Of a DNA stretch of 64,000 bases, positions 1 to 64,000 are shown piece after piece; position 1 is the first letter of the stretch; each line of letters begins with the position of its first letter. The stretch spans positions 35,729-99,728 of the forward strand of contig JAWLHB010000027.1 in NCBI GenBank assembly GCA_041690595.1, written 5' to 3'. The stretch is from Lentisphaeria bacterium. GTDB taxonomy: Bacteria > Verrucomicrobiota > Lentisphaeria > JABSQK01 > JAWLHB01. The position numbers and the translations under genes were made by a program. The notes beneath the pieces are model-generated. The model had not been told where the DNA came from, ran no database searches, and was given only the letters and a program-made list of their open reading frames with translations.

Positions 1-273
1 TGAGGCCGGATACTGCTGCAGCGCTTCCGAGAAGGAGGCCCCTCCCTCGATCTTCTCCACGAGTTGGTCCAATACGCGCATTGCCAATGGGTCACGGGTC
101 TGACGCCGCAGTGTCCGCAGGGACTGCACGAGGGGCACTCCCGCTTCCAGGAGCGTAGCCAGTGAGCGGGTGAGTTCGGGCAAGTCCTTCCGTCGCACTC
201 GCGCCCGGCCGATCACCAGATTAAAACCGTGCCATGCCTGATCCTGCTTCTTTCGCTTCGGTACTGTCTTCAT
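1..273 (-). CDS. Type II secretion / type IV pilus platform protein (GspF/PilC family), N-terminal fragment; gene continues beyond window start
   Basis: Hand translation of minus strand from ATG at 273: MKTVPKRKKQDQAWHGFNLVIGRARVRRKDLPELTRSLATLLEAGVPLVQSLRTL...VEKIEGGASFSEALQQYP. This is the typical GspF/PilC N-domain motif. Not in the ORF track because it is truncated by the window edge. Confidence 0.6.
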   Translation of the reverse strand, partial: MKTVPKRKKQDQAWHGFNLVIGRARVRRKDLPELTRSLATLLEAGVPLVQSLRTLRRQTRDPLAMRVLDQLVEKIEGGASFSEALQQYPAS

Positions 274-465
274 GATACGCTCCTGCTTTCTGCCATAGAA
301 GACGTATCAGCTCCTGGAAATGCGCGCTCTCCGGAGAAAAAAGATTGGAAGTTTTTTCGTGGCGTCTGGTCTTGACACATCCATTTGGCATCTGTTAGCT
401 TACTGATATCCCCGGAGAGGAGGAGCTATCTCTCTTATCATTCACTCACTTGAAGAGGTTGTGCC

Positions 466-924
466 ATGGCTGCCACGACTTTGCCGGAAGGATTTCACAG
501 CGTCACCCCATATCTTACGATCAAAGGGGCGGCAGAAGCGATCGAGTTCTACAAGCGAGCATTCGGAGCGACTGAGATGTTTCGCATGCCGATGCCGGAC
601 GGGAGCCTTGCCCATGGAGAGATCATGATCATGGGCTCGCGCATCATGCTCTCGGATGGCTGCAGCGAGGGCCCGGCGAAGCCCCCCCGTGAGCTGGGCG
701 GCACCACCTGCGGTCTCTATGTTTATGTCGATGACGTCGACGCACTTTTCGAGCAGGCAACGGCCGCTGGGGCGAAGGTTGTCCAGCCGCCGACGGACCA
801 GTTCTATGGGGACCGGTCGGGCACTCTGGAAGATCCTTTCGGCCACCTCTGGTTCTTGGCAACGCACAAGGAAGATGTTTCCGCCGAAGAGGTGGAACGC
901 CGGGCCAAGGAGCTATTTGGCTGA
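466..924 (+). CDS. VOC-superfamily (glyoxalase/bleomycin-resistance-like, PhnB-type) protein
   Basis: 152 aa ORF with PhnB/VOC-like signature (HSVTPYLTIKG...AIEFYKRAFGA...HGEIMIG...GDRSGTLEDPFGHLWFLATH). RBS-like GGAGAGGAGG upstream. Confidence 0.8.
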   Translation: MAATTLPEGFHSVTPYLTIKGAAEAIEFYKRAFGATEMFRMPMPDGSLAHGEIMIMGSRIMLSDGCSEGPAKPPRELGGTTCGLYVYVDDVDALFEQATAAGAKVVQPPTDQFYGDRSGTLEDPFGHLWFLATHKEDVSAEEVERRAKELFG

Positions 925-944
925 CGCCGGAAGAGGCGTTAGAA

Positions 945-980
945 CTCTGGACGCGGCGCCACGTTGCGCCGCGTCCAGAG
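945..980. terminator. Perfect 15-bp inverted repeat CTCTGGACGCGGCGC-N6-GCGCCGCGTCCAGAG between convergent genes; followed by T-rich tract on plus strand
   Basis: Seen directly in sequence between the VOC stop (924) and the ydbL stop (989). Confidence 0.5.
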
Positions 981-988
981 AACGTGGC

Positions 989-1360
989 TTATTTCTTCTT
1001 CCACTCGCCTTCTTTGGTCTGTACCATGGTGCCGGAGCCGGCTTCCTGCTGAAAGAGCTTGGCGCCGCTCTGAGCCGCCTGTTCGAGGGACTGGTTGAAC
1101 TTAGCCGCGAAGGCGGTGTACATGCCCTTGCGGTCGGCATTTTCCTGATCGACGATTTTCTTTGCCTCGGCGTCGAGCTCCTTCAGCGCGGTCACATAGC
1201 CCTGATTGTTTTCGCCGGCCAGTTGCTGCTGGCGCAGCTGTTCGAGGTGGGGCCGGCGTTCCTTCATGCGCTGTCTGATCTCGGTGAGATCCTGAGCGTT
1301 GGCCAGGAAGGCTGTGGTAGCCGTGAAGAGGAAGATGAGAAAGAATCGAAGCATGGTCAT
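989..1360 (-). CDS. ydbL: YdbL-like periplasmic protein (DUF1318 family) with signal peptide
   Basis: 123 aa with N-terminal hydrophobic signal (FLIFLFTATTAFLANA). Small size and downstream position in a ydbH-ynbE-ydbL-ordered cluster as in E. coli. Confidence 0.55.
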   Translation of the reverse strand: MTMLRFFLIFLFTATTAFLANAQDLTEIRQRMKERRPHLEQLRQQQLAGENNQGYVTALKELDAEAKKIVDQENADRKGMYTAFAAKFNQSLEQAAQSGAKLFQQEAGSGTMVQTKEGEWKKK

Positions 1361-1393
1361 GGCTTATGGTCCTGTTGGTGATGGATAATGGGA

Positions 1394-1612
1394 TTAGCGG
1401 GCGTTGTTCAGAGGTCTCGGGGGAGGGGTGATTTCCTTTTCCTCGTCGAGGCTGTCGATGAAGTCGGCCATCTCGCGTTCCATCTGGATTCGCACGTTGA
1501 GGTTGATCTCGATGGGCTCGACCTTGTGTTCGGTGCGCAGACGCAGGCAGCCAGTCATGGCTATCGCGCCAGTGAGCAGGAAGAGCGTGGAAAGTGCATG
1601 TCGTCCATTCAT
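1394..1612 (-). CDS. ynbE: YnbE-like small lipoprotein
   Basis: 72-aa ORF (C-terminal part of track ORF 1394..2119): MNGRHALSTLFLLTGAIAMTGCLRL..., with a lipobox-like MTGC. Sits between the ydbH-like and ydbL-like genes. Confidence 0.55.
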   Translation of the reverse strand: MNGRHALSTLFLLTGAIAMTGCLRLRTEHKVEPIEINLNVRIQMEREMADFIDSLDEEKEITPPPRPLNNAR

Positions 1613-1671
1613 GAGGGCTTCCTTTTGGGGTGTCGGAGTTGGAGTATTTGACGCCACGGAGGCGTCTTTAT

Positions 1672-4600
1672 TCACTCCAGTGAGATGCCTTGTTCCTTCA
1701 GAAAAAGGCCGGTGTTGATGAGCTCGCGAATTGCGCCGGTGATTCGGGTGTTGAGGTGTATGGGGGGGAGATCGGGCTTGTCGGCGCTCTTGCCGTGCAT
1801 GCGCAGGTTGATGACGGCCTCCCGTCCGGGCTCGACCTCCATGTCCAGCCGCACGAAGTCGTAGTCGAGATTCTGGAGTGCCTGGCGGACCATGTTCATC
1901 CGTTGATCCTGAATGTTCATCTGGCTGAGGAGCGCCTCGGCATTGGTCAGCCGCACACTGCCGCGCGTGCTGGGAGGGGTGAAGAGGTAACCGCCCACCT
2001 GCATGAGCCGACCGTCCTGGAAGCGGAGCGGTATCTTGCCGTAGAGGAGGCCGGTTGCGGTCCCCTGGACCACCTGCTGGAGGGCGAAGAGCTGACTCAG
2101 CTCGAGCTGCTCCGCCCAAAGCTCGATCTCGAAATCCTGCATCTCGGGCCGTATGCGGGTGGCATACGAGCGCATGGTGCCTCCCAGCAGGTGTAGCATG
2201 GCGCTTTCGAGGAAGAAGACCCCGCTTGGTTCAAGCTGAAAGATGAGTTCACCGCCACCGGTCGGCAATCCGGCCAGCACCGATGGGCCGAAGGTCAGCC
2301 GCTGATGCGTCGGCGTCGCCAGCGGCCAGTAGTTGGCGATGCGCAGCTCTCCGGCCAGCTCGGTCACGCGCAGCTCGATCTCGGTGTTCTGCAGGTCGCC
2401 GTCGCGGATGCCGATGAGAGTCTCGCCCCCCAATCCCTCCGGCCCGAGGGTGACTTCGCCCTGGATCTGCATGGAGCCACGCAGCCGCATCGCGGAGAAG
2501 ACCGACGGGGCGACCATTTGCAGCAGCGGCTTGATCTGCGCCAGGTCCGCGATGGTCGAGGTAAAGGGAATGCTGGCCAGAAGCTCGCCGGCCGAGAACC
2601 ATAGACGCGACGTCACTTCCACCCGCAGTTCTGTAGTCGGCAAGGTGACGACTCCCGACATCGCGACCTCCTGCCCCCGGGGGCGAAGAGCAAGCTCGAG
2701 CGGCTCCAGCTTCATTCCCTGAAAGGTGGCGCCGGCAACCCGCAGATGGCCCTCGGGTGCATCGTCGCCGAATCCCGCCTCTCCCTGCCAGCGCAAGGGC
2801 AGCGCAAGACTGATGCTCTCGATCTCGCCATTGGCCAGGGCGACACCGCCTTGCAGCTCCGCCGAGCCTTGGAGCTGAAGATTCTCCCGCAGCCATGGGC
2901 GATTCGAGAGGAGCTCCAGGCTCGCCGGATGGTAGCCGGCAAACAAGGGCACGCGCATCTGGTCGAGGAGGACTGTCGCACTAAAGCTGGAACTCGTGAT
3001 GGCTCCTGCCTGCACCTCGGCGAGTGTCAAGGCCATGCGCCCACTGAGATCGATCGCCTCCGGCGTTACGTGAAGTGTCAGGTTGGCGCCGCTTTCCGCG
3101 GAGACTCGCAGCTCCGGCAGCTCGCCGCGCAGCAACCGGGGAGCAAAGGCCAGATCGATGCTTGCCGAAGAGGCTCGCCAGTCGGGCAAGGCGCCGCCAG
3201 GAGGTGCAGTCACGCTGCCGCTGAGGTTGAGTTCGATCGGGGCCGCGTCGTTGGACCACGCGAGCGGCGCTCCCATGGCGGTCAGCATGGCGGGCTCGGC
3301 GCTGAGGATGCCGCCGAACCGCGCACTCCATGGCTCCCCCGCCGCGGGAAGGGCCATGGTCAGCGTCAGGTGACTGACGGTGAACCCTTCGTATCCGACG
3401 AGCTTCAGCGCGGGCGAGTGCAAGGTGGCCTTCTGGCCATCGCCGGTGATGGCGACGGCGGCGTTCGTCAGCATTCCGGCCACGTTCAGCGAGCCGCCGG
3501 TGTCGATGCTCCACGACCGGGGGGCGCCGCTGCCGGAGAGGTGCGCCGCGCCGGTCAGGTCGACGGTCAGGAAGTCGGCGTCGTCCCTGGTAACTCGCAC
3601 CGGGGCGTGCAGGAGGTCGACCCGGATGGCATCGCCCGCCAGATCGAGGTTGGCGGCAACGCGCCACGCGTTGCCGCCAATGGTCATGCCGTCCTGACGC
3701 AGCTCGAACCGAGGCGCTTCGGCCCGCACGATCATCGGCGCGCCGTCCGGCGGCAAGGTGACCTCGATCCCGACGTCCTCCCAGTGCGCGTTGGCGTAGT
3801 GGCCCTGCAGCCCCGCGATGGTGGCGGTGTGCTGCTGAAGATGCAGGGCGCCCTGATGGAACTCCATGCTGCCTGCCACCGTGATGGTGGCGGCTGACGC
3901 CGTGACCTCGCCGGTTTTCCAGTGATTCTCCTCCAGCACGACGCGATGCTCGAGGCTGCCATCTTCGACGCCCCGCATGGTCGCCGCAAGGCGCAGGGTC
4001 GACTGATGCGCGCGCTGTCCGCTCTCAAGATCGATCGCGAAGAGCCGACCTCCGTGGATGTCGCCCTCCACAACGAGATCCGGGCCGAGCGGCTCCTCCA
4101 TGGAGGTCGCCCCCTGGACAGCGATGCCGGCGTAGCTGAATCGCCCCATCTCCCGGCCCTCATGGTCACGGGCGAAAAGGGTATGCTCCCGGCCGTCCAG
4201 TCGCAGGGAGATTGTCTGGCTCTCGGCGGTCCAGGCCGCTGACAGCTCGACGCTTTCGGCCTGCCAGCCCATGGTGGCGACCGACCAGCTTTCGGCCAGC
4301 TGGCCCAGTCCCGCCTCGGCAACCGGCGCCTGCAGATGCAACTGGTTGCCGGTCAGGGTGCCGGTGATCTCCAGCGGCTGGTCATGCGCGCTGCGTGCCC
4401 GCATGCTTCCGCTAAGTCGTCCGTGCAGCCAGGTGAAGGGCAGCTCGCCCAGCGCTGGGCGCAGATCCGCCAGTTGCCATCTGTCGAAGGTGAGATCTAC
4501 TTCGAGCTTCTGCGGCTCGGTGGCGACTCGCGCCTGGACCTTGGCGCGATTGCCGTAAGGGGCCAGCTCCAGCGCGAGGCTGAAGTCGGCGCCCGATCCA

Positions 4601-5115
4601 AAGGTCACGATTCCAGAGAAGGGGACCGGGATCTCCTGCCCGGCGGCATGGAGGATGAAGTCGCTGTTGACTATGCGGAGTTCGCCGAAGGTCCAGCCGT
4701 CCTCGCCGCCATTGGACAGGAAGGTATCGAATCCGCGGATCTCCCATTCACCCATCTCCGTCTGACCAACGTGCAAGCGGGCCGCCTGCAGCTCGATCCA
4801 TTCGATGCGCTGCTTCCGGAGTCCCGCGCTGCTGTAGCGAACGACCACCCGCTCTGCGCTGATGCGACGGTCGCCATCGCCCAGTTGCAGCTTCCCGAGC
4901 ACGAGGGTGCGCGAGGTCACCGCCAGCACCTCGGCTTTCACGTCTGAAAAGCCCATATCCCGGAAGGTCCGCTCGGCCAGCGCGGTGCCAATCGACGGCG
5001 CCAGCCACTGCACCACCACGCCGATCGCCAGCACGACAATGATCACCAGCACCGCTGCCCACAGGAGCAGCCGCCGCATCCGCCCATGACCTTGCCTGTT
5101 TTTGGTTTCGCTCAT
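1672..5115 (-). CDS. ydbH: YdbH-like AsmA-family large envelope protein (putative inter-membrane lipid transport)
   Basis: 1167-aa track ORF. Probable start at MSETKNRQG (5115), followed by one N-terminal TM helix (LLLWAAVLVIIVVLAIGVVV), then long repetitive beta-rich sequence. Operon order ydbH-ynbE-ydbL. Alternative start 5175. Confidence 0.55.
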   Translation of the reverse strand: MSETKNRQGHGRMRRLLLWAAVLVIIVVLAIGVVVQWLAPSIGTALAERTFRDMGFSDVKAEVLAVTSRTLVLGKLQLGDGDRRISAERVVVRYSSAGLRKQRIEWIELQAARLHVGQTEMGEWEIRGFDTFLSNGGEDGWTFGELRIVNSDFILHAAGQEIPVPFSGIVTFGSGADFSLALELAPYGNRAKVQARVATEPQKLEVDLTFDRWQLADLRPALGELPFTWLHGRLSGSMRARSAHDQPLEITGTLTGNQLHLQAPVAEAGLGQLAESWSVATMGWQAESVELSAAWTAESQTISLRLDGREHTLFARDHEGREMGRFSYAGIAVQGATSMEEPLGPDLVVEGDIHGGRLFAIDLESGQRAHQSTLRLAATMRGVEDGSLEHRVVLEENHWKTGEVTASAATITVAGSMEFHQGALHLQQHTATIAGLQGHYANAHWEDVGIEVTLPPDGAPMIVRAEAPRFELRQDGMTIGGNAWRVAANLDLAGDAIRVDLLHAPVRVTRDDADFLTVDLTGAAHLSGSGAPRSWSIDTGGSLNVAGMLTNAAVAITGDGQKATLHSPALKLVGYEGFTVSHLTLTMALPAAGEPWSARFGGILSAEPAMLTAMGAPLAWSNDAAPIELNLSGSVTAPPGGALPDWRASSASIDLAFAPRLLRGELPELRVSAESGANLTLHVTPEAIDLSGRMALTLAEVQAGAITSSSFSATVLLDQMRVPLFAGYHPASLELLSNRPWLRENLQLQGSAELQGGVALANGEIESISLALPLRWQGEAGFGDDAPEGHLRVAGATFQGMKLEPLELALRPRGQEVAMSGVVTLPTTELRVEVTSRLWFSAGELLASIPFTSTIADLAQIKPLLQMVAPSVFSAMRLRGSMQIQGEVTLGPEGLGGETLIGIRDGDLQNTEIELRVTELAGELRIANYWPLATPTHQRLTFGPSVLAGLPTGGGELIFQLEPSGVFFLESAMLHLLGGTMRSYATRIRPEMQDFEIELWAEQLELSQLFALQQVVQGTATGLLYGKIPLRFQDGRLMQVGGYLFTPPSTRGSVRLTNAEALLSQMNIQDQRMNMVRQALQNLDYDFVRLDMEVEPGREAVINLRMHGKSADKPDLPPIHLNTRITGAIRELINTGLFLKEQGISLE

Positions 5116-5225
5116 GCACATAAAATAGTCGCACAAGAGCACGGGAGCGATAGGCACCCGTGAATATCTGCCCATGGCTGCATTCCGGGCGGAAGCAGAT
5201 TAACCCCAGCTCTCCACATGCCGCC

Positions 5226-7343
5226 ATGTTGACAGTGACGCGCCACGCCGCTATCCTTTTCCGCGGTACGTGCCCGTGGCCTTTCTGCCCATCACCCCAG
5301 CCTGGAGTCTTCCTCTTGCGCCTTTCATTCCTCTCCGCCGGCCTCCTCACTTTCATCTTCTTCATGGTCTGTTCCACCATGTCCGCACAACAGAAGCTTG
5401 CCGATTTTGCCCGCGTGGTTGTGGCCGAAGATGCGTTGCCGGTCACCCGCGATGCCGCCGAAGAGCTTTCGCACTACGCCAGCCGGATAGCCGGGCGGGA
5501 GATTCCCCTCGTGATGTGGTCGGATGGCGTACTGGAACAGGCTGGGCTGAGCTTCTTTGTCGGAGCCGGTGTGGCCGATGCCGTGCTGGGCGCGCCCCAG
5601 GGACCCTGGCTGATGGAAGAGTTCATGCTGCGCACGGTGCCGCGGGGGGTGATCCTGGCGGGGGATGACGCGGCGGGCAAAGCGGTGTCGGGCAATGTGG
5701 CTGGGGGCAGTCGGCTCGCTGTCTACACGCTGCTCGACGATCATCTGGGGGTACGCTGGTTCTTTCCGGGGGAGTTGGGCGAGCACGTTCCATCCGCGGC
5801 CGATGCGGTCATCCCGCCGCTCGATCAGCGCCGGCAGCCTCCCTTCATGATCCGCAATTTTTCCATCGGTTATACCTCGTACCATACTCCCGCCTTTCGC
5901 GATGCTTCGAACCGCTGGGGGCGACGGATTCGCAACGCGTGGGTGCCCCCCGCCGTCTTTGGTCACAGCTGGTTCTACGCCTTCGATCTACGCAAGCCTC
6001 CGGAAGAGAACCCCTTCTTCCAGGAGCACCCCGAATGGTTCGCCCTCGTCAACGGCAAGCGCCAGCCACCGCAGATTTGTACCTCCAATCCAGAAGTCCT
6101 CGACCACATGGTGCAATACGTCCTCGGCGACACCAAACGGGCCATCACCTCCATATCTCCCAGCGATGGCGGCGGCTTCTGCCAGTGCGATGAAGAGAGC
6201 AAGTCCGAGGCGCACAAGCGCCTTGGCGCTCCCAGTTGCACGGCGCTGGATGTCCCCGGCATTCTCAGCTACGACGGCAAGACGGTGCAGCTCAGCGACC
6301 GCATCTTCACCTATGCCAACGAGATCGCCCGCCGCGTCCGCGAGAAGGATCCCGCCAAAGGTGTCGGGATCTTTGCCTACACCTTCTACAACCGCCCGCC
6401 CGTCAACATTGACCGGCTCGAACCCAACCTCTACCTCTCCTTCGTCTTCCAGGCCCAGGCGCACCTCGACCCGATCGCCCGTGAGCAGTGGCTCGAATCC
6501 ATAGCCGGCTGGCAGAAGGTGGGCGCCAGGATGGTCGTCCGCGAAGGGTGGGGTAATCATTACCTCCTCGATCTCCCCTTCATCCACGACCGCCAGATCC
6601 ACGACTCGCTGCAAACTGCCGCCCGCCTCGGCTTTATCGCCGCCTACGGCGAAGGGGGCAAGTGCTTCGCCACCCAGGCTCCGAATGCCTGGGCCGCTGT
6701 CCGCACCATGTGGGATCCGACCATCGACTATGAGGCGATGATGGAGGACTTCTACACCAAGGCCTATGGCTCCGCCGCCGAACCCATGCGTCGATACTTC
6801 GACACCTACGCCTCCAAGCTTCAGGCGAACTGGCCGAATCGCCGCTTCGTTATGGATACGCGCGGCGTCGCCTACGTCAACCTCGTGAACTCGTGGCACC
6901 TCCTCTTTCCGGCCGAGGTCGTCGAGGCAGCCGAGGCGCATCTTCGCGAGGCGGAGCAGCTTGCACCGGAAGGTGAATATGCAGGCCGCGTCGCCCTCCA
7001 TCGCGTCGGCCAGGACTACACCCGCTGCATGCTCGAGCTCCTGGACTGCTATCGTCAGCTTGCCGAGCTTGGCGTGGAGATGGAGTTCTTTTCCACTGCC
7101 GTGACAGAACCCCGCGACGAGCCCGAGCTTCGTCAGCGACTTCTTGAGCGGGCCCTCATCCTTGGGGAGCAGCGCGAAGATATCCTCCTCGCCAACCGCG
7201 AGGTGCCTGCTCCGGACGAAGGGCTCTACGCCATCACCAACGACCGCGGCATGCGCCAATGGCACCAGAAGGTGAAGAGCCTCCTCAACGACACCACTCC
7301 CACACGCATCACCAAAGCCCTCCTGGCGGAGCCGGAGAAGTAA
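5226..7343 (+). CDS. Secreted DUF4838-family protein (glycoside-hydrolase-like)
   Basis: Track ORF 5160..7343. Signal peptide (LSAGLLTFIFFMVCSTMSA|QQ). Motif GSRLAVYTLLDDHLGVRWFFPGELGEHVP is typical of DUF4838. Start ambiguous (GTG 5160 or ATG 5226). Confidence 0.5.
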   Translation: MLTVTRHAAILFRGTCPWPFCPSPQPGVFLLRLSFLSAGLLTFIFFMVCSTMSAQQKLADFARVVVAEDALPVTRDAAEELSHYASRIAGREIPLVMWSDGVLEQAGLSFFVGAGVADAVLGAPQGPWLMEEFMLRTVPRGVILAGDDAAGKAVSGNVAGGSRLAVYTLLDDHLGVRWFFPGELGEHVPSAADAVIPPLDQRRQPPFMIRNFSIGYTSYHTPAFRDASNRWGRRIRNAWVPPAVFGHSWFYAFDLRKPPEENPFFQEHPEWFALVNGKRQPPQICTSNPEVLDHMVQYVLGDTKRAITSISPSDGGGFCQCDEESKSEAHKRLGAPSCTALDVPGILSYDGKTVQLSDRIFTYANEIARRVREKDPAKGVGIFAYTFYNRPPVNIDRLEPNLYLSFVFQAQAHLDPIAREQWLESIAGWQKVGARMVVREGWGNHYLLDLPFIHDRQIHDSLQTAARLGFIAAYGEGGKCFATQAPNAWAAVRTMWDPTIDYEAMMEDFYTKAYGSAAEPMRRYFDTYASKLQANWPNRRFVMDTRGVAYVNLVNSWHLLFPAEVVEAAEAHLREAEQLAPEGEYAGRVALHRVGQDYTRCMLELLDCYRQLAELGVEMEFFSTAVTEPRDEPELRQRLLERALILGEQREDILLANREVPAPDEGLYAITNDRGMRQWHQKVKSLLNDTTPTRITKALLAEPEK

Positions 7344-7413
7344 GGGCGGCAGGCGACAATGGGTGGGAAGAATGGGAAGATCCTCACTGACGGAACCGCT
7401 AAGGCAACTGTCT

Positions 7414-7476
7414 GACTCGTCTGACTTGTCCGACTCGTCTGACTTGTCCGACTCGTCTGACTCGTCTGACTTGTCT
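7414..7476. repeat. Tandem 9-nt repeat (GACTCGTCT / GACTTGTCC variants) x7 in convergent intergenic region
   Basis: Read directly: gactcgtct gacttgtcc gactcgtct gacttgtcc gactcgtct gactcgtct gacttgtct. Confidence 0.8.
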
Positions 7477-7489
7477 GACTGGGTATTCT

Positions 7490-9595
7490 TCAGCGGATTC
7501 GATAGACGCCCCAGGCGGGGAGCATGGTGGTGGCGGTGGCGCGGAGTTCGCGCACTGCGTGGCCATCGAGGACTTCGACCTGGACTCCTGCGGGAAGGTC
7601 CATCGTGACGTCGCTGAAGGTCCAGACCGTGCGGATGTCGCCGTCGTGCCAGACGATGCCGGCGCGGCTCGGCAGCGCCCGCCGGGTCTTCATGTGGGGG
7701 AGCGCCTGGTTCAGAATGTGGTTGAGCCGCGCCCACCAGTCGTATAGCCTGTGGTCGAGTCCATAGTCGTGCTCGTAGCAGAGATAACCGCCGGCGGCCA
7801 TCGATTGGAAGAGATACCGCTCCAACTCTTCCGGTGACCGCTTGCGGGCCTGACAGAAGAGGGTCAGCCCGGCGGTCATGGCGAGGTGGTCCACCCACCA
7901 GCCGAGATCATTCTGGCCGGCGACGGCCCGGTTCTGCTCCAAGAGGTCGCCGCGCAAGTCGGCCAGGCCGAAGCGGCTGGCCATCCAGGGCGAGATGCTC
8001 TCGCAGGAAAGGGAGTTGACGCCGAGGGCCTGGATACGCTCGAAGAGCCGTCCCAGCGGGGTGAAGTTGGTGCGCATGGCATAGGCATAGTTGGCCTGGG
8101 TGAGCCCCATGTTGGAGAGGCTGTCGGTGAAGATGTAGTCCAGCCCGCCCTCGGTCTTCCAACGCTTGAGATCGGCCAACACCCAATCCGCAATCGGCGT
8201 ATGCCAGTCCGCCACCACGAGGGTCTGGAAGCCGTAGCCGCCGCCGGCGGGCAGACCGGTGGCGCTGATCATGCGGTACTCGGGGTGTTCCGCGAAGATC
8301 GGTGCGCGCGGCGAAAAATGCGGGGCGAACCAGGCGCCGATCTCCATGCCCAGTGCGTGAGCCCTGTCGGCCATGGTTTTCCACGCCTCGATGCCACCCC
8401 AGAACTCCGACGGGAAAAATCGGTGGGTGGAGCAGACGCTTGAACAATGCAGGTCGCCATGTACGCCGGCGTCGAGCTTTCGCTTCATGCCGAGCACGGT
8501 CACGTCGCTCTCGCTCATGACTTCCGGCATGAAGCGTTTGATCCCCTGTGCCGCCAGTACGGGCAGCACCCGCTCGGCGATGGCATAGGGCACGTCCCTG
8601 CTGGCCACATCTTCGCCGGCGATACTCATCCGCAGGCGCCCATCAACCACCCGGGTGGTGTACTTCAACCCCATCTCCGGCACCGGGCGGGTCGGGGCGA
8701 TGTTGAACCTCCGGCCACTGAGGCCGTAGACGTATTCCTTCACCTCCAACCAGAGGTCGTGCATCTGATGCTCGGCCAGTGCGCCGGGCGCGAAGATGAC
8801 ATGCTTTTCCGGCGTGGTGACCGCGGCCGCCAGCGGAAAGCGGTATTCGTCCACGACATGCAGCAGGTCGCTTCCGCCGGGCGATTCGACCAGGCTGGAG
8901 ACGCTGTCCAACTCCGGCCAGTACTGGAGCAACGCCCCCTCTTTGGCGACTTGGAGGTCGAAGCCCTGAAGCAGTCCACCACGGGGGCCAAGCTGGAAGG
9001 AGTTGCCCTGCGGGGAACCGTACTGGTCGAGAGTCTTCAGGCAAGCGGTGGTAAAGACCGTCTCCCTGGCGCCGACGTATACCGGCATGTTGCACTGCCC
9101 CTGCGAGAGGACGGTGTTGCCGGTGATACGGCCGCCAATCTCCCAGGTTCCATGAACGAGAAGCCGGTGGATGCGGCGTGTTTCGCTACGGAATTCCCAC
9201 GCGTAAGAAAAGCCTTGCCACTCCCGCCCGCCCACGGCAAGCGTGGCGGGTTTGAGGATCAGAGCCAGATCATCCGCCACCGGTTCAGCGCTGTCGTCCA
9301 ACCAGACTGCCGCCTGATCATAGTCGTCGGCATACTCGCCGCGAGTCCAGCGGATGCCATGTGCCCGCAAGCGGACGCGCACGGTGCCATCGCCGTTGGT
9401 GTCGACCGCCAGCAGTTCAAGCCGCGGATAGAGAATGCCGTCCGGCGTATCCAGTCGCAGTTGCATAGGCCGCGCCTCACCGCGCAGTTGCACGCCGTTG
9501 ATCGCGACGCAACCGAGGCCGAGGAACTCGTCGTTGTCAGCGACGACAAGTTGCACCTTGCAGGCGGACGAGATTTCCACAAGACGATTCGTCAT
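7490..9595 (-). CDS. Cytoplasmic hypothetical protein, possible TIM-barrel glycoside hydrolase (family unresolved)
   Basis: 701-aa ORF, no signal peptide, codon usage consistent with the genome, located in a CAZyme cluster. No family-diagnostic motif recognised by eye. Confidence 0.4.
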   Translation of the reverse strand: MTNRLVEISSACKVQLVVADNDEFLGLGCVAINGVQLRGEARPMQLRLDTPDGILYPRLELLAVDTNGDGTVRVRLRAHGIRWTRGEYADDYDQAAVWLDDSAEPVADDLALILKPATLAVGGREWQGFSYAWEFRSETRRIHRLLVHGTWEIGGRITGNTVLSQGQCNMPVYVGARETVFTTACLKTLDQYGSPQGNSFQLGPRGGLLQGFDLQVAKEGALLQYWPELDSVSSLVESPGGSDLLHVVDEYRFPLAAAVTTPEKHVIFAPGALAEHQMHDLWLEVKEYVYGLSGRRFNIAPTRPVPEMGLKYTTRVVDGRLRMSIAGEDVASRDVPYAIAERVLPVLAAQGIKRFMPEVMSESDVTVLGMKRKLDAGVHGDLHCSSVCSTHRFFPSEFWGGIEAWKTMADRAHALGMEIGAWFAPHFSPRAPIFAEHPEYRMISATGLPAGGGYGFQTLVVADWHTPIADWVLADLKRWKTEGGLDYIFTDSLSNMGLTQANYAYAMRTNFTPLGRLFERIQALGVNSLSCESISPWMASRFGLADLRGDLLEQNRAVAGQNDLGWWVDHLAMTAGLTLFCQARKRSPEELERYLFQSMAAGGYLCYEHDYGLDHRLYDWWARLNHILNQALPHMKTRRALPSRAGIVWHDGDIRTVWTFSDVTMDLPAGVQVEVLDGHAVRELRATATTMLPAWGVYRIR

Positions 9596-9649
9596 GAACG
9601 CTTCCCTTCTTGCTTTGCTGGCTATTTGATTGTCGGTGCGCTTGCCGCG

Positions 9650-9949
9650 TCATGCCACCGGGAGTTGCCAGATGATAGTGCCGCTTCGGCGGCAACGATG
9701 ATACACGTCTCGGAGTTCACTTATCTCGCTCTTTCGCAGACTGGTTCCAAAGTGCCGGACAAGACCGTCGCAGACAATCTTTCCCCTGAAGGGAAGAAGA
9801 CAAGTGTCGACGACCGAAAATTCCTTGACCAGTCGATCCAGCGGATTCGTCAACTCCATTACGGCGTAGAATCTCCTGTCCTCGAAGTATAGCATGGCGG
9901 AATGATCCTTGTAGCACTTCAAGAAGAAGTCTTGAGGGTTCAGTAGCAT
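9650..9949 (-). CDS. Orphan hypothetical protein in a low-GC island
   Basis: Track ORF 9650..10132, probable start MLLNPQDFF (9949), ~99 aa. Local GC is visibly lower than the flanks. No recognisable domain. Confidence 0.3.
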   Translation of the reverse strand: MLLNPQDFFLKCYKDHSAMLYFEDRRFYAVMELTNPLDRLVKEFSVVDTCLLPFRGKIVCDGLVRHFGTSLRKSEISELRDVYHRCRRSGTIIWQLPVA

Positions 9950-10227
9950 CAGCGCACATCTCTTCCAGGGATCTATCTTTTGGCTGGGCGAAAGGGCCTT
10001 ACCGTCGTTGCCAGCATGATAGTACGGGAATCCGGCGGCGTCAATGCGGGACAAGCAAGAGTCCCCTCGGCAGTTCCCGGTCGGCGGGACGTGCCGGGTT
10101 CTTGGCGGCACACGGACGAACAAGACTGGCACGGACGGACACTGGAGCGGGGGAGCAGTGAAGCGAAAGTGGAGTGCCGTCAGTTGGAACTACGTGCCGC
10201 CTGAGGCCAGCTTGTTCAAAGGCTGGT

Positions 10228-11274
10228 TCATCCGGCCATCTGAGCGTGTGTCCAGCGAAGCAGCTCCTCGGTCTTCTCCCAACTCATGCATTCGTCGGTG
10301 ATGGAGATCCCGTACTTCAGCTCGCTGGGATTCTTCAGCTCCTGGCTGCCTTCATGAATGTTGCTTTCGAGCATGACGCCGATGATGGAGCTTTGCCCTT
10401 GGATGCGCTGGGCGATGACGCTTCGCAGCACCTTCTCCTGATTCTGGTGCTTCTTGCCCGAGTTCGCATGGCTGCAGTCGACCATGATGGTTGGTTCGAA
10501 GCTGCTGGCTTCCAGCTCCTTCATGACGTTGGCAATGCTTTCGGGGTCGTAATTGGGGCCGGTAGAGCGTCCGCCGCGGAGGACGAGGTGTCCCCACGGG
10601 TTGCCGTTGGTGCGAACCACGCAGGTGGTGCCGTCGTTGTCGATGCCCAGGAAGCAGTGGGGGTGACGGGCGGATTCCATGGCATCGAGCGCCACCTTCA
10701 GGTTACCATCGGTGCTGTTCTTGAAGCCGACGGGCATGGAGAGTCCACTGGCCAGCTCGCGGTGGGTTTGCGATTCGGTGGTGCGGGCGCCGATGGCGGA
10801 CCAGCTGACAAGATCGGCGGTGTATTGGGGTGAGATGGGGTCGAGCATCTCGGAGGCGACGGGCAGTCCCATGCCGACGACGTCCAGCAGGATGCCGCGG
10901 GCGAGGGGCAGACCGGCGGTCATGTCTTCGGAGCCGTCGAGGTTGGGATCGAAGAGGAGTCCCTTCCAGCCGATGATGGTGCGGGGTTTCTCGAAGTAGA
11001 CGCGCATGAAGATGGACAGGCGATCCTGCAGCTCCGTGCGCAGCTGGGCGAGGCGGCCGGCGTATTCCATGGCGGCCTTGCGGCAGTGAATCGAGCAGGG
11101 GCCGACGACGACCATCAGCCTTTTGTCCTTCTTGCTGAGGATCCGCATCACATCCTCGCGTCCCTGCAGAACGACCTCGAGATGAGCTTCGGTCGCAGGC
11201 TGTTCAGATTTCAAGAGGGCCGGAGATTTCAATGGGGAAAACTCCCTGACGTGTATGTCCTGTACTGGTTTCAT
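10228..11274 (-). CDS. 3-deoxy-7-phosphoheptulonate (DAHP) synthase, class I-alpha (AroF/G/H family)
   Basis: Near-collinear to E. coli AroG: [20 protein letters not shown](T/I)[27 protein letters not shown](S/G)[13 protein letters not shown]. Start taken at MKPVQ (GGAG RBS 7 nt upstream). The track's upstream ATG 11289 is also possible. Confidence 0.95.
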
Positions 11275-11310
11275 CCTGAAACTCCGCATGTGGCTTTTAG
11301 GGAAAACGCA

Positions 11311-11337
11311 AAAAGCCCCTGGGATTCAGGGGCTTTT
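11311..11337 (-). terminator. Intrinsic-terminator-like hairpin (AAAAGCCCCUG-AAUCC-CAGGGGCUUUUU on the minus-strand transcript) 37 nt upstream of the DAHP synthase start codon; putative attenuator terminator
   Basis: Perfect GC-rich stem plus U-run read on the minus strand. Lies between the leader ORF and aroG. Confidence 0.55.
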
Positions 11338-11375
11338 GAGAGTGTCATGCTTAACCGATCGTCAGCAGGCAGCAG

Positions 11376-11444
11376 TCATTCGCCCCGTCCTGTAAAGGGG
11401 GCAAAAAACCAATAATAAAAGGCTGCGGTGTGACGGTCGATCAT
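11376..11444 (-). CDS. Putative attenuator leader peptide MIDRHTAAFYYWFFAPFTGRGE (22 aa, 7 aromatic residues)
   Basis: Hand-translated from ATG at 11444 to TGA at 11376-11378. Codons UUU UAU UAU UGG UUU UUU GCC CCC UUU. Shorter than the track's 60-aa cutoff. Confidence 0.55.
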   Translation of the reverse strand: MIDRHTAAFYYWFFAPFTGRGE

Positions 11445-11612
11445 GACAAATCCAGACTTTGGCCGTGATAGGGCCTGCTGTGAAAAATTAACGCGGTTAG
11501 TATACGCAGGCTTTTCGGCGAATGCAAGCACCTGCGAAAGAGAAGTGTGCAGCGATTGCGGAAGGAGGTGGCGAGGCTATGTTGAAGGGACAACCACGGA
11601 GAGGGAAGAGCT

Positions 11613-12728
11613 ATGACACCACGGGCACGGATTGCGGCAGTCTGGGCGGGGCAGGAGGTGGACAGGGTACCGATCGAGATCGGCATCCATGCGGCGGTGC
11701 GCGAGCATCCGCGGGCGCGGGAGCTGTGCGCCTTGGTGGATGCGCATGCGGACAACTTCACGAGCGTGCCCGGGCCGGAGTATGGCTTTCTGGGGCTGCC
11801 GGCGACGCAGCGTCGGGAGGTGGTCGAAGAATCCCCGGCGGGGGTGCGCAAACGGACGGTGGTGGACACGGGCGTCGGCGAGTTTGTCGCCGTGACCTGG
11901 CATCCGGCGGACAATCCGGACTATCATTGGGAAGAGCGCTACCTGCGGAGCATTGACGACCTGCGGCGGGTGAATGCATGCCCGCGCCCGCCGCTGAGCT
12001 GGGACGCGCCGGGGCAGACGCAGCGGCTCGCGGAGATCGGCGAGAGCGCGTATCCTCTGGTGGGGCTGTTTCACCCCCTCGGCACTCTGGTCCGGCAGGC
12101 GGATATGGAGGAGGTTTACGCCTGGCTGGCGACGGAAGGGGCGGAGGTGCATCGCTATCTCGCGGCGGCGAACGAGCAACTGATCGCTGCCATCGAGGGT
12201 ATGGCCGCGGCGGGGATGCACTGCGAGTTCATGACGTGGGCGCACGAGATGCTGATAGCGCCATGGCTGGGCGTGCGGCAGTGGGACGAGTTCGTGGCAC
12301 CGTACGATCGCGAGCTGATCGCGGCGATCCATCGTGTTGGCGGTCGCATCCGCATCCATTGCCATGGCGCGGTGTCGACCTATCTGGAGCGCTTTCTGGA
12401 GCTGGGCGTCGATTCCATGGAGCCGCTTGAGCTGCCACCCTACGGCGATATCGACCTGGCCGACGCGAAGCGGCGAATCGGCGAACGGATGCTGCTGTCG
12501 GGCGGTCTGAACAGCCAGAACTGGGTACATGCGTCAGCGGATCAGGTACGCGAGGAGGTGAAGAGCGCCATCCGCCAGATGGCGAAGGGAGGCCGCTTCA
12601 CGCTCAAGCCAAGTGGCGCCGGCCCGCTCACGCGCCTCATCGCCATGTCCCGAGAGGCTGAAGAGCGCGATCTCGACAATTTTCTCGTCTACATGCAGAC
12701 CGCGCTTGAGTTCGGCCGCTACGGCTGA
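11613..12728 (+). CDS. Uroporphyrinogen-decarboxylase (URO-D)/MtaA-like family protein
   Basis: 371 aa. Overall URO-D fold signatures (DRVPIE..., C-terminal TIM-barrel-like region). Function in this context unknown. Confidence 0.65.
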   Translation: MTPRARIAAVWAGQEVDRVPIEIGIHAAVREHPRARELCALVDAHADNFTSVPGPEYGFLGLPATQRREVVEESPAGVRKRTVVDTGVGEFVAVTWHPADNPDYHWEERYLRSIDDLRRVNACPRPPLSWDAPGQTQRLAEIGESAYPLVGLFHPLGTLVRQADMEEVYAWLATEGAEVHRYLAAANEQLIAAIEGMAAAGMHCEFMTWAHEMLIAPWLGVRQWDEFVAPYDRELIAAIHRVGGRIRIHCHGAVSTYLERFLELGVDSMEPLELPPYGDIDLADAKRRIGERMLLSGGLNSQNWVHASADQVREEVKSAIRQMAKGGRFTLKPSGAGPLTRLIAMSREAEERDLDNFLVYMQTALEFGRYG

Positions 12729-12796
12729 GGGGGCATTTAGGGGCGTCAGGCGTTGCGTTCGCGGCGCGGCGGGTTACGGTAGATCTACATTGTTAG

Positions 12797-14851
12797 TTGA
12801 TCATGGCTGAACGGGGAGGTGCAATGCGCACGCCGATGTTTTCTCGCATACTGCATGGGGGCGACTACAATCCGGAACAGTGGCCGGAGGCGGTATGGCT
12901 GGAAGATGTGGCGCTGATGAAAGAGGCGCACTGTCAGACAATGAGTGTCGGGATCTTTTCCTGGGCGGCTCTGGAGCGGGCGGATGGCGAGTATACCTTC
13001 GAGTGGCTGGACCGGGTGATGAATCTGCTGCACGCGAACGGCATCTCGGTGGTGCTGGCGACGCCGTCGGCGGCCCATCCGGCGTGGCTCTCGGCGTCGC
13101 ATCCGGAGGTTCTGCGCTGCCGACATGATCGGGTGCGTGAGGAGCATCGGGCGCGGGTGAATTATTGCCTGACGTCACGGGTATACCGGCGCAAGAGCGC
13201 GGCGATGGCGGAGCAGTTGGCGAGGCGGTATGGCAGTCATCCGGCGCTGATCCTCTGGCATGTGTCGAACGAGTACCACGGTGAGTGCCACTGCGAGCTG
13301 TGTCAATCGGCGTTTCAGGCATGGCTGCGGGAGCGATACGGTTCGCTCGATCAGTTGAATGCGGCGTGGGGGATGCGGGTGTGGAGCCATACGGTGAGCG
13401 CGTGGACGCAGATACGTTCTCCGGCCCCCTGGCCTCACGGGCAGTGGTGCAATCTGGCGCTGAAGCTGGATTGGAAGCGCTTCACGAATGACCAGCATCT
13501 TGCCTGCTATCTCACGGAAGCGGAGGTGCTGCGGCGGATCACGCCGGAGATACCGCTGACGACCAACATGCACCAGCTCTGCACCGGTTGGCTGCACTGG
13601 CGCGCCTTCGCGCCACATGTCGATGTCGCTTCCTGGGACAGCTATCCGGTGGAGTACTTCGAGAGCGGCGACTGGCGGCAGGCGGCGCCGGCAGCGTTCC
13701 GACACGACTTCATGCGTTCGCTCAAGCGGCAGCCGTTTCTGTTGATGGAGAGCAATCCGGGCTGGCAGCGCGGACGGCGGCAGAAGCGGCCTGGGATGCA
13801 TCGGCTGGCCTCTTTGCAGGCGCTGGCGCATGGATCGGAGAGTGTGCAGTATTTTCAGTGGCGGAACTGCCGCTCGCAGGTGGAGAAGTATCACGGGGCG
13901 GTGGTGGACCATGACGGTACCTCGGCGCCGCGGGTATTTCGGGAGGTGGCTGAACTGGGGGGCGAGCTGGAGCAGCTCGTGGCCATTCGCGGCGCGATGC
14001 CACAGCCAAAGGTGGCCGTGATCTTCGATGAGGAGAATCACTGGGCGCTGAGCCATTCGCCGGCCATGCGGGGGGAGGGGGACAGCATCTATCTGGACGT
14101 CTGCCTGGAGCACTACCGCTGCTTCTGGCAGCGGGGGATCGCGGTGGACGTGGTGGCGTCGACCGCGGATCTGTCGGGTTACCGGCTGGTTGTGGCGCCG
14201 TTGCTCTACATGGTGCTTCCGGGGGTTGCCGAGCAGCTTGGTGCCTATGTCGAGGCGGGAGGGATCCTGGTGATCAGTTGCTGGAGCGGTTACGTGGATC
14301 AGCACGACACGGCCTTCGCCGGCGGGTTTCCGGGTCCGCTGCGACATATGGCGGGGCTCTGGTCAGAGGAGATCGATGGCCTGGTGGCGGAGAGCAGCCA
14401 GAGCTTCGGGATGAGGGGATTGGGCATGAGCGGCAGCTTCTCGGCGCGCCGTTTCTGCGATGTCTGCCACTTGGACGATGCCGAGGTGCTGGCGGTTTAT
14501 GAAGATGATTACTATGCGGGGCGCCCCGCGGTCACGCGCAAGAGAAGCGGCAGCGGCTGGTGCTACTATCTGGCGACGCTGCCGGACGAGTCCTTCCTGA
14601 CGCTCTTCCACGGGCAGTTGGCGACGCAGTTGGAGCTGCCGCGCAGTTGGCCGGGTGAGCTTCCGGAGGGCCTTATTGCCCAGGCACGGGGCGAGTACAT
14701 CTTCCTCCTCAACTTCACGAGCAATCCGGCTACTGTTTCCGCTGATGGCCGAGCGTATGTGGAGGTAGCGGGCAACATTGCTTGCGGCGAGCAGATCGAG
14801 TTGCCGCCATTCGGCGCGGTCGTCATCCACTTGCTGGAAGGATCGTCATGA
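12797..14851 (+). CDS. Beta-galactosidase, glycoside hydrolase family 42
   Basis: ILHGGDYNPEQWPE, WHVSNEY, and trimerisation/C-terminal domains typical of GH42. TTG start per track (ATG at MRTPM also possible). Stop overlaps the next gene by ATGA. Confidence 0.9.
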   Translation: MIMAERGGAMRTPMFSRILHGGDYNPEQWPEAVWLEDVALMKEAHCQTMSVGIFSWAALERADGEYTFEWLDRVMNLLHANGISVVLATPSAAHPAWLSASHPEVLRCRHDRVREEHRARVNYCLTSRVYRRKSAAMAEQLARRYGSHPALILWHVSNEYHGECHCELCQSAFQAWLRERYGSLDQLNAAWGMRVWSHTVSAWTQIRSPAPWPHGQWCNLALKLDWKRFTNDQHLACYLTEAEVLRRITPEIPLTTNMHQLCTGWLHWRAFAPHVDVASWDSYPVEYFESGDWRQAAPAAFRHDFMRSLKRQPFLLMESNPGWQRGRRQKRPGMHRLASLQALAHGSESVQYFQWRNCRSQVEKYHGAVVDHDGTSAPRVFREVAELGGELEQLVAIRGAMPQPKVAVIFDEENHWALSHSPAMRGEGDSIYLDVCLEHYRCFWQRGIAVDVVASTADLSGYRLVVAPLLYMVLPGVAEQLGAYVEAGGILVISCWSGYVDQHDTAFAGGFPGPLRHMAGLWSEEIDGLVAESSQSFGMRGLGMSGSFSARRFCDVCHLDDAEVLAVYEDDYYAGRPAVTRKRSGSGWCYYLATLPDESFLTLFHGQLATQLELPRSWPGELPEGLIAQARGEYIFLLNFTSNPATVSADGRAYVEVAGNIACGEQIELPPFGAVVIHLLEGSS

Positions 14852-15681
14852 CCCATGCGGAGAGGATGCTCGGAGTAATGAACGCGCTCAGCCGGCTGAC
14901 TGGGCTGCACATTGTCTGGAAGGATGCGTCGGGGGCCGGTGCGGAGGGGCTGCCGGAGGGGGTCTTCACGCACTGCAATCCCTTCTGCCAAGCAGTCAAA
15001 GGCTGCCCGGGGATGACGGAGAAGTGCTGCCAGGACGATACGTATGGGGCTGCGCAACGGGCACTCCGTGAGCGGCGACCCTTCTACAAGGGCTGCCACG
15101 CCGGCGTCACCGAGCTGGTGGTCCCGCTTTTTGACGGGGGACGCTTCGACGGCCTGCTCTTTCTGGGGCCGGTGCGCCTGGACGAGGCCGCCTGTCCGTA
15201 CCCGGCGGCAGGTGAACGCTTCGAGGAGCTTCCGCATCTGGATCAGGCAGTTTTCGACGCGGCCGAGACGCTTCTTGCGGTGCTGGCGGGAGAGCTGGCG
15301 TCGCACAAGGTCATGCCGCGGCTGGCGGAGGCCGAACACGAGCGGCTCGACCCGCGAATAGCGCGGGCGGTCGGCATCATTCAGCGCGACCTGCACCAGC
15401 CGCTGCGCGCCACCAAGCTGGCCAAGGCTTGCTGCCTGAGCACCTCGCGGTTCATTCATCTCTTCAAGCAGAGCCTGGGGATCTCCTACAGCGCCTATGT
15501 GGCTCAGGCGCGGGTCGATCGCGCCAAATCTCTGCTCACGCATACGGAGCTGGGGATGGGAAGCATCGCCGAGGAGACGGGCTTCCCCAACCAGAACTAC
15601 TTCGCCACCGTCTTCCGCCGGCATTGCGGGTGCTCGCCCACCAGCTATCGGCAGTCGACGCGGATTGGCGATACGCCCTGA
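14848..15681 (+). CDS. AraC-family transcriptional regulator with Cys-rich PocR-like N-terminal sensor domain
   Basis: C-terminal AraC HTH (FIHLFKQSLGISYSAYVAQARVDRAKSLL, QNYFATVFRRHCGCSPTSYR). N-terminal region has 5 Cys (HCNPFCQAVKGCPGMTEKCC). ATG overlaps the GH42 stop (ATGA). Confidence 0.8.
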   Translation: MTHAERMLGVMNALSRLTGLHIVWKDASGAGAEGLPEGVFTHCNPFCQAVKGCPGMTEKCCQDDTYGAAQRALRERRPFYKGCHAGVTELVVPLFDGGRFDGLLFLGPVRLDEAACPYPAAGERFEELPHLDQAVFDAAETLLAVLAGELASHKVMPRLAEAEHERLDPRIARAVGIIQRDLHQPLRATKLAKACCLSTSRFIHLFKQSLGISYSAYVAQARVDRAKSLLTHTELGMGSIAEETGFPNQNYFATVFRRHCGCSPTSYRQSTRIGDTP

Positions 15682-15693
15682 CGGGATCCGGTC

Positions 15694-17062
15694 CTACGGG
15701 ATGATGGAGCCGCCTTCCGCCATGGTGCGGCGAACCAGCGCTGGGTCGAGTTCGGCGATGGAGCGGTTGCTGTCCAGCGCGAGCCAGGCGGCGACGCCGG
15801 CGGCTTCTCCGGTCTGGTTCATGTTGACCATGACGCGCACGGCGCTGAAGGCAGTCTTGTCCGCATCCAGCATACGCCCCGCGAGGGTGAGGTTGGGGAT
15901 CTTCTCCTGAACCAGGCAGCGGAAGGGGATCTGGTAGTAGGTAGGATCGACGGGGAGCGGTTCGCGCCAGTGTCCGCGGATGGGGGGCTGGCCGCGGCTT
16001 GGGATCACGGTTTCGGAACCGTCCAGATGCCGGAAGGTGATGCCGGGGCCGTCGGCATGATGGATGTCCACGGGATAGGTGCCGAAGGCGATGGCGTCCT
16101 CGAAGTGGCGGCCCTGGAGGATGTCGTCGCCGGTAACGCAATAGCGGCCGCGGATGCGCCTGGTTTCGCGCGCGCCGATGGTGGCGGCGAGGTCGACGAG
16201 GGCGAGGTGAGCGTCGGCCGGTCCATACTTGCGGATGACGTCCATCATGGCGCGCACCTGGCGTCGCCCCTCGATCTCGCTGTGGATCAGGGAGTTGGCT
16301 TCAGCGGTGTCGGTATGGAAGACATGGGTATCGGCGCGCATCTGGATATCGGGCAGCCCGGGAATGGGCCCTCCCCATCCCCAGTCGGGAGCCAGGCCGA
16401 ACTCGCTGCCGTGTTCGACGATGGCCGCCTGCCAGTCAAAGCCGTTCAGGGTGTTGAAGCCGAGGATCTTGGCGCAGGTAGTCGGCGGCTGCAGGGAGTC
16501 GGGCGCGAACGATTCCAACCCCAGGTCGAGGGCGAGGTCGGCATCGCCGGAGGCATCGATGAACTGGCTGGCGAGGATCGCCTGACGGCCGTTCTTATTC
16601 TCGATGACGATACCTTTCAACCGGTCATTCTCGACGATCGGCGCCGCGTAGAGGGTGCAGAGAAAGGGAGCGATGCCATGGGCTACGGCCAGCTCATCCA
16701 ACTCGATTTTCAGCTCTTCGGTGTTCAGCCGATAGGCGGAGTGGCGATTGCTGATTTCCTCGACCGCCTGACGCTTCTTCAACCTTTCGATGACTTCCGC
16801 GGTCAGTCCGCCGATGATGGACATGTCGTCGGTAGTGTTCTGGAGGCTGTGCCAGACATTGACCAGGGCGACGGTGGCGACGCCGCCGAAGCAGTTATGC
16901 TTCTCGACGATGGCGACTCGTGCGCCGAGCCTGGCGGCGCGGATCGCGGCAAAGATCCCCGTGCAGCTCCCTCCGATTACACAGATGTCGCATTCGTGGA
17001 CGACGGGCACCTGGCGCGCCGGCTCTGAAATCGTGGATTGTGTCTTGATTGTGCGTCGCATG
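15694..17062 (-). CDS. FAD-dependent oxidoreductase (PF12831-like)
   Basis: Start at MRRTIKTQ. CDICVIGGSCTGIFAAIRAARLGARVAIVEK dinucleotide-binding motif. The N-terminal 224 aa of the track ORF are treated as spurious read-through. Confidence 0.75.
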
Positions 17063-17204
17063 AATCGTTCTCCAGTAGATGGATGGCTTGGAAGTTGATT
17101 TGCCAAGTATACAGCATGCGGCGCACGGTCTCTATAGCAAATGATGCTCTCCATCCTTCGATTTGATGCTGTTATGCGATCAAACGGTAGGGCGAGCAGG
17201 TGGT

Positions 17205-18404
17205 TCAGCCTTTGACGGCGCCGAGCTGTATGCCCTTGACGAGGTACTTCTGGAGGAAGATGAAGATCAGGATCATGGGGATGACGGACATGGTGACGGC
17301 GGCCATGAGGAGGTTGGTTTCCTGTCCCTGGGTGGAGTCGAAGTAGAGGAGGCCGATGGGGAGGGTGTACTTGTGCTGTGCCTTCAGCATGACCAGTGGC
17401 CAGAAGAAGCTGTGGTAGGTACCCATGAAGGTGAAGATGGCGAGGGTGATGATGCCCGGCCGGGCCATGGGGAGGATGATGTCCCAGTAAAGTCGCCATG
17501 GGCTGGCGCCATCGATGCAGGCAGCTTCGTCGAGGCTCTTCGGGATGGTGAGCATGAACTGGCGAAGCAGGAAGGTGCCGAAGGCGGTGAAGGCGGCGGG
17601 CAGAATGAGGCCGGTCATGGTGTCGACGAGGCCAAAGGCGATCATGATCTGGTAATTGGGGATCATCATCACCAGACCGGGCAGCATCATGGTGGAGAGG
17701 TAGAGAACGAAGATCTTGTCCCTGCCCGGCCATTCGAGGCGGGCAAAGGCAAAGGCGGCCATGGAGCTGGTGAGCACCTGCAGGAAGGTGACCCAGGCGG
17801 CCACGAAGATGCTGTTGATGTAGTAGCGGCTGAAGGGGATCTGGCGGAAGACTTCGAGGTAATTATACCAGCGCAGCCGCGCGGGAGCGGGGATATGCTC
17901 GCGGTAGGCGTCGTGCAGGAGCCAGCCATTGAGCAGGCTGGTCTGGCGGCTGGTGCGTTGGGGCATGTGAAGCAGTTCAGTGGTTGCGGAACTGAGATCG
18001 ACGCCGGCGAAACGCTCTGGGGTATGGACGCTCGCGCCGGAGATGATGGTGCGGTTGAGCTGTGTGGCGAGGGAGGAGCGGGTCATTTCCGGTGCGGTGA
18101 AGTCGATGCTTTCGCGCAGGAAAGCGTCGAGGGGGCGATCGGAGTCGATGATGCTCTGGCGGAATTGCTGGAAGCGTTGCTCGGAGAACTGCCCGCCTTC
18201 GATGGTGGCAGAATGGGCGGGCAACCAGTCGCCGACGCCGACTTCGGCCAGTGGTTTGAGGCTGGTGAGAAACATCCAGAGGAAGGGGAGGACGAGGCTG
18301 AGGCTGATGACGGTCAGGAGCAGATGGAGGCCAAGGGCCTGCAGGAGGCGCCTTGGTTTTGCCGCATCATGATCGAAGGAGGATGGCTGGTCAGTCATTG
18401 ACAT
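17205..18404 (-). CDS. Carbohydrate ABC transporter permease (MalG-like, with extended periplasmic loop)
   Basis: 6 TM segments and an EAA-like loop (LDEAACIDGASPWRLYWDIILPMARPGI). Start MSMTDQ overlaps the upstream permease stop. Confidence 0.85.
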   Translation of the reverse strand: MSMTDQPSSFDHDAAKPRRLLQALGLHLLLTVISLSLVLPFLWMFLTSLKPLAEVGVGDWLPAHSATIEGGQFSEQRFQQFRQSIIDSDRPLDAFLRESIDFTAPEMTRSSLATQLNRTIISGASVHTPERFAGVDLSSATTELLHMPQRTSRQTSLLNGWLLHDAYREHIPAPARLRWYNYLEVFRQIPFSRYYINSIFVAAWVTFLQVLTSSMAAFAFARLEWPGRDKIFVLYLSTMMLPGLVMMIPNYQIMIAFGLVDTMTGLILPAAFTAFGTFLLRQFMLTIPKSLDEAACIDGASPWRLYWDIILPMARPGIITLAIFTFMGTYHSFFWPLVMLKAQHKYTLPIGLLYFDSTQGQETNLLMAAVTMSVIPMILIFIFLQKYLVKGIQLGAVKG

Positions 18405-19902
18405 ACTTGTTCCCGAACTTCCAGTTGAAGAGGGTGATGGAGAAGACGAGGACGAAGAGGGCCCAGGCGACGGCCGCGGCAAAGCTGAGGCGCCCGGTCT
18501 CGAAGCCTTCGATATAGATGAAGTAGCTGAGGGTGGTGGTGGCGCCGTCGGGTCCTCCCTTGGTCATGGTGCGCGCCATCTCGAAGCCACCCTGAAGACC
18601 GCCGATGGTGGACATGACGCCGATGAAGAAGGTGGTCGGTGCGAGCTGGGGCCAGGTGACGTGCCAGAAGCGCTGACGGGGGGAAGCGCCGTCGATGTCG
18701 GCGGCTTCGTAGAGTTCCTGTGGCACATTGGTGAGGGCGGCCAGGTAGAGGAGCATGTTGTTGGAGCCCAGGGCGCCCCAGAATCCCATGATCATGAGTG
18801 AGGGTTTTGCCCAGTGGGGGTCGTGCAGCCACTGCGGGGCGGCGAGTCCGTCCGCGGCCATGGCGGGGAGGGCATGCAGAGTTGCGCCAAGGCCGAGGAT
18901 GACGAGCTGGAGTACCATGATCATGAGGGCGTTGATGAGGGCGGTGCCACCGCCGTAGGTGGGAGTGGGTGGATGGTGCTGGCGGCCGCGGATCGCTTTC
19001 AGTGCCCCCTGCCAGAGCAGGATCGCCGCCACGGCAACGATCAGCAGCCATGAGGCGGCGCGGGTGCGTTCCCAGTTCCAGGTTACCAGAGTGGGGATGG
19101 TGAGCAGGATGATCGGCAGGAGCATGGCCCGTCCGCCGAGATCGCCGTCCGCCCAGCTCTGGCGCAACTTGCGGAGAGTCATGGCAAAGAGGGTGGCCAT
19201 GAGCAGGAGGGCAATCCAGAAGGCGCCGCGAAGGAGGCTTGGCGAGAGGAGTTGCACGGCGACAGTCAGGCTGTCCAGCGCTGGCTGGAGGGCGGTGTTG
19301 ATGGGGCCGGTCCGGGGGTTGTAGAGTTTTTTCCAGAGGAGGAAGGTGGCGACACCTGCCGTGAAGTGAGGGGTATAGAAGAAGGTGCGGTAGACGGTGA
19401 CGCCGCCCGTGAGGCCGAGGGCAAGCATGCCGCAGCCCAGGCCGGTGACGAGGATGATCATGGCGCTGGTTCCCATGCCGATGACCGTCAACAGGGCGCA
19501 GCTTGCGATCAGGGCAGAGGCGGCGATGAGCCATAGAAAGGTGCGGCCCCCGCCCGCGCGGGTGTCCTTGCTGAGAAGAATGGCGGCGATGAGTGAGCCG
19601 GCGACAGCGAAGGGAATGCCCATCATCAGGAAAAGGGTGTTGCCGAGGAAACGCACGAAGTCGGCCTCGGTGAAGAGGCGGACGAAGTTGTCGAAGCCGA
19701 CCCAATTGAGGGAGTTGTCCTTGTACATGTTGTGGAGGCGCAGATCCCAGTTGGTGAAGGCAAGGAGGACGCTGAAGAGGACGGGGAAGATGGTGAAGAC
19801 GAGGACGCCGAGGATGTTGGGGCCGAGAAAGCCCATGGCAGTCAGGAACTCGCGCCATCGGCGCCGGGAGGAGCTGGGAGAGGTTTGGCTCACCGTGACC
19901 AT
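18391..19902 (-). CDS. Carbohydrate ABC transporter permease (MalF-like)
   Basis: Multi-TM protein with EAA motif (LYEAADIDGASPRQRFWHVTWPQLAP). Overlaps the SBP gene at its 5' end. Confidence 0.85.
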   Translation of the reverse strand: MVTVSQTSPSSSRRRWREFLTAMGFLGPNILGVLVFTIFPVLFSVLLAFTNWDLRLHNMYKDNSLNWVGFDNFVRLFTEADFVRFLGNTLFLMMGIPFAVAGSLIAAILLSKDTRAGGGRTFLWLIAASALIASCALLTVIGMGTSAMIILVTGLGCGMLALGLTGGVTVYRTFFYTPHFTAGVATFLLWKKLYNPRTGPINTALQPALDSLTVAVQLLSPSLLRGAFWIALLLMATLFAMTLRKLRQSWADGDLGGRAMLLPIILLTIPTLVTWNWERTRAASWLLIVAVAAILLWQGALKAIRGRQHHPPTPTYGGGTALINALMIMVLQLVILGLGATLHALPAMAADGLAAPQWLHDPHWAKPSLMIMGFWGALGSNNMLLYLAALTNVPQELYEAADIDGASPRQRFWHVTWPQLAPTTFFIGVMSTIGGLQGGFEMARTMTKGGPDGATTTLSYFIYIEGFETGRLSFAAAVAWALFVLVFSITLFNWKFGNKYVND

Positions 19903-21359
19903 CCTTTGAAGGTGTAGTACTTGCGGTAAAAGGGATTGGCGATCAGGTCGGAGGGAACGGTCTCGCCGGCGGCCCGCAGCCGTTCGATTTCGGCCTGCTG
20001 AGCGAGTCGCTGCCGGTACAGCGGCTTGAGGTGGGGATTCTCGATCAGGGATCGCGCAATCTCTTCATCGATGCGCCGGGTGGCCAGGCGCGATGCCTCG
20101 GTGGCGGTGAGGCGACCGTTGATGAAGCCGTTCTCGCAATCGGTGAGGTGTCGTTCGAGTACGGCAGTGAGGACGAATTCGGAGCGGATTTGGGGAATGG
20201 CGATGGATCGGGCAGCTTCGGCGAATGCATCGTGAATACCCCATTCGTTGGGGAATTCCGCGGGGCGGCTGAACTCCTCGCGCTCCATGAAGAGCGGGTT
20301 CGGCGGCAGCCCGTCGGCGTCGCGGATGATCTGCATGTTGTAGGGCTCGCCGGCCAGATAGGCGAGGAAGTATCTGGCCAGTTCCTTGTTTTCGCTGCCG
20401 ACATAGATGGAGGCGCAGCGGGTGAAGATCTGGGTATTGGGAAAGCCGCCGTGGGGCGGTTCGGCCAGGCCGAGGTCCAGCGAGCCGAACTTTCGCAGTT
20501 GAATAAGGGCGAATCGCCCCATGGGGAACATGCCGTAGTTGCCTTGGTTGAAGAGTTGCAGGACGGAGCCGGCATAGCCGCTCTCCGTGTCGAAGGATGC
20601 CTGGTCGGCGGCGGTGGGCAGGATATGGTCTTCAAACATCCACTTGTGTTTGAGTTCGAGTGCCGCGGCATAGCGGGGATCGTCGATCGTGCAGCGGGTG
20701 AGGCTTTCGTTGAGGGCGGAGAGCCCCATGCTCTGATAGAGAAGCTGGGTGGGCACGTAGGGAGCGAGAAAGACCATGCGGCGTTGCCCGGGGGGATTGG
20801 CGGCGGCATCGAGTTGTTTGCCGGTGTGCTCGAACTCCTCGAATGTCCAGCGGCCGGTCGGCGGCTCGATGCCATACTTGCGGAAGGTGGCGTTGTTGAC
20901 CCAGAACATGTTGGTGAAGACATTGCAGGGGAAGGCGTACTGCCTGCCGCGGTCAGTGATCGCCGGAACAATGGCCGGGTGGGTCTGCTCAGGGCCGAAG
21001 CTGCCCTCCTGCCCCCATTCGGTGACATCCTGAAGCAGGCCGATGTCGACAAAATAGTGCAGCGGCCCCATGTCCATGATGTCGCTGCCCACGCCGCTGA
21101 CGCCTTGGATGATCTTCTTGCTGACATCCTGATTGGCGGTATCCAGACGCAGTTGTACGACTGGTTTGCCGTCGGCGGTGGTATGCCCTTCGGCCGTCAT
21201 CCAGGCATGGAAAAGCTGAACCTGCTGTTGTCTGGCGGGGTTGGGATCCGTTACCCAGTAGATGACGGGGACCTCGCTCGCCACGTCGGGAAAGGAGAGA
21301 TAGAGGGCGACGCTGCTGAGGAGTAAGAGCACGAAAGAGCAGAGGAGGACGACCTTCAT
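19890..21359 (-). CDS. ABC transporter extracellular solute-binding protein (family 1, sugar-binding)
   Basis: Start MKVVLLCSFVLLLLSS signal/anchor. ~490 aa SBP-sized. In an operon with the two permeases. Confidence 0.8.
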   Translation of the reverse strand: MKVVLLCSFVLLLLSSVALYLSFPDVASEVPVIYWVTDPNPARQQQVQLFHAWMTAEGHTTADGKPVVQLRLDTANQDVSKKIIQGVSGVGSDIMDMGPLHYFVDIGLLQDVTEWGQEGSFGPEQTHPAIVPAITDRGRQYAFPCNVFTNMFWVNNATFRKYGIEPPTGRWTFEEFEHTGKQLDAAANPPGQRRMVFLAPYVPTQLLYQSMGLSALNESLTRCTIDDPRYAAALELKHKWMFEDHILPTAADQASFDTESGYAGSVLQLFNQGNYGMFPMGRFALIQLRKFGSLDLGLAEPPHGGFPNTQIFTRCASIYVGSENKELARYFLAYLAGEPYNMQIIRDADGLPPNPLFMEREEFSRPAEFPNEWGIHDAFAEAARSIAIPQIRSEFVLTAVLERHLTDCENGFINGRLTATEASRLATRRIDEEIARSLIENPHLKPLYRQRLAQQAEIERLRAAGETVPSDLIANPFYRKYYTFKGWSR

Positions 21360-21493
21360 TCGGGCACCTCCACGATGCGCAGCCAGCGCCATCCCTCATC
21401 GAGTCTTGCCAGGCCGGCGTCGGCGGGCACGATCTCGGCGCGGGCGAGGAGGGGTAAGGCGAAGACGAAGACGAGGAGGATGGTTCTCGACAT
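21356..21493 (-). CDS. Small secreted peptide ORF (45 aa) translationally coupled to the SBP gene
   Basis: Hand-translated MSRTILLVFVFALPLLARAEIVPADAGLARLDEGWRWLRIVEVPE. SD-like GAGG 8 nt upstream. Stop TGA overlaps the SBP ATG (ATGA). GC3-rich codons. Only 4 nt after the upstream GH stop. Confidence 0.35.
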   Translation of the reverse strand: MSRTILLVFVFALPLLARAEIVPADAGLARLDEGWRWLRIVEVPE

Positions 21494-21497
21494 GGTA

Positions 21498-24400
21498 TTA
21501 CCTCAGGTAAAGGGAGCCCCACGTGTGGGGTTGTCGGGGCATGGCGCCGGTCTTGGAGAGGGGCCAGTAAATTTCGCTCGTCTGTCCGGAGCGTCCGCCG
21601 CTGCCGGGTATGCTCAGGTTGAGATTAAGGCCAATCCGGCGCTCGCCTGCTGTTTCAAATCCATGCAAGAGGCTGGCGGGAATGAAGAACTCCATGGCGT
21701 AGCCGCTGGCGGTACGAATGGCGGCGGAGCGCAGACCTTCGATATCGTACTGGGTTTCGGGAATCTCGTTGTCCCGTTTCCAGCGGCCCATGTAGACGCG
21801 GTTCTCCGTGAGGATTGGGCAGACCCAGAGCTGGTGATCGGTTGGCGCATAGGCTGTGCGGCTGGCCTTGTCGTTGGCGGTATCGGTGAAGAGTTCGAGG
21901 ACGTTGGCAGTCCAGAACTGCCGCGGGCTGGGCGCACGACCATCGGCGTCTTCGACGTTGACGCCGACGTAGAGTCCGTCGGGTGCATGGGCGAGGCGCA
22001 GTTGGGCGGGTGGTGCGGGGCCGACTTGGCCGAGGGCCCAGCCGGGGATCGTGCTGCCGGTCGGCCAGTCGTCGAAGCTCCCATCCAGCGCGATGCTGTT
22101 GGCGGCGGGGAGAGGCAATGCGCCGGGTCGAATGCCCTTGCGGTCCAATTCGGCGCCGTCCATGGAGAGGATGACGACGTGGGCGGACTCCTCTGGCTGC
22201 CAGTCGAGACTCCAGGTTACAGGGAGCTGAAGCGTTGCCGTCTGGCCGGGCTGAATCTCGTCGATCGTCATCTCTCGATTGGCTGTCTGCCAAGAGGCTG
22301 GGAGGTCGAGGCGGAGACGAAAGGAGCGTGCCAGGAGGGAGTTGTTGCGCACCTGGAGTTGCAGCAGTTCCTCGCCGGGAGCGGCGGAAAGGGGCTGGAC
22401 GTCGAGTTCGGCGGCCGACATGAAGATGAAGCGGACATCCAGACGTTTGGTGGCATCGCCATCGGTGACGAGAATGACGAGGTCGTCCTCGGTCGCCTGG
22501 GCATTGGCCGGCAGGGAGACGTGAATGGGGAAGAGGCGGCTCTCTCCCGGGGGGGCGGTGAGACTGCCCTCAGCCGGAGACACCTGCCAGGTGTCGGGAG
22601 CTTCGACGGTGTAGCTGGCGGAGATGGCGGTGGCGCGGCGGTTGCGGACGCGAAGCTGCACGGTGGTGGCATCGCCGGCGGTGCCGCGGAGGAAGCGGCG
22701 GGTGGCGATGTCGAAGCTGGTCTGGCGCACGATTGGATCATTCTCGTCCAGATCGACCGCCCATAGTGGGGCGAGGGTCAACAGCGCGGGTGCTGCCGTG
22801 AGAGGATTGGCAACATGGTCGTGGAGCTTGCCTGAGGCGAAGCGGGGGGGGACGGAGGGTTTGTCCTTATCGACCTGAAAGGCACAGGCGACGAGACGGC
22901 CTCGGTCGCGGAAGAGGTGGCCCATGCTGTTGGGGCCGAAGTCGAAGGTGCCGAGTGGTTCGGGCAAGAGCAGAAAGTGTGACATGGCGGCCTGGGCGGC
23001 GACAACGGGCTTGGGTTCCCGCTTCTGGTCGAAGATGCCGCACCCATCGAAGAAGGTGTTGGGCTCACCTTCGGTATCGAGGTTCCAGTACCAGAACATC
23101 TTGTCGAGGCCGGCTTGGAGGCCGAGGAGGTTGCCACGCTGCAGGTAGGCGGCCTGTTCGGCTTCGGTGACGATGTGAACGGCGAGGGTGTCCCAGCCGA
23201 ACTCCGTAATCCATGCCTGCCTGTCTCTGCCGTCGCTATCGGCGGCTTGGGCGAGCTCGCGCATGAGATCCCAGACAAGTGCCGGAGGTCCCTCTCCGCC
23301 GCCGGTATTGGCGTTGCGAATGGCGATCTCGGGAGGGGCGGTGCCGCAGTAGAAGTGCGCGTTGACGACATCGATCTCATCGAATGCGCCTCGGGCGATG
23401 CTCTGGCGAACCCGTTCCGGATGAATGCCCGCGGTTCCGTTCTCGACGGCCCAGTCGGTGTTGTCGACGAAGTTAACGGTCTTGCCGAAGAGGGAATGGA
23501 AGTCATCGTAGCTGGTCCAGTTGCGCTGCTCTTCGTCGCGGCGGTAATGAAGGTCGTACTCGTTGTCGATCTCCCAGGCGGTGTACTGGGGGAATGCCCA
23601 GAGGATGTGCAGGAGATCGCGTTTCCACTGCTGGGTTGGCGCCAGGATTCCTTCTTTGACGGGGTGGCTGATGGAATGCATGAGGCAGGCGAGAAGCATG
23701 AGTCCCGATTCTTCCAGTTTGGCGTTCATGCGCGGGTACCATGGCCAGGCGGCGTAGTTGCCGTCGGTGCCCCGAGCGCGGACCATCCAATCGAAGGCAT
23801 AGGCATAGTCTCGAACCCAGGTATAGCCGGTGCGGGCGATGCCGTTGTAGGCAACCCCTTCCTTGCCACCATGAATGTTGATGCCCCATGGACTGCGCAG
23901 TTTCTGTTCCACCGTCAGCTGATGTGGCGCCGGCAGGTAGGCAAAGCGGCTGCTGCCGCTGTAGGCGATGCCGCCATCGAGGGTTACAGAGAGGTTGGCG
24001 CGATAGACGCCAAAGGCGTCGACCTGCAATGGCAGATGGAGCGCCGCGGATTCTTCGATGCGGAAGGGCACTTCGGTCGTGGCGATTGTCGCGTCGTTCA
24101 TGTCCAGAATGGTGCTTCGCATGAGACCCTGCAGCGGCTTGCCGAGCCAGCTGTCGATTCCGACGCGGTAGGCGAGGGCATCGCCGGCAACGAAGATGTT
24201 GCGTTCGAAGCCGCTCTCTACCTTGAGGGAGACGAGTTGATTGACGTCGCCGATGGCGGCGATGTCGGTGTGCAGGCGGAGGTCGTGGAGCAGCAAGGCG
24301 GCATCCGCTTTTTCCTGCTTTCGGCTCCAGTTGTGGGCGACAATGCCACCGAAGGCGATGGGGCGCTCCCACTCGTCGGGCAGGTCGAAGGAGATCTGCT

Positions 24401-24809
24401 GCCATTGGCCGAGGGGGGTAGCGATGGCCTTTTCCAGCTTGGTATTGCCGACCTTGTCGCGGCCCTGTGCATCGATGAAGCGGAGAGCCCAGGAATGGCC
24501 GTCGCTCAGGCGCTTTGCCCAGAGGGTGATCTTGCGGGCATCGCCGGGGATGAGGGCGGAAACGGGGGCGAAGGTGATGTACTGGAAGTCCTTGCCGGAA
24601 TAGGTGGCGGTAAGCTGAAGGGAGGCGGCTTGGGAGGTTGCCTCCGGAGGCCGTTCATCGCTACCGGCAATCTGGCCGTCGGCGGTGTGCCAGTCACTGA
24701 GCTGCCAGTTGTTCGTCTTGGGATCACCGAGGTCGCGGGAGACCAACTCCGCCGCAGCCATGGCGGATGAGCCCAGAAGCAGGATCAGGATGTGTAGAGC
24801 ATGTGACAT
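21498..24809 (-). CDS. Secreted clan GH-A glycoside hydrolase (GH5/GH39-like) with C-terminal CBM9-like module
   Basis: Signal peptide. WEIDNEYD (acid/base-like NE) and AWITEFGWD (nucleophile-like). C-terminal DGSFDDW...LYVGVNVED resembles CBM9. Confidence 0.55.
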   Translation of the reverse strand: MSHALHILILLLGSSAMAAAELVSRDLGDPKTNNWQLSDWHTADGQIAGSDERPPEATSQAASLQLTATYSGKDFQYITFAPVSALIPGDARKITLWAKRLSDGHSWALRFIDAQGRDKVGNTKLEKAIATPLGQWQQISFDLPDEWERPIAFGGIVAHNWSRKQEKADAALLLHDLRLHTDIAAIGDVNQLVSLKVESGFERNIFVAGDALAYRVGIDSWLGKPLQGLMRSTILDMNDATIATTEVPFRIEESAALHLPLQVDAFGVYRANLSVTLDGGIAYSGSSRFAYLPAPHQLTVEQKLRSPWGINIHGGKEGVAYNGIARTGYTWVRDYAYAFDWMVRARGTDGNYAAWPWYPRMNAKLEESGLMLLACLMHSISHPVKEGILAPTQQWKRDLLHILWAFPQYTAWEIDNEYDLHYRRDEEQRNWTSYDDFHSLFGKTVNFVDNTDWAVENGTAGIHPERVRQSIARGAFDEIDVVNAHFYCGTAPPEIAIRNANTGGGEGPPALVWDLMRELAQAADSDGRDRQAWITEFGWDTLAVHIVTEAEQAAYLQRGNLLGLQAGLDKMFWYWNLDTEGEPNTFFDGCGIFDQKREPKPVVAAQAAMSHFLLLPEPLGTFDFGPNSMGHLFRDRGRLVACAFQVDKDKPSVPPRFASGKLHDHVANPLTAAPALLTLAPLWAVDLDENDPIVRQTSFDIATRRFLRGTAGDATTVQLRVRNRRATAISASYTVEAPDTWQVSPAEGSLTAPPGESRLFPIHVSLPANAQATEDDLVILVTDGDATKRLDVRFIFMSAAELDVQPLSAAPGEELLQLQVRNNSLLARSFRLRLDLPASWQTANREMTIDEIQPGQTATLQLPVTWSLDWQPEESAHVVILSMDGAELDRKGIRPGALPLPAANSIALDGSFDDWPTGSTIPGWALGQVGPAPPAQLRLAHAPDGLYVGVNVEDADGRAPSPRQFWTANVLELFTDTANDKASRTAYAPTDHQLWVCPILTENRVYMGRWKRDNEIPETQYDIEGLRSAAIRTASGYAMEFFIPASLLHGFETAGERRIGLNLNLSIPGSGGRSGQTSEIYWPLSKTGAMPRQPHTWGSLYLR

Positions 24810-27112
24810 GATAGACTCCGTTTCGATTGGTCGTGATCCTGCCTGGTGCGAACGCCGATGCGCATGCCGTCCAGCAAGAGAGAGTAGGGTATGGAATCGC
24901 CGTTGTCGATGTGCAGATCGGCATCTACTGTCGCGGTGTCGTCAAAAAGGAAGGTCAGGCGGTTGCCGCGAACGGTTCGAACGGCTCGGCACTGAGGCCG
25001 AAAGGCGCTGGGCAGGCAGGCTTGCACCCGCAGGCCATGGAAGTCGGGGACGATGCTCAGGATGCCGTCCCAAAGGACCTTATTGAACCAGGCGGCGCTG
25101 CCTGTGCGCCACGGGAACATGGCACGCCCGGGATGCGCCGACGCGGTGCCCTCGAAAGCATTGGTGAGGCTGAATGGCTCCAGTTGAGAGCGTTGTGGAG
25201 GGTTGGCCGGATTGGATGGGAGAATCCGGCAAAGCAGATCGAAGGCGGCATCGGGCAGTGCGGCACAGGTGAGAGCGTAGGCATGAAAAAGGCTGGCATG
25301 AACGTAGTTGGCGCCGTTCTCGACGCGGCCCGGCTGGTCGGCGGAGATGCGGCCAAGTCGCTCGTCGTAGGCGGTGAAGGGGGGATCCAGAAGAAGTGGG
25401 CCGAAGGGGGTCTCCAGCCGCCGCGCCACCGTTTGCAGGATGATGCGGCGCCGGGCATCGTCGGCAATTCCGGCGATGATGGCCCATGACTGGGGATTGA
25501 GGAAGATGCGATCGTCGCGGTCGTCGCGACTGCCGATGCGGGTGCCATCGTCGGTGATGGCGCGAATATAGCGGTCGCCGTCGAAAGCGACGGTATCGAT
25601 GCGTTGAGTCAAGGCGTCCGCCTGGTGTGCGTAGATGCCGATGGCGGGATCATCCAGATGGTTGAGCAGGTCGACGAGCTGGCGCAGCGCCCAGACCGTG
25701 GCCATGGAGGTCCAGACGGATTCGCCGCGGCCGGCGCGGTCGACACCGTTGAGGGCGTCATTCCAGTCGCCGTAGCCCATGCGGCAGAGGCCGTTGGGGC
25801 CGCAATGCGAGGCGAGGAAATCCATGGTGCGGCGGGCATGATCGAGGATGGTGGCGCTACCGCCGTCGAGCCATGGGTGGCATTCGCGCAGGAAGTTCAG
25901 ATCGCCGGTCTCGCGGAGATAGTTGACGAGGCAATTGACGAACCAGATGCCGCCGTCGAGGTAGAGCGTGTCATCGATGGCGGCCCATTTGCGTACGGTA
26001 TGGCCGTCGCGGTAGATGTGGCAGGCGGCCTCAAGAAGTCGTTTTCTGACGAGGGAAGGATCGACCATGCGCCAGGCATCGGCATCCTGCATGGCATCGC
26101 GGAATCCCATTGCCCATCCGCGGTTCCATTCGGCATTATAGTGGTGCTGGTGGCGGACCCATATGGTGGCGTAGCGGTCGAAGTCGTGGTTGCCGGAGGC
26201 GAGGTCTGTTGCGCGAAAGAGTGGCGCGCGGCGGCGGGCATGAGCCGCGATGGCCTGGGCATAGAGGTCGTGCCGGCCATACTCTCGGCCACGGGTGCAG
26301 GCATGATCGAAGGTGGTGGCGGAGTAGATCTGGGCGTGGAGGGTCTCGCAGGCGGCGGACGGCAAGTTGAGTCGATAGGGGACGGCGAAGACCGGTGGGC
26401 TGCGATCGGGCATGCTGTTGTCGAAGCGGTCGAGGTGAAGGGCGGCAGGCGACCGCAGGCAACTGTAGGATCGAAGAAAGGCATCGCGGTCAAGTTCGAA
26501 GCGGGTGATGGGCCAGTTGCTGTGCCAGGCTGCGGCGAGGCAGTCGGGCACCCGGGTGGGCGCTTCATTGCAGACGTAGAGGCAGTTGGCGGCGGCATCG
26601 AAGGCGCCTGTGAAGCGGTTGGCATTGCCGGCGCGGCAGGTAAGATCCAGTTCATAGAAGGGAACGACCAGAAGACGGCGAGTCCTGTCGCAGCGGTTGG
26701 TGACGTTGACGCGCCAGATTTCGCAGGCGTCGCACTCATGGACGGTGGTTTCCCAGGTAACGTGGATACCCTGGCGCTCTCCCGCGATGATGGTGTAGTT
26801 GAGTCCATGCCGGCATTGATAGCTGTCGAGATCGGCGTTGACGGGAAACCAGGCAGGGGACCAGGTGTCGCCACTCTCCAGATCACGGATGTAGAGCGCA
26901 CGGTTGCCGGACCAGTTGTAGAGGGAAAAGCGTCCTTGGTGATCGCGCTCGTAGACGATGGCGGTGCCGTGGTTAGTCACCTGCACGGCGAGGTGATCGT
27001 TCCACAGGCGATTCTCCCAGGGGCGTGGCGTCAGCGGCGTCGTGATGACGTATTCATGCCGACTATCGTCGAAGAATCCGTAGGTGTCATTATGGATGTA
27101 TGGGGCGTTCAT
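24785..27112 (-). CDS. (alpha/alpha)6-barrel glycoside hydrolase/phosphorylase, GH94/GH36-superfamily-like
   Basis: ~775 aa cytoplasmic. MGYGDWNDALNG motif resembles the catalytic DW(N)D of GH94-type enzymes. Start at MNAPYIH. Overlaps neighbouring genes on both sides. Confidence 0.45.
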   Translation of the reverse strand: MNAPYIHNDTYGFFDDSRHEYVITTPLTPRPWENRLWNDHLAVQVTNHGTAIVYERDHQGRFSLYNWSGNRALYIRDLESGDTWSPAWFPVNADLDSYQCRHGLNYTIIAGERQGIHVTWETTVHECDACEIWRVNVTNRCDRTRRLLVVPFYELDLTCRAGNANRFTGAFDAAANCLYVCNEAPTRVPDCLAAAWHSNWPITRFELDRDAFLRSYSCLRSPAALHLDRFDNSMPDRSPPVFAVPYRLNLPSAACETLHAQIYSATTFDHACTRGREYGRHDLYAQAIAAHARRRAPLFRATDLASGNHDFDRYATIWVRHQHHYNAEWNRGWAMGFRDAMQDADAWRMVDPSLVRKRLLEAACHIYRDGHTVRKWAAIDDTLYLDGGIWFVNCLVNYLRETGDLNFLRECHPWLDGGSATILDHARRTMDFLASHCGPNGLCRMGYGDWNDALNGVDRAGRGESVWTSMATVWALRQLVDLLNHLDDPAIGIYAHQADALTQRIDTVAFDGDRYIRAITDDGTRIGSRDDRDDRIFLNPQSWAIIAGIADDARRRIILQTVARRLETPFGPLLLDPPFTAYDERLGRISADQPGRVENGANYVHASLFHAYALTCAALPDAAFDLLCRILPSNPANPPQRSQLEPFSLTNAFEGTASAHPGRAMFPWRTGSAAWFNKVLWDGILSIVPDFHGLRVQACLPSAFRPQCRAVRTVRGNRLTFLFDDTATVDADLHIDNGDSIPYSLLLDGMRIGVRTRQDHDQSKRSLSCHMLYTS

Positions 27113-29499
27113 CGGGTGGCGATCGTCGTGGTGAGGGTTTGGACGATGGGGATGCATTCACCGCAGCAGACCAGCGTGCCGGAGACGCCGTGGGGGAGCG
27201 TGACGGCTACCTCCACGTGCTGAGGCGACAGGTGTTCCCAGGCGACGGTAACCTGTCCCTGTGGGATGCGGCAGGTGTGCGAAAAGCTGGGGAATGCCGC
27301 GAAGGCGGGTTCGAGGCGCAGCGTTGCGTAGCCGCATGTGGTTGGCTGAAGGCCGATGATGCCGCGGCGGAGAAGGTAGGGGAGTGGGGCGCTCCATGCA
27401 TGATTCAGGGAGTCATGGTTCTCGCCGCCAAAGGCTTCCCAGGTGGAGGTGGCGCCGCGCTCGAGCATGGGTATCCAGTGGGGGCGGATGGTTTCCACCG
27501 CAAGGGGAAGCAGGCCGAGGTGGCTGAGCGCTTCGCAGATGAAGAAGTAGGTGTACGGGGTCCCCTGGGAGATCCATGGATAACGCTCGGTATCGACGAG
27601 GCGCCGCATGGCTTCATGAGCGTCGGCGCCGGTAAGGACGCCGGTCATCACGCCCATGCAATTGACGATCTGGGAGACGTTGACGTGGTGCTGCTCTTCG
27701 TGCCAGGCATCGGCAAGGAGCCCCTGGTCGGGGATGAAGAAGCGCTCTCGCAGGCGGTGCTGCATGGCCTGGATCTCTTCGGTGAGGTTGCTCTGCCGTC
27801 CGGTCTGGCGGTAGAGGACGTCGAGTGCCTGGAGGGCTTGCAGATAGAAGAGGTTGATGCCGCAGTTGTAGTCGCTGCGGTCGATGCCGGTGGTGGTGCG
27901 GGGATGCCAGCCGAGGCCGGGATGGTCGAGGAAGAGCAAGGGGGCGCGAAAGCCGCTGGTTTCCGGCGCAGGCTGACCGAGCTTGATGAATCCGCTGTCG
28001 TCGATGAGCCGGCGGAAATCCTCGACAATTGCCTCGGCGGTGGCGAGGTTACGGTCGACGACAGCCCGGTCGCCGGTGTACGCATGATATCGGCGGAGGA
28101 AGTCGACGGCGATAAGGCAATAATCGTGGAGCGGGGCGCCGAGGCCGTAGATGCTGGCGTTGAGGGTGCCGAGCGCTGCATACTCTTCGGTCATGGCATC
28201 GCACATCTGGCCAAGATGGGCGAAGTTGCCGGTGAGATGACCGACGGAATCGAGTATCCACAGGTTGTCTCCCCAATACGCGCCTTGCTCGCGGGTGTTG
28301 CAGTCGTAGGAGAGGGCCTGGGTATTGAGCATCAGGCTACGGCGGGAGATGGCGTAGATCATCTCCATGACGGGATCGGCCGCGAAGCTGTCGGTGAAGT
28401 CGAGATCGGCGCGGCAATGATGGGTGGTGACACGGTGTACGATTGCCGTGCCCTCCAGATCCTTGACGGTCAGGTAGATGTAGCGATGCCCATTGAAGTG
28501 GTAGAAGCGGCATCGGTTGAGCCCGGGTTGAAGGTGAAACCGGGCAAAATAGAGGCCGCCGTTGCGCCAGGTATTGGGGCGCCCGTGACGCAGGGCCTCG
28601 GCGAGGCTCAGGTCGAGGGTGCAGGGAGAGTCGACCGTGATCTGGAAGCTGATGTCGCCGGCGCACATGCGCTGCATGTCGTAGAGGATGCCATAGCCTG
28701 GGTCGCCGCGCCTCCGGCGCAGGTGCAGGAGGCCGCCGCGGGTCATCTGGTAACGCTCCTGATCCCAGGCGGGGCGCACATGTTCGTGGTCGAGGCGTAC
28801 GGGGGTGTCCTGCAGGTTGTAGACCTCGCCGTTGAGCCGAAAGATGGCGATGGGCAGGGGAGCATCCTCGGTGCGCCAGCGGAGCGGGGGGAGTTCGCGG
28901 GCGCGAAACTGGATCCGGCCTGCTTCGACCAGCGTTGGGGTGTGGCCGGTTGCGAGGATGGCGTCGACTGGCGGCGGTTCCCCGAGGGCGTAGTCCTCGC
29001 CCGCCAGCGCGCACAGGACTGGGAAGCTCTCGTCGGCAACGCTGATGCACTCGACGTGTTCGATCGCCCAGTTCTTGCGAGGCGTTTGTGGCTCCCACGC
29101 GGAGAGGCGCCAGCATGTCCAATCCAAGTCGGTGACGATGGGGGCTGCGTCGCCGATGGCGAGAGTGGCGATGAGACCGGGTCGATCGGCGGTGTTGTAT
29201 TTGACGGTGACGCCGACGAAGTGGGCGAGGATGAAGAGCGTGTTGCGTCCCTCGGTGAGCCATGGGCCAAGGTCATACCTGTCGACGCGGCAGATAGGCT
29301 TGCGGAAAGGGACGGGGCCGGCATTGACAAAACGGCCGTTTACGTAGAGCTTGTACTTGGTATCGGCGAAGATCGATAGCGTGACAGGCGCCGCGCCGGG
29401 CGGCAGGGAGAATTGGCGGGCAAAGCCGACGTAGCTGTTGGGCTCAGCATCGCCAAGCCAGATCCATTGCGCCTGCTCGGGCATGATGGTGTCGTGCAT
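27109..29499 (-). CDS. Alpha-L-rhamnosidase, glycoside hydrolase family 78
   Basis: N-terminal MPEQAQWIWLGD plus size and six-hairpin-like C-terminal region typical of GH78. No signal peptide. Confidence 0.6.
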   Translation of the reverse strand: MHDTIMPEQAQWIWLGDAEPNSYVGFARQFSLPPGAAPVTLSIFADTKYKLYVNGRFVNAGPVPFRKPICRVDRYDLGPWLTEGRNTLFILAHFVGVTVKYNTADRPGLIATLAIGDAAPIVTDLDWTCWRLSAWEPQTPRKNWAIEHVECISVADESFPVLCALAGEDYALGEPPPVDAILATGHTPTLVEAGRIQFRARELPPLRWRTEDAPLPIAIFRLNGEVYNLQDTPVRLDHEHVRPAWDQERYQMTRGGLLHLRRRRGDPGYGILYDMQRMCAGDISFQITVDSPCTLDLSLAEALRHGRPNTWRNGGLYFARFHLQPGLNRCRFYHFNGHRYIYLTVKDLEGTAIVHRVTTHHCRADLDFTDSFAADPVMEMIYAISRRSLMLNTQALSYDCNTREQGAYWGDNLWILDSVGHLTGNFAHLGQMCDAMTEEYAALGTLNASIYGLGAPLHDYCLIAVDFLRRYHAYTGDRAVVDRNLATAEAIVEDFRRLIDDSGFIKLGQPAPETSGFRAPLLFLDHPGLGWHPRTTTGIDRSDYNCGINLFYLQALQALDVLYRQTGRQSNLTEEIQAMQHRLRERFFIPDQGLLADAWHEEQHHVNVSQIVNCMGVMTGVLTGADAHEAMRRLVDTERYPWISQGTPYTYFFICEALSHLGLLPLAVETIRPHWIPMLERGATSTWEAFGGENHDSLNHAWSAPLPYLLRRGIIGLQPTTCGYATLRLEPAFAAFPSFSHTCRIPQGQVTVAWEHLSPQHVEVAVTLPHGVSGTLVCCGECIPIVQTLTTTIATR

Positions 29500-29520
29500 C
29501 TCTTCTCCCCCTGAGATCGT

Positions 29521-30492
29521 TTAGTCCGCCCACGCGGCGATTGGCGTTGCGGTCAGGATCTTGTGCCAGCCGTCCGGCCCCGATGCGTCGGGCAAGAGGT
29601 CGTCGCGCAGTTCGACGATCTGGTCCATGACGATGGATTCGCCGGAGGCGACGGTCCGTAACGGGCCGTTGTGCTCGATTTCGCCAAAAGGCTGCTGCTG
29701 CCAGTCGTTACCGCCGCGCCACTTGAAGATGGTCACGGTGGCGCCGCTTTCGGGGAAGGTGGCATCGCGCGGCACGTCGACCATGGAGCGGATGACGAGG
29801 TTGTCCTTTACGTAGGCGACCCATCCGGCGGTACTGTCAGTACCGATCTTGAACCAGTTTTGCTCTGGAGGCACGGCATAGTCGACCGTCAGCGCATGCT
29901 TGCCGTAGTCGACGCATGGCTGCACGATGGAGAGGCCAGGGAAGTGAATGAGTCTGCGGGCGAAGCTCTGGTGGTTGTAGGGGAGGATGCCAATGCCGCT
30001 GTCCGGCACGGCCAGAATCGCCCAGGCGGCAAGGAGCTGAGGCTCCTCGCGAAGGTTGCGAAAGCCGTGCCGCAGCCGGAGGAGGGGCAGGGTGTCGTGC
30101 AGGGTCACCTCCATGGTCAACCGCAGGCCTGACTTGTCAATGTCCGGCGCTGCCAGTAGCTGGATGGAGCGTTCGCCGAGCCAGGTTGCCTCGGCCGGTT
30201 GCAGGGCAGGGGACTGGGAATGATCGGTGTCGCTTTCAGGTTGATGAATGCGGCTGCGCATACCGATGAGGTCAAAATCGTCCGTCACGAAGAGGGGCGA
30301 ATGGCCGCCCCTGAGGCGGAAAGCCAGAACTCTGGGATAAGGCATCGCGCAGACGAAAGCCTCCGCCCGTACATTGCGCAGCCACCAGCCATCGTGGTTG
30401 GCGTAAGTTTCGGCTTCCTGGGCATTCACCGTGATCATCGTCAGCATGAGCAGGTAGGTGAATCTACTGAATGTGGAGCGAGCGAAGCTCAT
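29521..30492 (-). CDS. Secreted hypothetical protein
   Basis: 323 aa. Signal peptide MSFARSTFSRFTYLLMLTMITVNAQEA. Overlaps the upstream gene by 29 nt. Confidence 0.5.
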   Translation of the reverse strand: MSFARSTFSRFTYLLMLTMITVNAQEAETYANHDGWWLRNVRAEAFVCAMPYPRVLAFRLRGGHSPLFVTDDFDLIGMRSRIHQPESDTDHSQSPALQPAEATWLGERSIQLLAAPDIDKSGLRLTMEVTLHDTLPLLRLRHGFRNLREEPQLLAAWAILAVPDSGIGILPYNHQSFARRLIHFPGLSIVQPCVDYGKHALTVDYAVPPEQNWFKIGTDSTAGWVAYVKDNLVIRSMVDVPRDATFPESGATVTIFKWRGGNDWQQQPFGEIEHNGPLRTVASGESIVMDQIVELRDDLLPDASGPDGWHKILTATPIAAWAD

Positions 30493-33253
30493 AGGGGTGA
30501 AGATCCAGCCTCAGTTGGTTGGCGTTGGTCGGGAGTGGAGTGGCTGTGGCCGCATCGATCAGCTTGCCGTCGAGCGGAAGAGTGATGGTGACGCCCTGCT
30601 TGTCGGTCATCCCGGTGTTGACGACCGAGAGCCAGGTGCCATGCTCCGGGGTGTCGATGCGGCGAATCACGACTTGATCATCGCTGGCCGCGCCTGGAAC
30701 AAGGCTGCTGGGCAGGGCCGGCAGGGAGAGGAAGGCGAGGTTGAAACGGCGCACGTAGTCGGGAAAGCCGCGGGCATGGTTGCCGCCAAGCAGATAGCCG
30801 ATCATGGTTGGATCGCCCTTGGCCATTGCCACCGCCTCGGCCATCATGCAGTATGGGCCCGCACGCTCCACATCGGTGACGAAGTAGCCGACTTTGGGCT
30901 GGTCGTGCACGTCGAACATCATGTTCTCGTTGAGGGAATAGTGCCGTATGATGGCGAGGCCGGCCGGAGAGCGGAAGGCGTCGAAGGTGGTCGCGGAGGC
31001 CACGGTATAGAGGCGATTGAAGGCGTGGGTGAGCAGGACACCTTCGACGTTCTTGTAGTTTTGCGGGTCGGATGGGGGCGCGAGGTGCTGCCACTCCCAC
31101 TCGCCCCAGGTTCTGGCGGGCGAGAGGAGGGCGGTAAGATAGGCGTTGGATTGGATGACCTGATCGACGGTGACCGGCGTCAATTGACGGTTGCCCTCCT
31201 GGTGAAGGGGCTTCACCAGCAGCTCCGCCCAGCTTTCCGGATCGTCGGTGACCAGCCGCGAGAGGGAATCCGCGAAAGAGATGCCCGGCTCGTTGGGGCT
31301 TGCCGTGTAGAGCATGAAGGCATCTGGATTGACGTTGTTGCCGCGCAGATGGTCCCGCATGGCAACGAGAAAGTCTCGCCGCTTGCCGAACCACCAGGCG
31401 TAGTAATCTTGAAGGAGTTTCTCGTCATCGAGCAGATGGCGCCGGGTGACGCCCCCCTCGAGGCCGAGCAGCGTTTCATCGGCAAAGCGCTGGAGAGTAG
31501 CTGGTGCGAAGGACATGGGCATCTGGCCGCGATTGCGCAGCCAGGCACCGACGAAGTTGCCGGCATTGCGATGGCGGATGATGGTATGGTCGAGCATCTT
31601 CCGGAAATCGTCCCAGGTATCGGGGTCGGTGAGGTCGACGTTGTACTTGTCGCGCCAGGCGATGTGGGTATAATCGCCATCGCGGGTAAGGGGAATGGCG
31701 CGACGCTGGTTGCCAAGTCCCTGCTGGCCTTTGCTGCCGGAATATTCGTAGTAAGGGAGAAGGTTGAAGCCTTCTTCTCCCATGAGGGTGACGATGCGTC
31801 CCCACAGGTCCTTGTGGTACGCATTGAAGTGGACCCACTGGTTGCCGCCACCGGGAGTGGAATCCCAGTGCTGACAGGCGCCAAACTCGAGCAGATCCTT
31901 GGCAAAGGTGTTGATGCCGAGCACGTGCATCTGGGTCGCCTTGTAGCGGTACCAATCGAGAGGTTCGTCGAGGCCCCGTTCGAGGCTCTTCTCGCTGCCG
32001 ATAAGGCCATCGGCCATTTCCTCGCGCCAGAAGATGTGGCGCTGGGGAAGGCCTTCTGGCGGCAGGTTTGGACGCACATGCAGAGCCTGGATATCCGGTA
32101 CGGCAAAAAGGCGAATGCGAGAGACGGCGGCGCCGTGCGAGAGAGGGATGTTGCGGGCGTTGAACTGGGCGATGGTAACGAGGAAGCCGTCTTCGGGCGT
32201 TTCCGGCCGTTCCTGGGAGCCGCGAATGAAGGCATGATCGGGGAAACGATCGTGCAACTGGAAGAGCATGGTCCAGCTCTCGTACTTGCCGGACAGAGGC
32301 ACGCGGAGGGATTCAGGCAGATTGTTGACGTATTTCGGGTGGAGGGCATCGCCAACGGTGCTGCCGGTGTGGAAGGTGCGTGAGCTTTCATTGGCGCTGG
32401 TCATGACGGTGACGGTGCGCGGGGCATCCTCGGGATAGTCGATTGCCAGCACGTAAGCCTGGCCAGGGAGGAGCGGCTTGAGCCTGCCGATGCGGTAGGA
32501 GAAGAAGGCGGCCTCGCTGTCGCTTTTCAAGAGGACGCGGCATGGGCGCCCGAGGATGGTCTGAACTTCACTTCCTCTGGCGGGATCTTCCAGTTCGGGG
32601 GGCGTGGCGGCGCAGTCGATTTCATCCACCAGGTAGACTTCGGTGAAGGGGGTACCAAGGTCCGTGGGGCCGCGCTTCTTCATCTCGGCGCGGGCCGTTG
32701 CCAAGGCGGCTTCTCGGGCGGCCCGAGCCGATTCCTCGGCGGCTCGCTTTGCCTGCAGTTCCTGGAAGGCTTCGGGGGTGTATTCATAGAGCGCGATCTC
32801 GGAAAAGTTGGCGCCGGGGCTCATCTTGGTGAGGCGCAGGTATCGAGTGGTGCCGTTGATGGGGATCTGCGCCCACTTCTGATAGCTGCCGCAGTCGTAG
32901 GACGCCACCTCCTGCCAGTTCTCCGGCTCGCCGATCGAGATAACCACATCGCCCTTGTCGTTGGTATCGAAGAGCCAAAGGCTGGACAGGTGCCTCGCGG
33001 TGCCAAAATCGAGATGAACGGAAGAGGGGTAGTGATCCTTGAATTGGTGGCCGAGCACATAGGTCGACGTTGGCTTGCCGACGGGTGGCCCGACAATCAG
33101 GCGCTGCTCGTCGATCAGCTTCTCCGCGGAACCGAAGCCTGATTCGTTGACGAGCATCGGCGCACTCAGGTCTATGCGTGCTTCCTGCGCCTGCACCGTG
33201 AGCAGGACCGTGGCGAGGAGGGCGGGTAGCAGCGTCCGGAGGCGATTACGCAT
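30464..33253 (-). CDS. Secreted large protein with N-terminal F5/8 type C (discoidin/CBM32-like) domain; putative glycoside hydrolase
   Basis: Signal peptide (LLPALLATVLLTVQAQEA). Discoidin-like segment (VLGHQF...VHLDFGTARHLSSLWLFD...RYLRLTK). Remainder unassigned. Confidence 0.5.
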   Translation of the reverse strand: MRNRLRTLLPALLATVLLTVQAQEARIDLSAPMLVNESGFGSAEKLIDEQRLIVGPPVGKPTSTYVLGHQFKDHYPSSVHLDFGTARHLSSLWLFDTNDKGDVVISIGEPENWQEVASYDCGSYQKWAQIPINGTTRYLRLTKMSPGANFSEIALYEYTPEAFQELQAKRAAEESARAAREAALATARAEMKKRGPTDLGTPFTEVYLVDEIDCAATPPELEDPARGSEVQTILGRPCRVLLKSDSEAAFFSYRIGRLKPLLPGQAYVLAIDYPEDAPRTVTVMTSANESSRTFHTGSTVGDALHPKYVNNLPESLRVPLSGKYESWTMLFQLHDRFPDHAFIRGSQERPETPEDGFLVTIAQFNARNIPLSHGAAVSRIRLFAVPDIQALHVRPNLPPEGLPQRHIFWREEMADGLIGSEKSLERGLDEPLDWYRYKATQMHVLGINTFAKDLLEFGACQHWDSTPGGGNQWVHFNAYHKDLWGRIVTLMGEEGFNLLPYYEYSGSKGQQGLGNQRRAIPLTRDGDYTHIAWRDKYNVDLTDPDTWDDFRKMLDHTIIRHRNAGNFVGAWLRNRGQMPMSFAPATLQRFADETLLGLEGGVTRRHLLDDEKLLQDYYAWWFGKRRDFLVAMRDHLRGNNVNPDAFMLYTASPNEPGISFADSLSRLVTDDPESWAELLVKPLHQEGNRQLTPVTVDQVIQSNAYLTALLSPARTWGEWEWQHLAPPSDPQNYKNVEGVLLTHAFNRLYTVASATTFDAFRSPAGLAIIRHYSLNENMMFDVHDQPKVGYFVTDVERAGPYCMMAEAVAMAKGDPTMIGYLLGGNHARGFPDYVRRFNLAFLSLPALPSSLVPGAASDDQVVIRRIDTPEHGTWLSVVNTGMTDKQGVTITLPLDGKLIDAATATPLPTNANQLRLDLHPYELRSLHIQ

Positions 33254-34325
33254 GGGAACACCTTGTTGTTAGCTGTGGCGCATGAGGAGATGCGACGCTT
33301 TTTCGTGGGAGAAGGCGGGGCTGAATGAGGGTATTGACGGGAGGATCGGTGCAGCCGTCAAGGCAGCGTCGGCGAACCGCATGGAGAAGCGCGTTGGCGA
33401 TGGCGGCGGAGTCGTGGTGCATGGAGGTAAGGGGCGGACAGGCCCAGGCGCTGTAGGGCATGTCGTCGCATCCAATGATGCTGACACCGTCTGGAATCGC
33501 CATGCCGTGCTGCCAGAGTTCATTGATGGCGCCATAGGCAATCGTGTCGCTGATGGAGAAGATGGCGGACGGGCGAGGTTTGGGCAGGTTCAAGTACTCT
33601 CGCACCATGCGTTGACCGCTTTCGGGCGTGAAGACGCCGGTGAAGACGCGGATCGCCTCGGGATCGCCCCCCAGCTTCTGCCAGAAATGGCGGAAGCCGG
33701 CTACACGGCTTGCGCCGACGCCCATCTCGACCTGGAAAATCGCGGCGCTGCGGTGGCCATTCTCCCAGAGGTGGTGCGCAGCCAGGCGACCGACAGCCAC
33801 ATCGTCGATGCTGATGGTGTCACACAAGGGATGATCCATTGCGCCCAGCAAGAGAACGGGAACAGGAGCGAGGCGGACGACTTTGGTCACGACGTCGGCG
33901 CCCACGCGGCAGAGGACCACGGCATCGGCCCGACCTTCGCAGACGCCACGGTATAGCGACTCCATGAGTTGGGGGCGTTCGTAAGCGACCAACTCGAAAC
34001 TGATGCCGGTTTCCGCTTCGCGCTCAGCCAACTCGGCCAGGACGTTGGTGGGCAGGCCGAGATCGGCATAGACGGTATGGAGGTCTGGGCACAAGTAGAG
34101 TACCCTGAGTTTGGAGCCATCGATGCGGGAATTGCGTTGCGGATGGTAATCCACGGCAATGCTCTGTTCGAAGATGCGCTGCCGAGTGGCGGGGGAAATG
34201 GCCATTTCCGTGCGGCCGCGCAGAACAAAGGATACGGCGGTATGACTCACACCGCAGGCGGTGGCGATCTCCTGCATTGTCACTCCAGAACGTTCCAAGG
34301 TGCGTCGTCGGTTGGACATGGTCAT
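33246..34325 (-). CDS. LacI-family transcriptional regulator (copy 1)
   Basis: N-terminal HTH (VTMQEIATACGVSHTAVSFVL) and periplasmic-binding-like core. Stop overlaps the downstream gene start by 8 nt. Confidence 0.9.
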   Translation of the reverse strand: MTMSNRRRTLERSGVTMQEIATACGVSHTAVSFVLRGRTEMAISPATRQRIFEQSIAVDYHPQRNSRIDGSKLRVLYLCPDLHTVYADLGLPTNVLAELAEREAETGISFELVAYERPQLMESLYRGVCEGRADAVVLCRVGADVVTKVVRLAPVPVLLLGAMDHPLCDTISIDDVAVGRLAAHHLWENGHRSAAIFQVEMGVGASRVAGFRHFWQKLGGDPEAIRVFTGVFTPESGQRMVREYLNLPKPRPSAIFSISDTIAYGAINELWQHGMAIPDGVSIIGCDDMPYSAWACPPLTSMHHDSAAIANALLHAVRRRCLDGCTDPPVNTLIQPRLLPRKSVASPHAPQLTTRCSHA

Positions 34326-34465
34326 TCTCTGCGCAAGTTGGCGTGAGGTGTTAACGATAGAGCCTGCAGGTTAGGCGATACGCCAATGGACGTCCCTTGG
34401 CTGCCTGAAGTCCTGGAGCAGGTAGCGCCGCCGGTAGAGAAGCGGCCGCCGCGCGGATGGATTGA

Positions 34466-35296
34466 TCAGTACTCGTCGATCCAGTAATCCCAAGGGGAGT
34501 GCTTCGGCGTTCCCCCGCCGCTGCCCAAGTGGAAACTGCTGTAAGGACCTGAGACGATGTTCTGGCGTTGGTGAGCGGTGTACATGTGGGACCGGAGCAC
34601 CTTTACATGGTTGTCCTTGAAGACGGTGGGGCGGGTGCCCTGCATGAAGTCTATCGAGTGCCAACTGGCGGCGCCGATGCTGTTGCCGGTCGACGTAGGA
34701 TTGTTCCAGACGGGCATGTACCCTTTGGCCGAGGCGCGCCGCGAACACCACTGATAGGGGGTTTGATCCGGGCGGCTGTAGTTGTTGATGGCAAAAGCCT
34801 GGGGAATAACTACCTTGGTGGTGTCGGGCATGGTGACTTTGGCATTCTGGGCATGATAGTAGTAGCCTTCGTAGGAGTTTGTTGCGTAAGAACTCCACTG
34901 GCCCCCGTGATTGTACTTGCCCCCCTCGTGCACCGGATCCCACTGTACGGGGGAGGTAGGGCAGACGAAGATGGGGCCGCCAGCGGTGAGGTGAAGCGCC
35001 GGTGGCTCGAAATACCCGGTGTAGTCGGAGAGCGAGCGCTCCAGCCCTTTGTGCATTGGTCCCGTATCACCCCAGCCGCCATCCACAGCTTTCCAAACAG
35101 GGAGAAAGTGGCTGTTGTCTTCCGTATAGAGGAAGACATAGGTGCCGATCTGTTTCAGGTTGTTGATGCAGGTCGATTGTCGCGCCGCTTCCCTCGCCTT
35201 GCTCAGCGCCGGCAGCAGCATTGATGCAAGGACAGCGATTATGGCAACCACAACGAGTAGCTCGATCAGCGTAAAGGCGGATATCTGCTTCTTCAT
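34466..35296 (-). CDS. Prepilin-type N-terminal cleavage/methylation domain protein, DUF1559 (H-X9-DG) pseudopilin-like
   Basis: [51 protein letters not shown] is the classic PVC-group DUF1559 N-terminus. Alternative start 35311. Confidence 0.85.
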
Positions 35297-35361
35297 GTTG
35301 CTTTTTCCCATGTCATAGCTTTTTCCTTTAGATGATCCATCCAAGCTCCCTGTGTAGCTTG

Positions 35362-35388
35362 CCTAACAATAGGATATACATTGTTAGG
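35362..35388. promoter_or_regulatory. Inverted repeat CCTAACAAT-N9-ATTGTTAGG ~70-90 nt upstream of the pseudopilin gene; candidate operator
   Basis: Perfect 9-nt arms read directly from the sequence. Confidence 0.3.
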
Positions 35389-35593
35389 TGGCGTGTCAAG
35401 GCAATTTTCTTCGATTATCGCGGAAACATTCGAAAACTGCTGTTCATGGAGGGAGAACAGCCTCAAATTCTGTGAGATGACTTTTCTTCTGCACTCTTCT
35501 TCCGTCGCAATTTTAGCTTGGGGAAACGCTCCGCCTCATCACCGCGGAAGGAGACGGTCTCTTCATTAGTCACGCCAGGAGTAGATTGGCGCG

Positions 35594-36637
35594 TCAGGTT
35601 GCAAGGTGTTGAACGCTGCAGCGTGGGACGAGGTGCGGTGGGATAGGGATACGGACGGGTGGAGCTTGCTGAGCGTTCATGCAGCGGGCCCGAACGCAGT
35701 TGATGATGGCGTCGGCGAAGGCGCTGGTGTCGAGGTGGATGGACGTGAGGGAAGGGCAGGTCCAGCCGCTGTATGGCAGGTCGTCGCATCCCATGATGCT
35801 GAGATCCCCGGGTATGGCGATGCCGCGGCGCCAGAGGGTGTGGATGGCGCCATAGGCGATAGTGTCACTGACGGCGAATATGGCGGTGGGGCGGGGCTCG
35901 GGAAGCATCAGGTACTCATTAATCATCATCTGGCCACTGTCGGGGACAAAAGCTCCGGTGAAAGCTTGGACAGCGTCTGGATCTCCTCCGAGCATTGACC
36001 AGGTACGCCGAAAGCCCTGAACGCGCTTCTCACCAACGGACATATTGACCGAGAGGATCGCGACGCGGCGATGGCCGTGCTCCCAGAGGTGCGTGGCGGC
36101 TAATTCGCCGACCGCGAGGTCGTCGAGATGTATGGAGTCGCAGACAGGTTGGTCGAGGCTTCCCATGCAGATGACGGGGATTGGGGATAGCGCGACCACC
36201 TTCTCGACGATGTCGCTGCCGACACGGCTGAGGACCACGGCATCGGCGCATCCCTCACAGATGCCACGGTAGAGGTAATCCATGAGTTGCGGGCGCTCAT
36301 ACGCGACGAGCTCGAACGAGATCCCGGTTTCCGCCTCGCGTTCGGCAAGCTCGGCAAGGACATTTGTGGGGAGGCTGAGATCCGCGTAGACGGTGCGCAG
36401 ATCGGGGCACATGTAAAGGACGCGGAGCTTTTCGGCGTCAAGGCGAGAGTTGCGCTGAGGATGATAGTCAAGAGCGATCGCCTGCTCAAGGACGCGTTGG
36501 CAGGTGGCGCTGGCAATCGCCATCTCCGTGCGCCCCCGCAGAACAAAGGAGACGGTCGTGTGGCTGACTCCGCACGCCGCGGCAATCTCCTGCATGGTAA
36601 CGCCCGAACGCTCCAGAGTGCGACGGCGATTCGTCAT
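35594..36637 (-). CDS. LacI-family transcriptional regulator (copy 2, paralogue of 33246..34325)
   Basis: Start MTNRRRTLERSGVTMQEIAAACGVSHTTVSFVL. About 75% identical to copy 1 across its length by eye. Confidence 0.9.
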   Translation of the reverse strand: MTNRRRTLERSGVTMQEIAAACGVSHTTVSFVLRGRTEMAIASATCQRVLEQAIALDYHPQRNSRLDAEKLRVLYMCPDLRTVYADLSLPTNVLAELAEREAETGISFELVAYERPQLMDYLYRGICEGCADAVVLSRVGSDIVEKVVALSPIPVICMGSLDQPVCDSIHLDDLAVGELAATHLWEHGHRRVAILSVNMSVGEKRVQGFRRTWSMLGGDPDAVQAFTGAFVPDSGQMMINEYLMLPEPRPTAIFAVSDTIAYGAIHTLWRRGIAIPGDLSIMGCDDLPYSGWTCPSLTSIHLDTSAFADAIINCVRARCMNAQQAPPVRIPIPPHLVPRCSVQHLAT

Positions 36638-36733
36638 ACTGCTACTCCACATGCTGATGCTGCTTGTGCCAAAGCGCAATCGCTCCGTGAATGGCGCTTG
36701 CAAACCGGTATCCCCATTCCCTCGAATTTCAAT

Positions 36734-38194
36734 CTATTCGCTGATGACAGTATTCGACTTACCCAGGCTCGCCAACTCGGCATCGACTGGTGCCAACTCG
36801 CCAAGAGCGGACTTGTCCGCCAGGAGGATCACGGAGTCGTAGATGGGGATCTGCTTGAAGGTGATGGCGCCGCCGGTGCGCTGGAAGCTGCCGGCCGGTA
36901 CTTCATAGACGCCACCGGTGCGCAGATCCACATAAACAGGCTCCTTCAGGGTGAGGCCTGAGAGCTGGACGGTGGTGACCAGAAATGTGTCTTCGTCTTT
37001 CGGCTTGTCGACGCCCGACCAGATGGCGACAATGGCGGCGCCGTCCGGCTTTGTAAAGGCAAAGGCTGAGACTCTGTTGTTCGGGGAGAGCTTGATGCCG
37101 AGGTTCCTGACACGAGTCAGCGTATTGTCGAAGATGGCGGTCACATTCTGGACGGCGTAATAGGCTTGTTTGGGACGTTCGACGGTCTGGTCATCCGCGC
37201 TCTTGAGCAGCCCCTTGTGGTTCCAGCCGTCGGCGTACTTCATATCGATGATGGCAAAGCAGGAGGAGGGGATGTCGCCGCCGAGATCGCCGAGCATGCG
37301 TCGGGCGTACCATTTCGCCTGGGTCTTCTCGCTCCATGGCTGATGCGAGAGGGCGAAACGATTGCTCTCGACGGAGGGGGCGCCATTCTCTCCCTGGAAG
37401 ATCCCGATGCTCTTGGAGTAGGCGGCAATGACCTTGCGCAGTTCGCCCACGCGATGGTAGCCGAGATCTGGGTTGGCGGAGTAGGGGTGGTAGGTCATGG
37501 CGCTGACCAGATGCAGCTTACGGCGGCGCTTGAGGTTCTCGAGGAGAGCCTTGGCATAATCGACCTCGAAGGAACTTCCGGATGCGATGTAGATGACCGC
37601 TTGCGGCTGCAAGGCCCGTATCGTTTCGGCGGTCTGCACTACGAGGTTGGCGTAGGGCGGAACACCGTTGATGCCGCCTCGGGGTTCGTTCCATATCTCC
37701 CACTCATGGATGTATTTGCCGTAGCGCGTCACGTAGGCGCTGACGTACGCCTTCCAGGCCGCCATGGCTTCGGGCGAGGTGATCATGCCGTTGCCCAGAT
37801 CCGCGCCGCCGCCCCCTGGATATAGGTGGTTGCCGTAGCACAGGCATACCCACGGGCGCACGGATTGCTCGACCATGTCCAGCACGATCTCGTCCATCCA
37901 CGCCCAGTCGTAAACGCCGCGCACCTTCTCGGTCTTGGCCCAGCCGGATTGAATGCGGGCGCGCTTGATGCCCAGCGGGGCAAGGTACTCCCGCCAGTTC
38001 CGGTAGATGGTGTAGTCGCGGTCCATGGTTTCGGCTCCGATGGACCAGTTCGACGAGACGATTTCGCTGGTATTCCGAGGCTGAATCTGGCCGATCTGCC
38101 GATAGGGGATAGCGGGCGCTTCCGGTGTAGCCCCGGTCGCCAGTGTGGCGATTGCAAGTATCGCGTAGACAGTGAGCTTCCCAACTGCGTTCAT
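36734..38194 (-). CDS. Secreted clan GH-A glycoside hydrolase (GH5/GH30/GH39-like)
   Basis: Signal peptide. EWEIWNEP (acid/base NEP) and IFQGENGAPS (nucleophile-like). Confidence 0.55.
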   Translation of the reverse strand: MNAVGKLTVYAILAIATLATGATPEAPAIPYRQIGQIQPRNTSEIVSSNWSIGAETMDRDYTIYRNWREYLAPLGIKRARIQSGWAKTEKVRGVYDWAWMDEIVLDMVEQSVRPWVCLCYGNHLYPGGGGADLGNGMITSPEAMAAWKAYVSAYVTRYGKYIHEWEIWNEPRGGINGVPPYANLVVQTAETIRALQPQAVIYIASGSSFEVDYAKALLENLKRRRKLHLVSAMTYHPYSANPDLGYHRVGELRKVIAAYSKSIGIFQGENGAPSVESNRFALSHQPWSEKTQAKWYARRMLGDLGGDIPSSCFAIIDMKYADGWNHKGLLKSADDQTVERPKQAYYAVQNVTAIFDNTLTRVRNLGIKLSPNNRVSAFAFTKPDGAAIVAIWSGVDKPKDEDTFLVTTVQLSGLTLKEPVYVDLRTGGVYEVPAGSFQRTGGAITFKQIPIYDSVILLADKSALGELAPVDAELASLGKSNTVISE

Positions 38195-38385
38195 GAGCGG
38201 TTTCCCTTCTTGTGGTTCCTCGTCCCGGCTCTCTAATGGTTCATGTTACGATCAACAAAATTCCTCAGCCTTGCAAATCCGCGTCGGTTGCAGGCCTTTC
38301 ACAGCCTCAAAAACTCGCCTCGCACAGTTGAAGAATATTTTCCCGATTGCGGCGATGGCAGATTCCGCTTGGCATGGCACTGTGA

Positions 38386-39645
38386 ATGGCGATCTCGAAC
38401 GAACTCATTACCAAGGCGGAGCAGTGGCGTATGGATGCTACGACGGAGGCAGCGAAGGAGCTTGCGCGGTTGCGGCAGGGCACGGTGCGGATTCAGGCCG
38501 CCCCGGGCGCGACGGTACACATCGAGCAGTTGCGGCATCACTTTGAGTTTGGCACGCCGCTGTCGCGCGTTGGTAGCGAGGAGGCGCTGGACAGCTTTGT
38601 CGCTCATTGGTTCAATGCTGGCGTGATCCCGGTCAAGTGGGGCTACCTCGAACCGAATCCCGGAGAGCGCCGCTACGAAGGACCGGACCGAACGCTGGAA
38701 TGGTGCGAACAGCATGGATTCGCCACCCGGGGCCACTGCCTCTTCTACGCTCACCGCATCCACGTGCAGGAGTGGGTGAAGGCACTGCCCAAGGCGGAAG
38801 CGCTGCGCTGCATGGAACGACACGCTCGGGAGACGGTGCGGCGGTATCGTGGGCGCATTGCTGACTACGATCTCAACAACGAGCTTCTCGATGGCTCCTG
38901 GTACCGCGATCAGTTCGGCGAGGATATCCTCCGGCGCATGGCGGACTGGGTGCTCGAAGAAGATCCCGGTGTGCGGCTCTACGTCAACGAGCACGACATT
39001 GTCACTGGCGGCGACATCGATCGGTACGTAGAGCTGATCGACCGGCTGCTGAGCATCGGGGTGCCGATCCGCGGCATCGGCGTGCAGGGCCATCTCGATC
39101 CTCCCTTCGACCTCTCGCAGGTGAAACCGGTGCTCGACCGCCTCGCCCAGTTCGGCATGCCGATCAAGGTGACCGAGCACGACACCGGCATCAAGCTGAA
39201 GGAGGAATCCTATCGTGGCGTCTCGTGGATCGACGGCGCCGACAAGCTGAAGGATCTGGCTCGCTTTCAGGAGATCCTGGATGGCTATCCAGCGGATTTC
39301 GAGGAGCGCAAGGCGGCCGCGCTGGAGGGGATGTTCAGGATTGTCTTCGCCCACCCGGCCACCAGAGGCATGTACATCTGGGGCTTCCGCGAGGGATCGC
39401 ACTGGCGGACGCGCGGCGAGATCTTCCACCGCGACCTGACACCCCTGCCCGCGGGCGAGGCATTCTGCCGCCTCCTGCGCCAGGAATGGTTCACCGACAG
39501 AAGCGTCATCGCTGACGAAAACGGCATCTGCGCCCTTCGCGCCTGGTACGGGCGTCATCGTCTCACCTCGCGAGGAATCGCCCGAGAGGTCGAACTGCTC
39601 CCGGAGATCCCCCCACCGATAGTCGACCTCACTGCGCCGCTGTAG
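38386..39645 (+). CDS. GH10-like endo-1,4-beta-xylanase family protein (cytoplasmic)
   Basis: RGHCLFY, YDLNNELLDG (acid/base region) and IKVTEHD (nucleophile region) resemble GH10 signatures. No signal peptide. Confidence 0.6.
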   Translation: MAISNELITKAEQWRMDATTEAAKELARLRQGTVRIQAAPGATVHIEQLRHHFEFGTPLSRVGSEEALDSFVAHWFNAGVIPVKWGYLEPNPGERRYEGPDRTLEWCEQHGFATRGHCLFYAHRIHVQEWVKALPKAEALRCMERHARETVRRYRGRIADYDLNNELLDGSWYRDQFGEDILRRMADWVLEEDPGVRLYVNEHDIVTGGDIDRYVELIDRLLSIGVPIRGIGVQGHLDPPFDLSQVKPVLDRLAQFGMPIKVTEHDTGIKLKEESYRGVSWIDGADKLKDLARFQEILDGYPADFEERKAAALEGMFRIVFAHPATRGMYIWGFREGSHWRTRGEIFHRDLTPLPAGEAFCRLLRQEWFTDRSVIADENGICALRAWYGRHRLTSRGIAREVELLPEIPPPIVDLTAPL

Positions 39646-39677
39646 CGACGGACCATGCACATAAGGACATGCTGTCG

Positions 39678-40490
39678 TCAAGCGGTGACGTTCAGGGAGT
39701 CGATGAAGGCAAGGAGGTCGGCGAAGGCTTCCTTCTGCTGGCGGCGGCTTGTATCGTAGAAGAAGCCATGTTCCGCCTTGGTATGAACCCGGATCTGGGC
39801 GCGGCGGCCGCAAGCGTGCATCGCGGCCGCGAACCGCTCCGTCAACTCCAGCGGGAACATGTGTTCATTCTCGGCCTGCTGGAAGAGCAGCGGACAAGAC
39901 GAGGCGCTGACGTGGCGAATGGGCGAGACGCGTCGATACGCCTCGGGATCCTGCTCGTAGGGCACCCCGACGATGTTCTGCATCGAGTTCCAGATGATGG
40001 GGAAGATATCCGCCCAGGGTTCGAAGGTGGCGGGACCGCAGGAGAGGGCGGCGCCGACGGGCGCAATCCACCCGGCGCTCAAGCCGGTGGTCCCGAAGGT
40101 CAGACTTTCCCCGCAGGCGCCCGGTTCCGCCAGCGCCAGCAGCGCGGCCAGATGCGCCCCGGCGGAGCTGCCCAGCACTACGATCTTCTCCGGCCGTCCG
40201 GCCTCGCGAAGCCAGCGGCGAAAGAGGTCGTAGCCGTGGCGCACGTCGGTCAGTTGATCCTGTATGCAGGTTCCCGCCAGCCGGTAATCGGTGGAGGCCG
40301 AGATGAAGCCGTGCTGGCGTAGAGCCCACATCAGGGGGTGAAGGCCGGCACGCGCGCCGCCCCGCCAGCCACCACCGTGCACAAAGAAGAGGGCGACCGG
40401 CCGCTCGCCGTTCTCGGGTTGAAACATGTCGAGTACCCGTCCATTCACGGGTTCGTCATCGAAATAGGCGGTCGTGAAGTCAAAGCTCAT
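39678..40490 (-). CDS. Alpha/beta-hydrolase fold esterase (acetyl-esterase/lipase-like)
   Basis: HGGGW oxyanion motif and GSSAGAH nucleophile elbow. Confidence 0.75.
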   Translation of the reverse strand: MSFDFTTAYFDDEPVNGRVLDMFQPENGERPVALFFVHGGGWRGGARAGLHPLMWALRQHGFISASTDYRLAGTCIQDQLTDVRHGYDLFRRWLREAGRPEKIVVLGSSAGAHLAALLALAEPGACGESLTFGTTGLSAGWIAPVGAALSCGPATFEPWADIFPIIWNSMQNIVGVPYEQDPEAYRRVSPIRHVSASSCPLLFQQAENEHMFPLELTERFAAAMHACGRRAQIRVHTKAEHGFFYDTSRRQQKEAFADLLAFIDSLNVTA

Positions 40491-41830
40491 GGTGCTGCAT
40501 CTTCCTGCTGGTGGCGAAGTTGGTCGGGACCGCCCAAGGCCAGCACGGCACTACCCGATCCGGCTTTGAAGCGGATGGCAAGGACGTGCTCCCCTCGAGC
40601 GAGGTCGATTGTACAGAGATGATCGCGCATGTCGGGGGGCCAGTTGACATTGCCGCTGGTGCTGGTATCGCAGATCGACGCCCCGTCGACCCATACCTGC
40701 ATCCACCAGTCGGCACCAAAGCCGAGCGTGACCTTGCCGTCGCGCAAGGCCGCGATCGTGCCAAAGATCCAGGCAACGCGTTGCTTCTCGAAGGAGCCGT
40801 AGATCTGCTCGAAATCGAGGCGGTTCCCCGTCGCTTGAACGGTTGTGGCGGCGAAGCTTCTCCCGTCAACCCCGATCGCGTCCGGCAGGGTGGTAAGCAC
40901 GTCGTCGTCGACATGATCGTCCTCCCGCATCGGGCCGAAGACGCGCCACTCGCTCGGCCACGTGAGATTGCCGAGGATCTCGACGGCTGGCGTCGGAATC
41001 GAGGTGAAGCTGATCTTGTCGACGAGGAGGCGGGCCCCTTCTTCGGGGATGCGGTTCCAATTGCCGAACCAGACGAAGGGGCGTACATAGGCTGTGCCCC
41101 GCCAGAACTGGTGCCCGCTGGCGCCAAATCTGGCCTCGCCCTGCAGGGTGCGCGAGAAGTTTGTCCATTCGGCGGGAATCCAGCCATCGGCGGCACCGTA
41201 GAGCGGCGCGCCATAGGGGGAGTGCAGCCGAACCTTGACGCCGTTTGGATAGTCGGACGAAAGAGGCGTCGCCAGCCTGATCGTGTAATGCTCCCCCTCG
41301 TCCAGCACCTCCTTGATGGGTGCCGACAAGGCGTAGTTCGGCAGGTCGGCATAGTCGTCGGCAACATTGAAGGCGACACAATTCCCCCGGTGTTCCAGCC
41401 ACCGAGGGTTGCCGACAATGCGCAGCTCAGTCGTGCCTTTCATCGCGGGTTCGGCCAAAGCCGTTTCGCTGTTGTACACGGCGCCCACGTTCTGCATGGT
41501 GATGGGGCGCTTCTCCTTGGTGTACATGCGCAGCCCCATGTTGGCGCTGGCGGGAAGCGTGGCCTCCAGCGAGCGCATCCAGGCCGAGATTGTATAGGTC
41601 GACCCCATGTCGATGGGAATCATCTCGGAACTGATAAGCTCCGTGGGGTACTTTCCATATAGCTCAAAGCTTCCCTCGCCGGTAAGCTTGACCGCTTCGT
41701 TGATCTTGACCATGCCGCTCCAGGTGGAGGCAGCTTTGCCGTCCAGCAAGTGGTGCTCCTCGGCCGCCGCCCAAAGCGGACCGCTCAGAAGCCAGGCAAC
41801 CATCATCACGACCGTCAGTCGTCGTGTCAT
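40487..41830 (-). CDS. Secreted hypothetical protein with concanavalin/CBM4_9-like domain
   Basis: Start MTRRLTVVMMVAWLLSGPLWAAA signal. Beta-rich. No catalytic motif recognised. Confidence 0.4.
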   Translation of the reverse strand: MTRRLTVVMMVAWLLSGPLWAAAEEHHLLDGKAASTWSGMVKINEAVKLTGEGSFELYGKYPTELISSEMIPIDMGSTYTISAWMRSLEATLPASANMGLRMYTKEKRPITMQNVGAVYNSETALAEPAMKGTTELRIVGNPRWLEHRGNCVAFNVADDYADLPNYALSAPIKEVLDEGEHYTIRLATPLSSDYPNGVKVRLHSPYGAPLYGAADGWIPAEWTNFSRTLQGEARFGASGHQFWRGTAYVRPFVWFGNWNRIPEEGARLLVDKISFTSIPTPAVEILGNLTWPSEWRVFGPMREDDHVDDDVLTTLPDAIGVDGRSFAATTVQATGNRLDFEQIYGSFEKQRVAWIFGTIAALRDGKVTLGFGADWWMQVWVDGASICDTSTSGNVNWPPDMRDHLCTIDLARGEHVLAIRFKAGSGSAVLALGGPDQLRHQQEDAAP

Positions 41831-41859
41831 CCTCACAGTTCTCTCCTCATGGTTGTGTC

Positions 41860-43671
41860 TCACGCTCGAATGGTGAAGTCATCGCGGCATTGGCCGCCTG
41901 GCTCGAAAACCTTGACGGCGATGTAATCCGCCCTGATCTTCACCCCGGTCACGGTGTCGTTGGCGTTGGCGACAATCGTGAAAGGGAACGAAGCCCGCAG
42001 GGGGTGCTTTGCGCTGTACTCCCTGTCGCTGGTCGGGGCGAAGTGCGGTTCGCCGGCATCCGCGCGCAGGTAATGATGCACGTGGCCGCAGATCATCAGA
42101 TTCGGCAGGGGAGCCGGCGAGGCCGGATCGTGCAGCTCGCCAATCATCCCGCGGAAGCTCGCTGCTGCCAGCACTTCCTTCTTGTAGGGCGGTATGTGGA
42201 CGAGGACGATGCGGAAGGTGGCCTCGGCGTATGCAGCGGAGGCCACCACGTCTCGCAGGAAGGCCTGCTCCTCCTTCCAGAGCCGGTCATTACTGAAGAG
42301 GCGGGAATCCGAATGATCGATGCCGCTGTCGAGCACGATGAAGAAGGCTTCGCCGTGGCGAAAGGCATACCAGGTCTTGCCGGAGGGGTGGCGCATGCAG
42401 GCGTAATACTCGTCCGCAAAGATGCCCAGCATCTCGTGGTTGCCGCGCACGAAGACCAAGGGCTTCCTCGCGCCAAAGCCGGCCGTCAGCGGATCGAGCC
42501 ATCCATCGTAGACAGCCTTGCGTCCAGCAGCGTGGCTCAGGCTGTCCCCCAAAACGACCAGGAAGTCGGCCTGCCGCGATTCCTCCGTCTCCAATGCCGC
42601 CTTCGCCAATCTCACGTTGGAATGGAGGTCCGAGACGCAGAGGAACGAGAACTCTCCCTTCCGTGGGTCTATGGTCGTGAAGGCGTAGACTTGTGGGTGA
42701 CGTACCGGCACATCCACCACGGGGGAAAGGGCAACCAGCCGATACTCGTAGTCCGTCTTCGGCTCCAGGTCGGTCAGGGTGACCGAATGCAAGGTCTCGT
42801 GCGGAAGCAGCCCGCAGCGGTAGCCGAGATCTTTCGTCTCGACCTGTTCGCTCCCCTTCTTGTTGTACTCGATAAAGGCCGGCACCCGCCCAGCCGTCTC
42901 CCAGGTGATGGTCATCGAGCTTTCCGTCGGATTCGACAGCCACGGCCCGTGGACGATAGTCGTGGCCTTGACCAGAAAGTCGCTCTGCAACGCCTCGTAG
43001 TCGGCGCGCGTCAGCTGCCGTCCATCGTGCTTGCCCGTGCGCAGATGGTAGGCCAGGTTGTAGTCGCACAGGAGGAGGGTTCCGAAGTTCTCCACCTCGT
43101 GGAAGCGGGTGGTGAGCGGGCTCCAGACGGAGTGTTCGCCCCGCTTCAGCGCCTGGCGGCACAGGTTGAAGGCGAGCCCGCCTTCGTCGACCGGCAACAT
43201 GGCGAGAGGAATCTCGATCTCCGCATACCATCCGGCATCGTCGCTGAAAGTCAGCGCACGCCAGGAGGAATAGCTGCCGGCGCTGTCGAACCTGCCGCCG
43301 CCGATTCCGACCCCCAGCTGCAGCAGCCACGGCTCCGGATAGATCGCGCCGAAGTGCAGCTCCGCCATATCCCCCAGCCAGATCGTAGCCCCGTCTCCCG
43401 TCCCCGGATTGGCGAGCCGATCCGGCTCTTCCGCAAAGAAGAAGGCCAGATAGAGGAACGCATGATCCCGGAAGAGGCGCAAACCCGATGGCTGGTGCGG
43501 GGGATTCGCATTGGGGAAACCAACGAAGTCCTCGACCAACGCCGCTTGCTGCCAGATGGGATCGCCCACCTTTGTCCCAAAACTGAACGCCTGCGTCAAA
43601 AGTGGAACGGAAATCGCTTTCTGAACAGGAAAAGACGAGTAGGTAACGAGCTTCTGCCTGACTTGCATCAT
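41860..43671 (-). CDS. Calcineurin-like metallophosphoesterase (purple-acid-phosphatase-like) with N-terminal CBM9-like and FN3-like domains
   Basis: GDSLSH, GNHE and GHVHHY phosphoesterase motifs. PAP-N-like FN3 segment (TITWETAG...YEYRL). Confidence 0.75.
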   Translation of the reverse strand: MMQVRQKLVTYSSFPVQKAISVPLLTQAFSFGTKVGDPIWQQAALVEDFVGFPNANPPHQPSGLRLFRDHAFLYLAFFFAEEPDRLANPGTGDGATIWLGDMAELHFGAIYPEPWLLQLGVGIGGGRFDSAGSYSSWRALTFSDDAGWYAEIEIPLAMLPVDEGGLAFNLCRQALKRGEHSVWSPLTTRFHEVENFGTLLLCDYNLAYHLRTGKHDGRQLTRADYEALQSDFLVKATTIVHGPWLSNPTESSMTITWETAGRVPAFIEYNKKGSEQVETKDLGYRCGLLPHETLHSVTLTDLEPKTDYEYRLVALSPVVDVPVRHPQVYAFTTIDPRKGEFSFLCVSDLHSNVRLAKAALETEESRQADFLVVLGDSLSHAAGRKAVYDGWLDPLTAGFGARKPLVFVRGNHEMLGIFADEYYACMRHPSGKTWYAFRHGEAFFIVLDSGIDHSDSRLFSNDRLWKEEQAFLRDVVASAAYAEATFRIVLVHIPPYKKEVLAAASFRGMIGELHDPASPAPLPNLMICGHVHHYLRADAGEPHFAPTSDREYSAKHPLRASFPFTIVANANDTVTGVKIRADYIAVKVFEPGGQCRDDFTIRA

Positions 43672-43700
43672 GTTGAAAGATCCGGGGTTGCGCTGGGGGC

Positions 43701-44459
43701 TTACGCCGATGGGGCGAGTTTCAGTTGGATGGCGTGGAAGGCGAGAGCTTCGCGGACGTGCAGGTCCCAGTAGTCCCAGTTGTGATTGCCCGGATACTCC
43801 GCATAGTCGTGGGCGATCCCTTCCTCCCGCAGAAAGCCATGGAAGCGGCGGTTGTCCTCGAGGAGAAAATCCTCCGTTCCACAGTCGATCTTCAGGGCAG
43901 GTAGTTTTCCCTGGCTGGCAGCTCGCCTTGCAAGTGCCTGCAAGTCATGGTCGCTCCCCTCCGCCTTGTCGCCCCAGATACGAGCGAATTCGGGCGACTC
44001 CGCGCTACGCAGGTGGTGCAGAAGCGCGCCACTGTGGCTGTTGGCGGACGCGTATCGATCCGGGTAGCCGAGGGCAAGGCGCAGGGCACCATAGCCGCCC
44101 ATCGAGAGGCCACCAATGCATCGGCCGTGCCGCTCGGGGATCGCCTGGAAGTGGCGCTCCACAAAGCTCGGCAGCTCCTCGGCCATATAGGTGGCGTAGG
44201 CCGGCCCCTCTTCGTTGTTGGTATAGAAGCCTCGGAAACCGTCCGGCATGACGACGATCAGCGGATATTCCGCCGCATACATCTCGATGCGGCTGCGGCG
44301 CTGCCACATGGTATGGTCGTCGGACAATCCATGCAACAGGTAGAAGACCGGCCAGGGCGGTTTGCCCTGGGTAGGCAGCAACACATTCATGCCGACCGCT
44401 TTCTGCAGGGTCGCGCTGTTCCAGTCGATGTGGGCAAAGGGCATATGAGGGATCTCCAA
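43701..44459 (-). CDS. Esterase (esterase D / S-formylglutathione-hydrolase-like, CE1-like)
   Basis: LLHGLSDDH and GLSMGG motifs. Confidence 0.7.
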   Translation of the reverse strand: MEIPHMPFAHIDWNSATLQKAVGMNVLLPTQGKPPWPVFYLLHGLSDDHTMWQRRSRIEMYAAEYPLIVVMPDGFRGFYTNNEEGPAYATYMAEELPSFVERHFQAIPERHGRCIGGLSMGGYGALRLALGYPDRYASANSHSGALLHHLRSAESPEFARIWGDKAEGSDHDLQALARRAASQGKLPALKIDCGTEDFLLEDNRRFHGFLREEGIAHDYAEYPGNHNWDYWDLHVREALAFHAIQLKLAPSA

Positions 44460-44476
44460 AGGGGAATGGTTACGGG

Positions 44477-46738
44477 TCAGCGGATGGTGAGGCGGGCGGT
44501 GGCAGGCAATTTGGCGCGCAGCAGCCAGTTACCCTGATGCTCCTCGATCTCCGCGGCAAAGGGCGCTCCACCCAGGCTCAGGCCGGTCGGGCGCCGCGAA
44601 AGGGCGAGGCTGAGATCCCCGGCATGACGGACCGTCACCGAGATCGCCTCATCGGAGCGGCATGGATCTTCCAGTTCATGGTCGGCATCCAGTATCTGCT
44701 GCTGCTCATCGCGGGGCGAGATGGCGAGGAGGGCACTCGCGTGCGGAGCGATGGTGATCTCCAGTTCGCCGCTGAAGCTCTCGGTCGTCAGCGCCCAGAC
44801 TTCCGTCGCCAGATAGTCGCCCGCAGGCAGCATCAAGTCCCCCGGGGTGAGGCTGAAGGTGCGCTCTTCGTCTTCGAGATTGAAGATGGCGACCGTGCGC
44901 AACGGCAGCCCCTCGGCCTCCTCCAGCAGCGAGAAGTGAGGCGTACGCAAGTACCAGATAGCAGGCGCGATCTGCGCGGCATCCCGATAGTCGAAGCGGC
45001 TCGTGAAGACATCCTGCCCATTGTTGGGGCAGCAGATCGCCTTGCGAAGCCAGCGCAGCCGCGGATGGTCCGGCTCGCGATGCAGCCAGCCGGCGATCTC
45101 CACCAGCGAGCGCGTGATGAGGCAGTAGTTGATGGCCGTCAGCGCCTCGTTGTCGCTCAGCCCCGGAAAAAGACCGATGGAATCGCTGTTCGGGACAAAG
45201 AGGTCGCCGATATGCAGAGCAAAGCAGGCCGCGCCCCACAGGAAGTTGGTCCGTACATGGTCCCAGTTGCCGCCGCCTACATCGATCCCGTAGCGGTAGT
45301 TGTTGAAATACTCCGCGAGGAACGGATTCGCCATCACGATGTCGCAGCCCGTCTGCAGGTAACCATCGGCCGGAAGATGATCCCGGATCGCGCGCAGCCA
45401 CCAGGTACGCCATTCGTAGCCCGTCTTCTCCTCGTTCGCCAGAAGAGCATGCGAGTCCTCGAAAGCGTAGCTCCAGAAGTCATGCTTTATCGCTTCATAG
45501 CCACACTCCTGCGTGAACCAGCGGAGCGCCCGCAGCATGTACTCCCGCACCTCGGGTTGACTCACGTCGAGGACGCGGCTGTCCGGCAGGCGGTAGCTGT
45601 AGTCGATGAACCACTCCGGGTGGTCCGCGATCAGCGACGACTGGTTCAGGATCTTGCCCCCTATCCAGATTGCCGGTCGCACACCCCGCGCCCGGATGTC
45701 GTCCGCCACGGCCTTCATCCCACGCGGAAACTTCATGCGGTCGACACCGTCGGGCTCTTCATACGGTACGCCCAACCCATGCGCATTCCCCGTCGCGGTC
45801 GACCAGTGAGCATACCCATCGTCGATTTGCAGCCACTCTACCGTCGGCAGTTCACGGCCCAGATAGGCCGCCATCTTCACCAGCTCCGTGTCCTCGATCT
45901 TGCGGTTGATGCCGTCATTCCACGAGCCCCAGACAACCGTACGCCGGTTGATGTGGCGCGCTCCCTGCAGCGGTGGAAGGTGTCGCCGAAGCACACTCGT
46001 GAATCCGGCAAAAAGCTTATCCAGTTGATCGGCCTCATCCGTCGCCCCCATGTACCACTGATCGTCGAGAACGGCGCCAGGTTGCCAAGTAAGGGCCCCG
46101 ATCCCCTTGCAGGACGAGAGGCACTGCCAGTAGAGCTGATCCCCCTCATGGTCGAGAAGGTAGTTGTGGTAGAAGAGGCGCTGCGACAATGTCCCATGAA
46201 CAAGCCCCCGCGCAGCCTCATAGTTGCCGACGAGGATAGCCGGAAAGGGCTGATACGGCGAGTTGCCGATTCGTTCACCCGCCACCTGCGGGTCGGCCCA
46301 CTTGGTGCCCGCCAGTGCATCGTGGCCGCTGTCCTGCACCATCTCCGCGCCCCGATCGAGCCGGACCGGAATCGCCATGCGCTGATAGATCCGCGGATTC
46401 TCCGCATGGTAAAAATAATCTTGCTCCCGCCCGGTGCCGACGCTGAAGCCGCGCAACCCGACACAGAGATCCACCAGTCGCAGCGGCCGTTCCCCCACAT
46501 TTCGCAACCGCCGATGCCACTCGATATCGCTCCCGTTCCAGCGCACATCGTGCTCCTCCCGGATGCTCTCCCCGCAACGCCCGATCACAAAAGCCGTACG
46601 CGCATCACGATCGATGCGGCATTCCTCGATCTCCAGCGGCAACTCACCTTCCTCCAATCGAACACCAAACTCCACCCGTCCCTCCGGGCATCTGAGCAAC
46701 GAACCAAGCAATGTCGACAAGGATGCAAATAGATCCAT
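44477..46738 (-). CDS. Alpha-galactosidase, GH36/GH27-clan (melibiase-like)
   Basis: VEWLQIDDGY and KFPRGMKAVADDIRARGVRPAIWI are typical of GH36/GH27. Start at MDLFAS. No signal peptide. Confidence 0.65.
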   Translation of the reverse strand: MDLFASLSTLLGSLLRCPEGRVEFGVRLEEGELPLEIEECRIDRDARTAFVIGRCGESIREEHDVRWNGSDIEWHRRLRNVGERPLRLVDLCVGLRGFSVGTGREQDYFYHAENPRIYQRMAIPVRLDRGAEMVQDSGHDALAGTKWADPQVAGERIGNSPYQPFPAILVGNYEAARGLVHGTLSQRLFYHNYLLDHEGDQLYWQCLSSCKGIGALTWQPGAVLDDQWYMGATDEADQLDKLFAGFTSVLRRHLPPLQGARHINRRTVVWGSWNDGINRKIEDTELVKMAAYLGRELPTVEWLQIDDGYAHWSTATGNAHGLGVPYEEPDGVDRMKFPRGMKAVADDIRARGVRPAIWIGGKILNQSSLIADHPEWFIDYSYRLPDSRVLDVSQPEVREYMLRALRWFTQECGYEAIKHDFWSYAFEDSHALLANEEKTGYEWRTWWLRAIRDHLPADGYLQTGCDIVMANPFLAEYFNNYRYGIDVGGGNWDHVRTNFLWGAACFALHIGDLFVPNSDSIGLFPGLSDNEALTAINYCLITRSLVEIAGWLHREPDHPRLRWLRKAICCPNNGQDVFTSRFDYRDAAQIAPAIWYLRTPHFSLLEEAEGLPLRTVAIFNLEDEERTFSLTPGDLMLPAGDYLATEVWALTTESFSGELEITIAPHASALLAISPRDEQQQILDADHELEDPCRSDEAISVTVRHAGDLSLALSRRPTGLSLGGAPFAAEIEEHQGNWLLRAKLPATARLTIR

Positions 46739-46974
46739 AATCCCTTTCCTTATGCAAGAATTTCCCCTATCCATACTTCCCGCCCCCTCCTATTTCCACT
46801 CCCCCCAGCACTTTTGATCTTTCCCCGGGAACGCCATTCGCCCGAGCGGACGGCAAAAGAAGATCTTTGCGACAGGGAAGACACCCCACGCTTCACCCGG
46901 GCGGCCTGATCCGTCCGATCCGCCCGATCCGTCCGATCACCAGCGCCTTCAGGCCGTCGCCGGCACACACCAAC

Positions 46975-47010
46975 AAAAAAAGCCTGCCGACGGGGTGGGC
47001 GTCGGCAGGC
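46975..47010 (-). terminator. Rho-independent terminator (GCCUGCCGACG-loop-CGUCGGCAGGC + U7 on the minus transcript) after gene 47033..47746
   Basis: Perfect 11-bp stem and A7/T7 run read directly. Confidence 0.65.
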
Positions 47011-47032
47011 TGAGGGAAGCACGGTCTAACTA

Positions 47033-47746
47033 TCAGACGACGTCTGACAGGACGGCGCTGTGGTTTACGAAGGGTTCGCCATCGTAGAGGCCGTGTTCAG
47101 CAATGCGGCTGAGGGCCAAGCGCGCTCGATGGAAGTCATCGGCAAGCTTGCTGAAGACTCCATCCAACTGGAACTCCCAGGCGAGCTGGTCTTCCGAGGC
47201 GGTCCTGTAGGTGGAGCGTCCCAGCTCCACGTAGTATTGGAAGTCAGGTACGCTGCGACGACGGCTCTTGTAGCGCAGGCGCTCCGGGAAGAGGCCAGTG
47301 ATATAAAGCGCGTAGTTCGCAATGTGCGACCGGATGAAGAAGCGGCCCTGCGGCGAACTGCGCTGCATCGCCCGCAGAAGGTCGACCAGATAGACCGTCT
47401 CAGCGGCATCTTCGGCAACCGAACGGTTCACCTTGGGCGCATGGGCATAGTCGGCAAGCATCGCGGCGAGGTATTCGGCGACCTCACGGTCCTCGATCCC
47501 CACTTGCTGGAGGCTGTGCCGCACGATCACGAAGTAGTAGAGGTGATCGGCCGTAGTATGCTCGCGCTGGACGGCCAGCCGGTCGAAGAGGCGCTGATCG
47601 TCAAGAATGACATCGACTGCCTCGGGGTCGTTAAAGAGAGAAAGAAAATCGCCCATTCTGTCTTTGCGGATGTGCAAAGTGGAAGCGATATAATCCTGGA
47701 ATTCATGCGCCAACTCGTGGCGATTCTTGTGCTGGATAAGTTTCAT
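47033..47746 (-). CDS. Hypothetical protein
   Basis: ~237 aa from MKLIQHK. Helical. No recognisable domain. Confidence 0.5.
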   Translation of the reverse strand: MKLIQHKNRHELAHEFQDYIASTLHIRKDRMGDFLSLFNDPEAVDVILDDQRLFDRLAVQREHTTADHLYYFVIVRHSLQQVGIEDREVAEYLAAMLADYAHAPKVNRSVAEDAAETVYLVDLLRAMQRSSPQGRFFIRSHIANYALYITGLFPERLRYKSRRRSVPDFQYYVELGRSTYRTASEDQLAWEFQLDGVFSKLADDFHRARLALSRIAEHGLYDGEPFVNHSAVLSDVV

Positions 47747-47886
47747 GTCCGGGCTCCCCTTGTGGATTGGCATCTTTTGTTCGTTGTGCAACGCTTGAGC
47801 CTGCCGTGGTGGCGGGGATCCGCCTGTGATGGTAGACGTACTGTTTGTGGCTTTTATTCACTGCATGATCGATGCCAAGGCCGGCG

Positions 47887-48573
47887 CTAAAGGTCCAAAG
47901 TACCGCCTGCACGCTCAATACAATCTGGAGAGTCATTCCGGACGTTGTTGACTTTGGTTGACACTGGGTAAAAAGAGAGCCGCTGTTGGTAAGCTTTGAG
48001 CACATGGAGAGGGGGGGAGGGCATCGTCTGGTTGACACTTAGCCAGATTTCGCGCTGCTCCGGCTCCACAATCGCGGGCATGCGATCGTGAAGGTGGGCG
48101 ACATGGGGAGATGCCGCAGTCGTGATGATCGTATAGGAGTGTAGCATTACTTCGCCGCCTGGCTCGCGCCATGTGTCCCAAAGGCCCGCCAGCGTCATCA
48201 AGGGAGCGTCAGCAAGGTGGATGAAGTGCGGAATCTTCTCCTTACCGAGCCGCTGCCACTCGAAGTAGCCGTGGGCAATAACCAGGCAGCGGCGCCGATC
48301 GACAAGGTGGCGGAACGAGGGCTTCTCCGTGAGCGTCTCGCCGCGGGCGTTGATCAACCGGTTGCCGATGCCACGCTCCTTGGCCCAGAAGGGGACCAAC
48401 CCCCATTGCATGAGGCGGATAACCCTGCCGCCGCCATCGTCAAGCAAAACAGGCGTGATCGAGGTGGGTGGGATGTTGAAGCCGGGCAGATAGTCGTCGC
48501 GATCGGGCCACTGGGCGTCGAAGTAGTCGGCGATATCGTCGGCGGGTTGGCTCAGGGAGAATCGGCCGCACAT
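47887..48573 (-). CDS. yedK: SOS-response-associated peptidase (SRAP/YedK, abasic-site processing protein)
   Basis: Starts MCGRF (catalytic Cys2). LMQWGLVPFWAK and HGYFEW are typical SRAP motifs. Confidence 0.85.
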   Translation of the reverse strand: MCGRFSLSQPADDIADYFDAQWPDRDDYLPGFNIPPTSITPVLLDDGGGRVIRLMQWGLVPFWAKERGIGNRLINARGETLTEKPSFRHLVDRRRCLVIAHGYFEWQRLGKEKIPHFIHLADAPLMTLAGLWDTWREPGGEVMLHSYTIITTAASPHVAHLHDRMPAIVEPEQREIWLSVNQTMPSPPLHVLKAYQQRLSFYPVSTKVNNVRNDSPDCIERAGGTLDL

Positions 48574-50864
48574 GGTGAATCGCTCTCCGTGCTGGGAGTT
48601 GGCTCGAAGCAACGGCGCAGCTCGTCGATGCGGCTAAGTGAGAGGATCCGTTCCGCTTGCTGCCTGGCTTCCCCCGTGTCGATCTGCTGAAGCTGCTTCT
48701 GGATGGTGGGAAGGTAACGCGGGTCCACGCTCAGCGTACGAATGCCGATCCCGATCAGGAACGGAATGTACCGTACCTCGTGCGCCATCTCGCCGCAGAT
48801 GGAGACTTGGATACCATGGCGCGCGGCGGCATCCGCAATCCGCTTCAGCGAGCGCAACACCGAAGGATGGTACGGCTGGAAGTAGGGCGCCACCTTCTCG
48901 TTGCTCCGGTCGACCGCGACCAGGAACTGGATGAAGTCGTTGGTGCCGATGCAGAAGAAGTCCACCAGAGGCGCGATATCGTCCAGTATTTCGATCAGCG
49001 AGGGGACTTCCACCATGATGCCGATGCTGATCTCCGGGATGCCCGTTATCCCTTCGGCGACCAACTGCTCGCGGCAGATCTCGACCTCGCGGCGGGCTTC
49101 AAGGTACTCGTCAATGGACGAAATCATGGGGAACATGAGGCGGATACGCCTCCCCCCATGCTCGATGGAGGCCCGGAGAAAGGCGCGTAGCTGCTCGTGG
49201 AAGAGCTTGCGGTGGTGAAGCGAAAAGCGGATGGAGCGCATCCCCAGATTGGGATTGATCTGCTGGCTCTTGTCATCGAAGAAAGCCATCACCTTGTCGC
49301 CACCGATGTCCAGCGTTCGGAAGGTGAGAACGCTTCCTGCGCACTGCTCGACCAGCGTGCGGTAGATGGGGTACTGCTCTTCCTCCGTCGGGAAGTCGGT
49401 TCGTACCAGAAAGGGAAACTCGCTGCGGTACAGGCCCACCCCTTCCGCCTTCAGCTTCGTCGCGTGTTCGAGGTCGCTCAGCAGGTTGATGTTGGCAAAG
49501 AGGGTGATGCGCTGCCCGTCGCGCGTTATGGTTGTCGGCTGCATCTCGCCCCGCGCATGATTGGCCACCTCCCGCGCGTTGTTCCGGTGGCGGAGCCGCT
49601 TCAGGATGTCGTCGTCCGGGTCGATGTGCAGGTGCCCGGCAAAGCCGTCGAGGACAAGGCGCGTGCCGTCTGCCAGGTCGAGCAGGCGCCGATTGCCGGC
49701 GATCATCAAGGGAATCTGCAGCGACCGGGCAAGAATCGAGACATGTGAGGTGACCCCTCCCGTTACCAGCACAATGCCGGCCACCTCTTCCGACGCCAGC
49801 TTGAGCACGTCGGAGGGAAAGAGTGTATCGGCGATGACGATGTGCTGAGAGCACTGCGAACCCGGCTCGGCCAAGCTCTGCTGCAGGTTGCCGATCAGCC
49901 GGCGGCTCAAGTCTTCCACATCCTGGGCCTTCTCGCGGACAAAAGCGTTGGCGTTAGCCGAAAAGAGGTCGATGTATTCCCGCGCCACGCCAAGAATCGC
50001 CCCCGCCGGATGGGTGCCGCCGCGGATCCGCTGCCGCATCTTGCCCGTAAATTCATCGTCCTTGAGCATGAGCACGTGCGCGCTGAAGATCAGTGCCGCC
50101 ATCTCGGGCAGTTTGTGCGCCAGGTCGCGCTGCAGATTCTCGAGCTGGCGCTCCGTCTCGTGGATGGCCCGGTCGAAGTCCTCCTCCGTGTACTGCTCCG
50201 TCAGCACGGTCTCGTTGAGGAGCTGGCTGCTCAGGCGGCGGTTGAGCACGATGGCGGGACCATGGGCATAGCCATCGCTCGCCACTTCGCCGCGAACCAT
50301 CTTGATCGCCGGTTCTTCCAGATCCTCCGCCGCCGGCTCGCTCTCTTCCTGGTGCATCGAGATGAGGATGCGCGCATTCTCGATCGCCCCCGCCAATTGG
50401 GAGGCCGTCGCCTTCAGCGCCATGATATCCGTCTCGGTGAAGGCATTCTCCTCCGGCCGCTGGACAACCAGCACGCCGATGCGGTCGCTCCCCCGGCTGA
50501 TCGGCACCGCCAGAAACGCTTCGAAATGCTCCTCGTCCGTCTCCGCGAAGAAGCGGTAATTCGGGTTGGTGCTGGCGCACTTTTCACAGATCGGCCGTAG
50601 CTCTTGCAGCGCCGTACCGACCAGGCCTTCCCCGAGCCGCAGCTGCACACGCCCGACCGCATCCGCGGAAAGGCCACGCGTCACCCGGAGCGTCAGCCGC
50701 TCCGTGCGCTGACTGTAAAGATAAATCGAACAGACGTCGGAGCGGAGGTGGCTCGCTACCAACTCCACGATTCGCTGCAGAAAACTCTTGATATTCGTGC
50801 TGCCGGCAAGTGAGGCACTCAGCTCGCCGACATCGTTCAGCAGACCCAGATGTGTTTTGGCCAT
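48552..50864 (-). CDS. ptsP: Phosphoenolpyruvate-protein phosphotransferase PtsP (EI-Ntr) with N-terminal GAF domain
   Basis: GAF N-domain plus PEP-utilising enzyme motifs (GGVTSHVSILARSLQIP, CGEMA...). Start at MAKTHLGLL. Confidence 0.9.
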   Translation of the reverse strand: MAKTHLGLLNDVGELSASLAGSTNIKSFLQRIVELVASHLRSDVCSIYLYSQRTERLTLRVTRGLSADAVGRVQLRLGEGLVGTALQELRPICEKCASTNPNYRFFAETDEEHFEAFLAVPISRGSDRIGVLVVQRPEENAFTETDIMALKATASQLAGAIENARILISMHQEESEPAAEDLEEPAIKMVRGEVASDGYAHGPAIVLNRRLSSQLLNETVLTEQYTEEDFDRAIHETERQLENLQRDLAHKLPEMAALIFSAHVLMLKDDEFTGKMRQRIRGGTHPAGAILGVAREYIDLFSANANAFVREKAQDVEDLSRRLIGNLQQSLAEPGSQCSQHIVIADTLFPSDVLKLASEEVAGIVLVTGGVTSHVSILARSLQIPLMIAGNRRLLDLADGTRLVLDGFAGHLHIDPDDDILKRLRHRNNAREVANHARGEMQPTTITRDGQRITLFANINLLSDLEHATKLKAEGVGLYRSEFPFLVRTDFPTEEEQYPIYRTLVEQCAGSVLTFRTLDIGGDKVMAFFDDKSQQINPNLGMRSIRFSLHHRKLFHEQLRAFLRASIEHGGRRIRLMFPMISSIDEYLEARREVEICREQLVAEGITGIPEISIGIMVEVPSLIEILDDIAPLVDFFCIGTNDFIQFLVAVDRSNEKVAPYFQPYHPSVLRSLKRIADAAARHGIQVSICGEMAHEVRYIPFLIGIGIRTLSVDPRYLPTIQKQLQQIDTGEARQQAERILSLSRIDELRRCFEPTPSTESDSPCAADSP

Positions 50865-50990
50865 AGGTTTCGGTTCCGCCGCGGTGGCTGTCAAGATGGG
50901 GGGTGGATGCATGAAGATACCTTAAGTCGCATGACTTGCGAAGAGGTGAGGGCGAAAATGGCATCTCGCCGGCGAGCCCCTGAGCGGCAG

Positions 50991-51031
50991 AAAAAAAGCA
51001 CCCCGGCGGATCCGGGAACCAGCCGGGGTGC
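50991..51031 (-). terminator. Rho-independent terminator after glnK (GCACCCCGGC...GCCGGGGUGC + U7 on the minus transcript)
   Basis: Read directly. Lies 25 nt downstream of the glnK stop. Confidence 0.65.
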
Positions 51032-51055
51032 TGAGGATCGGTGGCGCCAGGCTCC

Positions 51056-51397
51056 TTAACCAATGGCCGCCTGGCCGGTCTCGCCAGTGCGGATGCGGAT
51101 ACAGTCATCGAGCTTGATCACGAAGATCTTGCCATCACCGATCTTCTGTGTACGCGCACCATCGATGATCGCATCGATCGTCGCCTGCACAAAGTCGTCG
51201 TTGACGGCCACCTCCAGGCGCACCTTCTTCAGAAGGTTCACCTCCACATCGACGCCGCGGTAGCTCTCGTGGTACCCCTTCTGCTGGCCACAGCCAAGCG
51301 CATTCGTGACGGAGAGCTTGTACACCTCCTTCTCGTAAAGCTTCTGCTTGACGTGGTTGAGGCGTTCGGGCTGTATATACGCTATGATGAGTTTCAT
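51056..51397 (-). CDS. glnK: Nitrogen regulatory protein P-II
   Basis: [21 protein letters not shown]...[28 protein letters not shown]. 113 aa. Immediately downstream of amtB. Confidence 0.9.
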
Positions 51398-51431
51398 GAT
51401 GAAAACTGTGCTCCTTGATCGTGTTGGCTGA

Positions 51432-52781
51432 TTACTGAGTGGTGAAGATCTGGAAACCGCCGTACGCTTCCATCCCATGCTCGCCGATGTCCAGGCCGCG
51501 AAGCTCTTCGTCGGCCGGCACCCGGATTCCCATCAGCATCTTGATGGCGCCAAGAATGATCGTCGTCGCCACCACGCAGGTTACCCCTACCGCGACTACC
51601 CCGATCAACTGCGGCATGAAGGCCATCTTGACCAACACCCCCGCCTCGTTGGCCGTGTACCCGAAGATACCGACCGCCAGCGTTCCCCAGATTCCGCAGA
51701 CCAGGTGGACCGACAGCGCCCCCACCGGATCGTCCAGCCGCAGTTTCTGGTCGATCAACAGAACCGCCAGGACCACGATCACGCCTGCGATTCCGCCGAT
51801 GATGATCGCGGATGTCACCGAGACCACGTCCGCTCCCGCCGTGATGCCGACCAAACCGGCCAGCGCTCCGTTCAGCGCCATCGTCAGATCCGGCTTCTTC
51901 TGCACGACCCAGGAGGTCACGATCGCGCCGACAATCCCCGCGGCAGCCGCCAGACTCGTCGTCACCAGAACGAAGGAGACCCCAGCCGGATCGCCGCTCA
52001 GCACCGAACCGCCGTTGAAGCCGAACCAACCGAGCCAGAGCAGGAAGACGCCGATCGTAGCCAGCGGCATATTGTGTCCGGGGATCGCCCGGCTGCGTCC
52101 TTCCACGTACTTGCCGATCCGTGGCCCGAGCATGAAGGCCGCCACCAGCGCTGCCCAGCCGCCCACCGAATGCACAAGGGTCGACCCCGCGAAGTCATAG
52201 AAACCAAGCTGATCGAGCCAGCCTGCTCCCCACTTCCAACTCCCCACCACCGGATAGACGATACCCACGTACAGCGTGGTGAAGATCAGGAAGCTGCTCA
52301 GCTTGACCCGTTCCGCCACCGCGCCCGAAACAATCGTCGCCGCCGTCGCCGCGAACATCCCCTGGAAGAGGAAGTCCGTCCAGTAGGTATAACCGGCCGA
52401 CGCATAGGCCGCGGTCAGACCTTCCGGCCCCGTTCCGATCCCAAAGCCGGCGAAGGCAAGGTACTTGAAGTCCACCCCCGGGTACATCAGCGAGAACCCG
52501 ATCAGCGCATACGTCAGCAACCCGATCGCCAGGATGGCCGTATTCTTGAAGAGTATGTTGGTCGTGTTCTTCGCTCGCGTCAGACCCGTCTCCAGCGTCG
52601 CAAAACCCAGGTGCATGATAAAGACCAGAAAGGTCGACACCATCATCCAGATGTTGTTGGCTGTAAACAGCGCATCCAGAGCGGTCACTTCCGCTGCTTC
52701 TTCGGCGGCTTCAGCCTGCCCTGCACAGAGCAGGAGACCGCAGCCGATCAGGGGTAAATAGGTGAGTAGACGGTTTTTCAT
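51432..52781 (-). CDS. amtB: Ammonium transporter AmtB
   Basis: 11-TM Amt family signatures ([38 protein letters not shown]). Signal peptide. Confidence 0.9.
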
Positions 52782-52957
52782 CAGTGAAAGATCTCCTTTA
52801 GTTTCTTGTTTTATGCTCGTTCAAATGATCGATCGAAAAGGGATGCGCCCCGAATTCGTCTCGTGGCCCCGCTCGCACATCGCTGGATAGGCGGTCTCCT
52901 TTTGAGCTGAAAAGTGGCTCTCTCTACCGACACTGTCATGTAGGTAGCACCCCCTTT

Positions 52958-52974
52958 AGCAGTCAACATGCCAA
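52958..52974 (-). promoter_or_regulatory. Sigma-54-type -24/-12 promoter candidate (TTGGCATGTTGACTGCT on the minus strand) upstream of amtB-glnK
   Basis: GG and GC elements at canonical spacing. Lies ~165 nt upstream of the amtB ATG. Confidence 0.45.
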
Positions 52975-53111
52975 CTCTGCTAAAGCCACCGCCGCCACCC
53001 CCACTTTCCGCCTCCACAATTTTGCCCGACGCACCCCTCCGACCGCTCCCTCTGCCGATCGCGAATTCTACAAAATTGTAGTATAAGGGGGTTGTATCTC
53101 ACGATTTTGTC

Positions 53112-54719
53112 ATGTACTGTCTGCCCCAAAGCCATCCTCACGACCTTATCGATGACCAGGCTACCCCGGGAGTTTCCGTGGAGAATTCGCACAAATTGCA
53201 GTTGGAAGTCCTCTACCGTATCAGCCAGGCACTGGTGCATTACCAGGACGTGAGCGCCCTCATGCAGGAAGTCCTCGATATCCTCGAGACCGAGATGGGC
53301 ATGTGGCGTGGCACCCTCACCCTGCGCCACATGGACAGCAACGACCTCAACATCGAAGCATCCAAGGGGCTCACCGCCGGCGAGATCAAGCGCGGCCGCT
53401 ACAAGGTCGGCGAGGGCATCACCGGTCGCGTCGCCGCCACCGGCGAGCCGGCGGTCATTCCCGATATCAGCAAGGAACCTTCCTTCCTCGACCGTACGCG
53501 CAGCCGCGGCAGCGCCAGCGTCGCCTTCATCTGTGTGCCCATCGTCCATCAGCACGAAGTGATCGGCACCATGAGCATCGACTGCCCTGCCTCCGACGAG
53601 CGCATCCTCGACCAGAACCTCTCCTTCCTGATGATCATCGCCAACGTCCTTGCCGAGGCCGTCTCGAGTATCCGCTCGCAGGTTCAGGAACGCGAGGCTC
53701 TCCTGGCGGAGAATCGCAAGCTGCGCATGGAATTGGGCGATCAGTATCGCCCCAGCAACATCATCGGCAACTGCGCGGCCATGCGCGCTGTCTACATGCA
53801 GATTGCCCAGGTCGCCAACAGCCAGGCCACCGTCATCGTTCGCGGCGAATCCGGCACCGGGAAGGAACTGGTCGCCAGAGCCGTCCACTACGCCAGCGAA
53901 CGCAAGAACGGACCTTTCATCGCCGTCAACTGCGCCGCACTCCCCGAAAACCTCATCGAGAGCGAGTTGTTCGGACACGAAAAGGGCGCCTTCACCGGGG
54001 CCATTCAGCGCCGCCAGGGACGCTTCGAACTCGCTAACGGCGGCACCTTGTTCCTCGACGAAATCGGCGACATCTCCACCGCGGTGCAGGTCCGCCTGCT
54101 CCGTGTCCTTCAGGAGAAGGTCTTCGAGCGCGTTGGCGGCGCCGAGTCTATCCATTCCAATGTCCGCGTCGTCACCGCCACCCGCCGCGACCTGGAGAAA
54201 GCCATTGTGGACGGCCGTTTCCGCGAAGACCTCTACTTCCGCCTCAACGTCTTCCCCATTCACCTCCCCCCCCTGCGCGAGCGCCGCAGCGACATCGTCC
54301 TCCTCGCCGACCACTTCCTCGCCCGCTGCAACGAGCGTTACGCTCGTACCATCAAGCGCATCTCCACGCCCGCCATCAACATGATGATGAGCTATCACTG
54401 GCCTGGAAACGTCCGCGAGCTCGAGAACTGCATCGAATACGCCGTCCTCAATACCGGTGACGATGTCATTCACGGCTTCAATCTGCCGCCGTCCCTTCAG
54501 ACCGCCAAAGAGACGCACACCGAGTTCATCCCCAGCGAGGGCGCCAGCCTCGAAGGACTCCTCGGCGCCTACGAACGCGAGATCCTGGTCGATGCACTCA
54601 AAACCCATCGAGGAAACTGCTCCGCGGCCGCACGAGCCCTCCAGGCTACCCCCCGCATCTTCAACTACCGCGTCAAACGACACCACATCGACATCGATTC
54701 CTTCCGCGTCGGCTCCTGA
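53112..54719 (+). CDS. Sigma-54-dependent transcriptional activator with N-terminal GAF domain (NifA-like bEBP)
   Basis: GAF region, then AAA+ sigma-54 interaction motifs ([40 protein letters not shown]) and C-terminal HTH. True start may be the internal GTG at ~53177. Confidence 0.85.
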
Positions 54720-54804
54720 GAGTCTGCGTCCGCCGCGTTCCCTCACCCCGGGACCCGAAACCTTTGGTTGCGGCCACGCCCGCGCTATGCTCCTCTACCG
54801 CCTT

Positions 54805-54843
54805 ACAAAAGTGTCGAACTTACCCCAAAATCGACACTTTTGT
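54805..54843. promoter_or_regulatory. 13-bp perfect inverted repeat ACAAAAGTGTCGA-N13-TCGACACTTTTGT; bidirectional terminator and/or enhancer-binding-protein UAS
   Basis: Read directly. Lies 86 nt after the NifA-like stop and ~115 bp upstream of the sigma-54 -24 element at 54937. Confidence 0.4.
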
Positions 54844-54936
54844 TCTCCCTTCCCCTGATCGCCGATGGGTTATGAGAAGCTCCTGCCGTACGCAAGTCAT
54901 TGATCCATAGATGCTTGCTGTTCCCATTATCGCCTT

Positions 54937-54952
54937 TGGCACTCCGCTGGCT
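54937..54952 (+). promoter_or_regulatory. Sigma-54-type -24/-12 promoter candidate (TGGCAC-TCCGC-TGGCT)
   Basis: GG/GC spacing is canonical. Lies upstream of the 55168..58849 plus-strand gene string. Confidence 0.35.
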
Positions 54953-55082
54953 ATGCATCGTGCATGACATGCAACAACGGGCCGGCGACATGCTGTCGGT
55001 TCGCACCCAAACCGCGAGCGAGGAGAAACTGCCAGGAAGGAACAGTACGCAAGTCGAGCATCTGAATAATCTCTGCCCCCCC

Positions 55083-55120
55083 GATGCCCCCCGTTCCAGT
55101 TCTCCTGGACGGGGGGCATC
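55083..55120 (+). other. 12-bp GC-rich perfect hairpin GATGCCCCCCGT-N14-ACGGGGGGCATC in the 5' UTR, 48 nt upstream of the hypothetical gene
   Basis: Read directly. Not followed by a clear U-run. Confidence 0.4.
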
Positions 55121-55167
55121 CTTTCCTGCTCCTTGGCGTTCGGGCCACCGAGGGTTATAGTGGAACC

Positions 55168-55506
55168 ATGACAACCTGGTACTGCAAGAATCTTGGTGAT
55201 GGGCTGGTGGCCGCTGATCCCATTGCCCGCATTGAAGCCCACTATGCCGCCTGCGCCGAACCGCCGGCTGCTGATGTCGCCGTCTTCACCCGCCACTGCA
55301 TGGGCGAGCTTCACTGTACCATCATCGCCTATTTCTCCCCCGCCGCCGCGCCACTGGCTCGCGCCGCTGGCGCGCTGCCTTGCGGACCACCTCCACCTGG
55401 CGATCTCGAACTGCTCGTCGGCACCGAGCACGCATGGACTTTGCTCTTCCCGCAGACCCCCCGGCCACATCCCCTACGCCCCCACCTTTCTGCCGACTCT
55501 GCTTGA
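55168..55506 (+). CDS. Hypothetical protein (112 aa)
   Basis: MTTWYCKNLGDGLVAADPIARIEAHYAACAEPP... Track ORF 55084..55506. Start chosen after the hairpin. No domain recognised. Confidence 0.4.
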   Translation: MTTWYCKNLGDGLVAADPIARIEAHYAACAEPPAADVAVFTRHCMGELHCTIIAYFSPAAAPLARAAGALPCGPPPPGDLELLVGTEHAWTLLFPQTPRPHPLRPHLSADSA

Positions 55507-55614
55507 AAAAAGCACACAAACCATGGACATTAAGGGGTTAACTTGAACCCTGCACCAGCGCACCAAGGCTACGTCGTGCACCCGACAGCCAACACACGCG
55601 CTACGAGGTTGGAC

Positions 55615-56238
55615 ATGCGCTTTGGCATTCGAGGACGAGCAGCGGTGAAGCCTCTGCCGCTATGCTTTTATGAACACCCGGTCTTGCGCCGGAAGAGCGT
55701 TGATGTTGATGAAATCACCGACGACATCCGCGACTTTGCCGAGCGGATGATTGTTACCATGCATGAGAACGACGGTATCGGTCTCGCTGCTCCACAGGTC
55801 GGTCGCAACATCAATCTGGTTGTCATCGACATCCCCATGCCCGAGACGTCCGATGGCGCGCCCCTCCCTTGGAACTCTCCCGGTGAAGCGATGCTCCTGC
55901 CGCGCATGCCTGTCGTCATCGTCAATCCCGTGCTGAGCGACTTCTCCGAGAGCCAGTATGCACACGAAGAGGGATGTTTGAGCATCCCCGAGCTGCGCGG
56001 CACCGTCACCCGACCGGTCGAATGTACCTTGAGCGCCATGACCCTCGCCGGTCTGCCGCTGAACGTCCGCTGCGCCGGACTCCTCTCACGATGCCTCCAG
56101 CATGAAGTCGATCATCTCAAGGCAATTCTCTTCACCGATAAGATCCCAGAGGAAGAGAAAGATGCAATGGCAGACAAGCTGACACGCATGCAGCGACGCA
56201 CGCAGGCTTCACTTAAACGCAAGCGCCAGCGCGGCTGA
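55615..56238 (+). CDS. def: Peptide deformylase
   Basis: GIGLAAPQVG, EGCLSIP and QHEVDHL, the three PDF motifs. Start ambiguous (track 55543, ATG 55615). Confidence 0.9.
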   Translation: MRFGIRGRAAVKPLPLCFYEHPVLRRKSVDVDEITDDIRDFAERMIVTMHENDGIGLAAPQVGRNINLVVIDIPMPETSDGAPLPWNSPGEAMLLPRMPVVIVNPVLSDFSESQYAHEEGCLSIPELRGTVTRPVECTLSAMTLAGLPLNVRCAGLLSRCLQHEVDHLKAILFTDKIPEEEKDAMADKLTRMQRRTQASLKRKRQRG

Positions 56239-56263
56239 ATGCCCGCTCAACAGGGGGGAGTCG

Positions 56264-56575
56264 ATGGTCAAAGTCAAGGAGCAGCCCGAGTACGAACGGC
56301 TGGAAGAGATTCTGCGAAACCTGTGCACCAAGTATGGCTACAAGCTTTTTGTCGCCGGATGGGCTCGTAAAACCTTCGACGTCTTCGAGGAGCAGCGCGA
56401 GATGCGGCGCCTCGACCCGCTGGTGCGCGTCGAAAGCCTCGCCACCAGCAATGGCGAAATACAGATCTTCGCCGAACGCGCCCAGGCATTCGCGCAGGAG
56501 CTGGGCGCCGAACTCGAGCAGGCCTTCCCCATCGGCGAAGCCGTCCTTGTGCGCGCCAACCCTCCCGGCTATTGA
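56264..56575 (+). CDS. Hypothetical protein (103 aa)
   Basis: Track ORF with good RBS context. No recognisable domain. Confidence 0.45.
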   Translation: MVKVKEQPEYERLEEILRNLCTKYGYKLFVAGWARKTFDVFEEQREMRRLDPLVRVESLATSNGEIQIFAERAQAFAQELGAELEQAFPIGEAVLVRANPPGY

Positions 56576-56646
56576 GTGAGACCCATGCAGCCCGCGCCGG
56601 CTCCCGATAGTGAACGGCCCAAGGCTACCAGAGTGAGGTTTTCCTG

Positions 56647-58179
56647 ATGATCTTACGATGTCTTGACGGGCCAATGCGTGGATCCATCTACACCGTCGAT
56701 GAAGATGGCGCCGAGATCGGCAGAAGCCCCGCCTGCCGGATCTCCATTGACGATGGCGAAGCCTCACGCGAACATGCCCGCATCTCCTGGGACAACGGCT
56801 TTCGCATTCAGGATCTTGGCAGCACCAACGGCGTCTTCGTCAATGGCGAAAAAATCATCGGCCTTCATCGACTGGACAATGGAGACCGCGTGCGCGTCGG
56901 CAACAGCCTCTTTGTCGCCGAAGAGATAACCCCCCCCGTCGAAACCGCGGCGGGTGCCGGTGAGACAATCCCGGTCCCCCACCATGAAAGGCCGCGCCAT
57001 CTGCTGCGTAATCTCACCTGGGTTGCTCTCCTCCTCGTTGCCATCTTCGCGGCATGGTGGATCTTCGGCGATCGGCTGCTGAAGCAGCCTCCGGACACGC
57101 CTCCCATTACGGAACTCCAGCCTGAAGAACAGGACGACGAAGAAGAACTCTCTCCCTTTGCGCCAGTGATCGAGGAAGATGACCTCGCCCTTCTCGAAAT
57201 GGCACGCGACGAGGCCGAGCCCTCCTGGGAAGAAGAGGATCCGGGTGCATCCAGCGAGACCACCCCCGCCGAGCAACAACCGGACCCGCCCCCCGCCGAT
57301 GAGGCCGCCACCGCCGCCCCACGGCTGGCCGGCTACCTTTGGGTCGACACGCTGCCGAGCGGCGCTTCCGTCAGTCTCAATGGCGAACTAAAGGGACAGA
57401 CTCCGCTCTTGCTGAGCCAGTTGCCGCCGGGGCGCTACAGTCTCACCTTCTCCCTCGACTATCACGAGCCGGCCGAGCGCTTCTTCGAGCTGCCCACCGA
57501 CGGAGAACAGAAGGTCGTCACCCTGCGCCAGCTGAATGGCACCTGCCGGGTCACGTCGAATCCCACCGGCGCCAGTGTCTGGCTCGGCCCGAAACTGCTG
57601 GGCGAAACGCCCCTCATCGTCGCTGGTCTCGCCCCCGGCGACCATCCGTTGCGCCTCGCCCTCCCCGGCCATACGGCGCTCAATGTGCAGGCCACCATTC
57701 TCCCCGACCGCTTCACCGCGGCGTCAGCCGACCTCACTCCTCAATTCGGAACCCTGGTCGTTACCTCCATCCCTCCCGGCATGCTCATCCGCATCGACGA
57801 CACCATCCAGGGGAGCACCCCCGCCGCGGCGCCCGGCGAGGCCGCATCCCTTCCGCTCGAACTCGATGGCATCGGCGCTGGCCGGCACGTCGTGCAGGCC
57901 ACCCTCGCCGAAGAGAGCGCGGAGCCCCAGACCATCGAGATGGTCGCCGGCGACCGTCAGGAACTGCGGATCGTCATCTGGCGACCAACCGTTCGTCTGC
58001 GCATGACCAACGGCAAGAGCTGGGTCGCCATGCTCGCCGGCGAGACCACCGACAGCTATCTTCTGGTCTCCTACACCCACGAGGTGATGCGGGTGGCTCG
58101 CCAATTGGTCGAGTCCATGGAGCCCCTTACCCAGGAAGAGCAGCAGCGCCTGCTCCAGCAACTCCAGAACCGCGAGTAA
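56647..58179 (+). CDS. FHA-domain membrane protein with C-terminal PEGA repeats
   Basis: N-terminal FHA (GRSPACRISIDDGEASREHARI...GSTNGVFVNGEKI). TM helix (LTWVALLLVAIFAAWWIF). Acidic linker. Three PEGA-like modules (GASVSLNG..GQTP, GASVWLGP..GETP, GMLIRIDD..GSTP). Confidence 0.8.
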   Translation: MILRCLDGPMRGSIYTVDEDGAEIGRSPACRISIDDGEASREHARISWDNGFRIQDLGSTNGVFVNGEKIIGLHRLDNGDRVRVGNSLFVAEEITPPVETAAGAGETIPVPHHERPRHLLRNLTWVALLLVAIFAAWWIFGDRLLKQPPDTPPITELQPEEQDDEEELSPFAPVIEEDDLALLEMARDEAEPSWEEEDPGASSETTPAEQQPDPPPADEAATAAPRLAGYLWVDTLPSGASVSLNGELKGQTPLLLSQLPPGRYSLTFSLDYHEPAERFFELPTDGEQKVVTLRQLNGTCRVTSNPTGASVWLGPKLLGETPLIVAGLAPGDHPLRLALPGHTALNVQATILPDRFTAASADLTPQFGTLVVTSIPPGMLIRIDDTIQGSTPAAAPGEAASLPLELDGIGAGRHVVQATLAEESAEPQTIEMVAGDRQELRIVIWRPTVRLRMTNGKSWVAMLAGETTDSYLLVSYTHEVMRVARQLVESMEPLTQEEQQRLLQQLQNRE

Positions 58180-58297
58180 CTTTCCTCCCCCGCCTGATCC
58201 GCCCGCCCCGACTCGCCCGCCCCTTCCCCACTTGCATGTGCGGCCCATCTTGATCTACTGTAACCGCCTTTCACCAATCACCCCATGGAGATACCCG

Positions 58298-58849
58298 ATG
58301 AAGCTGCTTTCCCTCTTGATGACAACGATGTTCGCCTTCGCCGTTGCTGCTGCCGAGCCCGCCACCGTGCATGAATTCAAGGTCAAGGATATCCAGGGCA
58401 AAGAAGTTGACCTGGCGCAATACCGCGACAAGGTGCTGCTCATCGTTAACGTCGCCAGTAAATGCGGTTACACGCGCCAGTACAAAGGGTTACAGGCTCT
58501 TTACGAAACCTATGGCGACCGCGGACTTGCTATTCTCGCTTTTCCCGCCAACGACTTTGGTTCCCAGGAGCCCGGCTCCAATCAGGAGATCGCTGCCTTC
58601 TGCACCAAGAATTTCGGCGTGACCTTCGACATGTTCGAGAAGATCACCGTCAAAGGTGATCAGAAGGCGCCCCTCTTTGGCTGGCTCACCTCCCAGCCCA
58701 CGGAACCTGAAGGAGCCGGAGAGATCAGCTGGAACTTCAACAAGTTCCTCGTCGCCAAGGACGGCACCATCATTGCCAGGTACAGTTCCAAAGTCGAGCC
58801 GGAAAGTGAGACCCTTACCGCGGCAATCGAAAAAGCCCTGGCTGAATGA
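58298..58849 (+). CDS. Glutathione peroxidase (secreted/periplasmic)
   Basis: VNVASKCGYT, FPANDFGSQEPG and WNFNKFLV GPx motifs. Signal peptide MKLLSLLMTTMFAFAVAAA. Confidence 0.9.
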   Translation: MKLLSLLMTTMFAFAVAAAEPATVHEFKVKDIQGKEVDLAQYRDKVLLIVNVASKCGYTRQYKGLQALYETYGDRGLAILAFPANDFGSQEPGSNQEIAAFCTKNFGVTFDMFEKITVKGDQKAPLFGWLTSQPTEPEGAGEISWNFNKFLVAKDGTIIARYSSKVEPESETLTAAIEKALAE

Positions 58850-60907
58850 TCAATGCCGGGCGCTCTGTATTGCTTCGCGAAGATGGCTGAAATCGCTGCC
58901 CTTTGTAAAGAAGCTGGACGCGCCCGCCTCCCTCATGGCTTGCCGTATTAGCGGGTCGTCGCTCACCGAGAGGCCGATCACGTAAAGAGTCGGGTGCGCC
59001 TGCTTCAGTTGGCGCGTTGCCTCGACGCCATTCAACTTCGGCATGTTGATGTCGATGATCGCCACTTCCGGGTCCAAGGTCGATACCAGCTCCAGCAGGT
59101 GCACGCCGTCGGCCGCTTCCCCCAGAACCACAAGATCTTCCTCCATCTGCAGAAGACCCGCCAACCCCGCGCGCACAATCTCATGATCGTCCGCCAGGAC
59201 AACGCTGATCTTCCCCGTTCGCCGGCCATCTTCCCGCACCGCCGCGGGTGAAGGCTCCAGCGTGATCTCGCCGGTTTCGACCGGTATTTCCGCCCCCACC
59301 ATGGCAGGTGCATGCACATGAATCCTGCAACCCTGACCGGGAGTACTCTCCACCACCAGGTTGCCGCCCAGCAGAGCCAGACGATCCCGTGCGCTGCAAA
59401 GGCCGGTCCCCGCCGGGGTGTCACCTTCCAGCGATTTCGGGTCCATGCCGGCGCCTTCGTCGCTTACCACCAGGTGGATGAACGAGTCGTTCTCGGTGCT
59501 GCGCAAAGTCGCCGTGTCGATGCCCGCGTGCTTGACCACGTTGAAGAGCAACTCCCGCACGATCTCGAAAACTTGGTACTTGATGTCGTAATCCGTCGGA
59601 TCACGCATCGTATTCAACTCCAGAACGACCCGCAGCTTGTGCCGATCATGCATGAATGTCGCCAACCAGTGCAGCGCTTCCGCCAGACTGTTTTCCCGCA
59701 GCGGATACGGGCGAAGCTCGGCAGACAGCGAACGGGTCTCGTCGACCGCTTCCCGAAGCAGCAGCCCCAGCTCGTCCCCAACCTCTTCCCGCGTCGATGG
59801 ATTGGTTGTCTTGCGAAGCACGTGCGCCCGCATGATCGCCGCGGTCAGCGTCTGTTGCAGCGAATCATGCAGTACTCGCCCCATCCGCTCCCGCTCCCGT
59901 TCTTCCGCCCGCGTCAATTCATTGACCAGCCGCCGCAACTGCAGCGCCCGCCGATTGAGCTGGCGTGTCCGTTCCGCCACCCGCTCTTCGAGACGATTGT
60001 TCAGCACGCTCAACTGCCGCTCCAACTGCTTGCGCTTGCTGATGTCCAGATGAATGCCGGCCCAGGAGCGTATCTTGCCCTGCTTGTCGCGGAAAGGCCG
60101 CCCTTGCGTCAGGATGTCGTGCCACTGATTGTCCACGCCCCACAGACGGTACTCGCATTGCCAGTCGTTGCCCGTATGGCAGCCGCTCTTCCAGAAGGAA
60201 AGCACCTGCTGCAGATCGTCTGGATGCACCCGGTCCAGCCACGGCCGCGGACTCTCGCTCAACTCTTCCAGCCTGTGACCCAGGATCTTCAGAAAACTAT
60301 CCGACAGGTAGAGCGCCCGGCCCTCCGGATCGCACAACCACGCTCCATAAGGAAGCGTCTGGCTGATGATCGCATACAACTCTTCCCGATCATGCAGATC
60401 CTGTTCCACCGCCAGTTGCTCCGTACGATCGGCTACGATCACTTGCAGCCATCCCTTCGTCTCGCCTTCGATCGGCACGCACGACATGAGAATGTTCGAT
60501 CCAGCGGCATCAGGCTGCCCCTTGGCCACTATCGATTGCGCTTCTCCGCTCTCACGTACCAGGTTGAGAAGCCCGTCGATTCGCTCTCGCGATTCGTTCG
60601 CGAAACAGCACGACAGGTGGCTACCTATTGCCTCCCCGGCCTTACAGCCCAACACCCTCTCCGCTACACGGTTCCACGTCGATATTCTGCCGATCGGATC
60701 GATGCAGAACGCCGCCATACTCTTCTGGTGGCGCTCCAACGAAAGCGCCATGGACTCATCTTCGCCCCCGCTATTGGCACGATGACCTAAAGCGTGGCGC
60801 AGGTCGGGGGGTATGGGCCGCTGGATGCTCATTGGCGGAAAGCTCCAGTCATCCGACTGCAGGATAAAAGGAAAGGCGTGTTCACCTTTCACTATACACC
60901 GAGCCAA
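58850..60907 (-). CDS. Hybrid sensor histidine kinase: PAS - HisKA_3 (NarX/DegS-type H-box) - HATPase - C-terminal receiver
   Basis: H-box RVLHDSLQQTL. ATPase G-boxes (DEGAGM, GTGL). C-terminal REC (ISVVLADDHEIVRAGL...DINMPKLNG). True start probably internal (e.g. MSIQRP or MALSLE). Confidence 0.8.
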   Translation of the reverse strand: MARCIVKGEHAFPFILQSDDWSFPPMSIQRPIPPDLRHALGHRANSGGEDESMALSLERHQKSMAAFCIDPIGRISTWNRVAERVLGCKAGEAIGSHLSCCFANESRERIDGLLNLVRESGEAQSIVAKGQPDAAGSNILMSCVPIEGETKGWLQVIVADRTEQLAVEQDLHDREELYAIISQTLPYGAWLCDPEGRALYLSDSFLKILGHRLEELSESPRPWLDRVHPDDLQQVLSFWKSGCHTGNDWQCEYRLWGVDNQWHDILTQGRPFRDKQGKIRSWAGIHLDISKRKQLERQLSVLNNRLEERVAERTRQLNRRALQLRRLVNELTRAEERERERMGRVLHDSLQQTLTAAIMRAHVLRKTTNPSTREEVGDELGLLLREAVDETRSLSAELRPYPLRENSLAEALHWLATFMHDRHKLRVVLELNTMRDPTDYDIKYQVFEIVRELLFNVVKHAGIDTATLRSTENDSFIHLVVSDEGAGMDPKSLEGDTPAGTGLCSARDRLALLGGNLVVESTPGQGCRIHVHAPAMVGAEIPVETGEITLEPSPAAVREDGRRTGKISVVLADDHEIVRAGLAGLLQMEEDLVVLGEAADGVHLLELVSTLDPEVAIIDINMPKLNGVEATRQLKQAHPTLYVIGLSVSDDPLIRQAMREAGASSFFTKGSDFSHLREAIQSARH

Positions 60908-61103
60908 TCACTGTCGGCAACGCCGCGCCTCTTCAATCTGGTGGGGTGAGACAAAGTGGCGCTGGTGGCGGCGGGGGGCGCGACGGTATGCATGCGCTGA
61001 TGATGAGGTGTGTCTTAATGGCGCATGTCATGCCTTCGGTCACGGTGGGGAAAAGAATCGTAAGTGACTGTAAAGTCGAGACTTAATGTTCGTGATGTGG
61101 GTT

Positions 61104-61119
61104 TGGCATGCTCGCTGCT
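61104..61119 (+). promoter_or_regulatory. Sigma-54-type -24/-12 promoter candidate (TGGCAT-GCTCG-CTGCT) 67 nt upstream of the first Hsp20 gene
   Basis: Near-identical to the amtB candidate (TGGCATG...CTGCT). Canonical GG/GC spacing. Confidence 0.45.
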
Positions 61120-61185
61120 TTATCACCACTCGAGAATACCAAACGGTAGGTATGGCTCAACCAACAACAATGGAGGATACACACC

Positions 61186-61605
61186 ATGTACTGGCCAACC
61201 ACCTACAGCAACCTCAATGGCTTCAACCGCTTGCTCGATGAGATGAATCGCCTCTGGGGCAACGGCGCAAGCCAGACTGCCTTCCCCAAGGTCAATGCCC
61301 ATACCAATGAAGATGGCATGGTCATTACCATGGAGCTCCCAGGCATCGATCCAGACGCCTTGGATATTCAGCTCAGGGAGAACCAACTCACCATCAGTGG
61401 CAAGATCGAGAAACGGAACGTCGAAGAGGGCGAGCGCTATCATCGTAATGAGCGGCGACACGGCTCCTTCAGCCGCCAGTTCACTCTCCCCTTCCGCGTC
61501 CAGGCCGACAAGATCAAGGCCAACAGCTCCAACGGCGTGCTGGCCCTGACTCTGCCGAAGGTCGAAGAAGAGAAGCCACGCAAGATCGCCATCCAGGTCG
61601 CCTGA
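61186..61605 (+). CDS. Hsp20/alpha-crystallin family small heat-shock protein (1 of 3)
   Basis: Alpha-crystallin domain motifs (PKVNAHTNEDGMVITMELPG, GVLALTLPK). Confidence 0.9.
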   Translation: MYWPTTYSNLNGFNRLLDEMNRLWGNGASQTAFPKVNAHTNEDGMVITMELPGIDPDALDIQLRENQLTISGKIEKRNVEEGERYHRNERRHGSFSRQFTLPFRVQADKIKANSSNGVLALTLPKVEEEKPRKIAIQVA

Positions 61606-61633
61606 CCGAGCTTAAACAAAAGGAGAGATTACC

Positions 61634-62026
61634 ATGAACAGCGATACACTCACTCGTCGCGAAGAGAACGGCACGGTGACCCGCGAAGAAAAACGCTTCG
61701 CCTTCACCCCCAAGTGCGACATCTGGGAAAATCAAAACTCCGTCTACCTCGAAGTCGAGATGCCCGGGGTGACCGATCAAAACGTCGACGTCTCACTCGA
61801 AGATGGCATCCTCACCATCCTCGGGCGTGTTGAACCCCTCAACCTCGAAGGCTACAGCCGCGTCTATGCGGAATACGAAGACGGCAACTTCGAACGATCC
61901 TTCAGGATCTCCGATGAGATCGACGAGGAGAAGATCTCCGCGACCATGAAGCACGGGCTCCTCCGCCTCGAACTGCCGAAGCGTGAGGCCGTCAAGCCGC
62001 GGCGAATCTCCGTCACCGCCGCATAA
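61634..62026 (+). CDS. Hsp20/alpha-crystallin family small heat-shock protein (2 of 3)
   Basis: CDIWENQNSVYLEVEMPGV and HGLLRLELPK. AGGAG RBS. Confidence 0.9.
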   Translation: MNSDTLTRREENGTVTREEKRFAFTPKCDIWENQNSVYLEVEMPGVTDQNVDVSLEDGILTILGRVEPLNLEGYSRVYAEYEDGNFERSFRISDEIDEEKISATMKHGLLRLELPKREAVKPRRISVTAA

Positions 62027-62060
62027 CCCAGGAGCGACATGATCCAAAGGAGGAACTCTC

Positions 62061-62567
62061 ATGAACATTCGTGACATGATCCCCTTCAATAAAAATCGCG
62101 AGCATGGGATGACGCGGACGGAACGAAGCCTTCCCCCGCAACCAACCCTCACACCCTTCAACCAGCTCTGGAATGACATGGACACCTTCTTCGAAAACTT
62201 CTTCGGAGAATACCCGTCAAGTCGCCAGGACTTCAGCCTGACCCCCAGAATCAACCTGAGTGAAACGGACAACGTTCTCCAGATTGAAGCGGAGATGCCA
62301 GGCATGGAGGAAAAGGACATCGAGCTGGCCGTCGATGAAGGTCATCTCGTCATGCGTGGCGAGAAACGGCGCGAATGCAACGAGAACGATGGCGGCAGGC
62401 GGCGCATCGAATGCAGCTACGGCCGCTTCGAACGGACCATTCCCTTGCCCGACTACGTCAAGGCGCATGAAGCCAAAGCGAAATACCGCAACGGCGTTCT
62501 CTATGTGGAGATCCCGAAAGATCCCAAGCGGTCCGAAGGTAAACGCATTCCCGTGACCGCCGGCTGA
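62061..62567 (+). CDS. Hsp20/alpha-crystallin family small heat-shock protein (3 of 3)
   Basis: PRINLSETDNVLQIEAEMPGM and NGVLYVEIPK. AGGAGG RBS. Confidence 0.9.
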   Translation: MNIRDMIPFNKNREHGMTRTERSLPPQPTLTPFNQLWNDMDTFFENFFGEYPSSRQDFSLTPRINLSETDNVLQIEAEMPGMEEKDIELAVDEGHLVMRGEKRRECNENDGGRRRIECSYGRFERTIPLPDYVKAHEAKAKYRNGVLYVEIPKDPKRSEGKRIPVTAG

Positions 62568-62590
62568 TCGAATCAACCCCCAAGCCCAGC

Positions 62591-62633
62591 GCCCGCCAGC
62601 CGTGGATACCCAACCCGGTTGGCGGGCCTTTTG
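62591..62633 (+). terminator. Rho-independent terminator after the Hsp20 operon (GCCCGCCAGCCG-loop-CGGTTGGCGGGC + CTTTTG)
   Basis: 12-bp stem (one G-U pair) plus U-run read directly. Confidence 0.55.
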
Positions 62634-62637
62634 CTGC

Positions 62638-64000
62638 CTACCTGCCCAGCTTCGCCCGCACCTTGTCGAAGCCCCAGCGGAACATCGTGAAGGGCTCCGC
62701 GATGCGCAGCAGATACGCGAAGACAACATACGCGATGAGCCCGGCCGTCCCCGCGCCGACCAGCTTGCCGAAGAGCAGCAGCTTCGTCATCTTGCTCAGG
62801 TTCACCTCGTCGATCACCGGGATCAACTGGTTGAGGACCAGCATCACCACCCAGCCGCCGGCGCCGGTAATCGCGGCAAGTATCGAAAGCCGCCCCAGAA
62901 AGAGCAGCGTATCCCGAACCGGAAGCATCGGAATCGTCCGCTTCAGGAAGGTCACCAACGTCAGCGTCTTCAGCATCCGCGAAATCACATACCCCAGGAT
63001 GACCGCCAGTAGCGCCTCCGTCCCATGAAGGCCGATCAGCCTTACAAATATGTAACTGATGCCAATGCTCAGCGCCGAATAAACGATGCCGATCACCGTC
63101 ACCGAAATCATCTTCCGATTCGCGAAATAGCCTTGCATGAAGACGTACTCCAGCGCAAAGGCAGGCAGCACAAACATGTAGCAGGCCGCGGCAAGTCCAG
63201 CCAGTCGCGCCGACTCCACCGAGACCTCGCCGCGGGCAAAGAGCAGCACCGCGATCGGCTCCGATAGCGCCGCAAGAAGCAGGCTCACCGGGATGAAGAA
63301 GGACAGAAGCATCCGCGTCGACTGCGTGAGCAACTCCCCAAGCTTCTTCCAGTCCTTCCGGTCCACCAACTCGCACAGAAAGGGAAACATCGCGATCGAC
63401 ACCGCATACGGGACCAACCACGAAAGCCCCTGAAACAACTTCCGCCCGAAGCTGTTCGCTTGGATCAGCAGCGCGCTCTCCTGCTTCAGATACGAGAGAA
63501 TCGTGATGTTGTTGTAGATGTCCCTCGCCTTCGCGAACAGGATCCCGGCAAGCAGCGGCAGCATCAACCATAAAAGCGTCCGCAGCGCCGGCGATTTCAG
63601 GTCCAAAGACGGGCGCACGAACCGCAACTGCCGAAGGAGCCCAAGCATGTGCGTCAGCAGCTTGGCGATACTGCCCACCAGCAGCCCGAAAACCAGCGCC
63701 ATGTAGTCCATTCCGAAAAGCCCCATCCCCACAAACATGAAGAGGATGACACAGAACTTCCACGACGCATCTCCGATTGCCGCCAGAAAAAAGTGCTTGT
63801 ATCCATTCAGCAGCATGTACGTCGTCGACCCCAGTGACAGGAACAGCAGGCTCGGCGCCAGCCACGGAAGACTCTGCACCGCAAGATTATACGCCGTGGG
63901 ATCCACCGCCTCGTCCCAGTACGTGAACAGACGCACCACCACTTCCGGAAAACAGACAATCACCAGAATCGTTCCCAAGAGCAGAATCGCCTGAAGCGTG
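62638..64000 (-). CDS. murJ: Lipid II flippase MurJ (MviN), C-terminal ~450 aa; N-terminus lies beyond window end
   Basis: Multi-TM MOP-superfamily protein. Characteristic MurJ length/topology and motifs (FFIPVSLLLAALSEPIAVLLF, YMFVLPAFALEYVFMQGYFA). Confidence 0.8.
   Translation of the reverse strand, partial: TLQAILLLGTILVIVCFPEVVVRLFTYWDEAVDPTAYNLAVQSLPWLAPSLLFLSLGSTTYMLLNGYKHFFLAAIGDASWKFCVILFMFVGMGLFGMDYMALVFGLLVGSIAKLLTHMLGLLRQLRFVRPSLDLKSPALRTLLWLMLPLLAGILFAKARDIYNNITILSYLKQESALLIQANSFGRKLFQGLSWLVPYAVSIAMFPFLCELVDRKDWKKLGELLTQSTRMLLSFFIPVSLLLAALSEPIAVLLFARGEVSVESARLAGLAAACYMFVLPAFALEYVFMQGYFANRKMISVTVIGIVYSALSIGISYIFVRLIGLHGTEALLAVILGYVISRMLKTLTLVTFLKRTIPMLPVRDTLLFLGRLSILAAITGAGGWVVMLVLNQLIPVIDEVNLSKMTKLLLFGKLVGAGTAGLIAYVVFAYLLRIAEPFTMFRWGFDKVRAKLGR

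Follow-up and report, generated by a model that had tools for sequence, protein, structure and literature searches.

Features of the DAHP synthase locus

On the minus strand of the window, by which we mean the whole 64-kb stretch of DNA that was analyzed, a gene for a class-I DAHP synthase is preceded by a putative promoter, a short open reading frame (ORF) rich in aromatic codons, and an intrinsic terminator. The features are as follows, with the basis for each.

11499-11527, minus strand: putative sigma70-type promoter, -35 TTGCAT (11527-11522), 17-nt spacer, -10 TATACT (11504-11499); sequence reading and relatives
11422-11453, minus strand: 5' strand of a long-range closing helix, including the leader start codon; minimum free energy (MFE) fold
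11376-11444, minus strand: leader ORF, 22 codons plus TGA, predicted peptide MIDRHTAAFYYWFFAPFTGRGE; sequence reading
11394-11420, minus strand: candidate regulatory codon run F Y Y W F F A P F, codons 9-17; sequence reading
11397-11402, minus strand: region 1, GCCCCC (codons 15-16); forms the core of the 11410-11394 strand, the 5' side of the 1:2 hairpin
11382-11386, minus strand: region 2, GGGGC (within codons 20-21); folds under a stalled ribosome, and relatives
11339-11373, minus strand: post-stop spacer, 3' strand of the closing helix; MFE and masked folds
11303-11337, minus strand: intrinsic terminator, stem 11337-11327 with 11321-11311, loop AAUCC, then UGCGUUUU; terminator scan, fold and relatives
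10228-11274, minus strand: class-I (AroF/G/H-type) DAHP synthase, 348 aa, putative regulated gene; NCBIfam TIGR00034

The enzyme scores 477 bits against TIGR00034 (aroFGH) and 503 bits against PRK12755, and the identical 348-residue protein is P0001 in the NCBI-derived collection. The original prediction had named the gene aroG. The class-I assignment stands on TIGR00034, but the name does not, as the protein falls below both the AroG and the AroH equivalog cut-offs; its sequence does not allow a choice of AroG over AroF or AroH. Its start codon is the ATG at 11274, with a Shine-Dalgarno sequence, GGAG, at 11285-11282, and GGAGTTTCAGGATGA at this gene is kept in two related loci, L081 and L085. 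The gene upstream of the leader unit is divergently oriented, so the terminator hairpin cannot belong to that neighbor. For a small ORF at 9650-10132, 3' of the enzyme gene, Pfam gave no match, and the ORF at the equivalent place in L081 is not similar to it; it is not proposed as an operon partner. The 64-kb window contains no rRNA, tRNA or marker genes. Among PtsP homologs the best named matches, at about 50% identity, are MAGs of Planctomycetaceae and Phycisphaerae together with Desulfobacterales.

Minus-strand reading confirms the leader ORF as first described, with an ATG at 11444-11442, 22 sense codons, and a TGA at 11378-11376 that lies 38 nt from the terminator hairpin. Codons 9-17 read UUU UAU UAU UGG UUU UUU GCC CCC UUU, seven of the nine being aromatic, again as described. 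This stretch is the only one of its kind among some 128,000 nine-codon windows in the six frames of this 62% GC DNA, where runner-up short ORFs reach at most five aromatic codons per nine. Given the combined Phe, Tyr, and Trp frequency in the window's coding sequence (8.35%), the binomial probability of at least seven in nine is 9e-7 per position. The run uses TTT for all four of its Phe codons and TAT for its two Tyr codons, while TTT accounts for 27% of Phe codons and TAT for 34% of Tyr codons in the genes of the window; from that usage the product for the observed choices is about 6e-4. The Shine-Dalgarno-like GGA of the leader, at -10 to -8, is weak in the window; good ones occur in L097, L103, L017, and L024.

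The putative promoter would place the transcript start near 11492, about 48 nt ahead of the leader ORF. An identical TTGCAT-N17-TATACT occurs in L081, and TTGAC(G/A)-N17-TAxxxT lies 36-54 nt 5' of the leader ATG in nine of the ten members of the family described below. The terminator hairpin, AAAAGCCCCUG-AAUCC-CAGGGGCUUUU (11337-11311), is followed by U and then GCGUUUU. Its 11-bp stem contains six G-C pairs, and the isolated hairpin has a predicted energy of -17.6 kcal/mol. Together with its tail (11337-11303) it is the sole terminator-like site found by terminator scan in 10900-12000, and reading, scan, and fold agree with its earlier description as a perfect intrinsic-terminator hairpin. 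The distance to the gene, previously given as 37 nt, was wrong; the gap from the hairpin and U-run to the ATG is 35-36 nt. We refer to the 5' arm, GCCCCUG, as region 3 and to the 3' arm, CAGGGGC, as region 4.

Alternative pairings and ribosome-masked folds

The leader region folds at -64 kcal/mol, with z = -4.7 relative to dinucleotide shuffles. The MFE structure contains a 1:2 helix of 15 bp (11410-11394 with 11390-11374; -11.9 kcal/mol as an isolated hairpin). In predicted folds region 2 has two alternative partners, region 1 and the terminator 5' arm; pairing with the arm gives the antiterminator. The mutually exclusive 1:2, 2:3, and 3:4 pairings proposed in the original prediction do appear in the folds, though 2:3 in the window amounts to five contiguous base pairs (GGGGC:GCCCC).

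A further helix, very strong and overlooked in the original prediction, lies at the start of the leader ORF. In the MFE structure 11453-11422 pairs with 11373-11339 over 27 bp. The energy of this closing duplex is -28.9 kcal/mol, against -14.0 +/- 3.2 kcal/mol for shuffled spacers, none of 300 of which did as well. The helix is significant in the window, L103, and L105, and not in L081 or L097. On ribosome-free RNA the post-stop spacer is predicted to belong to the closing helix, and on RNA with a stalled ribosome to form the antiterminator's inner helices.

Terminator and antiterminator were compared by folding, as suggested earlier as a check. Full-length RNA at equilibrium always favors the terminator (P 0.93-0.98), and the antiterminator was never seen in equilibrium folds of the full leader, appearing solely in truncated, ribosome-masked folds. 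With the terminator favored at equilibrium, the model requires kinetic control like that of trp. The switch test used transcripts ending before the terminator 3' arm, with the upstream ORF occupied, and scored the probability that the terminator 5' arm is paired. For the window this probability is 0.81-0.89 with the A site at codons 11-16, no higher than 0.45 before those codons, and no higher than 0.51 after them. For each of the other nine members it falls at the end of that member's own aromatic run, sharply in most (from 0.9 to 0.1-0.4) and more shallowly in L100, L101, and L105.

In eight of the ten members the MFE partner of the terminator 5' arm is exactly C(A/G)GGGG(C/U), at P 0.86-1.0. 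Of 60 shuffled spacers, 51-60 do worse than that pairing, and in seven of those eight members at least 58 do. The window has the weakest 2:3 duplex of the family, -13.0 kcal/mol compared to -17.9 to -23.4 kcal/mol in relatives. A single 28-nt footprint on the window leaves the probability that the arm is paired at just 0.34-0.6; a clear switch in its masked folds needs occupancy of the 5' part of the ORF as well, which is an assumption.

Conservation of the leader unit

Relatives whose DNA was compared are P0002, P0004, P0005, P0006, P0008, P0009, P0010, P0014, and P0020. The DAHP synthases of the nine closest relatives are 59-74% identical to those of the window's group. The same layout is kept in 9/9 closest relatives with enough upstream DNA, so that the equivalent aromatic micro-ORFs whose presence upstream of homologs was a stated check are found in every one. 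The shared order is a sigma70-like promoter, an aromatic-rich ORF, a GGGG segment, a terminator, and the DAHP synthase gene. Leader ORFs of the relatives have 21-28 codons in frame, with six to eight aromatic codons in nine, and carry the C(A/G)GGGG(C/U) segment at the 3' end. Their terminators, GCCCCUG(A)-loop-(U)CAGGGGC-U6-8, lie 21-38 nt 5' of the gene. In a tenth relative, P0003, the end of the contig cuts the leader, and the terminator is present in the right place.

Aromatic codons vary across the family alignment solely by synonymous change or by exchange of Phe and Tyr. L097 and L101 differ in five of nine aromatic codon columns by synonymous changes only, with no non-synonymous change, while the window, L085, and L081 show three Phe-Tyr interchanges and keep the run at codons 9-17. 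At the RNA level the region 2 GGGG and the terminator core are invariant in the ten members, and flanks and loops vary. Because the paired segments are nearly invariant, helix covariation is scarce; there is one compensatory pair, at the base of the terminator stem (A-U, G-U, G-C). RNAalifold returns just the terminator and three pairs of the 1:2 hairpin, missing the alternative helices because they are invariant or cannot be aligned between subgroups.

A single Trp codon is present in eight of ten members and absent from L097 and L101. In those eight it would sit at the critical last positions that permit antitermination.

A covariance model built from the family scores its members at 73-139 bits, matches that hold by construction. 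Broader searches define the limits of the family. An enzyme scan of the genome collection gave 80 labelled loci at 51-61% identity, most of them without the leader, which indicates an element specific to a clade rather than general to the enzyme; in the closest of the 80, L001 (Methylomirabilota), the leader is missing and the gene begins about 75 nt after the upstream ORF. Screening by a count of at least five aromatic codons in nine was unspecific, with nine forward loci against seven reverse-complement controls, and ORF, terminator, and position were therefore used as criteria. A metagenome scan with the leader-core pattern TGGTWYTTYGYCCCCTTYAN{4,9}GGGG gave 11 matches, none beside a DAHP synthase gene and none a leader, all of them repeats or inside genes. 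The same scan did not recover even the contig of L085, and so that collection adds no members.

A probable leader-peptide attenuator

The leader unit is, in our judgment, probably a ribosome-mediated transcription attenuator in which a leader peptide controls the first committed enzyme of aromatic amino acid synthesis. An ORF in the 5' UTR, a cluster of cognate codons, and an intervening intrinsic terminator are each found in the window, and an antiterminator whose formation depends on ribosome position is found in silico, weakly in the window with a single footprint. The ribosome-stalling architecture originally proposed is supported by conservation, promoter position, codon constraint, and masked folds. 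As a prediction from sequence and modeling it is well supported, and every sequence-level expectation open to in silico testing was borne out.

Under this model, transcription would start at the sigma70-type promoter ahead of the 22-codon ORF. With ample charged Phe-, Tyr-, and Trp-tRNA, the ribosome would reach the stop codon and cover the GGGGC of region 2, the GCCCCUG/CAGGGGC terminator would form 35 nt before the DAHP synthase start, and transcription would stop. In the absence of leader translation, pairing would join the beginning of the ORF to the post-stop spacer over 27 bp and region 1 to region 2, again leaving the terminator arm free and leading to termination. When aromatic aminoacyl-tRNA is scarce, the ribosome would stall with its A site in codons 11-16, covering region 1, and the stalled and queued ribosomes together would also mask the 5' strand of that 27-bp helix. 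Region 2 and the spacer could then capture the terminator 5' arm before the 3' arm is made, allowing read-through into the gene. We infer translation of the ORF, the transcript start, termination, read-through, and the amino acids sensed. The codon content agrees with the proposal that a mixed Phe/Tyr/Trp leader serves an enzyme feeding all three pathways, while the part of that proposal concerning which amino acids are sensed is likewise a deduction from the codons. Sensing of Trp is uncertain, given one Trp codon that L097 and L101 lack.

Comparison with known systems

The E. coli leaders pheL-pheA and trpL-trpEDCBA operate by 1:2, 2:3, and 3:4 logic, with a terminator that is thermodynamically favored and an antiterminator that is kinetically trapped. 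The window unit resembles them in having cognate codons just 5' of region 1, a stop near region 2, and then an intrinsic terminator. It differs in that pheL and trpL regulate pheA and trpE through runs of a single amino acid, whereas the window has a mixed Phe/Tyr/Trp run before a DAHP synthase gene. The Rfam model Phe_leader (RF01859) scores 17.7 bits against a gathering threshold of 55 (E = 5.4), aligning essentially to the terminator only. No T-box matched at E <= 10 in 10900-12000 and none reached gathering elsewhere, nor did any Rfam family reach gathering in the whole window or in 12 relatives. Multivalent attenuators are found in enterobacteria at ilvGMEDA (Leu, Val, and Ile codons) and thr (Thr and Ile codons), where starvation for any end product relieves termination. 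Like them, the window leader covers every end product of a branched pathway in its codons; those systems serve other pathways with other RNA families, and multivalency in the window is deduced from codon content alone.

The nearest functional precedent is aroR-aroF of Corynebacterium glutamicum, for which Mentz et al. (2013) described an attenuator transcript with a Phe-Tyr-Phe leader (PMC4046766). The work of Neshat et al. (2014, J Biotechnol 190:55), as reported in PMC11802643 and PMC7356990, describes ribosome-mediated attenuation with read-through increased under Phe limitation; according to the account in PMC11802643, Tyr availability had no effect in spite of the Tyr codon. One paper calls aroR control translational. 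Both units have a mixed aromatic leader in the 5' UTR of a gene or operon headed by DAHP synthase. As predicted, the window unit would act at the same step by the same class of mechanism, and in both cases the leader suggests a response to several aromatic amino acids. They belong to different phyla, aroR-aroF being from Actinobacteria, and aroR has three regulatory codons with none for Trp, compared to six to nine in the window family. The invariant GCCCCUG/CAGGGGC terminator of the family and the 27-bp start-codon helix of the window set it apart from aroR as the latter has been described.

Drawing on Merino's database, Song et al. 2005 (PMC1173090) tabulated putative attenuators upstream of aroAI-alpha_Y > tyrA in Vibrio and of aroAI-beta > tyrA in Thermus. 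These too are predicted terminator/antiterminator pairs 5' of operons led by DAHP synthase; by their description they are distinct, being computational listings from other lineages, with tyrA co-transcribed and no leader peptides described in that paper.

Our scans also returned Phe/Tyr-rich leaders before DAHP synthase genes in four Desulfobacterota-type MAG loci (L002, L017, L021, and L024). They resemble the window family in having leaders of 25-28 codons with six to nine Phe or Tyr codons in nine, a terminator immediately after, and the same target. Their terminator core (AAGCCGCGG...) differs, their runs lack Trp codons, and they stand farther from the gene (107-218 nt); L017 and L021 also have a second hairpin. 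The covariance model of the window family detects L017 alone among them, and weakly (28.6 bits, E = 0.002). By sequence, the Desulfobacterota leaders are probably an independent family.

Alternative explanations

A conditional terminator may instead be operated by a riboswitch, an RNA-binding protein (TRAP- or PyrR-like), or a tRNA (T-box-like), with the aromatic ORF incidental or a by-product of U-rich sequence. Conservation of the terminator and its competing GGGG as RNA, and a fold far more stable than shuffles, would suit such control, and candidate RNA elements sensing aromatic amino acids have been proposed before aro operons in Lactobacillales (PMC4448216). We nevertheless consider it unlikely. 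All ten members keep an uninterrupted in-frame ORF with its start and stop codons, though the N-terminal residues differ; its aromatic codons change in the constrained manner described above; and in each member the folds switch where the aromatic run ends. Apart from the alignment of Phe_leader to the terminator, no T-box or other Rfam match appeared even at E <= 10, and no conserved aptamer-like domain was seen beyond the described hairpins.

It is decidedly improbable that the leader is a nascent-peptide sensor of free amino acid, as in TnaC-like arrest, or a translational uORF, in which case W-F-F-A-P-F or F-S-G-G would matter as peptide. TnaC-type arrest peptides have conserved spacing of Trp, Asp, and Pro to the stop, act with Rho-dependent termination, and are induced by free Trp. 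Some non-aromatic residues do recur: several members have D-R close to the N terminus, group A has A/V-P-F, and G-G recurs at the C-terminal end. The single Trp codon is kept in most members. Against this, the peptide differs strongly between subgroups, and the terminal Gly codons are explained by the GGGG acting at the RNA level, with the frame shifted in the window (CGG GGC compared to GGG GGU). What follows is an intrinsic terminator and not a Rho site, and induction by excess amino acid would have the wrong sign for a biosynthetic enzyme. Over 100 nt and the terminator separate the leader stop from the DAHP synthase start, which makes translational coupling implausible.

Equally little weight goes to the promoter, ORF, and terminator being primarily an independent gene for an sRNA, a small protein or both, active in trans, with control of DAHP synthase secondary or absent. 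The promoter and strong terminator would define a transcript of about 185 nt, and there is precedent in the Sinorhizobium trp attenuator, whose RNA and peptide are reported to act in trans (PMC6614838, PMC7298713). The unit, however, lies immediately 5' of a co-oriented DAHP synthase gene in 10/10 genomes whose flanking genes differ, no second copy was found by the covariance model in the window or the other loci, and the 35 nt between terminator and gene are too short to fit a separate promoter. A role in trans is compatible with attenuation and does not exclude it.

That a chance ORF without regulatory role happens to stand beside an ordinary terminator or palindrome is scarcely credible and, judged by conservation, effectively refuted: the five-of-nine count is undiscriminating and the degenerate core pattern hit 11 unrelated metagenome sites, but the seven-of-nine stretch is unique, relatives at this divergence keep the arrangement in 9/9 cases where neutral intergenic DNA should be randomized, and the members match the covariance model, if by construction.

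Significance

The DAHP synthase genes of E. coli are textbook examples of control by repressors (TyrR, TrpR). To our knowledge, RNA-level attenuation at the DAHP synthase step has been documented experimentally only in Corynebacterium. The suggestion in the original prediction that a mixed aromatic attenuator of DAHP synthase is absent from the classical examples, and by implication new, was overstated in view of aroR-aroF (PMC4046766, PMC11802643) and the Vibrio and Thermus predictions (PMC1173090). The literature searched, which did not include Lopatovskaya et al. 2010 (Mol Biol 44:128), contained no description of the window's attenuator family. From its sequence, the leader unit very probably represents an attenuator RNA family that no database lists, yet of a well-known kind.

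A more ambitious reading is tentative, and we think it doubtful as a whole: that of an undescribed attenuator family in a poorly sampled uncultured lineage, which would integrate the charging of three aromatic tRNAs, add the 27-bp helix sequestering the start codon as a third layer, possibly act in trans like rnTrpL and peTrpL, through its peptide or its terminated RNA of about 185 nt, and be convergent with the Desulfobacterota family. If this is true, the closing helix would let only ribosomes that load co-transcriptionally relieve termination, and, with the separate Desulfobacterota family, attenuation of DAHP synthase would be a recurrent, convergently evolved solution outside model organisms.

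The attenuator reading leaves the general understanding of attenuation unchanged. It adds one conserved family of at least ten members, for which a covariance model and clear mutational predictions now exist, and whose predicted trivalent response to Phe, Tyr, and Trp is a natural switch that could serve as a biosensor. The second, unrelated family in Desulfobacterota MAGs suggests that leader-peptide attenuation at the entry point of aromatic amino acid synthesis is wider than annotated.

Anatomy of the leader region

The region upstream of the class I DAHP synthase gene encodes, on the minus strand, a promoter, a short aromatic-rich leader ORF and an intrinsic terminator. The arrangement is that of a candidate transcription attenuator.

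Features of the DAHP synthase leader region; all from the promoter to the gene start come from sequence reading
11527-11499, minus: sigma70-like promoter (-35 TTGCAT 11527-11522, 17-nt spacer, -10 TATACT 11504-11499)
promoter to leader ORF, minus: untranslated stretch of 48 nt
11444 (ATG) to 11378-11376 (TGA), minus: leader ORF of 22 codons, product MIDRHTAAFYYWFFAPFTGRGE
leader stop to hairpin, minus: spacer of 38 nt
11337-11311, minus: perfect 11-bp hairpin AAAAGCCCCUG-AAUCC-CAGGGGCUUUU, followed by U GCG UUUU
hairpin to gene, minus: 35-nt gap with GGAG at 11285-11282
11274 (ATG), minus: class I DAHP synthase, 348 residues (TIGR00034 aroFGH, 477 bits; PRK12755, 503 bits)
11613-12728, plus: URO-D/MtaA-like gene, divergent from DAHP synthase

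Reading of the minus strand confirms that the element exists as described in the original prediction, with the coordinates and sequence of leader and hairpin correct and the distance from hairpin to ATG miscounted by 1-2 nt. The hairpin is the sole terminator-like site within 10900-12000, and it cannot serve the gene at 11613-12728, because that gene is divergent. Its AAAA 5' flank and UUUUU 3' flank make the site nearly symmetrical, so that it could in principle terminate transcription on both strands; the Rfam model Phe_leader matches it weakly on both strands, at 17.7 and 17.5 bits. The DAHP synthase, identical by protein search to a protein on an NCBI record, does not reach the AroG- or AroH-specific cut-offs. 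Directly downstream, a 160-residue ORF (minus, 9650-10132) has no Pfam match and no similarity to a 149-residue ORF at the same position in L081, one of the loci fetched for comparison.

The aromatic run, with Phe, Tyr or Trp at seven of nine codons, is unique among about 128,000 nine-codon stretches in six frames of the window (62% GC). The next-best count among its 775 short ORFs is five per nine codons, and the binomial probability of at least seven in nine is 9e-7 per position, given a coding frequency of 8.35% for the three residues in the window. Folding of the 181-nt leader yields -64 kcal/mol (z = -4.7), with none of 200 shuffles equally stable. Within 11394-11420 the minor synonymous forms are used throughout, TTT for Phe (4 of 4) and TAT for Tyr (2 of 2), although TTT makes up 27% of Phe codons and TAT 34% of Tyr codons across 11 of the window's genes; the product probability from these shares is about 6e-4. 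TTT is also commoner than TTC in most leaders from relatives. Such codons could tune the sensitivity of stalling, or could keep the run U-rich and unpaired.

Conservation among relatives

The lineage of this DAHP synthase is poorly sampled, with only three relatives found by protein search at 71-74% identity (P0002-P0004) and the next at about 62%. We compared the DNA around ten relatives, nine of which have enough upstream sequence. The same promoter-ORF-terminator layout occurs in all nine. Downstream of every leader stand GCCCCUG(A)-loop-(U)CAGGGGC and a run of 6-8 U, at a distance of 21-38 nt from the gene. The tenth relative, P0003 (loci L082-L084), ends at contig edges and has the terminator at the expected place.

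Leader peptides of the nine relatives, by locus
L081: MRVVSDSLYGYWFFVPFMFGGKRLVVAC
L085: MRTQLTGRYYFWYFAPFISGGE
L097: MDHARADRYFYFGYYFFAFAESGARGRY
L101: MNRTLARRYFYFRYYFFAFGDPGVKRY
L100: MFATIIVSNFFYFYFWGYDPGGKRCA
L099: MNDRTARYFSLYFFTWKFSGG
L103: MTDRTAPYFSFYFFTWKFSGG
L105: MTDRTARYFSFYFFTWKFSGG
L106: MNDRINRYFPFYFFAWNFSGG

Together with the window, these loci form a family of ten members. A TTGxxx-N17-TAxxxT promoter lies 36-54 nt 5' of the leader ATG in nine of them; the sequence of L085 ends short. Enzymes of the window's group share 59-67% identity with those of the other groups, as against 68-95% inside groups, and the genes flanking the element differ between groups. Recent shared ancestry of the whole region therefore does not explain the non-coding conservation. 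Between L097 and L101, five of nine aromatic columns show a synonymous change only and none a non-synonymous one, while Phe and Tyr interchange at three columns in the window's group; changes of this kind are expected of translated regulatory codons. A GGGG near the end of the ORF and the terminator core are invariant. The GGGG is read as CGG GGC in the window versus GGG GGU in the relatives, a shift in codon phase which argues that nucleotides, rather than Gly residues, are under selection.

Predicted folding of the leader transcript

Free RNA from the window is predicted to fold into three elements, the terminator and the two helices listed here.

Helices predicted upstream of the terminator
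11453-11422 (including the leader AUG) with post-stop spacer 11373-11339, minus: 27-bp long-range helix
11410-11394 with 11390-11374, minus: 15-bp hairpin with core GCCCCC:GGGGC (regions 1:2)

The long-range helix covers the leader Shine-Dalgarno/AUG region and the first eight codons, would hide the leader start codon as soon as transcription has passed through the spacer, and competes topologically with the antiterminator. At -28.9 kcal/mol, versus -14.0 +/- 3.2 for shuffles, it is equaled by none of 300. Across the family it is a trend (mean z = -2.0) of unequal strength, not significant by shuffle test in L081 or L097.

Translation was represented by masking 28 nt, the footprint of a ribosome, codon by codon in transcripts ending just before the terminator 3' arm. 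With the A site at codons 11-16, a single footprint raises pairing of the terminator 5' arm from 0.20 to 0.42-0.52 in the window, from 0.6 to 0.96 in L081 and from 0.5 to 0.75 in L085. The masked structures pair GGGG(C/U) of region 2 with GCCCC(UG), closed over inner spacer helices. In stall folds of eight of the ten members, the exceptions being the window and L105, GCCCCUG has precisely C(A/G)GGGG(C/U) as its minimum-energy partner (P 0.86-1.0). Against 60 shuffled spacers this pairing is superior to 51-60, a figure that is 58 or higher in seven of these eight members. A second scheme additionally blocks the 5' portion of the ORF, as a further ribosome queued behind the first would do. In these folds the window switches cleanly: its 5' arm is paired with P 0.81-0.89 only for A-site positions at codons 11-16, with values of at most 0.45 before and at most 0.51 after. 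Pairing in the other nine members falls at the end of the aromatic run; the drop is steep in most but shallower in L100, L101 and L105. The arm is free in RNA without a ribosome, and also when the ribosome has reached the stop codon.

Since the terminator is always preferred in the complete leader at equilibrium (P 0.93-0.98), any control would have to be kinetic, as it is for trp. In the window the terminator has an energy of -17.6 kcal/mol, the 1:2 hairpin -11.9 and the 2:3 duplex -13.0, the weakest 2:3 duplex of the family compared with -17.9 to -23.4 in the relatives.

Distribution and a second leader family

R1, a covariance model built from the ten members, gives these members 73-139 bits, by construction. 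Beyond them it picks up the partial terminators of L082-L084 and, with a weak score, L017 (28.6 bits, E = 0.002); the rest of the 64-kb window and the 75 further taxonomically labelled loci yield no match. L001 (Methylomirabilota), with the closest labelled enzyme at 59-68% identity, lacks the leader.

In four Desulfobacterota-type MAG loci, class I DAHP synthase genes are preceded by Phe/Tyr leaders of another family, apparently independent of the window's family.

Loci of the second leader family
L002: 2748-2890
L017: 2546-2700
L021: 2723-2860
L024: 684-815

Each leader (example peptide MTRAGRSFFYYFYFYYSKASAWRVR) is followed by a AAGCCGCGG-type terminator, with the gene start 107-218 nt beyond it. 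L017 and L021 have an extra hairpin with a U-run further downstream.

Chance DNA-pattern matches brought in unrelated metagenome contigs with repeats of their own. L094 (10560-10860) and L095 (2170-2470), on the minus strand of these loci, hold tandem units of about 30 nt, each with the palindrome GCCCCCTTTACAAAAGGGGG; six or more of these units follow one another head to tail. The soil-metagenome contigs L088 (4085-4160), L090 and L096 share one sequence, a direct duplication of AGAGGTATTTGGCTGTGCCTCTAATGGCAGATTT just upstream of the match and unrelated to DAHP synthase.

Gene content of the window

The window encodes mostly carbohydrate use, with many glycoside hydrolases, sugar ABC permeases and LacI regulators around the element.

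Selected genes of the window
12797-14851: GH42 beta-galactosidase
24785-27157: GH94
27109-29499: rhamnosidase-like
44477-46774: melibiase-like
48552-50912: PtsP
51432-52781: ammonium transporter
within the window: two LacI-type regulators; sugar ABC permeases

The best named relatives of PtsP, at about 50% identity, come from Planctomycetaceae and Phycisphaerae MAGs and also from Desulfobacterales. Several large ORFs, such as 30464-33253 and 36734-38194, have no family match. No tRNA, rRNA or riboswitch reaches the Rfam gathering score in the 64 kb.

Relation to known attenuators

Neither the whole window nor 12 relatives contain a match at the gathering score of any Rfam family; against Phe_leader, the element earns 17.7 bits where 55 are required, aligned over the terminator only. 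Multivalent attenuator leaders are known for ilv and thr. A Trp codon is conserved in eight of ten members, inside the stretch of codons predicted to permit antitermination, so that sensing of Trp in addition to Phe and Tyr is a plausible prediction.

The concept of DAHP synthase attenuation is not new. In Corynebacterium glutamicum, aroF (DAHP synthase) is preceded by an attenuator transcript whose leader reads Phe-Tyr-Phe (PMC4046766). Read-through at this leader, named aroR, reportedly rises under Phe, not Tyr, limitation (PMC11802643, citing Neshat et al. 2014; PMC7356990). In Vibrio, putative attenuators are tabulated ahead of aroAI-alpha_Y > tyrA, and in Thermus ahead of aroAI-beta > tyrA (Song et al. 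2005, PMC1173090). We found no description of this family, or of DAHP synthase attenuators in these lineages, in literature whose coverage excludes the survey of Lopatovskaya et al. 2010.

Classical attenuation is the best-supported model for the element. Conservation and position-specific alternative folding in silico make the attenuator reading of the original prediction highly probable. The family itself is new but its kind is well known, and Corynebacterium provides a direct functional precedent.

Follow-up and report, generated by a model that had tools for sequence, protein, structure and literature searches.

NtrC, a proteobacterial bEBP with a phosphorylatable receiver, works at sigma-54 -24/-12 promoters of nitrogen-assimilation genes, glnK-amtB among them. 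It recognizes TGCACC-N5-GGTGCA and occupies two dimer-type palindromes, spaced by about three turns of the helix and placed over 100 bp upstream, with weaker extra sites nearer the promoter and with the activator gene linked to a target operon. At E. coli glnAp2, the NtrC sites are reportedly centred near -140 and -108. NifA has the domain order GAF, AAA+, HTH and serves nif genes from a UAS, TGT-N10-ACA, placed approximately 100-150 bp 5' of the sigma-54 promoter. GAF-containing bEBPs have also been connected with nitrogen assimilation. A review that cites Hu et al. 2017 states that the GAF bEBP EbpA of Leptospira interrogans, together with sigma-54 (RpoN), directly activates amtB, and it describes the EbpA-RpoN pathway as needed for growth at low nitrogen (PMC12655853). 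Nlh1 of Aquifex aeolicus, an organism that harbors no nif genes, is presented, with citation of Batchelor et al. 2013, as a GAF-regulated sigma-54 activator, and is proposed to control nitrogen assimilation (PMC9866876).

The window, by which we mean the whole 64-kb stretch of DNA that was analysed, likely contains an enhancer and sigma-54 promoter module for nitrogen assimilation that is driven by the adjacent GAF activator. The layout described for NtrC recurs in this module: a predicted -24/-12 promoter stands before glnK-amtB, two palindromes of dimer type are separated by three helical turns at more than 100 bp upstream, an extra and possibly weaker site is found nearer the promoter, and the activator gene adjoins its presumptive target operon. 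By contrast, a GAF domain takes the place of the receiver as sensor, so that there is no call for an NtrB-type kinase; the site is ACA-(A/T)4-TGT, and the host belongs to the Planctomycetes-Verrucomicrobia-Chlamydiae (PVC) group. With NifA, the system shares the domain order of the activator and the distance between enhancer and promoter, but it differs in its upstream element and in the genes behind the module, which are amtB, glnK, glnA and a gene for a small protein, not nif. Judged from these features, the window does not hold a canonical NifA system. EbpA is reported to be FhlA-like and to carry two GAF domains, and the likeness drawn here between it and our activator is one of function, not of compared kinship.

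The genes around the promoter are those that the sequence-only reading had named, as Pfam assigned Ammonium_transp, P-II, and GAF with Sigma54_activat and HTH_8 to their products. The ammonium transporter gene amtB (51432-52781, minus strand; 449 aa; PF00909, E = 1e-117) is followed 37 bp 3' by glnK (51056-51394, minus strand), which encodes a PII protein of 112 aa (PF00543). A ptsP-like gene for a GAF-Enzyme I of the EI-Ntr type (48552-50912, minus strand; Pfam GAF and PEP-utilizers domains) starts 143 bp downstream of glnK. In one related locus, L083, the region 3' of glnK is unannotated.

The divergent gene encodes the putative activator (53178-54719, plus strand), a NifA-like protein composed of a GAF domain, an AAA+ domain with a GAFTGA loop (EKGAFTGA) and a Fis-type HTH. 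Its Pfam matches are Sigma54_activat (PF00158, E = 5.5e-73), AAA_lid (PF25601), GAF and HTH_8 (PF02954; 23.7 bits, cutoff 22); no Response_reg match was found in the protein by Pfam, its N-terminus being the GAF domain. This combination of Sigma54_activat, GAF, HTH_8 and GAFTGA loop marks it, on the evidence of its domains, as a complete bEBP, and its gene is the only bEBP gene in the 64 kb. The protein narrowly misses the NifA model TIGR01817 (score 527.6 bits, cutoff 528.85) and scores 361.8 against the NtrC model, for which the cutoff is 558.6. Among solved structures, its best full-length match is NifA (9qq6_C, E = 3e-110), while its GAF domain (residues 6-175) is matched best by Aquifex Nlh1 (4g3k, E = 4.8e-23) and more weakly by the isolated NifA GAF entry (E = 9e-11). 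Binding upstream of glnBA in Aquifex is said to have been reported by Studholme et al. in 2000. Homologues with 64-83% identity are found in Kiritimatiellae, Lentisphaerae, Verrucomicrobia and metagenome bins, and the JGI label that they bear is often "Nif-specific regulatory protein"; a search of the 64-kb window for a nifH signature returned none.

The 5' end of the activator gene bears on the position of the enhancer described below. The longest open reading frame begins with ATG at 53112 and touches the repeat. However, the 120 homologues listed are approximately 500-560 aa long, mostly 510-520, and the database protein that is 100% identical has 513 aa, so the start is probably GTG 53178, which is preceded by GGGAG. 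The repeat then lies 68-108 bp upstream of this codon. Thus, the earlier placement of the repeat directly at the 5' end of the activator gene is correct for the ATG of the longest frame, but the likely start is 68 bp away.

The predicted amtB-glnK promoter, TGGCATGTTGACTGCT (52973-52958, minus strand), is intergenic and fits the conserved GG and GC doublets of TGGCAC-N5-TTGCW, exactly 10 nt apart. Read at its coordinates, the sequence TTGGCATGTTGACTGCT (52974-52958, minus strand) places GG at 52972-52971 and GC at 52960-52959. This GG-N10-GC arrangement, with the core TGGCAT-N6-TGCT, has the canonical sigma-54 spacing, and TTGGCATGTTGACTGCT departs from TGGCACG-N4-TTGCW at two positions, both of them weakly conserved. 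With C 52959 taken as the -12, transcription is predicted to start near 52947, 166 nt 5' of the amtB ATG at 52781; the sequence-only reading had proposed a promoter with exact GG/GC spacing about 165 nt upstream of amtB, and the sequence, spacing and distance all agree with it. In the 64 kb, TGGCAY-N6-TGCW has three occurrences where 0.72 are expected, and 3 of 100 shuffles reach the same count, so the amtB promoter match taken alone is only suggestive. Use of sigma-54 in the host is implied by the GAFTGA-bearing activator that adjoins the promoter; rpoN is not among the genes of the 64-kb window. The predicted 166-nt amtB leader (52782-52947, minus strand) gave no Rfam match at the gathering threshold or at E<=1, its fold is no better than that of shuffled sequences (z-score +0.36), and its length varies among relatives. 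A riboswitch or other leader RNA in the amtB 5' UTR was rejected on the empty Rfam search and the fold score.

Upstream of the promoter is the repeat ACAAAATTGT-N21-ACGATTTTGT, which spans 53070-53110 and in which ACAAAATTGT is read on the plus strand and ACGATTTTGT is its near-complement. Its sequence and N21 spacer are exactly those given in the sequence-only reading, which had estimated a distance of about 115 bp from the promoter; we measure 118 bp from the repeat centre (53090) to the -24 GG. The two arms constitute putative enhancer sites, to which no strand is assigned. The promoter-proximal site, ACAATTTTGT (53070-53079), is centred near -127 and extends to the palindrome CTACAATTTTGTAG. 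The promoter-distal site (53101-53110), which reads ACAAAATCGT on the minus strand (53110-53101), is centred near -158, 31 bp from the proximal site and with 21 nt between it and ACAAAATTGT. An extra single site of the same kind, GCAAAATTGT (53016-53025, likewise without strand), has its centre near -73; its affinity may be low, and relatives do not keep it. Pairs that match ACR-N4-TGT, 19-21 nt and ACR-N4-TGT occur exactly twice in the window, against a shuffle mean of 0.015, and none of 200 shuffles reaches two. Both pairs flank the bEBP gene, and each is 113-118 bp from a strong -24/-12 match. Neither an NtrC-type consensus nor an IHF consensus was found in the amtB intergenic region.

To place these sites in context, we compared the window with loci that encode relatives of the activator (numbered with the prefix L), obtained from collections of genomes and metagenomes or by looking up exact proteins. 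In the contig scan, which the generic bEBP peptide ESELFGHE diluted, only three close loci were recovered. In the window and in L081, L082, L083, L084 and L166, a pair with an N20-21 spacer stands beside the orthologous bEBP gene and is accompanied by a divergent sigma-54 match, TGGCA(C/T)-N6-(T/C)TGC(T/A/G), the position of which is kept in all six. Oriented towards the divergent gene, as distal site, spacer and proximal site, the pairs read ACAAAATCGT-N21-ACAATTTTGT in the window, ACATTTTCGT-N21-ACAAAAATGT in L081, ACATTCCTGT-N20-ACACATTTGT in L082, ACAAAATCGT-N21-ACAAATTTGT in L083, ACATTATTGT-N20-ACAAAAATGT in L084 and ACAAATTTGT-N21-ACAGATTTGT in L166. The proximal site is 97-108 bp from the sigma-54 match in the five measured cases (the window and L081-L084). 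Site-to-promoter distances differ among loci by more than a full turn of the helix, so they are not strictly phased. Comparison of the window intergenic regions with all fetched loci by blastn gave no further similarity, and since the remaining intergenic DNA is without detectable resemblance, these elements are footprints rather than remnants of a wider identity. Across 1.15 Mb (the window plus the fetched loci) there are 25 pairs, compared with about 2.2 in dinucleotide shuffles; 11 of the 25 have a sigma-54 match 90-170 bp downstream, an arrangement that arises about 0.05 times per shuffle run (1 in 20).

These comparisons indicate that the conserved unit is a 10-bp palindrome, ACA-(A/T)4-TGT, which is present twice, 30-31 bp centre to centre, and often in the form cTACA...TGTAg. 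The 4-bp core is 85-90% A/T even in GC-rich genomes, and the flanks favour cT...Ag, as in CTACAATTTTGTAG of the window; both preferences lie outside the search pattern and were therefore not forced by it. The members of a pair are inverted in the window and in L081, direct in L166, in L087 and at the L164 glnA gene, and have unrelated cores in L082. Since orientation varies in this way, the long inverted repeat is incidental. Thus, of the inverted-repeat element originally proposed, the sequence stands, but what is conserved is two short palindromes and not one long repeat. The pattern has exceptions. Among the nine to ten closest loci that were examined, two (L163 and L165) have no pair near the bEBP gene, and L001 has a pair about 245 bp 5' of this gene without a sigma-54 match. 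Inside the 10-bp core, the centre-to-centre distance is 7 bp, which leaves little room for a Fis-type HTH dimer; the 14-bp form, were it the true site, would remove this difficulty.

The second pair of the window flanks the activator gene at its 3' end. This putative enhancer, ACAAAAGTGT-N19-ACACTTTTGT (54805-54843, without strand), has arms that extend to 13 bp, ACAAAAGTGTCGA-N13-TCGACACTTTTGT, and is found 86 bp past the bEBP stop codon. It is followed by a second -24/-12 match, TGGCACTCCGCTGGCT (54937-54952, plus strand), 113 bp from the centre of the pair, which is the highest-scoring sigma-54 match in the window scan and has GGCT, not TGCT, as its -12 element. As pairs fall only at these two places, the activator gene has an outward-facing enhancer-promoter module on either side. 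A parallel arrangement is present 3' of the bEBP gene in L081, where the second member of the pair is degenerate.

The second promoter probably drives the gene for a 112-aa protein (55168-55506, plus strand) of a conserved family; at E <= 1e-3 there are 304 homologues, each about 100 aa long. The protein has a confident predicted fold (pLDDT 89) and no match in Pfam, in NCBIfam, in a PDB sequence search or in a Foldseek search against the PDB. We also considered a noncoding RNA as the transcript: a strong GC hairpin (55083-55121, z = -2.8) lies between the second promoter and the open reading frame, the search around this promoter returned a sub-threshold match to 6C RNA (E = 0.19), and the codon-position GC signal of the frame is weak. 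This candidate was rejected, and a protein product is favoured, because the frame has 304 homologues. One homologue is encoded directly 5' of glnK-amtB in an unrelated genome, in which glnK has NtrC-like sites, and this neighbour hints at a link between the family and nitrogen control. The genomic contexts of two other homologues, in L168 and L169, are uninformative. As a candidate new component, this small-protein family appears to be nitrogen-regulated.

The genes behind the module at other loci give the regulon its character. These are amtB-glnK in L166, as in the window, amtB in L081 and L084, and in L083 an unannotated open reading frame followed by glnK. In L164, the pair GCAAAATTGT-N21-ACAAAATTGT is situated about 100 bp before TGGCACGGGACGTGCC and the gene behind it is a GS type III glnA; one member of this pair is the same variant as the single site near -73 in the window. 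At more distant loci, directly 3' of NifA-like genes, the module precedes a type I glnA in a spirochaete (L003) and an amt gene in L085. In L082, the gene behind the module encodes a 256-aa protein with a hydrophobic N-terminus, possibly a signal peptide when inspected by eye, and no Pfam match; genes for an NrpR-domain protein and for glutamate synthase are located nearby in the same locus. The open reading frame behind the pair and promoter of L149 appeared amidotransferase-like by eye, but its Pfam search was empty and it was not counted as a nitrogen gene. The regulon picture that emerges from these gene contents is one of nitrogen assimilation, not of nitrogen fixation.

The proposal of the sequence-only reading that a GAF bEBP controls amtB-glnK from an upstream enhancer is thus backed by the conserved pair and sigma-54 layout in five related loci, by the amtB, glnK and glnA genes downstream, and by the excess of pairs and of pair-promoter combinations over 1.15 Mb. 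In the mechanism that we propose, the NifA-like activator would bind as two dimers to the ACA-(A/T)4-TGT palindromes near -127 and -158, which would lie on one face of the DNA as they are about three helical turns apart. The assignment of these sites to the adjacent activator draws on genomic linkage. The bound dimers would nucleate the active oligomer, DNA looping would bring this oligomer to sigma-54 RNA polymerase at TGGCAT-N6-TGCT, and ATP hydrolysis would open the promoter for transcription of amtB-glnK, as expected when nitrogen is limiting. The GAF domain is the probable point of entry for the signal, by way of a small ligand such as 2-oxoglutarate or of GlnK, the PII protein encoded in the operon. 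Both the direction of regulation and the signal are suggested by analogy with NifA, Nlh1 and NtrC family biology. The second copy of the module would drive expression of the conserved 112-aa protein. As the layout is retained in relatives, the module probably serves these bacteria as the nitrogen switch that NtrC provides in enteric bacteria.

Which protein reads the palindromes is the point on which an alternative must be weighed. The promoter and enhancer could be real and yet be bound by a different activator, for instance an NtrC-like bEBP of the receiver type with its gene in another part of the genome, with the GAF protein regulating something else. Our view covers 64 kb of the genome, and linkage is not binding. 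Indeed, a gene with Response_reg and Sigma54_activat domains separates the GAF bEBP gene of L164 from the glnA-III pair, and its position beside this pair makes a receiver-type bEBP an alternative binder at that locus. We nevertheless regard this explanation as unlikely. The pair tracks the GAF bEBP gene across loci that have differing neighbours, both copies in the window flank the sole bEBP gene of the 64 kb, and no NtrC-type site was found: in the amtB intergenic region, even the closest sequence differs from TGCACC-N5-GGTGCA at 5 of 12 positions.

The motif, moreover, follows the activator. In the proteobacterial NifA loci L022, L023, L025 and L026, sigma-54 matches are preceded by TGT-N10-ACA (TGTCG-N6-CGACA) and never by ACA-N4-TGT, while in PVC, spirochaete and Bacteroidales loci the element is ACA-N4-TGT, with a single TGT-N10-ACA match, in L084, that is probably due to chance. 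No TGT-N10-ACA was found upstream of either sigma-54 match of the window. The predicted recognition helix differs as well, being TQRIxNYRIK here and TPRQIAYRIQ in proteobacterial NifA. As site and recognition helix both differ, the enhancer motif appears to change together with the bEBP clade, which argues for the GAF activator as the protein that binds.

The location of the first pair raises a second alternative, namely that the repeat is mainly an operator of the activator gene, used for autorepression or by another repressor, and that amtB-glnK is transcribed from some other, for example sigma-70-like, promoter. The pair does lie 68-108 bp 5' of the probable bEBP start, and its position is similar whatever the divergent gene. 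Read by eye, the sequence that follows the bEBP-side pair of L164 is a sigma-70-like TTGCAT-17-TATACT and not a sigma-54 match, and in the window a sigma-70-like match, GTGAGA-16-TACAAT (53102-53075, minus strand), falls within the amtB-side repeat. This match is weak, however, agreeing at 9 of 12 positions, whereas the position of the sigma-54 match is kept in six loci. An operator would also not account for the pairs that are remote from bEBP 5' ends: those 3' of the gene in the window, L081, L003 and L085, and that in L164, which is about 3 kb from the bEBP gene and upstream of glnA-III. Four of these (in the window, L003, L085 and L164) are at enhancer distance from a sigma-54 match. As a replacement for the enhancer, then, an operator seems quite improbable to us. 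The two roles are compatible and both could hold. Indeed, autoregulation of the activator through the first pair is plausible, and the activator may modulate its own expression, given that this pair is 68-108 bp 5' of its start codon.

It is very doubtful that the repeats have no enhancer role and represent either matches by chance or hairpins in RNA, for instance a terminator 3' of the activator gene: the second repeat does have 13-bp complementary arms just past the bEBP stop codon and short AT-rich words are conspicuous by eye in GC-rich DNA, but two pairs were found where shuffles yield 0.015, no T-run follows the second repeat, the terminator scan did not report it, and it is each 10-bp palindrome and the spacing, not the complementarity between members, that is conserved, which is therefore the pattern of a protein-binding site.

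The class of mechanism that we favour, in which the GAF activator acts from the paired palindromes on a sigma-54 promoter, is textbook, and control of amtB by a GAF bEBP is precedented in Leptospira. What appears to be new is the motif, its link to "NifA-like" proteins, the double module and the small protein. In the literature searched, coverage of which was incomplete, we found no prior description of the enhancer motif or of its spread across PVC and some other phyla.

A broader proposition, to which we give an even chance, is that the "Nif-specific regulatory protein" of Kiritimatiellia, Lentisphaerae and Verrucomicrobia is a general activator of nitrogen assimilation, a one-component, GAF-sensing replacement for NtrBC, with two ACA-(A/T)4-TGT palindromes as its enhancer and a regulon that includes amtB, glnK, glnA and the family of approximately 100-aa proteins; the related forms in some Spirochaetes and Bacteroidales probably share this role. 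The annotation "Nif-specific regulatory protein" wrongly points to nitrogen fixation. Nitrogen control in the PVC superphylum, which counts among its members abundant bacteria of gut, soil and marine habitats, most of them uncultured, is apparently little known. Should the module operate in the proposed way, an activator, a DNA motif and a promoter type would be at hand for heterologous testing, and nitrogen regulons would be predictable directly from metagenome-assembled genomes. If the broader proposition is true, the family of approximately 100-aa proteins might represent a new component of nitrogen signalling.

The second pair of ACA-N4-TGT palindromes, a putative enhancer, and its sigma-54 match lie 3´ of the gene for the NifA-like GAF sigma-54 activator (bEBP) and are followed downstream by a 112-aa ORF (window 55168-55506, plus strand). 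A homologue search placed this ORF in a conserved family with members of ~100 aa (304 matches at E ≤ 1e-3), for which Pfam, NCBIfam and structural comparison gave no match. Structure prediction for the 112-aa product yielded a beta-alpha-beta-beta-alpha-beta fold with a pLDDT of 89. One homologue, in the unrelated genome of locus L167, is encoded immediately 5´ of glnK-amtB. The predicted leader of the 112-aa ORF, downstream of the second sigma-54 match, contains a strong GC-rich hairpin, GATGCCCCCCGTTCCAG...CTGGACGGGGGGCATC (55083-55121, plus strand). The fold z-score for this region was -2.8, and its Rfam match to 6C RNA fell below threshold, at 30.8 bits versus a gathering score of 47.

The related bEBP genes in other genomes are found in varied surroundings. 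In the Lentisphaerae locus L164 (3305-3505 and 5723-7000), the bEBP-adjacent pair is located 5´ of an apparent sigma-70-like promoter, read by eye as TTGCAT-17-TATACT, that belongs to the gene for an uncharacterised 325-aa product, and the GAF bEBP gene is separated from the glnA-III module by a receiver-type bEBP gene. In the 70%-identical relative, L082, genes for two proteins with NrpR domains (PF01995), a type of domain known from archaeal nitrogen repressors, come after the bEBP gene, together with a Glu_synthase-domain gene and one resembling gltD (5549-9539); the pair motif did not turn up upstream of the Glu_synthase gene. L083, the relative whose GAF domain is 81% identical, is missing amtB, and its sigma-54 promoter match is separated from glnK by ~600 nt (1105-1701) that hold only a doubtful ORF for a membrane protein, with no match in Pfam.

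Elsewhere in the window, a third good sigma-54 match, TGGCATGCTCGCTGCT (61104-61119, plus strand), lies 67 nt 5´ of three tandem Hsp20 genes (61186-62567, plus strand), which are divergent from a PAS-HisKA_3-HATPase-receiver hybrid kinase gene (58850-60907, minus strand). No ACA-N4-TGT pair was found near this match. Close to the window end, single ACA-N4-TGT words, ACAAATATGT (63044-63053) and ACAAACATGT (63170-63179), are located 126 bp apart inside one ORF. Neither has a sigma-54 match at a suitable position, and both probably occur by chance.

Following glnK, after a 143-bp gap, is ptsP (48552-50912, minus strand), which encodes a GAF-Enzyme I of the EI-Ntr type. Together, ptsP, amtB, glnK and the bEBP gene constitute a nitrogen-signalling cluster in the window.
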